Shown here in pieces: positions 1 through 64,000 of a stretch of 64,000 nucleotides of DNA. The position numbers and the translations under genes are program-made. The DNA comes from Macrostomum lignano (lineage: Eukaryota), in assembly GCA_002269645.1 (NCBI GenBank), contig NIVC01003732.1:15772-79771 (forward strand). Direction: 5' to 3'. The notes below the pieces were generated by a model. The model had not been told where the DNA came from and did no database searches. It saw nothing but the letters and a program-made list of their open reading frames with translations. Every line of letters begins with the position of its first letter. Within the stretch, counting starts at the first letter, position 1.

Positions 1-78
1 TAGGGATTAATAACGGTAGGGATTAATAACGATAGGGACTAATAACGGTAGGGATTAATAATGGTAGGGATTAATAAA
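1..78. repeat. 16-bp tandem repeat (TAGGGATTAATAACGG), about 5 copies, truncated by the window start
   Basis: Unit read directly from the sequence. Confidence 0.85.
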
Positions 79-420
79 CGAATCAGAGTTCCTAAAGCTA
101 CGCTTAAGTCCGGAAGTGAAGACTGAAAAGTTAAGCGCTCAATGAATCACCTTTTCGCAAATATTTGAAATTACTGTTCCTTTCGAAACAACGCGACACT
201 GCTTGAGCGCTTTTAAATTCCAATAAAATCTCGGCAAATAGTTGGTCAAGGTCTGATTGGCCTTCTGTTTACTGTCTGGCAGGAGGTGTCGGCCGGCGCT
301 TGGACCAAATTGTCGGTTTGTTTAATCGCTTTACTTGAAACTTCCGTTGGCGAATTTTTGTTACCAATATAAAGCAGTGGTTGGCAAACTCCGGCCCGCG
401 AAGCCTCTCTATCCGGCCCT

Positions 421-1190
421 TTCTCTCTCTCCTCTCCTCTCCTCTCCTCTCCTCTCCTCTCCTCTCATCTCCTCTCCTCTCCTCTGCTCTCCTCTCCTCT
501 GCTCTCCTCTGCTCTCCTCTCCTCTGCTCTCCTCTCCTCTGCTCTCCTCTCCTCTCCTCTCCTCTCCTCTCCTCTGCTCTCCTCTGCTCTCTTCTCTCCT
601 CTCCTCTCCTCTCTCTCTCCTCTCCTCTCCTCTCCTCTCCTCTCCTCTCCTCTCCTCTCCTCTCCTCTCCTCTCCTCTCCTCTCCTCTCCTCTCCTCTCC
701 TCTCCTCTCCTCTCCTCTCCTCTCTCTCCTCTCTCTCCTCTCCTCTCCTCTGCTCTCTTCTCTCCTCTCCTCTCCTCTCCTCTCCTCTCCTCTCTCTCTC
801 CTCTCTCTCCTCTCCTCTCCTCTCCTCTCCTCTCCTCTCCTCTCCTTTCCTCTCCTCTCCTCTCCTCTCCTCTCCTCTCCTCTCCTCTGCTCTCTTCTCT
901 CCTCTCCTCTCCTCTGCTCTCTTCTCTCCTCTCCTCTCCTCTCCTCTCCTCTGCTCTCTTCTCTTCTCTCCTCTGCTCTCCTCTCTCTCCTCTCCTCTCC
1001 TCTCCTCTCCTCTCCTCTCCTCTCCTCTCCTCTCCTCTCCTCTCCTCTCCTCTCCTCTCCTCTCCTCTCCTCTCCTCTCCTCTCCTCTCCTCTCCTCCCC
1101 TCTTCTTCTCTCTTTTCCTCTCCTCTCCTCTCGTTTCCTCTATTCTCCTTTATTCCCTCGCCTCTCTTTTCTCGCATCTCTCTTCTCTCT
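421..1190. repeat. (CTCCT)n pentanucleotide microsatellite
   Basis: About 770 bp of CTCCT units with CTGCT/CTTCT variants; it produces the spurious ORFs at 269-1276. Confidence 0.97.
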
Positions 1191-1881
1191 CCTCTATTCT
1201 CTACCCTCCTCAGGCCCGCAATCAGGCTTTAGGTTTCTCTATCTGGCCCTTGAGGCAAAAGTTTTCCGACTCCTGAAATGAAGGGTTCTTTTGGAACCCT
1301 GACTTGACACAGTACGATCGTATAGGAAAAATTTCTATGCTGCCACTGGGGTTGTTAGGGACGCGTATGAGTTTTAAAGTGACTAAAAATCGGTTTCTAA
1401 GGGCGCTTATGTAGATATATAGTTCCTAGGGACACTAGAACAAGAATAGCGGTCGCTAGGGACGCTAGAATAAGAACAGTGGTTGCTAAGGGGTCACTAA
1501 AATAGAAACACTGGTTTCCAAGGACAACTAGAATAGAGACAGTAGTCTAGGTTGCTAGGGACGCTATAGAATGAAACAAAACGGTCTATGTACGTAATTT
1601 ATTGAAATTTTTCCAAAACTGACAATCTGCTAAATCCCAAATAAAACTCAGTGTCCAAGGCTGCATAGAACAGTAAACTTCTATTTGCAGTATACTGGAG
1701 GCAAAGAGAATAAATGCAGGGTCATTTTTCAGCTACTTTACTTGTTGGTTTTGTCACGTAGCGTTGACTGTGGCAGCTGCTGTGAAGACATGGGGGACGC
1801 CCAGTTTATACATGTACGAGCGGCATTGGTTCAAAGTGGAACCAATTGCTCTGATAAGGAGTTCTGGGAAAGAATTCTATG

Positions 1882-2760
1882 ACTTTCTGCGACTCTATCA
1901 CTCTCTGTAACTATCTGTAACTCTCTATGACTCTTTATGACTCTTTATGACTCTCTGTGACTCCGTAACTGTCTGTGACAGTCCGTGACTGTCTATGGCT
2001 CTCTGTGACTCTCTGTGAATCTCTGTGACTCTCCGTGACTCTCTGTGACTCTGTGACTGTCTATGACTCTCTGTGACTCCCTGTGACTCTCTGTGAGTCT
2101 GTAATTGTCTGTGACTCTCTGTGACTCTGTAACTGTCTGTGACAGTCTGTGACTGTCTATGACTCTCTGTGACTCCCTGTGACTTTCTGTGACTGTCTAT
2201 GACTCTCTGTGACTCCCTGTGACTCTCTTGTGACTGTCTATGACTCTCTGTGACTCCCTGTGACTCTCTTGTGACTGTCTATGACTCTCTGTGACTCCCT
2301 GTGACTTTCTGTGACTGTCTATGACTCTCTGTGACTCCCTGTGACTTTCTGTGACTGTCTATGACTCTCTGTGACTCCCTGTGACTCTCTTGTGACTGTC
2401 TATGACTCTCTGTGACTCCCTGTGACTTTCTGTGACTGTCTATGACTCTCTGTGACTCCCTGTGACTTTCTGTGAGTGACTGTCTATGACTCTCTGTGAC
2501 TCCCTGTGACTTTCTGTGACTGTCTATGACTCTCTGTGACTCCCTGTGACTTTCTGTGACTGTCTATGACTCTCTGTGACTCCCTGTGACTTTTTGTGAC
2601 TGTCTATGACTCTCTGTGACAGTCTGTGCCTCTGCTTCTGTGACTTTTTCTCCTGTGTAACTCTCTGTGACTCTCTGACTTTCGCACTTTCCGTTCTTCG
2701 CTGTCCCAGTACTTTCCCGTACTTTCTCGTACTTTCCCGTACTTACTCGTACTTTCCGAC
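1882..2760. repeat. 10-bp monomer CTGTGACTNN array with 40-bp higher-order period, followed by a short 10-bp GTACTTTCCC array (2709-2760)
   Basis: Period-40 unit ctgtgactgt-ctatgactct-ctgtgactcc-ctgtgacttt is visible from about 2150 to 2610. Confidence 0.93.
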
Positions 2761-2863
2761 TGCTAACTTTTGTTTGCATCCACAATCTACTGTACCAAGG
2801 AATGACAGATATGAAAATTTCAATTTCAATCTTTCCAAATCAACACATCTTTCAACTCTACAG

Positions 2864-5800
2864 ACTCCTGGCAGCCTCATCAGCGTCAGCAGTTGCGCCA
2901 GTTGCCGCAGTTCGACCAGCACTCAAGGCAGTTCGTGCTGCGCCTGAAATGCCTGCTGGCCAAGAGACACGCAGGCCTGGTCTCCGATGGTTACAAAGCG
3001 ATCCTGTGCACCGGCTCACTGACTGCCTGTCACCTGCAGAGCGAGACATCCGGCACTCATTCGACATATTCTCAGCATCCCGAACTGTCAGTGGGACCGA
3101 TCGCAAATGTAAGTTCGACAGTCTGGCTGACTGCCATTGGCCAGTCGGTGCCACCGCCCGCAGCCGCCAACGAAGTTCGTCTGGGCCTGGATTCCTTCCT
3201 GTTCAGGACTGGGCTGGATCTGCGGATCATGTTCCTGGATGCCAGGTGAGGCTAGCCAATATTGATAATGCTTTTCTGCTTTTACTGTGTCTATCTCTGT
3301 GTTTGGTGTCGTTGATGAGGTGCGACAATGTCTCCGTCAGTGCGAGTTTTGGTGTCTTTGATGAGCTGCCCCAGTGTCTCATCAGTGCGAGTTTTGGTGT
3401 CTTTGATGATCTGCCCCAGTGTCTCCTTTAGTGCAAGTTTTGGTGTCTTTGATGAGATGCCACAGTGCGAGTTTTGGTGTCTTTGATGAGCTGCCCCAGT
3501 GTCTCATTAGTGCGAGTTTTGGTGTCTTTGATGAGCTGCCCCAGTGTCTCCTTCAGTGCAAGTTTTGGTGTCTTTGATGAGACGCCACAGTGCGAGTTTT
3601 GGTGTCTTTGATGAGCTGCCCCAGTGTCTCATCAGTGCGAGTGTTGATGTCTTTGATGAGCTGCCCCAGTGCGAGTTTTGGTGTCTTTGATGATCTGCCC
3701 CAGTGTCTCCTTCAGTGCGAGTTTTGGTGTCTTTGATGATCTGCCCCAGTGTCTCCTTCAGTGCGAGTTTTGGTGTCTTTGATGATATGCCCCAGTGTCT
3801 CCTTCAGTGCGAGTTTTGGTGTCTTTGATGAGCTGCCCCAGTGTCTCCTTCAGTGCGAGTTTTGGTGTCTTTGATGATCTGCCCCAGTGTCTCCTTCAAT
3901 GCGAGTTTTGGTGTCTTTGATGATCCGCCCCAGTGTCTCCTTCAGTGCGAGTTTTGGTGTCTTTGATGATCCGCCCCAGTGTCTCCTTCAGTGCGAGTTT
4001 TGGTGTCTTTGATGAGCTGCCCCAGTGTCTCATCAGTGCGAGTTTTGGTGTCTTTGATGAGCTGCCCCAGTGTCTCATCAGTGCGAGTTTTGGTGTCTTT
4101 GATGATCCGCCCCAGTGTCTCCTTCAGTGCGAGTTTTGGTGTCTTTTATGAGCTGCCACTGCTGTGTCTCAGTGTCTGTTAAACTCTTAAACCTATGGAG
4201 TTAGATCCCGGTCATGAAAGTGTTTTCAAGTTAAATTGATAAATTGATCAAGGATTTTCATTAAGGGGGATTGGCTCCATATCAGTCCTATCTAGATGAT
4301 TGACAACCTTTATCTAGACACATCTCGATTTTTAACTTCACACCCTTAGCTTAAACCGAGGTGTCAATGATAATCGAACATTATCCTACTATACACAGCA
4401 TAGCAACAGACATAGTTAAGATCAAATAACTCAAATATGTGAGCGGGGCCAACCTGGACACGTGTTGCTATGCTTGTAAACAACATTCCCGCCACGCAGG
4501 GCCAGGTACTTGACTAAATACGAATCCGCTGACCTTGTGGGCCGCACTCTCTACCAGGCTGTTCACCCGTCTGACCTACCGCAGCTGAGGCTGGCGCACT
4601 GCACAGGTGAGACATTGAGATGGGATTGGGAGGAAAGTGAGATTAGATTGAGATGAGGTTGAGATGAGATTGAGACGAGATTGAGATGGGATTGAGATGA
4701 GATTGAGATGGGATTGAGATGAGATTGAGATGAGATTGAGATGAGATTGAGATGGGATTGAGATGGGATTGAGATGGGATTAACATGAGATTGAGATGAG
4801 ATTGAAATGAGATTGAGATGAGGTTGAGATGAGGTTGAGATGAGACTGAGATTGAGATTGAGATGATACTGAGATGAGACTGAGATGAGATGAGATTGAG
4901 ATGGGATTAAGATGTGATTAAGATTAATGAGATGAAATTGAGATGAGATTGAGAGAGATCGGGATGAAATTGCGATGAGATTGAGATGAGATTGAAATGA
5001 GATTGAGATGAGATTGAGATAAGATTGAGATGGGATTGAGATGGGATTAAGATGAGGTTGAGATGAGGTTGAGATGAGACTGAGATTGAGATGAGATTGA
5101 GATGGGATTGAGATGGAATTAAGATGAGATTGAGATGGGATTGAGATAAGACTAAGATGAGACTGAGATGAGATGAGATTGAGATTGAGATGAGACTGAG
5201 ATGAGACTGAGATGAGATGAGATTGAGATGGGATTAAGATGAGATTAAGATTAATGAGATGAAATTGAGATGAGATTGAGAGAGATCGGGATGAAATTGC
5301 GATGAGATTGAGATGAGATTGAAATGAGATTGAGATGAGATTGAGATGAGATTGAAATGAGATTGAAATGAAATTGAGATGAGATTGAGATGAGATATAG
5401 ATGAGATTGAGATGAGATTGAGATGGGATTAAGATGAGATTGAGATAAGACTGAGATAAGACTGAGATGAGACTGAGATGAGACTGAGATTGAGATTGAG
5501 ATGAGACTGAGATGAGACTGAGATGAGATTGAGATGGGATTAAGATGAGATTGAGATTAATGAGATGAGATTGAGATGAGATTGAGATGAGATTAAGAGG
5601 AGATTGAGATGACAGGGAGATGTTATTTTGAATAGATAGCCCGGAAATTTTTGACAAGATTCAATCAGGTAAGACCGATAATTAGAAGCTAGTAAATAAT
5701 AATATTTACTGCAAACGCATTGAGAGTAAAATCGCACTCCATAAACTTCGTTCCAAGTACTCAGCAAAGGCCAGTCCAGTGTCGGTTGCTACCGGTTGCT

Positions 5801-7758
5801 AGGGAAGCTCGGCGGCTGGATCTGGGTGCACACAAGCCTGACAATGGTGCATAGCTCTCGGTCTGCCACCAGATCCAACTGTATTGTTGGAGTGAGCAGC
5901 ATCTTGTCGTGAGTGCTCCGAATTTTGGGCTTAATGTTGCTCACTACTTACAACAGTGAGTAGGACAAATTCGACTAAGATTTTAGCATTCATGCGTTCA
6001 CAAAGTACGAAGACTGGGTGTGATAGACTCGAACATATGTGCAATCAACTTTTGAGACAGGTGTGATCAATATTGAGACACCTGTGATCAATATTGAGGC
6101 AGGTGTGATCAATATTGAGACACCTGTGATCAATATTGAGACACCTGTGATCAATATTGAGGCAGGTGTGATCAGCATAAAGAGTAGGTGTGATCAACAT
6201 AAAGAGTAGGTGTGATCAACATAAAGAGTAGGCGTGATCAACCTATATGTAAAGAGTAGGTGTGATCAGCATAAAGAGTAGGTGTGATCAGCATAAAGAG
6301 TAGGTGTGATCAGCATAAAGAGTAGGTGTGATCAGCATAAAGAGTAGGTGTGATCAGCATAAAGAGTAGGTGTGATCAGCATAAAGAGTAGGTGTGATCA
6401 GCATAAAGAGTAGGTGTGATCAACATAAAGAGTAGGTGTGATCAACATAAAGAGTAGGTGTGATCAGCATAAAGAGTAGGTGTGATCAACCTATATGTAA
6501 AGAGTAGGTGTGATCAGCATAAAGAGTAGGTGTGATCAGCATAAAGAGTAGGTGTGATCAACATAAAGAGTAGGTGTGATCAACATAAAGAGTAGGTGTG
6601 ATCAACATAAAGAGTAGGTGTGATCAACTCACGAGTCAGTGTGATCAACATTTGAGACAGGTGTGATCAATATTGAGACAGGTGTGATCAATATTGAGAC
6701 AGGTGTGATCAATATTGAGACAGGTGTGATCAATATTGAGACAGGTGTGATCAATATTGAGACAGGTGTGATCAATATTGAGACAGGTGTGATCAATATT
6801 GAGACAGGTGTGATCAATATTGAGACAGGTGTGATCAATATTGAGACAGGTGTGATCAATATTGAGACAGGTGTGATCAATATTGAGACAGGTGTGATCA
6901 ATATTGAGACAGGTGTGATCAATATTGAGACAGGTGTGATCAATATTGAGACAGGTGTGATCAATATTGAGACAGGTGTGATCAATATTGAGACAGGTGT
7001 GATCAATATTGAGACAGGTGTGATCAATATTGAGACAGGTGTGATCAATATTGAGACAGGTGTGATCAACTCATGGGACAGGTGTGACCAAATATGAGAC
7101 TAGTTAACCCGAATTACTATACAGGGAAACCGAATTACTATACAGGGAACCCGAGCACGAGTCAATGCAGTTGCTACTGCAACCTCTGCCGCTGCCGCTG
7201 CCTCCGCCGCAGTGGCACCCGAAATCAAGTCAGCCGGATGTGGTTGCTTCCACAACAGCAGCTCCAGCGAACAGATCGGTCGTCAAGCCTGGCATGAAGC
7301 AGCAGCACCGTGTGGAGCCTTACTCGTGCAATAGGAAGCCGCAACGACAAAAGAGACTGTTGAGACAGCAGCAGCAACAGCAGCAGCAACAGCAGCAGCA
7401 ACAGCAGCAGCAACAGCAGCAACAGCAGCAGCGGCAGCAGCAAACAACTCACTGGGATTCAAGCCCAACTCTGCCACCGTTAGCAACCGCTATAGCTACA
7501 AGCGATCAACAATCAACCAGATGGAGCTACGACAGCTACACAATCTATGAGCAGCACCAGAAGAGGAACCAGTTCTACTATAATTACCAGATGTACAACA
7601 GCAGTAACCATGGCAACATTTGGGATTTACAATCGGTTGAGCCGGGAATTGGGATGACAATTTCGGCCGCTCCGACCGCTGTCATTGTTGGTGCCGATGG
7701 CTCGGACGGTGGCAACTCAACCGCAGCCTCAACGGATCTTTGGAATCGGTGCTGCTGA
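2864..7758 (+). CDS. sim: Single-minded (SIM)-class bHLH-PAS transcription factor, 3' part. Exons 2864-3245, 4500-4606, 5758-5908, 7146-7758 (alternative acceptor 7125). bHLH and most of PAS-A lie upstream of the window.
   Basis: All introns are GT-AG with consistent phases (1|2|1|2). The spliced peptide RQFVLRLKCLLAKRHAGLVSDGYKAILCTGSL...WLTAIGQSVPP..EVRLGLDSFLFRTGLDLRIMFLDAR-ARYLTKYESADLVGRTLYQAVHPSDL..-VLSKGQ..YRLLGKLGGWIWV..SSRS...CIVGVSSIL parallels the SIM1 sequence as I recall it ([108 protein letters not shown]). The LAKRxAGL motif favours SIM over HIF or Trh/NPAS. The C-terminal exon has a 22-Q tract. Confidence 0.9.
3337..4170. repeat. 45-46-bp minisatellite (CAGTGCGAGTTTTGGTGTCTTTGATGAGCTGCCCCAGTGTCTCAT/CCTT) in a sim intron
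   Basis: Tandem units read directly. Confidence 0.95.
4612..5612. repeat. (GAGAT)n-type pentamer microsatellite in a sim intron
   Basis: GAGAT/GAGAC/GGGAT units begin a few bp after the donor at 4607. Confidence 0.95.
6053..7075. repeat. Compound minisatellite: 21-bp GACAGGTGTGATCAATATTGA flanking 22-bp GTAGGTGTGATCAGCATAAAGA
   Basis: Both units share the core AGGTGTGATCA; the 22-bp block spans about 6165-6628. Confidence 0.95.
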
Positions 7759-7787
7759 CGTAATAGTGGCGCCGACCCCCCAAGTCT

Positions 7788-7960
7788 TACCTAAATTCAT
7801 ATGCGGTGTGACCCCAGTCTGACCTAAATTCATATGCGGTGTGACCCCAGTCTGACCTAAATTCATATGCGGTGTGACCCCAGTCTGACCTAAATTCATA
7901 TGCGGTGTGACCCCAGTCTGACCTAAATTCATATGCGGTGTGACCACAGTTTGACCTAAA
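7788..7960. repeat. 33-bp minisatellite (ACCCCAGTCTGACCTAAATTCATATGCGGTGTG), about 5 copies, just 3' of the sim stop codon
   Basis: Direct reading. Confidence 0.92.
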
Positions 7961-8254
7961 TGAGCCTTGCCAGCTTGTTTATACATTCTAACTTAACACT
8001 GTGGGACCTGTCACGTGATTTTAATAGAGTATGACTCATAACGTAACCTAATCACACTATATTAAAAATAAACACCAGCTAAACAAAAACCCTTTCTTTT
8101 TTATTACTTTCCTGGAAGTAAGAGGTTGAAAAAAAATTTCGATCTAAAAATTTTTTAGATAGAAACTACTATAAATGTTGCGCAAAAACACAAATGACTA
8201 ATGGTACAGGACTGAGAGCCGCTGACTTTATTGGATTAATAAATGGCTAACGTG

Positions 8255-8730
8255 TGAGAGAGACAGGTAAATAAGCACAGGTAAAGGTGAAAGAGACAGA
8301 TGGATAAGGACAGGTAAAGTTGAGAGAGACAGATGGATAAGGACAGGTAAAGGTAAGAGAGAGACAGGCAGATAAGGACAGGTAGAGGTGAGAGAGACAG
8401 ATGGATAAGGACAGGCAAAGGTGAAAGAGACAGGTGGATAAGGACAGGTAAAGGTGGGAGAGACAGGTAGATAAGGACAGGTAGAGGTGAGAGAGACAGA
8501 TGGATAAGGACAGGTAGAGGTGAGAGAGACAGATGGATAAGGACAGGCAAAGGTGAGAGAGACAGGTGGATAAGGACAGGCAAAAGTGAGAGAGACAGGT
8601 GGATAAGGACAGGTAAAGGTGAGAGAGACAGGTAGATAAGGACAGGTAAAGGTGAGAGAGAGACAGGCAGATAAGGACAGGTAGAGGTGAGAGAGACAGG
8701 TAGATAAGGACAGGTAAAGGTCAGAGACAG
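8255..8730. repeat. 33-bp purine-rich minisatellite (GAGAGAGACAGGTGGATAAGGACAGGTAAAGGT)
   Basis: Direct reading; lies between the convergent sim and VAP-like genes. Confidence 0.92.
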
Positions 8731-8851
8731 GGGAAACCATGCCGGAAATTCAGCAAAGCAACAGAAACACTCATGAGCATATTCAAGAGACGCCTAAAGT
8801 CCACAAATCCCCAAAATCCTGTTTTCCAAGAAACCGCATCGGCTAAGGACC

Positions 8852-10560
8852 CTACTGCTGCAGGTAGAGTTTTCCTAGAATCACGCCGGCAGCAACGCCG
8901 GCCAGGCAGAGCAGCATCGCCCCCGAGTCGGTGGTTGGTGGTCGAAAAAATCGATAAAAAGCAACAACGACCGACACGGGCGCCGCGGCAACTGCCGCGA
9001 GAGTCGCCGAAGTTGACGAAGCTGCCTCGGCCAGCTGGCGCAGATGACGCCGCCGACGGGCCTCGCGGCGTAGGCCAACTTTGCGCAGTCGCAGCTCCTC
9101 CTGGCACAGTCTGGCGTTCTCCTGCCGCAGTCGGTGCAGCTCGGCCTCCAGCTGCTCCTCCAGCTGCTCCTCGGGCGAGCGCTGGTCTCTGGGCGAATCC
9201 GAGGCATTCGACGCGTTGCTTTCGCTGTCCTGCTGGATCGTCGCCGACTGCAGCTGCTCAATCCATCGAGTAGCCGCTGTTGAGTTCTTTAGTGGCCATG
9301 AGGCCGAGGCTGGGCCGCCAACTGGGATTCTGCTCACCTGCAGGCAGGTCCCGATGCCAATGCGCCATCGGTGCACTCGGACATTTGCTGGTTTGGCCAG
9401 CCAACACCCCAACCCGTCCCCTCCCCACCTCCCCCATTTGGCCAGCCAAACCCTAGCCCGTCCCCACCACCCCACTTGCTGATTTGGCCAGCCAACACCC
9501 CAACCCCTCCTCACCACCCCACTTGCTGATTTGGCCAGCCAACACCCCAACCCCTCCCCACCACCCCACTTGCTGATTGGCCAGCGAACACCCCAACCCC
9601 TCCCACCACCCCATTTGCTGATTGGCCAGCCAACACCACAACCCGTCACCCTCCCCACCTCCCCCATTTGGCCAGCCAAGCAAACCCCTAAGCTTAAAGT
9701 CAACTCACATTGAGCCGATAGCACATCACATCTCTCGGCGTGGCGGCCTTCCACAAAGCATCCACGCTTTGATGATTTAAAGCGCCAGGTTTCACTACCA
9801 GTTTGAATCATAAACTTGTGCTGTGGCGATTGATTTAAGTGGACATTATCGATTTCCGAATCCTCATCTGGCTCGGACAGCGGGAGCAGCGTGATGGCCA
9901 CCTCGAGCTCGCTGAATGGCTGCAGTAGTCCAATGTTTGGCCGTACGCTGTAACACTTTGGTACCGTTGTTTTCACCTTTGAATTGGTCGAATGCGAACA
10001 CGAGTAAATACTCTAAAAATAGCGATATACTGCATCACTGTTCCGTGCTGGGCGTAGCCAGTATTTTATTTTATGAGGGGCACCAGCAGCAGAGGCGCCA
10101 GCAGCAGAGGCGCCAGCACCAGAGGCGCTAGCACTCAGACAGCCAATCAGAATCGAGAGCCAACAAGAATCAGGAGCCAATAAGAATCGAGAGCCAATAG
10201 GAGTCGAGAGCCAATAAGAATCGAGAGCCAATAAGAATCAAGAGCCAATAAGAATCAAGAGCCAATAAGAATCGAGAGCCATGCAATAAAAATCGAGAGC
10301 CAATCAGAATCAAGAGAAGAGCAGAAAATTAAGCGAGGGACAGACAGGGTCAGAAAATGCCCCGTGAACTATATCTAAAATGTCTCAGACTAGGACTGTA
10401 TCGAGTGATGAATGCTTGAAAGTGGAATCACAACAGCTTTCAAACTTACCTTAAAGGTGAGAATATAGGTATCTTGATTGCACAGTCGGAGCAACGAAGT
10501 TATGGGCTTATTAAAAGGGCCTCGAAATTCGAGTTCAGACTCAGGCAAAATTTTCAGCAT
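8852..10560 (-). CDS. Divergent VAP (VAMP-associated protein; MSP + coiled coil + C-terminal TM) paralogue. Exons 10560-10450, 9976-9709, 9337-8852. Apparent 2-nt deletion near 9800 frameshifts exon 2 (pseudogene, assembly error or rescued allele).
   Basis: Exon 1 MLKILPESELEFRGPFNKPITSLLRLCNQDTYILTFK|gtaag. Exon 2 VKTTVPKCYSVRPNIG..HKFMIQ continues homologously only in another frame (LVVKPGALNHQSVDALWKAATPRDVMCYRLN|gtgagt). Exon 3 has a coiled coil (ELHRLRQENARLCQEELRLRK) and a TM with GVAAGVILGK. Intron positions match the neighbouring VAP. Confidence 0.85.
9385..9680. repeat. About 47-bp C-rich (G-rich on the coding strand) minisatellite in intron 2 of the divergent VAP
   Basis: GATTTGGCCAGCCAACACCCCAACCCC... 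recurs at 9481 and 9528. Confidence 0.85.
10080..10310. repeat. Short CAGCAG/GGCGCC repeat plus 17-bp GAGCCAATAAGAATCGA array in intron 1 of the divergent VAP
   Basis: CCAATAAG at 10211, 10228, 10245 and 10262. Confidence 0.88.
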
Positions 10561-10879
10561 CTCTGCAACTGGCCAACGTAGGAAGACCCGCAGGTAAATT
10601 CCAGCTCTGCAGGGTTCGTGAATTGTAAATCTCTAGTTATGGATTATTCGCTTGAAATAGTAAATTTTTATTAGTGAAAAAAAAGACTGAAGTAACAAAT
10701 AATGACTATAGCGACGTGTACTTTTCTTAGCTAAGTGGACGCGTACATGTACTTTTATTAGCTGCACGTAATCGAGTGGTGCAAAAATGCAAACGAGCTA
10801 AGCTTTAGGAATAGGCTTTGTTGTCGTGACATGATTCAATAAATCATTTGATGTATCAATTAACAAAACAATCTATAAA

Positions 10880-11460
10880 TGATTAATCGAGTAATAAATC
10901 AATCAATCAATCAACCCACCAATCAATCCATCAACAAATCGATCAAACCAACCAATCAATCAATTAACAAATTTATCAATTTATCAACTATCAATCGATC
11001 AACCAATCAAACAATTAACAAATCAATCAATCGATCAACGAATCAATCAACCAACAAATAAATCAATCAATCGATCAACAAATCAATCAATCAATGAATC
11101 AATCAATCGATCAACAAATCAATCAATCGATCAACAAATCAATCAATTGATCAACGAATCAACGAATAGATTAACAAATCAATCGATCAACGAATTAATC
11201 AATCGATCAATGAAGAATGAATCAATCGATCAATGAATCAATCAACCAACAAATCAATCAATCAATCGATCAACGAATCCATCAATCGATCAATGAATCA
11301 ATCAATCGATCAACAAATCAATCAATTGATCAACGAATCAACGAATAGATTAACAAATCAATCGATCAACAAACCAATCAATCGATCAACGAATTAATCA
11401 ATCGATCAATGAGTTAATCAATCGATCAATGAATCAATCAATCGATCAACGAATCAATAA
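10880..11460. repeat. (AATC/ATCG)n-derived tetranucleotide repeat
   Basis: Direct reading. Confidence 0.9.
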
Positions 11461-11894
11461 TTAATCGTTCAATACCTAAATATACAAGTCAATTAATATA
11501 TGTACGTGTTAATAAAAAATCTAGCATAAGATTACATCAATCTAGTCAATTCGTGCTTTTTTAAAACTTCGGCCCTTTAAAATTATCATCGTACCTCAAC
11601 TGAAGAAACGCACACGGGAACTTACCACAACTGATTATCGACTGACCTATCGATGGACATTTAAATTAAATTAAATTAATTATTACACGCCAGAGTTCCG
11701 ATACCAGATTATAAATCACAAGTAAACAAACCTTTCAAGTTGGTTTTCAGTTTTGAGCATACATATTGACCATAGATAAGGGGAACCTTTGCTTTACCGA
11801 AGTAATACTTTCTATGATTTATATCATATATCGTACCTTTAGGCCTTTTGTTTGAATGCATTTTGAGATTAATATGACACAGTTACAGACTCCT

Positions 11895-12480
11895 ACTAAT
11901 TATGGCGCCACAATGACTTGGTTTAATGATGGCGCCACAATAAATCGGCCTTATGATGGCGCCACACTGACTCGGCCTAATGATGGCGCCACACTGACTC
12001 ACCCCAATGATGGCGCCACAATGACTTAATTCAATAATGGCGCCACAATGATTCGGCCCAATGATGGCGCCACAATAACTCAACCTAATGATGGCGCCAA
12101 AATGATTTAACCTAATGATAGCGCCACAATGACTCAGCCAAATGATGGCGCCACAATAACTCAACCTAATGATGGCGCCAAAATGATTTAACCTAATGAT
12201 AGCGCCACAATGACTCAGCCAAATGATGGCGCCACAATAACTCAACCTAATGATGGCGCCAAAATGATTTAACCTAATGATGGCGCCAAAATGATTTAAC
12301 CTAATGATGGCGCCAAAATGATTTAACCTAATGATAGCGCCACATTGACCCAACCTAGTAATGGCGCCACAATGACCCAACCCTAATAATGGCGCAACTA
12401 TGACCCAACCTAATAATGGCGCAACTATGACCCAACCCTAATAATGGCGCAACTATGACTAAGCTTAATGATGGCGTGAA
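11895..12480. repeat. 27-bp minisatellite with ATGATGGCGCCACAAT core
   Basis: 9-aa periodicity in ORF 11883-12380; direct reading. Confidence 0.92.
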
Positions 12481-14207
12481 CTAGAAGAAAATTGAAATCA
12501 ACAAACAGTGAATAGAGGCCAAGAAGTAATCATTAGTCTGCTGAAATTTTCTGCAGCAAAAGTTCATTCACGAATTGCGGCAAAAAATTACTTTGAATAA
12601 TAAAACAAATTAATATATATATATATAGATGTATATTTATGAAACTAAATAGGCAAAACACACACGCGCACTTCATTCAAATGACGTCAGATATTAGTTA
12701 TGCATAAATATGTTAGAATTTTATTCAGCAAGCAGGTGTAAGGTAGGGTGGCCTGAACGCATAATAATCAAATCGGCATTAACAGACTTATTAACTACAA
12801 GAGTGAAACTGTTTTTAATTTGGTTACAAAATAATCAATAAGTCTTGAGTTTGTCTTATTTGATAAATTAAAATAGTTAATTATGAGCGAAAACCTGACA
12901 ACAGCACCACCGCAATATATATTCATGCTTATGGGTAATTAGCATATTATAATGAGCCCCCCCCAGCCTAAGCAACACAAAAGACTGAAATTAATTTGCA
13001 AGCTTATGAAGCAAACGAGAGAATATTATATTTCTCATTTAATTTCAAAGATTTGTGAGAGCAAAAAGGAAAATATATATAGCTACTTTTTATTACTAGT
13101 AGTAGCATCGATAGTATGCGAAACAAGCATATTTAAGCAGAATAATAGTTTATTATTAATAAGCAAATTATAACGAAAAAAAGAGAAAAATGTCAATAAT
13201 CAATCAACAAGCCAAAGATTATTTTCCAACTGACAATATTGGGGATGGTCAATGGTGTGCAGGGTGCTCTCGACATGCTTTAAGAGTAATACTAATCCAC
13301 ATATTACTATGGTGAAGTAATTTAGTAAAATGTAATTTATTAACACACCTACAAGTGGACCAAATCACAATCTGATCAGATACTACTAACAAGTAGGTAA
13401 GCAGTTTTCAAAGTCTAGCGCAATTCACGAATAGCAATAGATAAATATATGTACTTTTTAATTAGTTAGAACCACAGATGCTAGAATAACGTTCTAGACA
13501 TTCCACTCAGCATATTTGCGTGCAAACTACTTTCAGTTCAGTAGTAAGTTAAACAGAGGCATTTTAATGTATTTTTAAAGCCAAGACATTTATTGGTTTT
13601 TACCCCCACCCCAGGTCCCAGCTTAAACCTTCCAACCGCCCCTTTCCACAACCCCCCGCCCTGCCCCAATTTTTATTGCCTTTCTCGGAATTCCAGCCTA
13701 AAGCTGCCATGTACATTTCAGTGGACTGGCTAATGTACATTATTGCTGAACCAATTAACAAGCTGCTTACGACTGCAAGCTTGGGCTTCTGAACTTATCA
13801 AAGTTAGTTCAGCTGCCTTATTGTTATAAAATAGCTTATATATTCTTCTTTGCTACTGAACTGAAAGTAGACAACTGTTTTACAAAGTAAATATGCCTGA
13901 GTGGCCCATCTAGCTATTTTAGTATCTATAGTTAGAACTGACAAAGAAAGGTGTGTGATACAAATGATAGGTAAGTAAGATATAGTACACTAAAAGAGCA
14001 GAGCCATTAATATTTTTAGACAATTGAGTTACTAAGCAAAAAAAACTGAGGAAAACCCGCCAAAAACAGTGACAGAGAAAAAACACAACTATAAATATAT
14101 ATCTGACACAAGTTCAAAGTCATGCACACGGAGAACAGTGAGATACATAGGCAGTAACGCACACCCAATTACACCTAACAGCAGACCACAGTGCTTACAT
14201 TGGTTAT

Positions 14208-17200
14208 GGGAGCTGAGAGCAAATCTCAAGGCGGAACTGAGGGCGATTCTCAAGGCAGAACTGAGGGCGATTCTCAAGGCAGAACTGAGGGCGATTCTCA
14301 AGGCAGAACTGAGGGCGATTCTCAAGGCAGAACAGAGGGCGATTCTAAAGGCAGAACTGAGGGCGATTCTCAAGGCAGAACTGAGGGCGATTTTCAAGGC
14401 AGAACTGAGGGCGATTCTCAAGGCAGAACTGAGGGCGATTCTCAAGGCAGAACTGAGGGCGATTCTCAAGGCAGAACTGAGGGCGATTCTCAAGGCAGAA
14501 CTGAGGGCGATTCTCAAGGCAGAACTGAGGGCGATTCTCAAGGCAGAACTGAGGGCGATTCTCAAGGCAGAACTGAGGGCGATTCTCAAGGCAGAACTGA
14601 GGGCGATTCTCAAGGCAGAACTGAGGGCGATTCTCAAGGCAGAACTGAGGGCGATTCTCAAGGCAGAACTGAGGGCGATTCTCAAGGCAGAACTGAGGGC
14701 GATTCTCAAGGCAGAACTGAGGGCGATTCTCAAGGCAGAACTGAGGGCGATTCTCAAGGCAGAACTGAGGGCGATTCTCAAGGCGGAACTGAGGGCGATT
14801 CTCAAAGCAGAACTGAGGGCGATTCTCAAGGCAGAACTGAGGGCGATTCTCAAGGCAGAACTGAGGGCGATTCTCAAGGCAGAACTGAGGGCGATTCTCA
14901 AGGCAGAACTGAGGGCGATTCTCAAGGCAGAACTGAGGGCGATTCTCAAGGCGGAACTGAGGGCGATTCTCAAAGCAGAACTGAGGGCGATTCTCAAGGC
15001 AGAACTGAGGGCGATTCTCAAGGCAGAACTGAGGGCGATTCTCAAGGCAGAACTGAGGGCGATTCTCAAGGCAGAACTGAGGGCGATTCTCAAGGCAGAA
15101 CTGAGGGCGATTCTCAAGGCAGAACTGAGGGCGATTCTCAAGGCAGAACTGAGGGCGATTCTCAAGGCAGAACTGAGGGCGATTCTAAAGGCAGAACTGA
15201 GGGCGATTCTCAAGGCAGAACTGAGGGCGATTCTCAAGGCAGAACTGAGGGCGATTCTAAAGGCAGAACTGAGGGCGATTCTCAAGGCAGAACTGAGGGC
15301 GATTCTCAAGGCAGAACTGAGGGCGATTCTCAAGGCAGAACTGAGGGCGATTCTCAAGGCAGAACTGAGGGCGATTCTCAAGGCAGAACTGAGGGCGATT
15401 CTCAAGGCAGAACTGAGGGCGATTCTCAAGGCAGAACTGAGGGCGATTCTCAAGGCAGAACTGAGGGCGATTCTCAAGGCAGAACTGAGGGCGATTCTAA
15501 AGGCAGAACTGAGGGCGATTCTAAAGGCGGAACTGAGGGCGATTCTCAAGGTGGAACTGAGGGCGATTCTCAAAGCAGAACTGAGGGCGATTCTCAAGGC
15601 GGAACTGAGGGCGATTCTCAAGGCGGAACTGAGAGCAAATCTCAAGGCGGAACTGAGGGCGATTCTCAAGGCAGAACTGAGGGCGATTCTCAAGGCAGAA
15701 CTGAGGGCGATTTTCAAGGCAGAACTGAGGGCGATTCTCAAGGCAGAACTGAGGGCGATTCTCAAGGCAGAACTGAGGGCGATTCTCAAGGCAGAACTGA
15801 GGGCGATTCTCAAGGCAGAACTGAGGGCGATTCTCAAGGCAGAACTGAGGGCGATTCTCAAGGCAGAACTGAGGGCGATTCTAAAGGCAGAACTGAGGGC
15901 GATTCTAAAGGCAGAACTGAGGGCGATTCTCAAGGCAGAACTGAGGGCGATTCTCAAGGCAGAACTGAGGGCGATTCTCAAGGCAGAACTGAGGGCGATT
16001 CTCAAGGCAGAACTGAGGGCGATTCTCAAGGCGGAACTGAGGGCGATTCTCAAAGCAGAACTGAGGGCGATTCTAAAGGCAGAACTGAGGGCGATTCTCA
16101 AGGCAGAACTGAGGGCGATTCTCAAGGCAGAACTGAGGGCGATTCTCAAGGCAGAACTGAGGGCGATTCTCAAGGCAGAACTGAGGGCGATTCTCAAGGC
16201 AGAACTGAGGGCGATTCTCAAGGCAGAACTGAGGGCGATTCTCAAGGCAGAACTGAGGGCGATTCTAAAGGCAGAACTGAGGGCGATTCTCAAGGCAGAA
16301 CTGAGGGCGATTCTCAAGGCAGAACTGAGGGCGATTCTAAAGGCAGAACTGAGGGCGATTCTCAAGGCAGAACTGAGGGCGATTCTCAAGGCAGAACTGA
16401 GGGCGATTCTCAAGGCAGAACTGAGGGCGATTCTCAAGGCAGAACTGAGGGCGATTCTCAAGGCAGAACTGAGGGCGATTCTCAAGGCAGAACTGAGGGC
16501 GATTCTCAAGGCAGAACTGAGGGCGATTCTCAAGGCAGAACTGAGGGCGATTCTCAAGGCAGAACTGAGGGCGATTCTCAAGGCAGAACTGAGGGCGATT
16601 CTCAAGGCAGAACTGAGGGCGATTCTCAAGGCAGAACTGAGGGCGATTCTCAAGGCAGAACTGAGGGCGATTCTCAAAGCAGAACTGAGGGCGATTCTCA
16701 AGGCAGAACTGAGGGCGATTCTCAAGGCGGAACTGAGGGCGATTTTCAAGGCAGAACTGAGGGCGATTCTCAAGGCAGAACTGAGGGCGATTCTAAAGGC
16801 AGAACTGAGGGCGATTCTCAAGGCAGAACTGAGGGCGATTCTCAAGGCAGAACTGAGGGCGATTCTCAAGGCAGAACTGAGGGCGATTCTCAAGGCAGAA
16901 CTGAGGGCGATTCTCAAGGCAGAACTGAGGGCGATTCTCAAGGCAGAACTGAGGGCGATTCTAAAGGCAGAACTGAGGGCGATTCTAAAGGCGGAACTGA
17001 GGGCGATTCTCAAGGCGGAACTGAGGGCGATTCTCAAGGCAGAACTGAGGGCGATTCTCAAGGCGGAACTGAGGGCGATTCTCAAGGCGGAACTGAGAGC
17101 AAATCTCAAGGCGGAACTGAGGGCGATTCTCAAGGCAGAACTGAGGGCGATTCTCAAGGCAGAACTGAGGGCGATTCTCAAGGCAGAACTGAGGGCGATT

Positions 17201-17495
17201 CTCAAGGCAGAACTGAGGGCGATTCTCAAGGCAGAACTGAGGGCGATTCTCAAGGCGGAACTGAGGGCGATTTTCAAGGCAGAACTGAGGGCGATTCTCA
17301 AGGCAGAACTGAGGGCGATTCTCAAGGCAGAACTGAGGGCGATTCTCAAGGCAGAACTGAGGGCGATTCTAAAGGCAGAACTGAGGGCGAATCTCAAGGC
17401 AGAACTGAGGGCGATTCTCCTATGAGAACTGAGGGCGAATCTCCTATGGGAACTGAGGGCGAATCTCCTATGGGAACTGAGGGCGAATCTCTAAG
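14208..17495. repeat. 24-bp minisatellite (AGAACTGAGGGCGATTCTCAAGGC), about 136 copies
   Basis: Highly homogeneous array; source of the three 1100-aa ORFs. Confidence 0.98.
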
Positions 17496-17738
17496 GGATT
17501 ACCAGATTTCATGGATCTAGCACAAAATTAGCAAACATGAACGCAAAAAAGACATTATTAATAATTATACGACTAAAATTACTGGGTTTCAATAGCGCGG
17601 TGTTACGTAAATTACCAGATTTTAATAGGCATCATATTTTTCGCGAAAAAAAGCGAATAAAAAGAAATGTCAGATTTGACGCCAGTTTGAAGTGTCCCAG
17701 AATCCAATCAGTGATGAGGCGCCGCAGTCTATATAATT

Positions 17739-19811
17739 TCACAGGATAAACTTGCCAACAATGAGGCCCAACACTAGGGCCAATACCAGGAACAAGACAG
17801 GCGGCAGGGCCAGCACAGATTGCTGCTGCTGTTGCTGCATTTGGCCCATTGAAGCCTCGGACTGCTGCTGCTGCTGCTGCAAGTCGCTAGATTTGGTATC
17901 CCGCATAGCCAGCTTTCGGAGCCGCAGCTCCTGCTCCTGCAGCCTGGCATTGTCGTCTTTTAGGCGTTGAATCTCCGACTGTAGGCTGCGCAGCGAATCC
18001 GGACTGCCGGCCGCGGCGGCTGACGGGGCCGACGGCTCCTTTCTTGGCGCAGTCGGGCTGCTGCCGTCCTGCTGCTGCTTTTGCGGCTGCTTCGCCGCGG
18101 CTTGCTGCTGCTGCTGTTGGTTCTGCTTTTCTCCGGCTGGCGAAGGCGTAGAAGTGGCGGTTGCCTGGTTTGTGGGGTCCGCGCGGGCCTGGTCTGTACC
18201 GGGATCCAGGACCACCTGCGGGTTGATGGGGTATTAATGAGCGGAGTGAGGGATTTAGCGGCGAAAATGAAGGCGATTTCAATGGGATTAGTGGCAATTC
18301 CAATGGGATTAGTGGCAATTCCAATGGGATTAGTGGCAATTCCAATGGGATTAGTGGCAATTCCAATGGGATTAGTGGCAATTCCAATGGGATTAGTGGC
18401 AATTCCAAAGGGATTAGTGGCAATTCCAATGGGATTAGTGGCAATTCCAATGGGATTGGTGCCAATTCTATGGGATTAGTGGCAATTCCAATGGGATTAG
18501 TGCCAATTCTATGGGATTAGTGCCAATTCTATGGGATTAGTGGCAATTCCAATGGGATTAGTGGCAATTCCAATGGGATTAGTGCCAATTCTATGGGATT
18601 AGTGGCAATTCCAATGGGATTAGTGGCAATTCCAATGGGATTAGTGCCAATTCTATGGGATTAGTGGCAATTCCAATGGGATTAGTGCCAATTCTATGGG
18701 ATTAGTGCCAATTCTATGGGATTAGTGGCAATTCCAATGGGATTAGTGCCAATTCTATGGGATTAGTGGCAATTCCATTGGGATTAGTGCCAATTCCATC
18801 GGGATTAGTGGCATTTAATTGGGTTTAGCGGCATTTTATACGGATTTGCGAAAGTTCCATGGGGATTAGTGGTAATTTCAAAGGGATTCAGAAGGGCAGA
18901 TTAGATTAACTGAAAGTCCAATGGGATAAACTGCACAGAGACCCGTCTGTCACAAACCTTCAACTTGGAGTCCATCAGAGTCTCAGCCGTGGCAGATTTC
19001 CACAGTTCGTCCAGGCTTTCAACTGCGCCCGATTTCACCAGCAGGCTTTGGACCATGAATTTGTGGCGCGCCTTCTCGGCTGGATCGTATTCGAACGGTT
19101 GCAGCATGACGGCCACCTCCACTTCGCTATTGGGCTGCACAAGCCCGCTGTTCGGCCTGACGCAGTACCGCTTTGGCGCCGTCGTCTTTACCTGCGTTAA
19201 ATCAGCGAGATCTGGGAGATGGAGATCTGGGAGGTGGGGATCTGGGAGGTGGGGATCTGGGAGATGGAGATCTGGGAGGTGGGGATCTGGGAGATGGAGA
19301 TCTGGGAGGTGGGTATCTGGGAGGAGGGGATCTGGGAGGTGAGGATCTGGGAAGTGGGGATCTGGGAGGTGGGGATCTGGGAGGTAGGGATCTGGGAGGT
19401 GGAGATCTACGAGATGGGATTTGGGAAGATAGTTGACATCAGGGAGGCTGGCCAGCAACTGAGGATCTGGGAGGCTGGCCCAGCAACTGAGGATCTAAGA
19501 GGCTGGCCCAGCAACTGAGGATCTGGGAGGCTGGCCCAGCAACTGAGGATCTGGGAGGCTGGCCCAGCAACTGACGCTCTGGGAGGCTGGCCCAGCAACT
19601 GACGCTCTGGGAGGCTGGCCCAGCAACTGAGGATCTGGGAGGCCCCAAGGCCCGAGAGTCATAAACAGGTAGCAGATAGAGCATTCACCTTGAAGGCCAC
19701 AACATCGGACCCCGGGTTGCGCAGTCGCAGAGTCGAAGTCACAACCTTGTCAAAGGGACCACGGAAGGTCAGCTCCAACTCCGGCTTGATCTGCAGAATC
19801 TGGGTAGGCAT
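17739..19811 (-). CDS. VAP: VAP (VAPA/VAPB/Vap33-like) ER membrane protein, 277 aa. Exons 19811-19689, 19191-18958, 18215-17739. An upstream in-frame start at 19880 is possible.
   Basis: MPTQILQIKPELELTFRGPFDKVVTSTLRLRNPGSDVVAFK|VKTTAPKRYCVRPNSG..MLQPFEYDPAEKARHKFMVQ..LMDSKLK|VVLDP.. carries the VAP consensus FKVKTTAPxRYCVRPNSG, a coiled coil (EIQRLKDDNARLQEQELRLRK) and a TM ending GLIVGKFIL. Both introns are GT-AG, phase 0; exon lengths 123/234/477 are all multiples of 3. Confidence 0.95.
18275..18830. repeat. 21-bp minisatellite (ATGGGATTAGTGGCAATTCCA) in VAP intron 2
   Basis: Direct reading. Confidence 0.95.
19208..19640. repeat. Compound 15-bp (GATCTGGGAGGTGGG) and 28-bp (GCCCAGCAACTGAGGATCTGGGAGGCTG) minisatellites in VAP intron 1
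   Basis: Both contain GATCTGGGAGG; periods 15 and 28 measured directly. Confidence 0.93.
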
Positions 19812-21259
19812 GCCGATATTGAAAGTTGCTTGCTGATCGCAGAAACTGAAAGACGAAGAAGAGTGCAAAGGATTTTCCATACAAGCGAGCCTTAGGCGTC
19901 TTATATCACCTAGATTTCAGTTATGTGGCTGTGCCAGCAACACCAGTGTAAAAAGTGTTCAGTGTTAATAGATGATGAAGTCATGACTCATTTCATTTAA
20001 TTAGTCATAAAATTGTAATCATGAACTTATTTACATTAGGCAAATAAGTGACAAAAATTCCTTTTCTACTAATGTTTTGGCAGAAGAAAATTAAAAAATT
20101 ACATGATTTTGCTTTCTAATGCTTTTACAATAATTAGCAAAAAATAACTTTTGAAGGAAAAGGCTTGCATTAATAATGAATGAAATATGCATAAAAATTG
20201 CCTTTTTAATTTATTTAATAAACAAGTAGCTCAAATTTAAATTTTTTAAATTTTCTTTTACAAATAAAAATATAAAAACCAACATCATTTTATTCGCTAA
20301 AATAGTTTATATTTCTTAACATATTTTAGACCCCAATCATAATCTTCATACATAATAGTATACTAGATTAATAGTATACCAGATGGTATCAATATTCATT
20401 TTTAGACAAGGTATAATAACAAACTATTATAAGTTTTGTCTAGAAAATCTTAGATCTTTATTATGTAAAAAAAAAGAACAAAACCTTTAACATTCAAGAA
20501 GGAAATAAGAATAAATATTAGACTGCTACCATATACATTAGACCACTAGGCCTACCAAAGTATAATAGACCACTATTAGAATACTTTAGACTGCTATTAG
20601 CAATGCTACCAAAAATGTATTAAAGTGCATTTTATAGTAGATTTATAAAAATAGATTGTTAGGCCCTATATCCTAAAAAAGAATGGGCTCTTTTATATAT
20701 TAAAAGGTCAATAGCCAACTATTAAGACTTAATTGAATAAGGGGTTTAAAGATAAAGAGACTTAAAATTTGAATAGAAACATAAACCTAAGCCCCTATTC
20801 AAGATTAGATTGATGTTGATTAATAATTCTAGCCTATAGTATATAAAAAGCCTAAAATAGATTGAAAACTAGTTATCTAAATTTTATATCTTCTATATAA
20901 AATATTTTTTGTGTAAATAAAATATTTATAAAACCCTAAAATGGTTCTACCAAAGCTAGGCCTATATAGTATACAAGCTGCTAAAACCCGCAGATTTTGA
21001 ACCCAGGGAATTCCAATCCCCGGAACTATTTTTGCATATATTGAGATTAAACTCAAACAAAAACATTTGTTTTTGTTTGAGTTAGAGTTAATAACAATAA
21101 TAGAGTTAATAGAGTTTGGATAGAGTTAAACAAAAAATAGAGTACATTTGTGTAAAATTAGGATTTAAGGCAAACATTGATATTGTTGGCTGGGGTGCTG
21201 CACAGAATGTCAGGAAAACTCTGGCCTCTACCTCTGCCTCTCCCTATGTCCCTTGCATC

Positions 21260-21689
21260 TTTTGAAACTTCTATCTTCTCTTCTGTTTTCTCACTTCTCT
21301 CTTGTCTCTTCTTTCTCCTCTCATCTCTTCTTTCTTCTCTCCTCTGTCCCCTCTTCTTTTGTCTTTTCCCTCTATTTGTTTCTCTCTTCTTTCCTCTCTT
21401 CTCTCTCGTCTCTGCTCTCTCATCTCTCCTTTCTCCTCTTTTATCTCTTCTCATTTCTCTCTGCTCTCTCCTCTCTTTTCTCTCTCTGCTCTCTACTCTC
21501 TCTTCCCTCTCCTCTCCTCTCTTCTCACTCATTACAAATTACTCTCTCAACACTTCCCTTATCTCTCCTCTCTCCTTTCTCTTCTCTTCACTCTCTCCTC
21601 TCATCTCTTCTATCGTCTCTTTCCTTAACTCTCTTCGCTTTCATATCTTTCCTTTCTCTTCTTTTATCTTTTCTCTCTTATCTCTTCTC

Positions 21690-21734
<45 letters not shown>

Positions 21735-22130
21735 CTCTTCTCTCTGCTCTCTCCTGTCTCATCTCTCTTCTCCTCTCTAATCTTTCCCCTCTCCTCTCAT
21801 ATATCATCTGTTCACTCTTATCTTTGCTCTCTCACCCCCTCTCTCTTCTGTCATCTCTACTTTCCTCTCTCCTGTGTACTCTTCTCTTTCCCCTCTTTCC
21901 TTACTCCTCTTTTCTCTTCCCTCTTCTTTACTCTCTCCACTCTATTCTCTTCTCTCGTCTCTCTGCACTCTGCTCTCTCCTCCTTCATCTCTCATCTCTA
22001 CTCTCTCATCTCTCCTTTTCTCTCTTATCTTTATTACATTACATTACATTACATTACATTACATTACATTACAATAATACTAAAAATGGTCTGTCGGTAT
22101 GTGTGTGTGTGTATGTGTGTGTGTGTGATC
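21260..22130. repeat. Degenerate CT-rich tract followed by (TTACA)n and (GT)n microsatellites
   Basis: Direct reading. Confidence 0.9.
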
Positions 22131-22744
22131 GATTTTAGCAAAAACGGCTCAACCGATTTTCTTCAAACTTGCACTGTTCGATCAGAAATTTTCCCGTGAC
22201 AGTACATGCATTGTGGCTAAGAAATTGCTTGATGCTAAAGGGATTAAATATTCGAAAAACATGCTTTTTTGCAAAGGTCAAGCAGCTCTTTCGACTTGAA
22301 ATGCATCGTAAGAATGTTAGCAGAAAAACTGACTGGTTGAATTCTGATTCTGAAATAGATTGCATCACAATACACTTTATTTATCGTCTGTGTACTGGCT
22401 GAATTTGACACTCAATTGAATTGCGTCACAGCTTTGAGTGTGAAAGCATAGCGCAGTACTGAATTTATATTATGTAACCATATTGTAAACTTTCATAGAC
22501 ACTGGTACTGACTTGCCTAAGAAATTGATTATGTCATAACTGCTTCGTGAGACTTTTTACTCTACCTGACTTGGTGTGAGTGTTGAATTATATAAGTGGT
22601 ACAACATCACTGATAACTTCGATGAGAGCTAGCCTAGAGCTGAACAGACCAGACTGCTAATGCAGCGACCTAGGTTCGAATCTAAGTAGTTTAAAAGTAG
22701 TAGTGTAAATTTTTTTATTAAAAGGTTTTATTAAAGGACTAAAT

Positions 22745-25700
22745 AAAAACACTTAGATTACTGCACTCGATAAGCCAAGGATTATTGCTATTAATAAACC
22801 AAGGACTACTGCACTCGATAAACCAAGGACTATTGCTCTTGGCAAACCAAGGATTACTGCACTCAAGAAGCCAAGGATTATTGCTATTAATAAACCAAGG
22901 ATTACTGCACTTGGAAAACCAAGGATTACTGCACTCGATAAACCAAGGACTATTGCTCTTGGCAAACCAAGGATTACTGCACTCAAGAAGCCAAGGATTA
23001 TTGCACTTGGAAAACCAAGGATTACTGCACTCGATAAACCAAGGACTATTGCTCTTGGCAAACCAAGGATTACTGCACTCAAGAAGCCAAGGATTATTGC
23101 TATTAATAAACCAAGGATTACTGCACTTGGAAAACCAAGGATTACTGCACTCGATAAACCAAGGACTATTGCTCTTGGCAAACCAAGGATTACTGCACTC
23201 AAGAAGCCAAGGATTATTGCACTTGGAAAACCAAGGATTACTGCACTCGATAAACCAAGGACTATTGCACTTGATAAACCAAGGAATATTGCACTTGATA
23301 GGCCAAGGATTACTGCACTTGATAAACCAAGGATTATTGCACTTGATAGGCCAAAGATTACTGCGCTTGATAAACCAAGGATTATTGCACTTGATAAACC
23401 AAGGATTATTGCACTTGATAAGCCAAGGATTACTGCGCTTGATAAACCAAGGATTATTGCACTTGATAAACAAAGGATTATTGCACTTGATAAACAAAGG
23501 ATTATTGCACTTGATAAACAAAGGATTATTGCACTTGATAAACCAAGGATTATTGCACTTGATAAGCCAAGGATTATTGCACTTGATAAGCCATGGATTA
23601 TTGCACTTGATAGTAAAGAATGTTGCACTTGATAAGCCAAGGATTAATGCACTGGATTATTCAAGGATTATTGATATTAATAAACCAAGGACTACTCCAC
23701 TCGATAAACCAAGGATTATTGCTCTTAATAAACCAAGGATTACTGCACTTGGAAAACTAAGGATTACTGCACTCGATAAACCAAAGACTATTGCACTTGA
23801 TAAACCAAGGATTATTGCACTTGATAGGCCAAGGATTACTGCACTTGATAAACCAAGGATTATTGCACTTGATAGGCCAAAAATTACTGCGCTTGATAAA
23901 CCAAGGATTATTGCACTTGATAAACCAAGGATTATTGCACTTGATAAGCCAAGGATTATTGCACTTGATAAACCAATGATTATTGCAGTTGATAAGCCAA
24001 GGATTATTGCATCTGATAAACTAAAGATTATTGCACTTGATAAACCAAGGATTATTGCACTTGATAAACAAAGGATTATTGCACTTGATAGGCCAAAGAT
24101 TACTGCGCTTGATAAACCAAGGATTATTGCACTTGATAAACCAAGGATTATTGCACTTGATAAGCCAAGGATTATTGCACTTGATAAACCAAGGGTTATT
24201 GCAGTTGATAAGCCAAGGATTATTGCATCTGATAAACCAAGGATTATTGCACTTGATAAACCAAGGATTATTGCACTTGATAAACCAAGGATTATTGCAC
24301 TTGATAAACCAAGGATTATTGCTCTTGGCAAACCAAGGATTACTGCACTCGATAAGCCAAGGATTATTGCTCTTAATAAACCAAGGATTACTGCACTTGG
24401 AAAACTAAGGATTACTGCACTCGATAAACTAAGGATTATTGCTCTTGGCAAACCAAGGATTATTGCACTTGATAGGCCAAGGATTACTGCACTTGATAAA
24501 CCAAGGATTATTGCACTTGATAAACCAAGGATTATTGCACTTGATAAGCCAAGGATTATTGCACTTGATAGGCCAAGGATTACTGCACTTGATAAACCAA
24601 GGATTATTGCACTTGATAAACCAAGGATTATTGCAGTTGATAAGCCAAGGATTATTGCACTTGATAAACAAAGGATTATTACACTTGATAAACCAAGGAT
24701 TATTGCACTTGATAAACCAAGGATTATTGCACTTGATAGGCCAAGGATTACTGCACTTGATAAACCAAGGATTATTGCACTTGATAGGCCAAAGATTACT
24801 GCGCTTGATAAACCAAGGATTATTGCAGTTGATAAGCCAAGGATTATTGCACTTGATAAACCAATGATTATTTCACTTGATAAACCAAGGATTATTGCAC
24901 TTGATAAACAAATATTGCACTTGATAAACCAAGGATTATTGCACCTGATAAGCCAAGGATTACTGCGCTAGATAAACCAAGGATTATTGCACTTAATAAA
25001 CCAAGGATTATTGCACTTAATAAACCAAGGATTATTGCACTTGATAAACCAAGGATTATTGCACTTGATAAACAAAGGATTATTGCACTTGATAAACCAA
25101 GGATTATTGCACTTTATAAGCCAAAGATTACTGCACTTGATAAACCAAGGATTATTGCACTTGATAAACCAAGGACTATTGCTCTTGGCAAACCAAGGAT
25201 TACTGCACTCAAGAAGCCAAGGATTATTGCTATTAATAAACCAAGGATTACTGCACTTGGAAAACCAAGGATTACTGCACTCGATAAACCAAGGACTATT
25301 GCTCTTGGCAAACCAAGGATTACTGCACTCAAGAAGCCAAGGATTATTGCACTTGGAAAACCAAGGATTACTGCACTCGATAAACCAAGGACTATTGCTC
25401 TTGGCAAACCAAGGATTACTGCACTCAAGAAGCCAAGGATTATTGCTATTAATAAACCAAGGATTACTGCACTTGGAAAACCAAGGATTACTGCACTCGA
25501 TAAACCAAGGACTATTGCTCTTGGCAAACCAAGGATTACTGCACTCAAGAAGCCAAGGATTATTGCACTTGGAAAACCAAGGATTACTGCACTCGATAAA
25601 CCAAGGACTATTGCACTTGATAAACCAAGGAATATTGCACTTGATAGGCCAAGGATTACTGCACTTGATAAACCAAGGATTATTGCACTTGATAGGCCAA

Positions 25701-27700
25701 AGATTACTGCGCTTGATAAACCAAGGATTATTGCACTTGATAAACCAAGGATTATTGCACTTGATAAGCCAAGGATTACTGCGCTTGATAAACCAAGGAT
25801 TATTGCACTTGATAAACAAAGGATTATTGCACTTGATAAACAAAGGATTATTGCACTTGATAAACAAAGGATTATTGCACTTGATAAACCAAGGATTATT
25901 GCACTTGATAAGCCAAGGATTATTGCACTTGATAAGCCATGGATTATTGCACTTGATAGTAAAGAATGTTGCACTTGATAAGCCAAGGATTAATGCACTG
26001 GATTATTCAAGGATTATTGATATTAATAAACCAAGGACTACTCCACTCGATAAACCAAGGATTATTGCTCTTAATAAACCAAGGATTACTGCACTTGGAA
26101 AACTAAGGATTACTGCACTCGATAAACCAAAGACTATTGCACTTGATAAACCAAGGATTATTGCACTTGATAGGCCAAGGATTACTGCACTTGATAAACC
26201 AAGGATTATTGCACTTGATAGGCCAAAAATTACTGCGCTTGATAAACCAAGGATTATTGCACTTGATAAACCAAGGATTATTGCACTTGATAAGCCAAGG
26301 ATTATTGCACTTGATAAACCAATGATTATTGCAGTTGATAAGCCAAGGATTATTGCATCTGATAAACCAAAGATTATTGCACTTGATAAACCAAGGATTA
26401 TTGCACTTGATAAACAAAGGATTATTGCACTTGATAGGCCAAAGATTACTGCGCTTGATAAACCAAGGATTATTGCACTTGATAAACCAAGGATTATTGC
26501 ACTTGATAAGCCAAGGATTATTGCACTTGATAAACCAAGGGTTATTGCAGTTGATAAGCCAAGGATTATTGCATCTGATAAACCAAGGATTATTGCACTT
26601 GATAAACCAAGGATTATTGCACTTGATAAACCAAGGATTATTGCACTTGATAAACCAAGGATTATTGCTCTTGGCAAACCAAGGATTACTGCACTCGATA
26701 AGCCAAGGATTATTGCTCTTAATAAACCAAGGATTACTGCACTTGGAAAACTAAGGATTACTGCACTCGATAAACTAAGGATTATTGCTCTTGGCAAACC
26801 AAGGATTATTGCACTTGATAGGCCAAGGATTACTGCACTTGATAAACCAAGGATTATTGCACTTGATAAACCAAGGATTATTGCACTTGATAAGCCAAGG
26901 ATTATTGCACTTGATAGGCCAAGGATTACTGCACTTGATAAACCAACCTGGATTATTGCACTTGATAAACCAAGGATTATTGCAGTTGATAAGCCAAGGA
27001 TTATTGCACTTGATAAACAAAGGATTATTACACTTGATAAACCAAGGATTATTGCACTTGATAAACCAAGGATTATTGCACTTGATAGGCCAAGGATTAC
27101 TGCACTTGATAAACCAAGGATTATTGCACTTGATAGGCCAAAGATTACTGCGCTTGATAAACCAAGGATTATTGCAGTTGATAAGCCAAGGATTATTGCA
27201 CTTGATAAACCAAGGATTATTTCACTTGATAAACCAAGGATTATTGCACTTGATAAACAAATATTGCACTTGATAAACCAAGGATTATTGCACCTGATAA
27301 GCCAAGGATTACTGCGCTAGATAAACCAAGGATTATTGCACTTAATAAACCAAGGATTATTGCACTTAATAAACCAAGGATTATTGCACTTGATAAACCA
27401 AGGATTATTGCACTTGATAAACAAAGGATTATTGCACTTGATAAACCAAGGATTATTGCACTTTATAAGCCAAAGATTACTGCACTTGATAAACCAAGGA
27501 TTATTGCACTTGATAAACCAAGGATTATTGCACTTGATTAATCAAGGATTATTGCTATTAATAAACCAAGGATTATTGCACTAGCTGAGAAGCTGATTAC
27601 TGCGCTGTCTAAAAAAGAGATTATTGCGCTCGCTGAGACGTGGATTGTTGCACAACCTGAGAAAGCGATTATTGCATTAGCGGAAGTAACATTTGCACTA
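22745..27700. repeat. 24-bp minisatellite (GATAAACCAAGGATTATTGCACTT), about 5 kb, containing a near-identical 2346-bp block duplication
   Basis: Variant patterns recur at +2346 (22820 vs 25166; ORFs 23657-24451 vs 26003-26797). Confidence 0.97.
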
Positions 27701-28080
27701 GCTACTTGCTGTCTCGTGGATGCTTTCTCTCGAGGGGGGATACTTGCTATTTGGGAGAGGGGGTACTGGCTACATGCATGGGATTCTTTCTATCCAGGGA
27801 TGCTTGCTATTTAGGGATTCTTGCTATCTGCAGGATGCTTGCTATCTGGGTGGATGCTTCTATAATATCTGGGGGTGCTTGCTATCTGCAGGATGCTTCT
27901 ATAATATCTGGGGGTGCTTGCTATCTGCAGAATGCTTGCTATCTGGGTGGATGCTTCTATAATATCTGGGGGGTGCTTGCTAATCTGCAGATGCTTGCTA
28001 TCTGTGGTGATTCTTGCTATGAGCATTAGAGGATGCTTGCTATCTGCGATTGTTCACTTTTGGAGGGGGTTGCTTGCTGT
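27700..28080. repeat. Degenerate GGATGCTTGCTATCTG repeat
   Basis: Direct reading. Confidence 0.75.
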
Positions 28081-28329
28081 CTTGGGAATATTTTCTATTT
28101 AGGGAAACGATATTTTGTTGACTGTTTGTTAATTTTAGAGAAAAAGTGATTTTTTAATTTTGCAAACATCTTAGTCCGTGACAATTTTACACGAATAAGG
28201 TGATTTTTTAAATGTGAAGAAGGAATTAGTGTTTAAGAAAATGTGTTTTTTTATTGTTTTCCATGAACTATTTTTGCTCCTTTCTTATTGGGCGCCCCGA
28301 AGGGGGGCCGCACTAGATTGCTAGTTACA

Positions 28330-28700
28330 ATCTAATTTCTTTCCTCTCTCCTCCTCTTCCCTTTACTCTATCTCTCCTTTCTCCTCTTTTCTTTCTCTTT
28401 CTCTCATCTTTATCTTTTCTCTTCTCACTCCTCTCTCCCCCTCTTTCCCCCTCTTATCTCCTCTCCTCGATCCTTTCTAATCTCTCCTCAATCCTCTCCT
28501 CTCTTATCAATCCTGTCTTATCTCTCCCCCCTTCTCTCTCCCTCTTCTCACCTCTACTCTTTCCTCTCTCCTCTCTCCCCTCCTCTCACTTTTTCCTTGC
28601 ATATTCTCTGCTCACTCCTTACCTCCTCATATCTCTTGTTATCTTCTATTATTTCTATTATTTTTCTTATTCCCTTTTTGCCCTTCCTTCTCTTTCTAAT
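28330..28700. repeat. CT-rich low-complexity tract
   Basis: Direct reading. Confidence 0.8.
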
Positions 28701-31700
28701 AGTCTATTCTTTTTCTTTTCCACTCTTATCTGGCCTGTAGCCATGAGCTGGATTCTTTATCTGGCCTTTGAAGTAAAAATCTACCAATCCTGCTTCGAAA
28801 GCCAGTTTTTGGGACATAGTTGTTATCATTTTTCATCCTTTAATCATATCATTTTTCTGGCCAATTAGTAGCCCTAAGAGGAATCTCTAGCTCCACGAAC
28901 ACTACCACAGTCTGCAGTAGTCTAACAACCAAGGACATGTATGCATTTCTTAGGAGCCATTTAAATTTTAAAGTACTTTATACAAAACTTAATGTTAAAA
29001 GTTTCATGGTGTAACTAATTTAGTAGAATTGCATTGTAATCAGTTGTTTAAAAATTTTTCGCTATTTTTACAAATACAAACCATCCTGCTGCCCACATTG
29101 CCTTGGTTTGCCGCTGCTACAGACTTGTCCATACAAAGGACAGTGGTTTGGATCTCTCACTAAACTGTCATGGCTAAATGCAGCCTCTCCACGCGGAGGG
29201 GGGGGGTGCAGAGAAGGCTATTAAAAAGTTATTCCAAAACACTGTACATTTGCTATGTTACATTCAGCCCTATCACCTGACCCTTTGTCTGGGCTGGTGC
29301 TGGGAAAGTGAGCAGCCCAAACAACAGAAAAAGCAGACAAACTTCACATGCTTATAGTTTCTTTTTTGGTTGAGTTACAGAGTTGAAACTTAACATTCAG
29401 ATAAAGAATGAGTCAATGAAGAATTGTATCAAGTTTAAGGTCAATCGCTTTACGTGGAGCAAACTTATGGCAGCTAAAAGTTAGTCAATTTTGAAACCCC
29501 TTTTACACATCTAGGCCCAGATCGGGAAAGAGAGGCAGGCGGGCGGAGGTTGGGGTGGTTGCTATGCTGAAAAAAACAGCCTAAATTTAAAAGTGCACAG
29601 CACAGCTTAGGATTAACTTTAAGACTCGAAATTTACATGATTGTGCTAAAATAGTTGAAGATTGTTTGTGTCAAATTTAAAGAGAATCGGTAAAAGTGGA
29701 GCGGAGCTAGGGGCCTATGGAGAATTTAGTGAAAAAATCACAAATTTTGAGCAGTTTTTTGTACTTTTAGATAGGAAGACTTGAGTCTAGAAAATTTAAA
29801 GGTAGTCTAAGACATTCTCTGTAGTAAGTTTAGGGTGGGTGTAAAGTTTGGTATCATTTGGTTGAGCAGTTTAGGAGTCCATAGTGAAGTAATTTGTTTA
29901 TAGATAGACAGACAGAGTTTTGATTTTTATATGTAGAGATTATAACTAATTTATCAACTTAAGAATCTTAAGTAATATTATTTATTTTTTAATTTTTACA
30001 TTTTTAAAACACTTTTGTTTTATTATTATGACTTTACTTTATTTTAACTTCATTTTTTGTTTAAAAAAATTTTTTAAATTTATTAGGCCCTATTCTTGGA
30101 AACCAGGCTATTTAGTACTTTGAATCAAATTTTTGATAATGGCTTTTTTAATGGCTAGGCCTATAGATCTGGCAATCTTCTGCAAGCAATTATCTACTAA
30201 TGAGGTCTTGAACCTTAGAAGTATCTTGTTTTAAATATCATCATTTTGTTTCAATCTTATCTTGAACAAAATCTTATTACTATTAGCAATTATCTATTAA
30301 AATTAAAATGTTTCTACTATATTATATCCATAAATTTCTTTATTGGAATACCATTGCCAGATCTATAGCCATTGGAAAATGGGTTACAGTGCTATAACTG
30401 TAGCCATTACCCAAATTTTTATTAGCTTAGGCCTATAGTAGCCAATAGAGAGGTTAAAAATGGAGGTTGCCTTGCCTTAGGCCTACTAAAAAATTAAGAA
30501 GCAGTTTTTTGCTTGTCATTTTGGGTAAGGCTACTCTTGGGCCCGGGCTAAACAGAGCTTTTTAGAAAAATGAGAAAATTGAAAATATTTTATCAAACCT
30601 AAAACTTAACTTCTTAAATTAAAAGTTCCACTTTATTGTCTAAGAGTAAGACCCTGTTGCTTGCAAAAAAAGTAGTAAACTTTAGTGGCCTAGGGCTAGG
30701 CTAAGTCTACATATAGTATAGCCATAGGCCTACACATTGCAAAATATGGACATATGGTATTGGTATGCCATAGGCCTAGATGCAAACAAAAGTTAATTGG
30801 TAAATTGAGCTGGCTTCAAATGTTATTTATGTCCTTTCGTTAAAATCAATAGCAAAATCATAAAGTTTTGATGTTTCGTTGATAGGGGGCCTATGCTTTT
30901 AGCTTTGGTAGGCCCCCCTCCTGTCTATGAACAACTTACAACTTCCAGTCCACTGGCACTTGGGCAGTGGGCTTGGGAAGTTACTTTATAGGCCAAGGAA
31001 GGATACCCTATGATTTTTGTAGTTTCTTATCAACTAATCAGATTTATTTGTGATACATGGATCTAAAGGGCACAAAGGACAAAAGGTTTACTGCTACTAC
31101 AGTATTTTAGTTTAAAATTGAAATATTTTATTAATTTATTATTTATGGATACAGGATACCTGTAGACTTGCGATCAAAGTCAGCGTACCGAATGAACCTC
31201 CACTAAAGAAAGAAGCCTGAACATAAAGACTGCAAATATTTTTTGTAAAAAAATTGTACAAATTTTTTAGCATTGTTTAATTCGACTTTTAGTATCTCTT
31301 GTAATTTATTTTGTTTGTTTTACTCTTTTCTTATATCAAAAAACATTTCGAGCCTCTTCACGGCAATCGGTTCTAGAACCAGAATAAATTCCAGTTCTAG
31401 AACCAGAACCAGTGTTAAATGAGGAGCTTCGAACCCATTTTATGTTTCACAGTCTTTACAATTTAATTTTGTCGTTCTTTGACTTTGTTTTCTCTTGGAT
31501 ATGACAAAAACTTAATAATTATATATAGGAATAACAAAAAATAACGATTTCAAATATATTTTACTGTGAAAGTGTCAACATGACAACGGTTCGAGAAAAT
31601 TTCTCGAACCATATTCTAGAACCAGAACCATGTTCCGGAACTGATCCTGTTTTTCGAATCATCGATATGAAGAGCGTTGAACCGGTTCGGAACCGCGGTT

Positions 31701-31756
31701 CCGTTTTTCGAACCGGCGATATGAAGAGGCTCAAATTGTCTACCGGGCTCGTTGCT

Positions 31757-32010
31757 GGTGTTGGTATTTCGCGGCCCGGCCCAGGGCCGCGGCGTTGTTA
31801 CTTTAGTTTTTAACTTAATTTAAAAAATAGAGCATCAGAAGTTCAATAAATTTACAATCAATATTTTACAACGTAGTAAACTCACAATTGACTCCAAAAA
31901 TATGCGGCATTCTGGTCAGTATTTTTTGTTTTACTTATTTACTAAATATATATTTACATTGGCTAAATAGGGGCCGCCCGGGCCGGGCCCTGCCGCGAAA
32001 TAACAACACC
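31757..32010. mobile_element. Putative MITE with imperfect terminal inverted repeats GGTGTTG(G/T)TATTTCGCGGC
   Basis: Left ggtgttggtatttcgcggcccggccc vs reverse complement of right ggtgttgttatttcgcggcagggcccggccc. No TSD identified. Confidence 0.55.
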
Positions 32011-32585
32011 CCAGATTCCATTTCGTCATTGAAGGGGCTTTTCACATTACCATGGCCAATTCCAGAACCAGAATCGGTGCAGATCTTCCAAGAAAAAAAA
32101 CAGTATAACAATTTAACTTTGTTGTTGAATGTTTGACTGTCTTAACAGCCTCATTTTGCACAAATTTTCACTTTCTTCTTGGCTATTTCTATTCAATAAT
32201 TACAACTTTAAAGCACTTACATCCCTCTAGTTTAGGAGACAAAAAGTTTATACTTTACAATATGGATCTGGTTCTAGAACCAGATTAACAATTGCAATAC
32301 GAAAAGGCCTATAGTGTAACGATCATGTTGATATATTTAGTTATTTGTAAATAATATGGTATGATTGATGTCTTCTTAGTATTGTATTAATTTATCTACT
32401 ATTTCATTAGCGAATTTTGAAAGTTTTTTAGTCTGTACGGTTGAAATTTGTTTTACGGATATTTCATAGAAATATTGTTTTATTTAAAAACACTATGAGG
32501 CTTTTCATATTACCAATTCCAGAATCAGAATCGGTTCGGATCTTCCAAGAAAAACAGCAGTATAACTATTTAATTCTGTTGAATG

Positions 32586-33255
32586 TGTCACGTTTTTGTA
32601 GTCGTTGTAGTCCCAAATTAAGTCAAACTCGTCGTTGTCAATGTGATTAATGTCAATAGCGTTCTGGGGCACTGGCGGCTGCAACAACGGGTCGATGTAA
32701 TTGAAGTTATGAAGTCAAGCAGATGATGAAGGATGATGGTGAAGCAAGTAGCAAGTGATGGCGCTGAGTACGGTGGAGGCAGTGAGTAGCAAGTAGACAA
32801 GTAGTGGTGTGATTGGGCGCTAGCCCGTGGCAGTACAAGGTGGAGCACGAATGCGTAAACAAGTCTGGCCCAGACAGGGTGGGGCCGTGGCGAGAGATAA
32901 GGAGAGAGAGGAGGAGGAGTGAACGAAGGAGAGCGAAAGGAGGCGTGAGAGAGAGAGTGAAAACCCCCAGCCCGCCGCCAGGCGGGGTTAATAAAGGAGC
33001 GCAGGAGGGTTAGCATAATATATGCGAAGAGTTATCATTGGCTGGCGGGGGAAAAGCGAGAACTGAAATTATTGATCGCGCGAGACCCTACAGACGTACG
33101 CAAAGATTACCATGTACGCAATGATTAGCAATTGATACAGATTCGTTTGGGCGCTACTACAAGTAAACGTGAGAATACACGATTGGAGAATATTAAATGA
33201 GAAATTGTAGTCCAACGGCCCTTTTGCGGGACCACCTTAAACTGACAACGTCACA
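32586..33255. mobile_element. Solo LTR (670 bp) with 4-bp TSD AATG
   Basis: Starts TGTCACGTT and ends AACGTCACA; flanked by AATG at 32582-85 and 33256-59. An uninterrupted paralogous host repeat near 32125 reads gttgaatgtttgactg, which defines the empty site. Confidence 0.8.
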
Positions 33256-33440
33256 AATGTTTGACTGCCTTAACAACTTCACTTAGCACAATTTTTCACT
33301 TTCTTCTTGGCGATTGTCATACAATAATAAAAACTTTAATTTATAGCACGTATCTCCCTCTAGTTTAGGAGACACAAAGATATACTTCACAAATTGGTTC
33401 TGGTTCGGGAACAAGAACAAGCAATATGAAAAGGCCCATA

Positions 33441-34954
33441 TGTAGCCGCGTATTCCGGAGTTCGAATTCCCGCCAACTATAGCTATAGAAGACTTCGTTA
33501 GTCAAAGAAACTTGATTTATTAGCTTGCCAGCTTGCTTGAATTTAGACTTGACCGCACGGGGGGGAGGCAGCTGGTGAATGTGCTGGTGGACTGTCAATG
33601 TCGTCTCGCCCAACGCAGACTGTAGGTTGCCATCCACTGCACGCCTCTCTCTTATTCTGATGCTGCTGGGCTGCAGCCGCCGCCTAGCTTTCTTGCATAT
33701 GTCGTCGCTGATGCAGGACACCTCTGCCCCGGTGTCGATCAGGCAACGGCGCCGTTGTCTAAGGATGCGCGCTGTGACGAAGCGCACCTGGCCAGGCTGG
33801 CAGCTGCTGAGGCGTGGTGTTGAGGCCGAGTGCGTTAGTGCTGAGAGGGCCGGTGCTGGCCTCGTGAACCAGCCCCCTCGGCGTTTGGGCAATTGCGTCC
33901 GATGTGGCCGGGCTGACCGCAGCCGAAACAGTTGGAACTAGCCGGTGATTGCTGTCGATGCTGGCCTTCACCGCCGAATGCGGTAGGCTGCTGAGGCATT
34001 AGTGGTTTCGGTGGCGCTGAAGGTCGGCTCTGTGGTGGTCTCGGTTGTTGGGGCTGGGTTTCCCCACGGCCGGCATCCATGTAGGCCCGGGTTTCACAAA
34101 GCTGCTGGGCGATTCATAGGACCTGCTCCACAGTGCATGGTGGTGTTGGTTGATTCAGTAGTCGCTCAGTGACGTAGCTGTCATTGAGACCATGCATGAA
34201 TTGCTCGCTAACTGTCTGTTTGACGTAAGCCTGGGGTCCTGAGTCCGGGTATGCCCTTGCAGCCAGCCGTTGAAGCTCGAAGAAGCGCTGCACTCTTGGC
34301 CCCGCCGTGACGGGACCGGAGGTGTTCAACGAGGCTCTCATAGCGGACACCAGGCAGCTGATCCAGGGTTGTTCCGGGTGGCAGTCCGACGTAGGTGCAC
34401 TGCATCGCCAGCCAGGTGGTGTACGTTGCAAAGGCCGGTTCGAATAACGCAGTTAGGGTGTTGATCTTGTCGGCGTCTCGAAGGCCTGGGGACCGGCTAA
34501 CATAGGCGCTGATCCTGATGAGAAAGTCATCGAAATCCTCCCGACCGTTGTACGGTGCAGGCTTAGGTACTGGCGCAAGGGCCGGCCTTGGATTGAGGTC
34601 TGGCAATGCTGCGTACCCGTGAGCTGGAGGACAGGCGTACTGCTGCATTGCTGAAACCTGCCCTGATGCTTGGTCGGTGTCTGAAGAAACGGGTTGGTTG
34701 ATACTGCCGCCGAGTGTGCCCTCTCAAGGTCGTTAACAACGAGGAAAGGATTTGTGGCTTCGCTGACTGCGGACATCAACACGAAGGGGTTGGAGGCGTT
34801 CGTAGACTCGGTAGAAACGGATTCTGAATCGTCGCAGCTGCGTTGTACTGTCGCTCGACGAGACGTCCAGGTAGTCGTCGTTATTAACTATATAACTGCA
34901 TGAAAAGCTGGCGTGGTGGCCAAATGTAGCCGCGTATTCCGGAGTTCGAATTCC
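33441..34954 (-). mobile_element. Decayed Gypsy-like gag-protease relic lacking RT/RH/IN
   Basis: Frameshifted gag (PKPAPYNGREDFDDF; EQFMHGL), CCHC knuckle CFGCGQPGHIGRNC and aspartic protease LIDTGAEVSCI. Bounded by identical 30-bp direct repeats TGTAGCCGCGTATTCCGGAGTTCGAATTCC at 33441 and 34925, with a PBS-like TTTGGCCACCACGCC next to the right copy on the - strand. Confidence 0.8.
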
Positions 34955-35315
34955 TGATTTGTATCCCCCCCGTGGGCCTGGTCGGTGGGTGTAAGAAATT
35001 GATTTATGGCGCTTAATTTTCCTGTGAACTGCCCATTAGGCCAGCAAGTACAAGTAGCAGCAGCTACATGTATACTCCCTGCATCCCCCCGTGAGAAATT
35101 CCTGGCTACGCCCCTGACCAGGAGCAAAGTAGCCTTGTCAAATAATATTGCGAAGAAGTGACCAAGTATCTTACTATTGGTTTTCTCGTTCTATTTCAGC
35201 GAAAGTGCATTCTTTTTCGTCAGTGGTTGGGGGGGGGGGGTAGGGGGGGACAAAGCCAAGAATTCAAAATGTACATGTACAAATTACAAAATTTTGGCAC
35301 TCATTTTGGCGCCGC

Positions 35316-35830
35316 ATTCACTTATTTTAGCGCCGCAGGCATTCCTTTTAGCGCCGCAGGCACTCCTTTTAGCGCCGCAGGCACTCCTTTTAGTGCCGCA
35401 GGCATTTCTTTTAGCGCCGCAGGCACTTTTTTTAGCACCGCAGGCACTCCTTTTAGCGCCGCAGGCACTCCTTTTAGCGCCGCAGGCACTCCTTTTAGCG
35501 CCGCAGGCACTCCTTTTAGCGCCGCAGGCACTCCTTTTAGCGCCGCAGGCACTCCTTTTAGCGCCACAGGCACTCATTTTAGCGCCGCAGGCACTCATTT
35601 TAGCGCCGCAGGCACTCCTTTTAGCGCCGCAGGCACTCCTTTTAGCGCCACAGGCACTCATTTTAGCGCCGCAGGCACTCCTTTTAGCGCCGCAGGCACT
35701 CCTTTTAGCGCGCCGCAGGCACTCCTTTTAGCGCCGCAGGCACTCCTTTTAGCGCCACAGGCACTCATTTTAGCGCCGCAGGCACTCCTTTTAGCGCCAC
35801 AGGCACTCATTTTAGCGCCGCAGGCACTCC
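35316..35830. repeat. 21-bp minisatellite (TTTTAGCGCCGCAGGCACTCC) between MITE-like G/C-run termini (35085-35117 and about 35945-35988)
   Basis: Direct reading; the - strand shows CAGGGGCGTAGCCAG and CAGGCGCGTCGCCAC ends, but partner TIRs were not found. Confidence 0.9.
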
Positions 35831-36863
35831 TTTTAGCGCCGCAGGCGCTATATTTTGGCGCCCTGAAAAAAATTATTGATTACCACAAAGACTCACAAGG
35901 TGGGGTTGGGGGGGGACAAAGCATTGGCATGTCCCCCCCAGAGCTTTTACTGGGGGGACATGTCCCTCCCCCCGGTGGCGACGCGCCTGCATGAGATGAT
36001 CGATATTATATGCACACAGCAGGCTAACGGATAGCTGACACATGGATGGTGAATTGGATTGATGATTGACACATGGATGCGATCGACATGGATGGTGAAT
36101 TGGATTGATGTTTGACATTGGAGGCATCCCAATTAAAAATATTTTAATATTTTTGTCCTGTTTCAGTGGCATCACTTGACGAGTTTAGATAAGCGATGAG
36201 AGATAAATTGCATGGCCTGCGAAACAAGATCAGGACTGCGAGACTGAAGATCCCTTTCGAGAACAGGACCTGCCCAAAGTGCCATGTGGGTGGAAGCGAA
36301 GCTCTGCACTTTCTGTTTAAGTTTAGTTGAAACTTTACGAGTCGTCGTATATGCTCGATCCTGTGGCCGATTAAAAAGTTAATTTAAAAACTAACTGAGT
36401 ATCCTAAAAATGATTGTCTCTATCTAGGCATCTACTTATGTATCTATGTGATTAACCTATTCGAAATCGGCTCAAGCGATTTTCATTAAACAATTGCACC
36501 GTTAGATTTAAGACATTTTCCGAAAACGGTTACGTACCGTCGCACCCTCAGCAATCAGTTCCCTCGCCATCATGTGCATGTAATAATAAAATAATAATAA
36601 CTCTCTAAACCTATCGAGTTAGAAACAGTAATCTGCGTGCAAATTTTAAAAGCTTACTTTGTTGTGACGAAGAATCCTCAGCTCACATCATGGCAGCTGA
36701 ATTACAAAGTTTTGTTTATGGCCAGCATTGAGAAGTCTCGGGACAGGTTCGAGTTTTGCTTTATTGCAACGCGGCAAAGAACCAAAATAAATTCTAAGCA
36801 AGATAATAACGCTGGGTAACGGAGGCTTGGATAGCTGCGACTGGATTCGTTGAATTTGCTGCT

Positions 36864-38270
36864 ATGGAAGACGCTCGGACGGGACCGTTGCCAAGCTCGA
36901 ATTCGGGTTACTCGAGCTCCTATTCGAGGTCGCACGGTCGTCGCCGGGAGAGGCAGTTCGATGCGGCATCGTTGGAGTCGCCACAGCTGCAGCAGGAGCA
37001 GGAAGCGGATGCCAGATCCTACGGTACCAGCAATCGGAGGTCGAAGTCTGGACTGCGTGCTCTGCAGGAGCTGGTGTCGGACGCCAGGACGATGAACTGC
37101 GATGCAGCTGGCTCTCCGTTGCCCAGCCGGCTACCGAAACCGCTGACGCAGAAACTGCCGAGGCATCAGCAGCAGAGGGCCAGCCATACTGAGGATGACT
37201 TTGCCAAGTATCTGGGATTCGCCGACGCAGAAGGTTCGACTGACGATGGAAACCGGTCAAGACGGCAGCGTTCGACTCAGAATCAGTCGTCAATGGTGGT
37301 GAGTCTGTCTGCGTGTACTTTTTAGCTGTTGACACCGGTGATGTCGAGACCTAATTAAAAAGACGTTGGATCAATGCTAAATGTCTGCATGAATTAAAAA
37401 AGCAATAGAATCTGGCGGAATAGGTTTGAAGTTTGATGTCACGTGACCGAAGGAAATTGCGTCAGTAAACCTTGAGTAAACATTGAAATTCTACTAAACA
37501 TCTGAAATTCTACTAAATATCTAATAATCCGCAAACGTTTTAAACTGGTATTGTTCATCTGATATCCTCATGTTATATAGATAGGTTAACTGTTTAGCTA
37601 TGTCCCCGTACAACAATCCGACGTCGCACCGACCTCTGAACCGACGTCGTACGACGTCTATGTAACATTACGTGTTTCCTATTGGTCGGACGTCGGGCCG
37701 ACGTCGAAGTCGTAGTCCAAAAATTTATTTCGCGCTTCTTTAACATTTATTTTCGCGGGATGAACTGGCAAGCAATACTGTTATGCTTAATTTAATTATT
37801 TAAGGCGAATAACGTGAATTAAGGCGAATTTAATTTTTCGACTACGACTTCGACGTCAGCCCGACGTCCGACCAATAGGAAACACGTAATGTTACATAGA
37901 CGTCGTACGACGTCGGTCAGATACGTCGGATTGTTGTTCGGGGTCCCTTTCTGGCTCGAATTTAAAGTTAATTCGATCTTAACAAAACGAGCTTCACTCA
38001 AATCTGAGCTATCAAATATATATGTCTCAACACCAAGTAACGCAGGTAGATAGGTAGCTTCGACTCGACATCATTGGACATTAAATTTAAAACAGGACAG
38101 GTTAAAAATGACATTCCCAACTATCGAACAACCCCAAATATGAATCGACGGTCAACAGTCAAGATTATCTGTATAGTTGCTACGCGATAAAAATGTTTGA
38201 CAGGACCGGCTCAGCTGTGCCGATGGCGACAGCGGCGGCCTGGAAGGTCCCACGCGCCGACACCAAGTCA

Positions 38271-38316
<46 letters not shown>

Positions 38317-40858
38317 CCAGCAGCAGCAGCAGCAGCACCAGCACCAGCACCAGCACCAGCAGCAACTGTTTCTGGCACCATCAACTTCAGCCCATCTTTC
38401 AGAAGAAGACTTTGCTGAGGAAGAGAAGCTTTGCCAGCTGGTTGGCTCAATGCTGGACCAAGCGGCCAGGGTGGAGCAGCAGAGCTGTCTGTACCGGGGT
38501 CAGCGGGCCAACCTCTGGGACGCCGAAGCGATCGCGGCATCGATGTATCCGTTTGTCAACGAATTCGGTGACAGAGTGTTTCGGCTGCAATTTCGAACCG
38601 CGTTTCCCTTTAACCAGCCGGAGATGCTCGAGATGTTTAACCTGCTGTCCGGGAACTTCTCTGTGAGAAGCTTGCATAATTTGGGTCGGTTTTTATTTGT
38701 ATATACTACTGCTTGTCAGTAGCCTTCATATCGTTCGGCGCGTGCGCTCATAAAAATTGTGCGCAAAACAAACTCAACGCGGTGACTCCATGGGTGCTTG
38801 AAATTTCTATCTGTACTTGTGATTTTGTTCCCTTCAATCAGCTTCCTTCATCAAAAATAAGCATCAAATTCAGCTAACAACTCCCGTTCACCCGGCCTGC
38901 AGTCAGGTAGCGACACGGAGCTGCTGCTGCGTCAGGGCCTCAGCGACCTGCGGTCGATCCACCTGCAGATGCGGCTGTTCCTGCACACCGAGGCCGCCCT
39001 TGCCGAGGTTGATGACGCGGCTCTGTCCAGCCTGCTGCTGGCATTCGCCGAGCAGGTGGACCGAGACCTCCGCTCCGTGTCGGCCGGGCCCGGCTGCGGT
39101 CAGTTCCCCAGCTTCTCCAAGTATGCCCGTCGACGAGCCGCGGCGCTGGCGGCTGCGGTTGGTCGCTTCGCCCAGACGGCCGAGCGGAGGCGCCGGCTGG
39201 TGCTTGGCCGGATGCAAGGCCTGGCAACCACCGTCATGGGCTTCGTGGCCTGCAGCCCCAGCGACGGAGTGGCCGATGGCGGCCTACGCAAGGCGGTGGT
39301 CGCCTTGTTCGACGACATGCTGGCCTGCTTTGCGTGCCTCGGCAGCAGCTCCGGAGCGGCTGCTGGAAGCGGCGGCGGTGGAGGCGGCGGCTGCGAGTCC
39401 AGACCGGCCAGTCCGCCACTGCCTGTGGAAAGGCTGAGCTATGACGATGGCGACCACTGCACCAGGGGCTTCGGTCGAGGCGACGCTCCGTCTCTGCAGC
39501 CGCTGCCCTCCCTGATGGAGCCGCATGACGAAGAGGCGCCTTCAATTGAGCCTGTTTCGGAGAACGAAGGCGCTGACGACGAGGACCTCCGCGACCACAG
39601 CTGGGGCGCTCGCGGAGTCGGTGCTGGCGAACACAGCCCTGGAGTGGCCATCGAGTCCGCTAGCGACTCTTTGCTTCAACCAGAAGAGGCCTTTTCGATT
39701 CAGTTCATGGAGCGACTGGAGGGTTTGCTGTCCAGCTTTATGCACAACGAGCGCGTTGACAACCAGGGCTTCAAGACGGCCTTCAATGCGCTGTACGACT
39801 GGTGGCGTCGGTACAGCGGCGACGGCGGCGCGAATCGCAGCTGGGAGCGCCGGGTGACGACCATCAAAGAGAAGTTCGACCGAGCTCAGAAGCTGCGAGC
39901 CGAGAGCAACGGTGTGAAGCGTTTGTACAGCGAGTCGGAGACCACCTGGGATCTCATTGAAGTGGCCAAGCTGATGATGGCCTCCGAGGATCGAACAACT
40001 TTTCTAGTCGAAACGCAGACGGCAGCGGAGCATCGGGAGCCGACGCTGAGCCTCGTAGACTCGACGCTCGCCACGCTGTACCTCTACCAGCTGGCGCAGG
40101 ACGCCAGCGTGCTGTCTACGCGACTGCGCGCCGAAATTCAGCGCCTGATTCACCGGCTGACGGACTGCGGCCCCGTGCCGATGCTCTGCCTGCTGCGCCT
40201 GCGCCTCCTGTACATGCGTGCTCGGCAGTACTCTGACCTGCTGCGCGCTCATCCTCAGGGCTGCCTCATCCTTGAGCTAGCTCAGGTCCATCGAGTGCTT
40301 AACCGAGACGCCTATCCTGACGGTGTCATTACCTGCCCGCTCAACTTGACTTTTTGCGTGCCGCTCAACGACTACAAGAAGTTCTGCCAGCACGTCAAAG
40401 AGCTGCGCGTTCTATCGTTCGAAGCTCGCGCCCCGGTGACGGAGAAAACCGCTACTCTGATGAAGACCAGCAGCCTGAGGAAGATTGAAAGATGCTGTCA
40501 GTGCAGCATCGACGTCCTGCCGCCAGCCGGCTCCGGGGCCGCCTCGGACGCGGCCACCTGCGGCGCCACCGCCAGTTCGCCATCGGCCGAGACCGCCCTG
40601 ACGGCCGGCACCAGACGCAAGCCGCAGCTCATCGTTGGCGGACTTCGCTCAAGCTTCGGCCTGGTGGTTCGGCCGGATCAAAGCCACGGCCGGGCCAATG
40701 CAGCAATGCGGATGATTTGCGACATTGTGGGGCCGGCTGGCATCGGCGACCGAGTGAAGTACCGCAGCTTCCACCTGAGCCTGCTGCTTCCTCACAACTA
40801 CAAACCGCTGCAGGTGTTTGCCGAGACGTCAAGGCCGCTTGCATGTAGCGACTCGTGA
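36864..40858 (+). CDS. 949-aa protein with a low-complexity N-terminus and a degenerate STAR/GSG (QUA1-KH-QUA2)-like C-terminal domain. Exons 36864-37298, 38204-38662, 38903-40858.
   Basis: Three GC-rich open exons joined by phase-0 GT-AG introns (435/459/1956 nt). The C-terminal segments resemble Quaking/GLD-1 as recalled (see finding). The gene model is stronger than the domain call. Confidence 0.78.
37604..37943. mobile_element. Foldback/MITE-like element with about 100-bp inverted arms in intron 1 of the STAR-like gene
   Basis: Left arm CCCCGTACAACAATCCGACGT...ACCGACGTCGTACGACGTCTATGTAACATTACGTGTTTCCTATTGGTCGGACGTCGGG.. matches the reverse complement of about 37832-37943 nearly perfectly apart from one short internal indel. 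Confidence 0.88.
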
Positions 40859-41699
40859 GCCGTCTGTCCGAGTTCCAGCCCGCGTTATTGAACTTTTCCT
40901 ATCATTAATATTATTATTATTATTATTTCGTACCTTTTTCAATTTCGTATTCGCTTCAAAGGTCGACATAGCTAAGTACTACACAAGCAGGATGTCGCAG
41001 AAGTATAACAGTTCAACTTTAAACCGTAACAACATTTTGACCAATACAGTACAGGAGTACAGGCACAAATATTTTTACTATGTTAGCGTACACAAAATAG
41101 TCAACCTCCGAGGCTTCTATTTTTAGTAAAAAGTTACTTTTTACTGTAACCAGGTGCCATGGCTGCCCGCGGCACCATATTTTAGAAAAGTGTATCGTCA
41201 ACTTTTTTTCTCGATATTTTGCTCTACCCGTTAAGCATTTCGAATAGATTTTTTAGTTAAATTTGCTTGTACCAGCTGTCGTTTTGAGTGACACCAGTCA
41301 ATAATAAGCGTGTAAGTCAGCTTACTATAGCTAGCGCGGTTATTATTTAAGTCAAGACTTCTGCTGTCTCATGGTTTCTGGCTCTGTCTTGGGACTGTAA
41401 GGCAGGTATGCGCTAGAACGAAACGGTCTTGCAAACTGCTATGACGCACAGGATAGATTCTATATATTTAGGGGTCGCGCAAGACTGCGACAATCCACCT
41501 AATATATCCGATAGGATGCACATTGCAATGCATTACTAAACGTACACAATCACACTCAAGGGCAAGCAGTGTTACACTTCACAGGACAAAACTCCCCCTA
41601 AATCGAACCAAATTAGTGACTAAAATTCGAGTAGCAAAAATTCGAGTACAAAACATTACAATTCAAACGAAACCACAATATGACTCACACAAAATTGAA

Positions 41700-44650
41700 C
41701 ATTTGCAAATTAAAAGACACGAAAACGGACTTAAAACTGGGCCACATAGAAATCAGGCTGCCTTCTGTCCCTCCCAGACCGCCGAGGCTGGACAGCCTCC
41801 GGCTCCTCGAGCAGCTCCTCCCAGTCCTGCCGCAGGTCACCGTCGCCGTCCGGGGGACTGCAGTCGGGAGACGGAGTCGGCTCAAGCGGCGGGCCCGCCA
41901 GCTACGGCCGCCGCGGGGTGAGACCTTCAGGCGGTTGTGGTGCACCACAGAGCTTGGCCGCCGCCCGGGGCGCTTGAAGATGCGGTAGGTGACGGGCCCC
42001 AGCTTCTTCAGGACTCTGTAGGGCCCCAGCTTCTCCAGGACTCTGTAGGGCCCCAGCTTCTCCAGGACTCTGTAGGGCCCCAGCTTCTCCAGGACTCTGT
42101 AGGGCCCCAGCTTCTCCAGGACTCTGTAGGGCCCCAGCTTCTCCAGGACTCTGTAGGGCCCCAGCTTCTCCAGGACTCTGTAGGGCCCCAGCTTCTCCAG
42201 GACTCTGTAGGGCCCCAGCTTCTCCAGGACTCTGTAGGGCCCCAGCTTCTCCAGGACTCTGTAGGGCCCCAGCTTCTCCAGGACTCTGTAGGGCCCCAGC
42301 TTCTCCAGGACTCTGTAGGGCCCCAGCTTCTCCAGGACTCTGTAGGGCCCCAGCTTCTCCAGGACTCTGTAGGGCCCCAGCTTCTCCAGGACTCTGTAGG
42401 GCCCCAGCTTCTCCAGGACTCTGTAGGGCCCCGCTGTCGCAGCGCCTTGCTCTGGCCCTTCCGCATCGCCGCATTGCTGAGCAGCCCCAGCTAGCCCGCC
42501 CGAAGCGGCGTGAAGTTGGCGCGCTTGTTGCACTGCCGCTTCCTTGATAACTGGGACGCCAACAGGCGCTCGTGCACCAGCTGCACACTGGCCCGCCCTG
42601 CTGCTCTCCGGTGGTGGGCAGACATCGGTATCCGGGGGTCGCGACTGTGCAGCACTGCGTACGGCGACAGATTCGGGGTGCTGTGGACACGGACAAGTTG
42701 TTGCCCAGATGACGAACGGCAGGCAGTGCGCCCAACGATCTTGCTGCTCCGTGCAGTAGGCAGCCAGCATGTCACCGAGCGTACGGTTGAACCGCTCGAC
42801 CACCGGCTTGCCGCTCGGGTGGAACGGTGTCATCCTGGTCTAGCGAATGTCCAGCAGGAGGTACAACTCGCAGAAAACCTCGCTCTCGAACTGGCGGCCT
42901 TTGTCGGAGTTGATGACCACCGGTGACCCATGCCGCAGAGTGACGCTGAGCAGCAGCGCCTGGGCCACAGTCTTCACTACGATTTTGCTGACTGGGACCG
43001 CCTTGACCCACGTGGAAAACACATCAGTGAAGCAGATGATGTACTTGAGGCCGGTATCTGTGGCTGGCAGGGGCCCCTTGATGTCCACCTGCACGATCTC
43101 TCAGAGCAGTGACTGCATTGAGTTGCCTGCAGCGGCGCCCGCTGATGCTGATGAGGCACCTTGCGATGCTGGCAGTTCTCGCAGCTGCTCACCCAGTGCT
43201 GCACGTCCTCCTTGATGCTCGGCCACCAGCCCTTGTTGTCGATCCTTGACAGAATGCGCTCGGGCCCGAGGTGTCCGCTCGCTGGGTCATCGTGCGCCAG
43301 CCTGAGCAGCTCCTTACGGAGCTGCAACGGAATGACAGGCTCGCCGCAGCGCCTGATGATGCCGCAGATGCCGCCGTCGTCGATCTTCAGCCGCTCAGCA
43401 GCCATGATGCCTGCTGCCTCGACCGCTGGCCTGCCTTGCCGCGGTGTCTGCCCTGTTAGGAGCTTCCGAATGGCCTTCTGTGCGTCAAGGATGTCGCTAG
43501 TGGTTCAGGCAGGCGCCATCCGAATCGCCGCTGCCCTGCTCAGCGCATCCGAAACGAACTTATAGTCCTCACCAGGTCGGTAAAGTAGCTTGAAGTTTAC
43601 TTCCTAGAGGCTGGTGATCCATCGGGCAAGACGGCCTTCAGGCTCCTTGGTGTTCAGCAGACCCTGCAGCGGCTTGTGATCAGTAAAGACCAACACGCCG
43701 CTCGCCGAGGCCAGGTAGTTTCGAAAGTGCTTCATCGCCCACACGATCGCCAGCAGCTCCCTGTGAGTCGTTGAATTGTTGCGCTCGGCTTTGTTAAGCA
43801 CTCTCGAGGCGTAGGCGACTGGGCACTCAACACGTTCGTGGAGCTCACTAAGGACGCCAGCGATGGCGACGCCGCTGCTGTCGCAGGTCAGCTGGAACTC
43901 TTTGGAGAAATCAGGCAGCCCGATGAGAAAGTCAGCGCTGCTTTCAGCTTCTGCAGGGCTCGCTCGCACTCCGTCAAGAAGAACCGCCATCCCTTTTGAG
44001 TGGCCTGGTGGAGCGGGCTGGCGATTCTGGCGAAGTGCGGGACGAACCGGCGATAGAACCCCAGCATGTCGACCAGCCGGCGGCCGTCCTCTGCGCAGTT
44101 TTTGTCGGGGTGGCCTTTATTGCGCTTATTGCCTAAGTCGGACGGATGCTGAAATCACATGACCTAAGTATTCGACTTCCCTAAGTAGCAGAAGCAGCTC
44201 TTGCACTTGTTGAGCTTGAGACCGGCCGACTGGAGCCTCTCCAGGACTTTCTCGAGCGTCTTTACATGGCTGTCGAACGTCGAGCTGAACAGGATCAGAT
44301 CGTCCATGTAGGTGAGCACCTCCGTCCAGTTCATGCCGCACATTTTCAGGTCCATGAGACGCTGGAAGGTTGCCGGCGTGTTGCATAATCCGAACCCCAG
44401 CTTTTTGTACTGCATCAGGCCCTGGGTGCTGTAGAAAGCGGTCTTCTCGCGGTCCTGCTCCCTGATCTCCACCTGAAGATCCAGCGTGCTGAACCAGCTA
44501 CTCCCCGTCAGCGCGTCCAAGGCAGTACGGATGCGGACGTCGTTGTTTTTCTCACGAACAACAAGGAGGTTGCTCACCCACGGGCTGCACGACGGCTCGA
44601 TAATGCCGTGACGCCGCATCTCGCTGATCTTGTCGTCGTCCACCTGCGGC
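41700..44650 (-). mobile_element. Decayed Gypsy (Ty3) pol: RT, RNase H, integrase
   Basis: RT with PSCSPWVS, WFSTLDL, KTAFYST and YMDD; RNase H LTCDSSG..VAYASR..ELLAIVWA..FTDHKPL; integrase HDDPASGHLG..CENCQ, QVDIKGPLP, NSDKGRQFES, VERFNRTL. Multiple frameshifts and deletions. Confidence 0.93.
41994..42432 (-). repeat. 27-bp in-frame tandem repeat (about 16 copies) encoding GPYRVLEKL inside the integrase C-terminus
   Basis: Direct reading; followed by the native GPVTYRI. Confidence 0.95.
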
Positions 44651-45194
44651 CGAAAGCTGAGAGGGACCTCAGTTTAGTAATGTATTGCAATGTACGAGCT
44701 ACATTCTATCGGATATATGAGGTGGGGTTGTCGCAGTCTATTATTAATCCTGGGCGTCTTAGCAGTTTGAAAGACCGTTTCGTTCTAGCGCAAATCTGCC
44801 ATACATTGGTGGCAGCGGTGAATCAGTCAGTCAGTCAGTCAGCCTAGTTTTGCTAAATCATCGACAAGCAACTCAGCGCACTCTTACCTTCTAAGTTCTC
44901 TGGCTCTGCAGATTCAGTCATCCATACCGTAACGCACAATGAATTAAAACCACCAAGTAAAATTTTTGCCATATAGCTACTGGTCTTTAAGATAAATTCA
45001 AGGACTAAATTGGAAGTAAAGCTTGTAGGAATATTAATTTTTGTTATTTGTATAGTATTTTTGTTCAATTTCCTAAGTTCAAAACCTAAAAAGTTTTAGG
45101 TTTAACATTGAAATAAGACCATAGATAAATACTAGGGAAATAAGTAAAGCAATCGTCACTGATACCAAACTATCTACTCTAATACTTTGTAGCA

Positions 45195-46201
45195 TGTCTT
45201 TTTGACTTAATCACAGCATTACACCGCCTGTCCACCAGCTTCTGGCACACTTCTGCCACGATGGAAGCCCACGAGTCCTCAATGATACGGTACAGCTGAC
45301 CAAGGGAAGCTGGCTGCTGCCTCTGGATGTCCCGCTCGACCCAGTTTCACAGATTCTCAATCGGATTGAGGTCTGGTGACTGCGCTGGCCAGTCCATAGT
45401 GTGGATGTTGTTATCAGCAAGCCAATACCTTCAAAATCTTTGAGGTGTGCTTGGGATCGTTGTCCTGCTGAAACTGTCATCTGCTGCCTCTGGTAGGTGG
45501 CTGCTGAGGATGTCACGGTACTTCTACCTGTCCATGACGCCCTCAATGCGAGTTATTGGCCCAGGTCCAGATCTGGAGAACGCAGCCCACACCATGACAT
45601 TGCCACCTCCATGCTTTATGGTACCGACAGTGCACCTGGGATCGAATTTCTCACTAACTTGGCGGCGCACATACCGGCAGCCATCAGAACCATGCAGTGC
45701 GGAAAAATTTGCTCTCGTCACTCCAGTTGGTCTTGGCCCAGTCCTGGGGTGCCCAGCTTGCATGTTGCTTCGCCTAGTTCCAGCGCCGCTTCCGGTTTTT
45801 GTCGGAGATAAATGGCATCTTCCTAGCAATGTGGCCATGTAGTCCGGCAGCTACCAAACGGTGGCGGACAGTCATGTGGTGCAGCAGGACACCTCTGGAC
45901 ACCAGAAGTCACGGCTGATGTCCACAGCGGTGAGCCGACGGTTAGACTCGGGCATTCGCACAATGCGGCGATCCAGTCGGTGGTCTGCAGTTTTCGGTGC
46001 CCTGCCAAGTCTTGGGGCACAGCCTGTGCTGCCAGTGCTGCTGAAGGGCTTGAGGGCTTGCTGGACGGACGTTTTCGACTTTCTCAGCTGCGTGGCTACG
46101 GCACGCTGGGAAACTCCTTGGTCGAACAGGACCTTGATTTTCCTACACGACTCAGGCGATGGAGCTCTGCCTTTCCCCATTCTAGGAGAGTTCGGGATCA
46201 T
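45195..46201 (-). pseudogene. Tc1-family DDE transposase pseudogene
   Basis: N-terminal HTH-like region (GVSQRAVATQL..RLGRAPKT..DRRIVR), TIKHGGGNVMVWAAF, FQQDNDPKHT and WPAQSPDLNPIENLW in shifting frames. TIRs not identified. Confidence 0.9.
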
Positions 46202-46499
46202 TTTGGCTTGGAGTAGTATTTAATTAGATGTTGTGGACTTTCAGAATCAGCAGGGACACTTATAACACCCTATAGCCCAATTAATTAAGTGGTCTTATTA
46301 ATGTGTGACTTATCGAATCCGAAAGTGAGACAAGGGACTCCAATTAAGCACACTCAATCGCGCGTAATGACCAAACAAAGCACTAATTTAATTGATTGAT
46401 ACCATGGTTATCTATATCTGATTAGATCAAAATGCTCCCACAATCTGTGTAGGTTATGAAGTTAAAAGTTCGAATTTGTGTTAGTTGGTCTTAATTCAT

Positions 46500-47160
46500 T
46501 GTGCGCCACTGTATGTGGCTGCAGATGTTCGAAGATTTCGCCAACGATTCTGAATGGAATGACAGCAAACGCACTGAAGCTGCTGTACCGTAAGGCACGC
46601 CCGGACCACAGCCAGCAAGTGAGAGACTGCGAGGTGCGTCACCGGCTACTGGCGTTGCTGCCCAAGGACATCAGGGAATCGCTGCTGAAGCAATCTGACT
46701 GCAACACTATCAGTCCTGAGACGGTGGCTGACCGCGCCAAAGCGCTGGAGAGCATCAATGGCAACAGGGGAGCGACGGCCAGCGTAGCAGCGACCACAGC
46801 GAGCAACCCGATGGACCATCGGTATGCGGCGGACAACAGGGCGGAGGAAGAGGCAGCGCTCGAGGAAGAGGTGGCCGCGGCAGGTGCTTCAACTGCTCAA
46901 TGCCTGGCTACTTTGCCGCCCAATGCCCAGGCCGACAGTCTGCTCCAGCGCCCCAGATCACCTGCTACCGCTGCTCGGGCAGAGGGCACCGAGCCGAAGG
47001 CCTGTCCAACTCCGGCTTCGGAAAACTGCTGAGGACTGGTGACCGTGGGCCATCATTATCCCTGCTCAGCAAGGCCCGACCTGCATGACTCCATCTTCCT
47101 TCCCGCCAGCATCGCCGACCAGTCGTGTCGGTGGCTGTTCGACACAATAGGTACCAAAGA
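46500..47160 (+). mobile_element. Decayed retrotransposon gag-protease fragment, opposite in orientation to the Gypsy pol
   Basis: Gag-like RHRLLALLPKDIRESLL, knuckle CYRCSGRGHRA (last Cys frameshifted) and protease-like CRWLFDT. Confidence 0.6.
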
Positions 47161-48397
47161 CAACCATTTGGCACCAGAGACACCCACTGGACACCAATTG
47201 TTTCTCACCAAGGCTCAATTGCAATTAGAATTTCATTTCTACCCAAACGGTCTCAGACTTTCGCATAATTGCCAGGATTAATTTGAAATTCAGTGTTAAG
47301 TGGCAATAGTTTTTTAACGTTCATTAATAAAATATTCATAAATATTTCCACAGCGACTCAACGCTTAACTGTTAAAATAATAACAACACGTTTATTTTTA
47401 GAAAAAGAGTCAGAAAGCTCTTACCATAGCATACGTCTATCATGAATATGAAATGTAAGCAATATGAGTAATGTTACACAAAAACTTTCTTTGAGATTCA
47501 AATTTTATAGTTTTAAAAGTTGAGTTAGCTAGCTAGGTATACATGCATATATAGGTAACTTAAAAATTAATACTTTATAAGTACTGAATGAATCTTCAAA
47601 AGCGGCAGCTGAAAAATGTACTTTAAAACTCTTTAGTTTTGTTATAATTTCTCATTTTCAGACAGGCTGGCTGATTAATACTAAGAAGATTTTGAAACAA
47701 AATATAAATTATGACAAGAAAATTTAAAATGTAACGCAATCAAATTTTACTTAGAATTTGTGTTAAAACATTGATTGAATTTTACTCTCGATGCTGTTGT
47801 AGGCTCAAATTGATCAGCATCTCTGCACTAAATTATGTGGCTAACATGTTTTCATTTTCACTAATTTTTGAAAAAAAATAAACAGGTCGCACGGGGAAAA
47901 CATTTTAAGGAAATTTTCCAGAAAAATAAGTTGTCAAACACGGGTAAAGGTTTGAATTGGCGAAAAAGTTCCCGAAAGATAGCGCATATTTCTACCAATT
48001 CTAACAAATTTCAATTTCAGTATGATGAGTCATGGCAATATATCTTAAATATATCTTTATTGAAAAACCTAAAGATAGTAATATTCTCAAGAGATCACGA
48101 AATTTAAACAAAATTTTGACAATTTATGTAAAGCTTTGAGGCATCGAATTGCAAAAAAACATCAACTTTTGCCTTGTTGTACCAACCGCGATAGTGAACC
48201 CACAAGTCGTGCCCCAGTCCGCTGACTCGCGAGTTATCTACTCATATTTTTTATTAATGACTTATTATTAATATTAATATTAATATTAATTAATATTAAT
48301 TAGTTTATATAATATTAATAATAATAATCGTTAAATTAATTATTAATTAGAATTAATATTATTTATTTATGATTAATGACTTCGATTTAATATAGTG

Positions 48398-49720
48398 TTA
48401 CAACGCCTCCGATACCTCCTCGAACCAACTATCGTATCTGGCATTCTCTTTCTGCTGCTGCAGCTCTTGCTGCTCCTGCTCCTGCTGCTGCTGCGGGTCA
48501 CCCTCTGTCTCGGAGTCTCTCCCACTGACCCCCGGTGTCGAAGCCCTGCTCCGCCTGGTGTCCCGCAACTCCATGGCCACCTCGTAGCGATCCGCCTCCC
48601 TGCCGCCGATAGTCGACGCCATCGTCAAGTTGTCGTACTGACCGACGTCCTGCTCGCATACGTCGAAACTTTCGTCGCCAATCTGAGTCTCAATTTGACG
48701 AGGCGAAACAACCACGGAGGATTTCGTTGAAGTGGACGGCTTGAAGGTTGTCAACTGGGCCGTGACGGTTGGTCGCAACGGCGGGTGCTGCGGATGATCG
48801 TGATGCTGCTCCATGTTCCATTTCCGGCTGAGGAACTCCAGAAACTGGCTGGCGGTGTGCCGCATCTCCGTTCCCGGAGGCTGAGAGCGAACTATTGACG
48901 CAGTTTGCACTGTTGGCTCAAGAACGTCGACATTGATGTACAGCGGATCAGCGACGCTGGACAGTCTCGGTTCAACTGGCTTCTTCTGCGTCTCCGGCCT
49001 CTGCAGAGGCGCGTCGATCACAGTTTTGCCCTTCGGTATGGTCGACGGTTGCGGCCGCGGCTGCTTGCGAGTTTCCCGACGATGCTCTGTGGCTGTGCGC
49101 CGGAACCAGGCGAAGTGACAGACGACGATCGTTACTACTAGTAGTGCGGCCGCCATTAACGACAAGATTAGGGCCACGATTATCATCGGAGCGAAGGGAA
49201 CGGTTGATGAGGCCGCCTGGGCTGATGCTGGAATTCAAGGATAGTATAGTAGATTTAGTAGACTATTAGTATCAGGTGAGACTGTGTGGGTGACTGGTAG
49301 GTGTCATTGGGGTAGAGTAGCGTCAAGAGGCAGAGTAGACAGTAGAGTAGTATCAGGGGGGAGGCTATCTAGCAAGTAGAGTAGTGTCAAGCAGGAGGCA
49401 GAGTAGGCAGTAGAGTAGTGTCAGGGTGGAGGTAGAGTAGGCAGTAGAGTAGTGTCAGGGTGGAGGTACAGTAGGCAGTAGAGTAGTGTCAGAGTGGAGG
49501 TAGAGTAGGCAGTAGAGTAGTGTCAGGGTGGAGGTAGAGTAGGCAGTAGAGTAGTTTCAGGTGGATGTAGAGTAGGCAGTAGAGTAGTGTCAGGGTGGAG
49601 GTAGAGTAGGCAGTAGAGTAGTGTCAAACGAAATCAGTACAAGTGGTGTAAACAAACGAACTCGTTCGCACCTGGGCAGACCAGCAGAAGCAGCAGATTA
49701 GCAATTAGTTGCGGCAACAT
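48398..49720 (-). CDS. 292-aa type I single-pass membrane protein with a very short ectodomain and a tyrosine-motif cytoplasmic tail. Exons 49720-49672, 49227-48398.
   Basis: Exon 1 MLPQLIANLLLLLVCP-G|gtgcga splices in phase 1 to ttccag|CA TCA GCC, giving ASAQAASSTVPFAP, then TM MIIVALILSLMAAALLVVTIVVC, a basic stop-transfer FRR and a tail of about 240 aa. Confidence 0.75.
49300..49625. repeat. 34-bp minisatellite (GTAGAGTAGGCAGTAGAGTAGTGTCAGGGTGGAG) in the intron of the TM gene
   Basis: Direct reading. Confidence 0.92.
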
Positions 49721-50115
49721 TTCCGATATAGCTAAATGAAAATTAAATTATAATCTATTTCTGTGCAACAGTCGGTACAATTTAATTCTATCGTTTTCTT
49801 ATTCCTTATGACCTTAAGCAGCCGCAGAGGGTGCGCCAACCACCTTGCCTTGTAGTCGAATAGTTTGCCTTCCTTTTTTCTGTCTGTCTCTCTCTCTTTT
49901 AAGAAAAGAGAATGAGATGAAAAAATTTCAGGGTAGCTGCGGCAGTGGTGGATTAGAAGTTGTAGCAAGAGAAACTCCTGCACTGAATCGCCTTCTGACG
50001 AAGTGCTTTATTGGGCATTGTGTACGACATCATCTACCTAATACTGCGCAGAACAGTGGGTTCTTCATTCGGTAGTGCAGTAGCCAGGCGTGAGGGCAGC
50101 ATCGGGGCCGTTGAG

Positions 50116-50805
50116 CAGTGGCGTTCTCAGAGTGGAGGCGCAGGGAGAGGGGGGGTCGCGACCACCCCAATCGCCCCCACAAAAAGCTAAATGAAAGAGG
50201 CAAACCAAAGCAAGCGCTCGACCAAAGTGACAGGAGCTCCAAATTTTGCCACCTTTTTTACGTGGCATGCAGCAGCTTAGGTACCGACCACCTAGGGACA
50301 GGGGCGCCCACCCAGAGACAGGGTTGTCCCCCAAGAGACAGGGCGCCTACCAAAAGACAGGGTTGTCCCCCAAGAGACAGGGTTGTCCCCCAAGAGACAG
50401 GGTTATCCACCAAGAGACAGGGTTATCCACCAAGAGACAGGGTTATCCACCAAGAGACAGGGTTGTCCCCCAAGAGACAGGGTTATCCACCAAGAGACAG
50501 GGTTGTCCCCAAGAGACAGGGTTATCCACTAAGAGACAGGGTTGTCCCCCAGAGACAGGGTTATCCATTAAGAGACGGGTTGTCCCCCAAAAGACAGGGT
50601 TGTCCACCAAGAGACAGGGTTGTCCACCAAGAGACAGGGTTGTCCACCAAGAGGGAGGGTTGTACACCAAGAGACAGGAGCGCCCACCAAGAGATATCAA
50701 CCAAAAGACAGCTAGGAGCGCCCGCCCTATAAGATAGAGGCACCAACCAAGACACCAAATATAGTCGGCCCCTCTTATTGAAACTCTTGCATGCTTACGC
50801 CACTT
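50116..50805. mobile_element. hAT-like MITE carrying an internal 20-bp minisatellite (CAAGAGACAGGGTTGTCCAC, about 50290-50720)
   Basis: Ends CAGTGGCGT...ACGCCACT(T); 8-bp flanks CCGTTGAG and CAGTTGAG (7/8 match). An 8-bp TSD is typical of hAT. Confidence 0.65.
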
Positions 50806-52969
50806 CAGTTGAGCGTCTGTATACTGTTCATGAATTGCAGTTTTTTTTCTATTTATGCATTAGTCGGCCGCTGACGTGTTTTCACTATAACTGGCATTGA
50901 GCCAGTACACAGTGTCTCATATTGTCTCTTACCCTTTTGTCTTGGCTCTATCTATATACTCCCTACTGCTGTATAAAACGTACAGCATTTGCGCGAATAG
51001 CTAAAATATAGTTTTTTGGGCGTGTCGAATATAGTTTCTTGAGCTGATACGAGAGCTATATACTCGTATAGTAGATGTAATTTCGTGTACAATTAGATGC
51101 CTGATATGAAGTTTGTTGGAATCTGTGTACATGTAACTCATGCCTACTTAATCTTCATGGAGAATATCTTTTTTGTGCGAAATTTGCAAATTGCTGTAAA
51201 TTAATTTCAATAGCAATATTCGGCAGGATACTGTAGTACATGTAGATTTATTAATTTTTCGATTTTGAAACGAAACGATTCAACTGCAATCATACATGTA
51301 TTAGATGCTATGTAAAAAATTACGTTAATAAATTACGTGAATGTAGTAAAATTTATCTAACATGCCTTCTTACATCTGAATAAACATGTACCTGTAAATA
51401 GTGACTCCAAGTGAAGTGGAAGCTCGATTAACGTTTTCATGGACTACGTACGCTTACACGGTAGCTGCTGCATATGTCATCAGCCCTCATGCAGCTCAAC
51501 AATCTATGGCGCACTACAACAGCTGGACGTGACTGGTTTGTCGACGTGCTCTGCGTAGCGGACGGCATTGAGGCAGCGAGAATTGAGACAACGAATTAGA
51601 AACTTCTCTGATGTCAGCGATGTCGGTATAATATATCTGCCGACGAATAGATATCTGATAGGATCTGTGGCCTCTTCGTCATTGCTTGGGCTGCCTTCTG
51701 TTTCAAGAGGTTGAGGTACTATAAAGTATTAGTTTCTGCTCCAAGACGCTGAGGGGTGGGCTCGAATAGAAATTGTTGACAAAGAGCACGAGCTGACAGC
51801 TGCTGCAAGTAGAAGCTGATTTCTAGTTCTGGATCATCATGCAATGCTTTATTCACTCAAATTCATTAATGCACAAGTTTAGGCTTTAAGTCCTTTTACT
51901 TGAAAGATAAAGCTAAGAAAATGTAGCTAAAAATCAGTTAGTTAACTAAACAGTAAACTAAACTCAAGAAAATGTATGTATATAAACCCGTCGACAATAA
52001 GTTTGTTAAAGATTTAAACAAACTCCTCAGGTTTTAAAATTGACAAAGCAAAACCAGCAGCAAAAAGACTAAGCTCAGCTTTTTATTTTGTTCTTGCTAA
52101 AGTTTTGGTATCATTTAGCTAATTGGCACAAAAACCCACGGTAAATAATGCTACTGAAATAACTTTTGATTTTAAGAATTCGACATTTTTTCTACGTTAA
52201 TGGTTTGTGTGGGCGACGGCGTGCATGTGTTCTTCATCTACATTGTTATTGTTATTTGTTAATTAACGAATCGCTTCTTTACTTCTTTCAAACAACAAGT
52301 TTTCATTAGTTTCAAAAAATTAGCAAACGCTGGGAATAATGCGTAGAGTTTTCTTATCTTACAACCATTCCTATTTATGTTGTTTTCATATGTTACTTCT
52401 ATCTATTGAGAAATATTGCGCAAGCGCAACCCACTGGCAGACAGCTTGCATAGTTTAGCTCAAAAACAAAAGACCTTAATACTTTTCTTAAATAAATTCA
52501 TATTTGGCTCCTGGTTTGACATTTGCAACTGTCATTCTATCTAATGTTTTAACTGTAACAAGACTGTTGTTAATAGTTTTATCAGATTTTTACCAATCGG
52601 GTAATTAAGTAAAGTCAAGCCAGTAAAGCATGAAACCAACAGTATAGCTTTTTAAAATTAACTTTTTATATTTGGAGTAGAAATATGATTAGATTCAAAA
52701 TGCACAACTTTCAATTCATTCATTCAAATCAGCAGTATTGTTTTTAATTGACTAATTAGAACATGTTGATTAAAATGCTCCAAAATGAAAAAAAACCTAT
52801 TTAAACTAGTTATTTCTATAAAAAATGAAAATATTTAACTCAAATTAAGAGCTAGTTTTATCATTTTGTCTTTTTATATTATATGTTTTATCTTTTGTCT
52901 CACTTTATTATTTTAAAACATGACTTTTGTTTTGCTGTGATTTATTCAATAAATTTTTTATTGACACTT

Positions 52970-55900
52970 ATGATGGATTCAAAGCGCAAGAAAGCACCCC
53001 GTCCAAAGTCGACTGATCCATCGAGCAGGCAGCTCTGGTTGCTGGCCATGAAGGAGGGCAAAACTGGAACTGGTGAGCTGACTAATAAAAAGTTATCCAT
53101 TTTGTTGTCAAACACCCACTACTGAAAATTCCTAAGATTGATTCCAACAATAAAATGTCAGTGTAATATAAATAATACTGTAAGGTCAGTAAACGTCTTG
53201 AGCACTTTAGGGAGAAGCGAAACTTTAGTTAGAAAATTGGATCCTCTCTGATATGTGTCTCTGGTGTCTAATGAGTGTTTCTGGTGTCTAATGAGTCTCT
53301 GGTCAATGAGTGTCTCTGGTGTCTAATGAGTGTCTTTGGTGTCTAATGAGTGTGTCTTTGGTGTCTAATGAGTGTGTCTGGTGTCTAATGAGTGTGTCTT
53401 TGGTGTCTAATGAGTGTTTCTGGTGTCTAATGAGTGTCTCTGGTGTCTAATGAGTGTCTTTGGTGCCTAATAAGTGTTTCTGGTGTCTAATGAGTGTCTC
53501 TGGTGTCTAATGAGTGTGTCTTTGGTGTCTAATGAGTGTCTCTGGTGTCTAATGAGTGTGTCTTTGGTGTCTAATGAGTGTTTCTGGTGTCTAATGAGTG
53601 TCTCTGGTGTATAGTAAGTGTCTCTGGTGTCTAATTGGTGTCTCTGGTGTCTAATGAGTGTTTCTGGTGTCTAATGAGTGTCTCTGGTGTCTAATGAGTG
53701 TCTCTGGTGTCTAATGAGTGTCTCTGGTGTCTAATGAGTGTCTATGGTGTCTAATGAGTGTCTCTGGTGTATAGTAAGTGTCTCTGGTGTCTAATTGGCG
53801 TCTCTGGTGTCTAATGAGTGTCTCTGGTGTCTAATTGGTGTCTCTGATTCCAAAAAGATGTCTCTGGTGCCTATCGAGAGCCCCGAATTATCCTAAAAGA
53901 TAAAATCTAAGATAAGAGCTGTTTATGCGTGTGTTTATTTAAAAAAGATACCAGATAGAAATTATATTATAAAGTTTACAAAATGCAAAAAATGTTGTGC
54001 TCAAAAACCGCCACAGGTGCGAACAAAGGCTCACTAGGCCAGCAGTTGGATCCAACCGGTTTCACCAACTTGAAACTCAGCGGCCAAAAAGATGTTGGCT
54101 ATTTGAGTACGTCGCACTACCTCAGACAGGTGGCCGGTACAGAGAAGGTCACCCCGCGCCCAGACTCCGCCGCTGCAGGCAAAGCCTCTGGCGGACTCAC
54201 CGGCCGACCGAACTACAAGTCTGCCGAGGAGTACTATGATGAGGTCATCGCTTTGAAACGGGTGAGCTCCAGCAGATAGTCTCTAGATCCCACTTCTTAG
54301 TGTCCTTCAGTCTCTAGATCCCACTTCCCACTGTCCATCAGACAGTCTCTAGATCCCGCTTTCCAGTGTCCTTCAGTCTCTAGATCCCACTTCTTAGTGT
54401 CCTTCAGTCTCTAGATCCCACTTCTTAGTGTCCTTCAGTCTCTAGATCCCACTTCCCACTGTCCATCAGACAGTCTCTAGATCCCACTTCCCAGTGTCCA
54501 TCAGTCTCTAGATCCCACTTCCCAGTGTCCTTTCAGAAAGTCTCTAGATCCCGCTTTCCAGTGTCCTTCAGTCTCTAGATCCCACTTCCCAGTGTCCTTC
54601 AGTCTCTAGATCCCACTTCCCACTTCCCAGTGTCCATCAGTCTCTAGATCCCACTTCCCACTGTCCATCAGACAGTCTCTAGATCTCACTTCCCATTGTC
54701 CATCAGTCTCTAGATCCCACTTCTCAGTGTCCTTTCAGAAAGTCTCCAGATCCCACTTCCCAGTGTCCACCAGAAAGTCTCCAGATCCCACTTCCCAGTG
54801 TCCACCAGAAAGTCTCTAGATCCCACTTCCCAGTGTCCTTCAGACAGTCTCTAGATCCCACTTCCCAGTGTCCTTCAGACAGTCTCTTCTAGATCCCACT
54901 TCCAAATGTCCTTGTGAATCTTGCGTCCTAAAAAACACAAATAAATTAAAATTTAAACACAGGAACTCAAAGCCCTCCGCGCGGAGATGAGCTCGATGAA
55001 GTCAAAGAACCGTCGCCTAGAAGAAGACTACCAGAAGCGCGAGAAGCAGCTGGAGAGTCTGTTCGATCCGACAAAAAACGCCGAACTCAGACGGGCTCTG
55101 GCTGATAAAAACGGCGAATCCGCCCTGGTAGTGCAGAGTTTGAAGCAGCGAATCTTCAAACTCGAACAGCAGCTGAGAGACAAAGAGTCAGCTTTAAACA
55201 AACTTCAAAGCGATATGAAAGTGACAAAGACTGCCGAAATGAAGACCCAATTAGAAGTGCTGTACAAGGAGATTGTGAGGCTGCGCAGCGCCAATCCAGC
55301 GGACGTGCTGTACTCAAATGAGCAGCCAGGTGGAGCCGGCATTGATCAGGTAGGTTTTACCGATATGTTGTGTAAATAACTTTAATAATTCTAGGTTAAC
55401 CAAATTGATGCATTGTTGCGGAGTTATTTTAAATTGTCAGCTCTTAACAAGCGCCATTTTTAAGTCCCACGGCACTCTTTCGGAGTGGAGAGAGTGACGC
55501 CCTGCTTTGGTGTCATCTGACACTCCGATTTCGGCGCCTCTTGACACCTGACACTTTTGGCGCCTGCAGATGTTTTAATTGCCTGCCAACTGACAATATA
55601 TTACGGCGTTATTTTACCGCCGACTTAGCGACATCTGACGCCCTGTTCTAGCGCCAACTGACAACCTATTCTAATGATATCTGATACCCTATTTTAGCGC
55701 CATCTGACATCCTTTTCTAGCGCCATCTGACACCCTATTCTAGCGCCATTTGAGACCCTATTTAGCGCCATCTGACACCCTATTCTAGCGCCAGCTGAAA
55801 CCCTATTCTAGCGCCATCTGACACCCTATTCTAGCGCCAGCTGAAACCCTATTCTAGCGCCATCTGACACTCTATTCTAGCGCGATCTGACACCCTATTC

Positions 55901-58900
55901 TAGCGCCATCTGAAACCCTATTCTAGCGCGATCTGACACCCTATTCTAGCGCCATCTGAAACCCTATTTTAGCGCCATCTGACACCCTTATTCTAGCGCC
56001 ATCTGACACCCTTATTCTAGCGCCATCTGACACCCTTATTCTAGCGCCATCTGACACCCTATTCTAGCGCCGCCGACTTTCTCGACACCCCGGCCTCTAT
56101 TTAACCGCACCCATTATTTTCGCGCCTCTCGACACTCCAGGAGCAGATGCCGAAAAAGACCGCTCAAAAGTTGGACGCCCTGACAGCGACGCTGCGCAAG
56201 GTGACGGACCAGAAGAACGCCCTGGCCGCCGAGAATGCCCAGCTGAAAAAATCTGAAGCTTCGCTGCAGGAACAGCTGGACGAGTTGGAAGGCACCACAG
56301 CGATTCCGGGTTAGCTTTTTATTTCTACAGAATTTTACTGCTGACTTTATTAGCTGCTGCAGTAGCGTATGGCATCTGAAAATTAATAAGAAAAAATATT
56401 TATACAGAAAAGTAGGGTTTAGGATCGGGTGAAAGATTCAGGATAGGTACAAGAACCAGGATGAGGTGTGCAAGATTCAAGATGTGATGTACAAGTTTTA
56501 GGATTACATATACAAGGTTCTGTACAAGGTGTACAAGATTCAGAACTAGGTGTACGAAATTCAGGATGAGGTGTACAATATTCAGGATGAAGTGTACAAT
56601 ATTCAGGATGAGGTGTACAAGATACAGGGTAAGGTGTACAAGATTTAGGATGAGGTGTACAATATTCAGGATGAAGTGTACAAGATTCAGGATGAGGTGT
56701 ACAAGATTCAGGATGAGGTGTTCAAGATTTAGGATGAGGTGTACAATATTCAGGATGAAGTGTACAAGATTCAGGATGAAGTGTACAAGATTCAGGATGA
56801 GGTGTACAAGATTCAGGATGAGGTGTTCAAGATTTAGGATGAGGTGTACAATATTCAGGATGAAGTGTACAAGATTCAGGATGAGGTGTACAAGATACAG
56901 GGTAAGGTGTACAAGATTCAGGATGAGGTGTACAAGATTCAGGATGAGGTGTAAAAAAATTAGTGAGTTGTACAGGATTTAGGATAAGGTGTACAGGATT
57001 CGGAAAGGGGTGTACAAGATTCAGATTGAATAAATATTTAGAATCATCTAGAGAATTCAATAATGAGTACTAGTGAAAAGGCAGCTTGACTCAAAATAAA
57101 CATTAATCATCAACATCGTCTGTTGCAGAATCCTACCGCGATATGAACCGCAATCAGTTGCTAAGCAAGATTCGAACACTCGAACAAGAGAACGACCGTC
57201 TTCGAGTGGCTCCCATCGGCAGCGAAGATATTGTTAAAAGTGAGACAACAGGTTTTAAGACATTGTGTTGGTCTATTTTAGGAATGATTTATGAAAATAA
57301 TTTTTTTGATTTATAGGAGTAAAATAGATGAGACCTGGACAGAAAGCATAACTTTTTAATGGAGAATGGCTGACACTTAGAGTGACACGGAGAGTGACAC
57401 GGAGAGTGACACGGAGAGTGACACGGGGAGCGACACGGAGAGTGACACGGAGTGACACGGAGAGTGACACGGGGAGCGACACGGAGAGTGACACGGAGTG
57501 ACACGGAGAGTGACACGGGGAGCGACACGGAGAGTGACACGGAGAGTGACACGGAGAGTGACACGGAGAGTGACTCGGAGAGTGACACAGAGAGTGACAC
57601 GGAGGGTGATGCAGAGAGTGACACAGAGAGTGACACGGAGGGTGACATGGAGAGTGACGCAGAGAGTGACACGGAGAGTGACACGGAGAGTGACACAGAG
57701 AGTGACACGGAAAGTGACACGGAGAGTGACACGGAGAGTGACACGGAGAGTGACACGGAGAGTGACACGGAGAGTGACACGGAGAGTGACACTTAGAGCG
57801 TTTTGGAGAGTGACGCAGAGAGTGACATGAAGATTGAAACAGAGAGTGACAGGAAGAGTGACGCAGAGTTCGTGCTAAGAGTGAGTGGAATGGTGAGTAC
57901 AATATTTTATTCGAATCCCAAACCCAGGCAAAATATCCCTAACTGGTAACGTGCGCGAGAAACTTGAGCTGCTGGATCGCCGGGAAACCGAGCTGCTAAG
58001 CGAACTGGCCGCTAGAACGGACGCTAACAAGCGTCTGATGGAGGAGCGGGACTCTTACAAACTGCAGCTGCAGGAGGCAAAGTGAGTGTGCCATTAATTA
58101 TCGGCTTGTCAATGTGCATTGGCGATAGGGAGGCTTGTCAATGTACATTTAAAATAGAGACTTGTCATTGCACATTGGAGATAGGGAGGCTTGTCAATGT
58201 ACATTGGCGATAGGGAGGCTTGTCAATGTACATTGGAGATAGGGAGGCTTGTCAATGTACATTGGCGATAGGGAGGCTTGTCAATTTACATAGGAGATAG
58301 AGGCTTGGCATTGTACAGTATGGAAGTAGTGAGGCTTGTCAATGTACATTGGCGATAGGGAGGCTTGTCAATTTACATAGGAGATAGAGGCTTGGCATTG
58401 TACAGTATGGAAGTAGTGAGGCTTGTCAATGTACATTGCAGTAAGAAATTTTAAACTGAATGGTTTCTAAATAAAAATTCACTATTCTATACAGACGCGA
58501 CATCGAACGGTTAAACTTTGAAAACGCCGGTCTATCTAAAGAGGTCGATCAACTGCGCGCCTCCGGAGGCGGCCCTGGCGCTGGCGCCGCCGCTTTTAGA
58601 GCTCCGTCGCCGTCGCCGCGACGCAACGACTTCGGCAAGGAGGCGTCGCCACCGCCTAGGGATGCTAATAAACGAGGCGCAGTTCGACAGGACAGGTGAG
58701 AGACGTAAATTGAGATACCAGATGTACATGAAGGAGGCTTGTGAATCAACATTGAGATAGTACAATCAACTATGAGATAGTGAGGCTTGTCAATGTACAT
58801 TGGCGATAGAGAGGCTTGTCAATGTACATTGGCGATAGAGAGGCTTGTCAATGTACATTGGCGATAGAGAGGCTTGTCAATGTACATTGGCGATAGAGAG

Positions 58901-61246
58901 GCTTGTCAATGTACGAGCGTACATTGGTGATAAGGAGGTTTGTGAATGTACATTTGAGATAGGGAGGCTTGTCAATGTACATCAGAGATAAGAAGGCTTC
59001 TCAATGTACATAGGAGATAGTGAGGGTTGTCAACATCGACAATAGTTAATAAATTAAATATAAAACCAGGGACCTGGGTCTGTGGAACTTAACGAACTCG
59101 TACTCAATTACCTTTGATAAAATGTATAAATTATCAATAGAAATCGAGCTAAAAAAAGTACAACTACAACTTACTATAGTTTCACTTAATGAGGTTTCGT
59201 ATTGTGTACAATAATTTTTTGCTTTGAAGAAATCTTTCCACCTTTTTTCTCTTTCAGAAATCGAATGCAAGAAGATGCTGTAAGTTCATAATATTTTTAA
59301 AAATCCATTTTCTGACGTCTATTCTCTGGCCTTCCTTTCTTGGTGGACAACCCTGCCTCTTGGTGGACAACCCTGTCTCTTGGTGGACAACCCTGTCTCT
59401 TGGTGGAAAACCCTGTCTCTTGGTGGACAACCCTGTCTCTTTTTGGAAAACCCTGTCTCTTGGCGGACAACCCTCTCTTGGTGGGCGCCCCTGTCTCTTG
59501 GTGGACAACCCTGTCTCTTGGTGGACAACCCTCTCTTGGTGGGCGCCCCTGTTTCTTGGTGGACAACCCTGTCTCTTGGTGGACAACCCTGTCTCTTGGT
59601 GGACAACCCTGCTCTTGGCAGACAACCCTGTCTCTTGTTGGACAACCCTATCTCTTGTTGGAAAACCCTGTCTCTTGGCGGACAACCCTGTCTCTTGGCG
59701 GACAACCCCGTCTCTTGGTGGATAACCCTGTCTCTTGGTGGACAACCCTGTCTCTTAGTGGACAACCCTGTCTCTTGGTGGACACCCTGTCTCTTGGTGG
59801 ACACCCTGTCTCTTGTTGGAAAACCCTGTCTCTTGTTGGAAAACCCTGTCTCTTGTAAAACCCTGTCTATTGGTGGACAACTCGGTCTGTCTGTGGGCCC
59901 CCTTAATTCTCTAAGGCTCTCACATTAATACACATTAATCACATTCCTCCAGGCCGTGACAAAGCTGCAGTCGGTACTCCGAGGTCACAAAGCTCGACAA
60001 GATTATTTGAATCGCGACAGACAGCAGCGGCAGCAGCGCCAAGAGTCCCCGACGCCACCAAAACCGCAGCAACGACGACAGGCCATGGACAGCAATAGTG
60101 ATTACGACAGGGACAGCTTTGATAGTGGGAGATTCCGGAACAGACGTACCAGTGGCAGCCGGAACCGCGACGACTTTGGCAAGGAAGACGACATCCCGCA
60201 ACGCCGACCGCGCCCAAGAAGCAATTCGAGGAGCCAGCAAGGCTCCGGAGACGATGCCGCCTCCTCCTACAGCAGGCGCAGCGGCACTGGCAGTGCTACA
60301 GGTGAGCTGGAGTTTCTAGTGCTCGCTAGCGCCCCTTGGTGCTGGTGCCCCTTGGTGCTGGCGCCCCTTGGTGCTGGCGCCCCTTGGTGCTGGCGCCCCT
60401 TGGTGCTGGCGCCCCTTGGTGCTGGCGCCCTTGGTGCTAAAGCCCCTTGGTGCTAAAGCCCCTTGGTGCTAAAGCCCCTTGGTGCTAAAGCCCCTTGGTG
60501 CTAAAGCCCCTTGGTGCTGGCGCCCCTTGGTGCTGGCGCCCCTTGGTGCTGGCGCCCCTTGGTGCTGGCGCTCCTTGGTGCTGGCGCCCTAAATTACGCC
60601 AAAGGCTTTTGTATAGCATTTTAAATGAGGATTTTCAAGAATTTAATAGTTCCACTAAAACACACTAAAAAGAAAAGGGCAGCTGAAATTGCTTTGAAAA
60701 AGTTTACAACGTGATAGCTTTGAGAGTTGTAATTTGAATGCGCAAAAGATAAGATATTGGGAATTTAGTGTGCTAAAGTACTTTTGCCTACATAAGTTTT
60801 AAATCGGAAGTGATAAATATATACTTCAAAACAAAAAAACTGCGCCATATGAAACCTACCAAGACAAAAATAAGTGTAATATAACAAATAAATTGAGACA
60901 GATACTAAGATAACTTCATGTACACTTATGAGTATGATAATTGTTTTTAAACTTGTGTGTTCTTACTGGTTTATAACGTAATTATTTCTAAGAAAGTTTT
61001 TTTACAGAAAATTTAGCGATTTTAACAAATCAAAAAATATGGTGGTAAGAACGTGTATAGTAGTATTTTAAAGCATATGAATTAGTTTTTTCGCAATGGT
61101 AGCTAGTTTATACTTATCTCTCCGCAGTTCAAGCGTCCACAGGTCGTCGCAGCAGCAATCGGCAAGGACGACCATTCGATGCCGGCTCCAGCCGAAATCG
61201 TCGCTCGATAGACGACAATGACGACGACGACGTTCTAGTTGACTAA
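52970..61246 (+). CDS. IQCE: IQ domain-containing protein E (IQCE), 619 aa. Exons 52970-53072, 54017-54261, 54963-55349, 56141-56309, 57129-57239, 57928-58081, 58495-58695, 59258-59279, 59953-60301, 61128-61246.
   Basis: Ten exons (1860 nt) join in frame through GT-AG introns. [70 protein letters not shown] parallels vertebrate IQCE as recalled (YREKEDMYDEIIELKK..RRLEEENSRKDRQIEQLLDP..INGLKQRILKLEQQCKEKDGTISKLQTDMK). IQ motif [14 protein letters not shown]; acidic C-terminus [10 protein letters not shown]. Confidence 0.92.
53246..53860. repeat. 20-bp minisatellite (TCTGGTGTCTAATGAGTGTC), IQCE intron 1
   Basis: Direct reading. Confidence 0.93.
54278..54910. repeat. 31/35-bp minisatellite (AGTCTCTAGATCCCACTTCCCAGTGTCCTTC), IQCE intron 2
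   Basis: Direct reading. Confidence 0.93.
55660..56070. repeat. 23-bp minisatellite (TCTAGCGCCATCTGACACCCTAT), IQCE intron 3
   Basis: Direct reading. Confidence 0.92.
56420..57020. repeat. 21-bp minisatellite (AGGATGAGGTGTACAAGATTC), IQCE intron 4
   Basis: Direct reading. Confidence 0.92.
57375..57790. repeat. 12-bp repeat (GAGAGTGACACG), IQCE intron 5
   Basis: Direct reading. Confidence 0.93.
58105..58440. repeat. 29-30-bp minisatellite (GAGGCTTGTCAATGTACATTGGCGATAG[G]), IQCE intron 6
   Basis: Direct reading. Confidence 0.9.
58720..59040. repeat. Same 29-bp family as intron 6, IQCE intron 7
   Basis: GAGGCTTG at 58811 and 58840. Confidence 0.9.
59320..59870. repeat. 20-bp minisatellite (TGGTGGACAACCCTGTCTCT), IQCE intron 8; reverse complement of the array inside the 50.1-50.8 kb MITE
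   Basis: Direct reading. Confidence 0.93.
60325..60590. repeat. 16-bp minisatellite (GCGCCCCTTGGTGCTG), IQCE intron 9
   Basis: GCGCC at 60361, 60377 and 60393. Confidence 0.92.
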
Positions 61247-63385
61247 AAATTATGAAAGTTTAACTGACTGACCAAAAATTAATTTTAATTTATCTGAACT
61301 ACCTTATTGAAACAATTAACCGTTATACACATGTAAATGCAGAAGATCCAGATGAATTCGCGCGCATTCTGGTGTTGTGTCAATTTTTGGATAACATATT
61401 TATTTTTTCCTATTGAATTCTACTTATAGTAGCCTTGTTTAAACAGTCGGGCTAATATATTGATTTATCGTATATTTATACTCAAATATATACCATGGTG
61501 CACTGAATATTATAAGTTTGCAGGTTACTTTCTTTTATTAAACTTGGGTTAAGGTGGTTTTTAATTCGCTTGGATTATTTCGCATGAATTTAAATTGATT
61601 ATCTAATTTAGATTAAGCAACACTAATGACTATTTCTGGGAAATTCTATCAATTGAATGTTTTTTATACATGTGGGTTTGCTTGAACTGTGTTTGTAAAA
61701 AAGGCGAGTGTATATGGAACGCTTTTTATAGTACGCCTTGATTTTCCTATACCTTATCTTTCTCAAATAATTAAACGCACAAGAACTGTTTTATTAAACA
61801 ATATTGTGATGGAAAATCTACTAATATTGAAATTTTACACTGAGTTGTAAATTTGTCTGACCACTGACGGATGTTTTTTATACTCTTAGTTTATGCATTA
61901 ATTGTAATTTATTAGTTGTGAACAAACTTTCACGTTTGTTTGTTATACTGTCTCTACGTTTTAATTAATGAAATAATCAAATGCTGTATTTATTGTAATC
62001 TTCATGCTACTATAAAATTCTATACTGAAATTCGATCTTTGCACTCTGTCTGTTTTCTGGCGGAAAAATTAATACGACTGTAATTACGCGCTGATTGAAT
62101 CTACTAGCCGTTAATTATTTTATACGGAGTAGTTTGTCTGAGCGACATTTGATCAAAATTTTAACAATTAGTTTACAACTATTGTGAGATTATTTTTAGA
62201 GTACTTAGCTGCGACTAAGGGAGTTTGCTTTTGGAATTGGAATTGGAATTTTGAAAAAAATTGATTTTTAAGAGGGAATTATACTACTGATTTGCTGAAG
62301 GGGAAATAATATACAGGCGCAAAATTAGTTAGCTGCTAGCTACATGTAATACACACAGGCAGGGACTCTAGCCAACTTTGTTATCAGACACAAAGACTTT
62401 AAAAGGAATTAGCGTTTGTTATATCTTGCCAACAGGATCGGCCACAGACAGTAGTGGTCTGGCTTCGCATGTACTTTTAAAAGTCGTTACAAGTACATGT
62501 ACACGTCGTTTCAACTAGTCGCACTCCATTTGAACAAAATTTACGGCCTTAAAGTTCCTGCAATTTCGGTGTGCATGCATTTAACCAAGCACTCCAGGTA
62601 GTTTCCGGGAAAAAACATGCTTAACTTCCCAAGTCAACCACATGTGATGACATTGTTGACTTTCCCAAGTTTGCAAAGTATCATTGTTATGAACTAGAAA
62701 GTATGCAATGTTGTTGTCCAAATTCAACAATCGACTTGCAAAGTTTACAAAGTACACGCCGTGTCTCTACATCCAAGTGGAAAGTGTACATGTACAGTAG
62801 CTACTTGTGAAGTGACTGAAGAAAACATTGCGTACTTGAAAAGTACACTTATCGAATGTTCTTGGAAAACTTGGAGAGTTTCTTAGGCGGTACTTGCTCC
62901 AGGTTGCATTGTTGATCCTCCACTACAGTGAAAGTACCTGACAACTTAGCAAGTTTTTTTTCTCGGGTTACTAACCTGAGAGATTCTGCAATAAAAAAAC
63001 AATCAGTATAAGACAACAGATGTCAAATTATGACGATAAAAATTTTTTATCCTTACTTAAGAGCTGAATGCGAGATGTATAGTATAATATATTCATTTTC
63101 TATTATTTCTACGAAGTACTTCACTGTTGATTTATTTGTTTAAATTCCTAAAAAGAAAGCTACGCTCGTACGCGCTCGTAAAAAGCTAAAGCCGTCAAAT
63201 ATAAATCAACTGAAATCCTAATATACTTTACTCGTAGCATTAAAAGTTTAAACACGCTCTGTGCCCTATATGAATGAAAATATCAAATGCCGTCTTACTA
63301 TAATGCTAGTTTATACAGTAGCTGCATGTAAAAAGTTAAAGTCAAGTCGGAAAAAGCCTAAATTTAAATATTTCATCGCACAAAT

Positions 63386-63685
63386 TCAAACGGTCGGGTT
63401 ATGTCCAATTTGACGTTGGGCATCGCCAAGTATGTTCTCGAGCATCTTCTCTAGATCTTCAATCTGTCGATTCATATCGTCCAGTTTGCTCAGGATCAAA
63501 TCGACCATCTCTTGAAAGTGTTGCTGCATTTGGTCCAGTGAATTCTGCAGACAGGCATTGATATCGGCGGCGGCGCCTTTGATATTTGTTGTTGTTGTTG
63601 TTTTGCTTTGATTTGCGACTGCGGCTGCTGCTGTGTTGGGACACTTGTTGCTGGTTTCTGCTTCAACCGATGTTTCAGCGTCCAT
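63386..63685 (-). CDS. HSBP1: Heat shock factor binding protein 1 (HSBP1)-like, 99 aa from the ATG at 63685; start uncertain
   Basis: DINACLQNSLDQMQQHFQEMVDLILSKLDDMNRQIEDLEKMLENIL parallels HSBP1 as recalled ([46 protein letters not shown]). The frame stays open upstream to about 63840 without another ATG. Confidence 0.82.
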   Translation of the reverse strand: MDAETSVEAETSNKCPNTAAAAVANQSKTTTTTNIKGAAADINACLQNSLDQMQQHFQEMVDLILSKLDDMNRQIEDLEKMLENILGDAQRQIGHNPTV

Positions 63686-64000
63686 GGTTACCGCAGCGGC
63701 TGTGCGGGCCACTGTTGTGCCAGCATCAACCGTGTTGTTGTTGCATTGCAGTTGCTGCTGCGGAGGCTGCTGAGTTGCCAGTCGCGTCGGCGTCAGCTGC
63801 AGTTCGTCATCAGCCTCTATCCTGCTGAGCTGCCAACGACATTATATTGTGCTCTTTATTACGAAGAGAATGCACTTTTATTTAGCGACCAAGTGATGCT
63901 CTTTGAAGCAGAACAGTCGTATCATAATGGATTTGCTGCTGTTTGAGTTAAATTTTTTAAATCATATTTCTACCATAGAGAGTTTGCCACTGTCAACATG

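What the first reader, a model, noticed from the sequence alone, without database searches (positions are those of the whole stretch)
40070..40800. Large orphan-looking protein ends in a degenerate STAR (QUA1-KH-QUA2) domain lacking the GxxG loop
In order, the protein has YLYQLAQD..LRAEIQRL (cf. QUA1 YLMQLMND..LDEEISRV), AYPDGV..LTFCVPLNDYKKF (cf. LPDAV..KLYVPVKEYPDF), SLRKIERCCQCSIDV (cf. TAKQLEAETGCKIMV), a variable loop, GLVVRPDQSHGRA (cf. HVLITVEDAQNRA) and IVGPAGIGDRVKYRSFHLSLL (cf. QUA2 [22 protein letters not shown]). The GPRG loop seems replaced by MKTS and an insert. GxxG loss is known to impair KH RNA binding. A STAR fold attached to about 680 aa of unassigned N-terminal sequence may be a lineage-specific pseudo-RNA-binding or dominant-negative STAR partner. 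The comparison is from memory, not a computed alignment.
Basis: inference. Interest (0 to 1): 0.7.

Follow-up and report, generated by a model that had tools for sequence, protein, structure and literature searches.

The report
Possible GXXG-less KH fold, not STAR
A flatworm-only (Macrostomum) protein of 949 residues ends in a conserved domain that may be a very degenerate KH (RNA-binding-type) fold without its RNA-gripping GXXG loop, but the claimed full STAR (QUA1-KH-QUA2) domain is not supported.

Summary
The quoted peptides are all present, in the last exon of a three-exon gene (36864-37298, 38204-38662, 38903-40858, + strand; 949 aa) of Macrostomum lignano or a close relative. Homologues were found only in Macrostomum, and the C-terminal region is under purifying selection (dN/dS 0.06-0.18).

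Standard tests give no KH or STAR match. Pfam (E<=10), PDB sequence searches, BLASTP and a shuffle test against QKI/GLD-1 are all negative, while a QKI positive control scores strongly.

Three weak but concordant results point to a type I KH-like core at residues 798-911:
- Two low-confidence AlphaFold2 models predict a beta-alpha-alpha-beta-[44-aa loop]-beta-alpha order.
- Their best Foldseek PDB hits are mostly KH domains, though every hit has E>=0.4.
- hhalign against my own 12-sequence KH profile gives P=0.011 with the loop intact and 2e-4 to 4e-3 with it cut out. Background and RRM/PII/S6 controls stay at chance.

QUA2 is not supported (P=0.79) and QUA1 is marginal (13 columns, P about 0.03-0.07).

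Verdict: partly supported. It is probably (about 50%) a GXXG-less KH-like module in a lineage-specific protein, and it is not a demonstrable STAR family member. Interest is moderate to low.

The parts
36864..37298 (+). Exon 1 (aa 1-145): ATG start, then a disordered S/R/Q-rich N-terminus with the conserved DDFAKYLG motif. Ends at a GTGAGT donor.
   Evidence: tblastn of P0001/P0003; splice model; conserved columns.
38204..38662 (+). Exon 2 (aa 146-298): polyQ encoded by a CAG array at 38273-38364, then the conserved FGDRVFRLQFRTAFPFNQPEMLEMFNLL block. AG acceptor and GTGAGA donor.
38903..40858 (+). Exon 3 (aa 299-949 plus stop). Contains helical region I, an acidic disordered linker, helical region II and the C-terminal alpha/beta domain.
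   Evidence: The paralogue gene in L001 has the same three-exon structure.
40049..40162 (+). It belongs to a longer all-helical region, and its QUA1 similarity is marginal.
   Evidence: AF2 secondary structure H2-16 and H20-39; hhalign against QUA1 gives 13 columns, P=0.027-0.067; no STAR_dimer hit.
40340..40396 (+). Predicted beta-alpha unit (aa 778-796, LNLTF..LNDYKKFCQHV). It is more likely an N-terminal extension in front of the KH-like core.
   Evidence: AF2 secondary structure E99-103 and H107-117; hhalign against STAR gives 16 columns, P=0.11; the global alignment places beta1 further downstream.
40400..40741 (+). KH-like core (aa 798-911): beta1 RVLSFEARAP, alpha1 EKTATL, MKTS at the GXXG position, alpha2 SSLRKIERCC, beta2 CSIDVL, variable loop, beta' SFGLVVRP, alpha' ANAAMRMICDIV.
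   Evidence: AF2 secondary structure, with the models' highest pLDDT (58-78) in this stretch; Foldseek top hits are KH domains; hhalign and HMMER against custom KH profiles; coordinates.
40460..40471 (+). M-K-T-S (aa 818-821) at the position of the KH GXXG loop. There is no glycine here in any of the three homologues (LMKTS / LMKTN / LTKAS).
   Evidence: Global hhalign alignment; alignment A1.
40520..40651 (+). A 44-residue A/S/T/G-rich variable loop between beta2 and beta' (aa 838-881). It is predicted disordered, is poorly conserved, and varies in length between homologues.
   Evidence: pLDDT 25-29; dN/dS 0.64 against L002, compared with 0.13-0.14 in the flanks; alignment.
40742..40855 (+). 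It is predicted as coil plus a beta strand (SFHLSLL), not a helix.
   Evidence: AF2 secondary structure E241-247 at low confidence; hhalign against QUA2 gives P=0.79; invariant columns.

Best explanation
The gene encodes a Macrostomum-restricted 949-aa protein. It has a disordered N-terminus, two helical regions separated by an acidic linker, and a conserved, basic C-terminal alpha/beta domain.

The core of that domain (aa 798-911) is most likely a highly diverged type I KH-like fold (beta-alpha-alpha-beta-beta-alpha). Its GXXG loop is replaced by M-K-T-S. A disordered 44-residue variable loop is inserted between beta2 and beta'. An extra beta-alpha unit precedes the core, and a conserved tail follows it.

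The GXXG loop docks the RNA backbone in canonical KH domains. By analogy with other GXXG-less KH modules, I infer that this domain does not bind single-stranded RNA in the canonical groove and instead acts mainly as a packing or protein-interaction module of a lineage-specific scaffold protein. It is not a demonstrable STAR (QUA1-KH-QUA2) protein.

Shown: the gene model, restriction to Macrostomum, purifying selection, absence of GXXG, and failure of the standard KH/STAR profile searches.
Weakly shown: the KH-like fold.
Inferred: loss of canonical RNA binding and a protein-interaction role.
For: Gene and family:
- The three-exon model has GT/AG borders, and the paralogue locus has the same structure.
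- The only homologues are M. lignano Mlig014050 g1-g3 (71% identity), the fragment A0A1I8HC83 (94-98%), and one transcript-like Logan contig with an uninterrupted 979-aa ORF (54%).
- A HMMER profile search of 1.84 billion representative proteins found nothing else.
- dN/dS is 0.17 overall and 0.06-0.18 in the C-terminal domain.

KH-like fold:
- The AF2 secondary-structure order E-H-H-E-[loop]-E-H lies in the best-predicted part of the model.
- KH domains hold 7 of the top 50 PDB Foldseek hits, including ranks 1-4, for the 270-aa model. They hold 16 of the top 50 for the 651-aa model, with target-normalised TM-scores up to 0.56-0.64 for hnRNP K, PCBP and FUBP1 KH domains.
- hhalign against a 12-sequence, Pfam-validated KH alignment scores 19.2 (P=0.011) with the loop intact, and 19.7-26.6 (P=1.8e-4 to 3.7e-3) across eight ways of cutting the loop.
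- Controls: column shuffles reach at most 17.5 of 300 trials and the reversed sequence scores 11.7. Real-ORF windows reach at most 17.4 (n=192). The rest of the same protein scores 6-12. RRM, PII and S6 profiles score 8-12.
- With a custom 12-sequence KH HMM and filters off, all 9 constructs rank above 336 decoys.
- The global alignment puts M-K-T on GXXG and ARAP on the 'v.iP' end of beta1, with classical KH spacing.
- The core has pI 9.3, against 6.4 for the whole protein.

Literature:
- Absence of the GXXG loop in solved KH domains is linked to loss of nucleic-acid binding and to extensive intramolecular protein-protein contacts, and a GDDG mutation in the loop impairs binding (PMC3413153).
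- KHNYN KH1 lacks GxxG, and the di-KH domain shows no detectable RNA binding (PMC11997328).
Against: - Both AF2 models are low confidence (mean pLDDT 36.7 and 44.3, pTM 0.23 and 0.39, three-sequence alignments). Their folds could be wrong.
- No Foldseek hit has E<0.4, and ferredoxin-like, ACT, PII and S6 folds are mixed in.
- Pfam finds no KH family even for loop-deleted constructs at E<=10. A PDB profile search finds nothing.
- The custom-profile signal is fragile. It appears with the 12-sequence KH profile but not with the 8-sequence classical-only or 4-sequence STAR-only HMMs.
- My first loop cut happened to be the best of the eight tried.
- A predicted extra C-terminal strand would also fit a beta-alpha-beta-beta-alpha-beta ferredoxin-like fold.
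- No functional data of any kind were available.
Confidence: 0.5

Rival explanations
1. The C-terminal domain is a lineage-specific alpha/beta domain unrelated to KH. It could be a ferredoxin-like beta-alpha-beta-beta-alpha-beta fold or a new fold. On this view the KH resemblance is a generic amphipathic helix/strand pattern picked up by eye, by AF2 and by a permissive home-made profile.
For: - All curated-profile and PDB sequence searches are negative.
- Foldseek E-values are all 0.4 or higher on low-pLDDT models, and ACT, PII, S6 and other ferredoxin-like hits appear at similar E-values.
- A final predicted strand, E241-247, gives a b-a-b-b-a-b order.
- The 8-sequence and 4-sequence KH HMMs give no signal.
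Against: - RRM, PII and S6 profiles score at background against the core, whereas the KH profile does not.
- KH chains are a very small share of the PDB (my estimate, not measured here), yet they take 7 and 16 of the top 50 Foldseek hits for the two models.
- Each half of the core (alpha2-beta2 and beta'-alpha') on its own scores about 18 against the KH profile. The alpha2-beta2 and alpha' elements land on their KH counterparts; in the isolated second half the LVVRP strand aligned to beta2 rather than beta'.
Confidence: 0.36
2. The last 270 aa are a true but degenerate STAR/GSG domain (QUA1-KH-QUA2) descended from a Quaking/GLD-1-like gene, with an insert in the GXXG region. It can still dimerise through QUA1 and would act as a pseudo-RNA-binding or dominant-negative partner of STAR proteins.
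For: - The weak blocks are collinear.
- The best QUA1-like site in the whole protein lies N-terminal to the KH-like core, in a predicted helix-turn-helix (YLYQLAQDASVLS ~ YLMQLMNDKKLMS, P=0.027).
- The CVPLNDYKKF ~ YVPVKEYPDF motif scores P=0.11.
- SF1 and Msl5 KH-QUA2 structures are among the Foldseek hits.
- The 12-sequence profile that includes STAR/SF1 sequences scores better than the classical-only profile.
Against: - STAR_dimer and KH-I_KHDC4-BBP give no hit, while QKI scores 4e-24 and 3e-19.
- The QUA2 comparison is at chance (P=0.79), and that stretch is predicted as strand or coil.
- Only the first QUA1 helix matches. About 60 residues with extra helices separate it from the core, compared with about 30 in QKI.
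- The STAR-only HMM and hhalign profile give no or only marginal signal.
- The conserved STAR variable loop is replaced by a non-conserved A/S/T-rich loop.
- QKI, GLD-1 and Sam68 structures are not among the top 50 Foldseek hits.
- The whole-region alignment to QKI and GLD-1 is within shuffle expectation.
Confidence: 0.07

Closest known systems
GXXG-less ('degenerate') type I KH modules, e.g. KH1 of KHNYN/N4BP1 (PMC11997328). From my own knowledge, also KH1 of Pno1/Dim2 and Krr1, and the KHDC3/OOEP family.
   Same: A KH-type beta-alpha-alpha-beta-beta-alpha order with no glycine loop between alpha1 and alpha2. For such modules, nucleic-acid binding is lost or non-canonical and the domain serves intra- or intermolecular protein contacts (PMC3413153, PMC11997328).
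   Different: There is no detectable sequence relationship to any of them by Pfam or PDB searches. This domain is single and C-terminal, carries a 44-aa disordered variable loop and an extra N-terminal beta-alpha unit, and sits in a protein found only in Macrostomum. The fold itself is only weakly supported.
STAR/GSG proteins (Quaking, GLD-1, Sam68, SF1/BBP): QUA1 - extended KH - QUA2.
   Same: A long loop between beta2 and beta'. A helix hairpin with a YLxQL motif lies upstream.
   Different: There is no GPRG loop, no conserved GKGSMRD-type loop, no QUA2 helix and no STAR_dimer match. The spacing from beta1 to the GXXG position is classical, not STAR-like. About 680 unrelated residues lie upstream.
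Classical type I KH domains (Nova, hnRNP K, PCBP, IMP/ZBP1, FUBP/KSRP).
   Same: They give the best target-normalised TM-scores in the Foldseek searches (up to 0.56-0.64), and the beta1-P / alpha1 / loop / alpha2-beta2 / beta'-alpha' spacing fits once the variable loop is removed.
   Different: The hallmark GXXG and the conserved 'I-G-x-x-G-x-x-I' and 'T-G-a-x-I' signatures are absent (CCQC stands in place of xTGa). Pfam KH_1 does not recognise the domain.

Membership tests
STAR/GSG domain family | QUA1 homodimerisation helix-turn-helix (Pfam STAR_dimer PF16544) | tested here: not met
   No Pfam hit at E<=10 for the window protein, P0001 or P0002, whereas QKI scores 4.3e-24. hhalign against QKI/GLD-1 QUA1 gives 13 columns covering the first helix only, P=0.027-0.067.
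STAR/GSG domain family | Extended maxi-KH of the BBP/SF1/QKI type (Pfam KH-I_KHDC4-BBP PF22675) with a GPRG loop | tested here: not met
   No hit at E<=10 for the full proteins or for loop-deleted constructs. The STAR-only HMM gives decoy-level scores. MKTS stands at the loop position.
STAR/GSG domain family | QUA2 helix directly after KH alpha' | tested here: not met
   hhalign of the tail against a four-sequence QUA2 alignment scores 5.2, P=0.79, and other parts of the protein score higher. AF2 predicts coil plus a strand there, at low confidence.
STAR/GSG domain family | Conserved STAR variable loop between beta2 and beta' (RGKGSMRDK...NWEHL) | tested here: not met
   The loop is A/S/T/G-rich, varies in length between homologues, and has dN/dS of 0.15-0.64.
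Type I KH fold (superfamily level) | beta-alpha-alpha-beta-beta-alpha topology | tested here: inconclusive
   The AF2 secondary-structure order fits, and KH domains dominate the top Foldseek hits for two models. However, pLDDT is 37-44 overall (58-78 in the core) and every hit has E>=0.4. The model coordinates could not be inspected for sheet order.
Type I KH fold (superfamily level) | GXXG loop between alpha1 and alpha2 | tested here: not met
   The aligned position reads L-M-K-T-S, L-M-K-T-N and L-T-K-A-S in the three homologues, with no glycine.
Type I KH fold (superfamily level) | Significant profile similarity to KH families | tested here: inconclusive
   Pfam KH_1 and related families give none. 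The custom 12-sequence profile gives hhalign P=0.011 intact and 1.8e-4 to 3.7e-3 with the loop cut, with clean nulls. HMMER gives 6-14 bits, above all decoys, but only with that one profile.
Type I KH fold (superfamily level) | Binding of single-stranded RNA or DNA | not testable with these tools
   Only indirect evidence: the core has pI 9.3, and loss of GXXG argues against canonical binding (PMC3413153).

The most novel reading that the evidence does not exclude
A Macrostomum-specific protein family retains a cryptic STAR-derived module: a QUA1-like hairpin plus a GXXG-less KH. Through QUA1 it heterodimerises with the flatworm's Quaking/GLD-1-type regulators and titrates them as a natural dominant-negative, perhaps in the germline.
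Probability: 0.05. Interest if true: 0.6.

Novelty: new variant of a known kind. Interest (0 to 1): 0.3.

Why it matters
If the fold is confirmed, this would add a KH domain that has drifted beyond the reach of Pfam and lost its RNA-gripping loop, inside a protein confined to one flatworm genus. That is useful for annotating 'orphan' genes in the regeneration and germline model M. lignano, and as a case of domain decay and re-use. It would not change how KH or STAR proteins are understood, because GXXG-less KH modules are already known. If the fold is not confirmed, the region is simply a conserved lineage-specific domain of unknown fold.

Tried and rejected
- Pfam scans found no KH or STAR family. 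I scanned the whole protein, the last 270 aa, both homologues, and eight constructs with the loop and/or the putative insert removed.
- PDB sequence searches, by phmmer and by profile, found nothing at E<=10.
- BLASTP, shuffle-controlled pairwise alignment and hhalign against QKI/GLD-1 were all at chance, apart from a 16-column motif.
- Two of the three homologous-protein searches returned nothing at all, not even the known homologues. These used the C-terminal alignment A4 and the C-terminal part of P0002. I treat them as uninformative, and no deeper alignment could be built.
- Both AF2 jobs gave low-confidence models. None were left for a loop-deleted core construct.
- A literature search for the gene id Mlig014050 found nothing.
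- I rejected a transposon or pseudogene origin. The gene has conserved introns, an intact ORF, and dN/dS well below 1 in two comparisons.
- I rejected an RRM-like or PII-like reading at the sequence level, but not at the fold level.
Full report
**What is there**

The window is repeat-rich eukaryotic DNA, with GC-rich exons set in AT-rich surroundings. The finding lies in the last exon of a three-exon gene on the + strand.
- Exon 1 is 36864-37298, exon 2 is 38204-38662, and exon 3 is 38903-40858. All borders are GT/AG and phase 0, and the product is 949 aa.

**Relatives**

- A word-indexed search of 5.8 billion proteins found only three clusters.
  - M. lignano BOX15_Mlig014050g2: 910 aa, 71% identical. 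Copies g1 and g3 share its 90% cluster.
  - A 979-aa protein from a Logan assembly: 54% identical. It is encoded by an uninterrupted ORF on a 3.4-kb contig, which looks like a transcript.
  - A 426-aa M. lignano fragment, A0A1I8HC83: 94-98% identical to exons 1-3.
- The window is therefore M. lignano or a very close relative, and the gene has an older paralogue group.
- A filter-free HMMER profile search of 1.84 billion representatives with the exon-3 alignment found nothing outside these clusters. The family is confined to Macrostomum as far as the available data show.
- The paralogue locus has the same three-exon structure.
- Nei-Gojobori dN/dS is 0.17 against the paralogue, and 0.06-0.18 across the C-terminal domain. 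It rises to 0.37-0.64 only in the two disordered stretches. This is a real gene under selection, with a constrained C-terminal domain.

**Standard tests of the STAR claim**

All are negative.
- Pfam at E<=10 finds no KH_1, KH-I_KHDC4-BBP, STAR_dimer or Quaking family in the window protein, its last 270 aa, or either homologue.
- As a positive control I used human QKI. It hits STAR_dimer at 4e-24, KH-I_KHDC4-BBP at 3e-19 and KH_1 at 2e-5.
- phmmer and a profile search against all PDB sequences find nothing at E<=10.
- BLASTP against the QKI STAR domain gives a best E of 1.4, with non-collinear scraps.
- Local and semi-global BLOSUM62 scores against QKI and GLD-1 sit inside the distribution of 500 shuffles (z from -0.1 to 1.8).
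- hhalign of the three Macrostomum sequences against QKI+GLD-1 gives 0.5% probability. Only PLNLTFCVPLNDYKKF ~ QLQEKLYVPVKEYPDF aligns.

**Structure prediction**

Only three sequences were available for the alignment, so both AlphaFold2 runs came out at low confidence.
- The 651-aa model has mean pLDDT 36.7. The 270-aa model has mean pLDDT 44.3 and pTM 0.39.
- The two models agree on secondary structure. The region up to aa ~763 is all-helical.
- The C-terminal domain then runs as follows:
  - E (LNLTF), then H (LNDYKKFCQHV)
  - E (RVLSFEARAP), then H (EKTATL), then H (TSSLRKIERCC), then E (CSIDVL)
  - a 44-residue disordered loop
  - E (SFGLVVRP), then H (ANAAMRMICDIV)
  - coil, then E (SFHLSLL)
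- The stretch from RVLSFEARAP to ANAAMRMICDIV is the best-predicted part (block pLDDT 58-78). Its order is beta-alpha-alpha-beta-[loop]-beta-alpha, which is the type I KH order.
- No Foldseek hit against the PDB is significant; every E is 0.4 or above. The top of both lists is nevertheless dominated by KH domains.
  - 270-aa model: IGF2BP3 KH1-2, IMP1 KH1-2, SF1 and ZBP1 KH3-4 take ranks 1-4. Nova-2 KH3 and Msl5 come soon after.
  - 651-aa model: 16 of the top 50 hits are KH. They include Msl5 at rank 1, and FUBP1, hnRNP K KH3 and PCBP KH3 with target-normalised TM-scores of 0.56-0.64.
- Ferredoxin-like folds (ACT, PII, S6) appear at similar E-values.
- The two models come from the same network and the same sequences, so they are not independent evidence.

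**A more sensitive, hypothesis-specific sequence test**

Pfam recognised every one as KH_1 or KH-I_KHDC4-BBP.
- I aligned these with the PDB-verified QKI and GLD-1 KH-QUA2 regions to make a 12-sequence KH profile.
- hhalign of the Macrostomum core (aa 798-911) against this profile gave the following.
  - Loop intact: score 19.2, P=0.011.
  - Loop removed: score 19.7-26.6, P=1.8e-4 to 3.7e-3, across eight choices of cut. My first cut happened to be the best of the eight.
  - SSLRKIERCCQCSIDV on KH alpha2-beta2
  - FGLVVRPD on beta'
  - GRANAAMRMICDIV on alpha'
- Controls:
  - 300 column shuffles: mean 10.3, maximum 17.5. Reversed sequence: 11.7.
  - 192 windows from other ORFs of the window and of locus L001: mean 8.7, maximum 17.4.
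  - Sliding windows over the rest of the same protein family: 6-12, with only the windows over the proposed core reaching 14-18.6.
  - RRM, PII and S6 profiles against the core: 8-12, P=0.2-0.7. STAR against classical KH as a positive control: 45.5.
- With HMMER filters off, the 12-sequence KH HMM ranks all nine constructs (6.3-13.8 bits) above 336 decoys (3.0 bits or less).
- The signal is fragile. The classical-only and STAR-only HMMs give nothing, and Pfam finds nothing even for loop-deleted constructs.
- A global hhalign alignment puts M-K-T-(gap) on G-x-x-G and the ARAP of RVLSFEARAP on the 'v.iP' end of beta1. Eight residues separate that proline from the loop, which is the classical KH spacing.

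**STAR-specific flanks**

- QUA2: the tail after alpha' scores at chance against a four-sequence QUA2 alignment (P=0.79). It is predicted as coil plus strand, not helix.
- QUA1: YLYQLAQDASVLS ~ YLMQLMNDKKLMS is the best QUA1-like site in the protein and lies in a predicted helix hairpin. It covers only 13 columns at P=0.027-0.067, and the second helix does not align. About 60 residues with further helices separate it from the core.
- The loop between beta2 and beta' is long, as in STAR proteins, but it is A/S/T-rich, variable in length and poorly conserved.
- Membership of the STAR family therefore fails on each defining feature I could test.

**How it most likely works**

- My best reading, at about 50%, is a GXXG-less, KH-like module at the C-terminus of a lineage-specific, largely helical and disordered protein.
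[quoted passage not shown] In the few solved KH domains without the loop, its absence goes with loss of nucleic-acid binding and with extensive intramolecular protein contacts (PMC3413153).
- KHNYN KH1 lacks GxxG, and its di-KH unit shows no detectable RNA binding (PMC11997328).
- By inference, this domain is more likely a packing or protein-interaction module than a canonical ssRNA binder. Its basic character (pI 9.3, against 6.4 for the whole protein) leaves non-canonical nucleic-acid contact open.
- The main rival, at about 36%, is that the domain is not KH at all. It could be ferredoxin-like or a new fold, with the concordant weak signals reflecting a generic alpha/beta pattern.

**Novelty and score**

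GXXG-less KH modules are an established kind. This would be a very divergent, architecturally unusual variant in a genus-restricted protein, and the evidence for it is weak. Interest is 0.3.

**What is missing**

What is needed is a confident structure, or a deep-alignment HHpred or AF2 run on aa ~775-935.

Noticed in passing
window 41688-44673 (- strand): Pieces of a Ty3/gypsy-type retroelement pol lie just downstream of the gene: RVT_1 at 44167-44673, RNase H at 43607-44116, integrase zinc-binding domain at 42980-43504, and integrase C-terminal/SH3 at 41688-42839. They sit in separate ORF segments, so the element looks broken.
   Followed up: partly
window 41994-42432: A 27-nt tandem array (16.3 copies, 99% matching) sits inside the integrase C-terminal ORF. 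It encodes GPYRVLEKL repeated in frame, which is an odd in-frame expansion within a retroelement gene.
   Followed up: partly
window 38273-38364 (exon 2): A CAG array (30.7 copies) encodes a polyQ/His-Gln tract. It differs in length and sequence from the near-identical M. lignano fragment A0A1I8HC83 and is absent from the paralogue Mlig014050.
   Followed up: partly
window 37604-37943 (intron 1): A 94-nt inverted repeat (arms 37640-37733 and 37824-37917, 96% complementary) is flanked by a second 21-nt pair. It looks like a MITE or foldback element inside intron 1.
   Followed up: partly
protein P0003 (UniRef A0A1I8HC83), matching window exons 1-3: This 426-aa M. lignano fragment of the same gene is named 'Protein phosphatase' in UniRef. 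It has no Pfam domain on record and no phosphatase-like sequence, so the name is probably an automatic mis-annotation.
   Followed up: no
window 8855-10012 (- strand): An ORF segment with an MSP (major sperm protein) domain (Pfam Motile_Sperm, 6e-10). It is probably an exon of a neighbouring gene.
   Followed up: no
window 272-1278, 4566-5660, 6632-7099, 14036-17517, 22742-27317, 56403-57938: Several long stretches show repetitive, open translations in several reading frames, which I read as large tandem-repeat or satellite blocks. They occupy a big share of the window and explain the swings in GC content and skew. Tandem Repeats Finder was not run on these regions.
   Followed up: no
window 54957-55376 and 59929-60453 (+ strand): A coiled-coil-like ORF segment and a segment with an IQ calmodulin-binding motif (Pfam IQ, 5e-5). 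They may be exons of another gene downstream.
   Followed up: no
tool behaviour: the search for homologous proteins returned no hits at all for the C-terminal alignment or for the C-terminal 274 aa of P0002, not even P0001 or P0002 themselves. Negative results from that tool with short queries should therefore not be read as absence.
   Followed up: no
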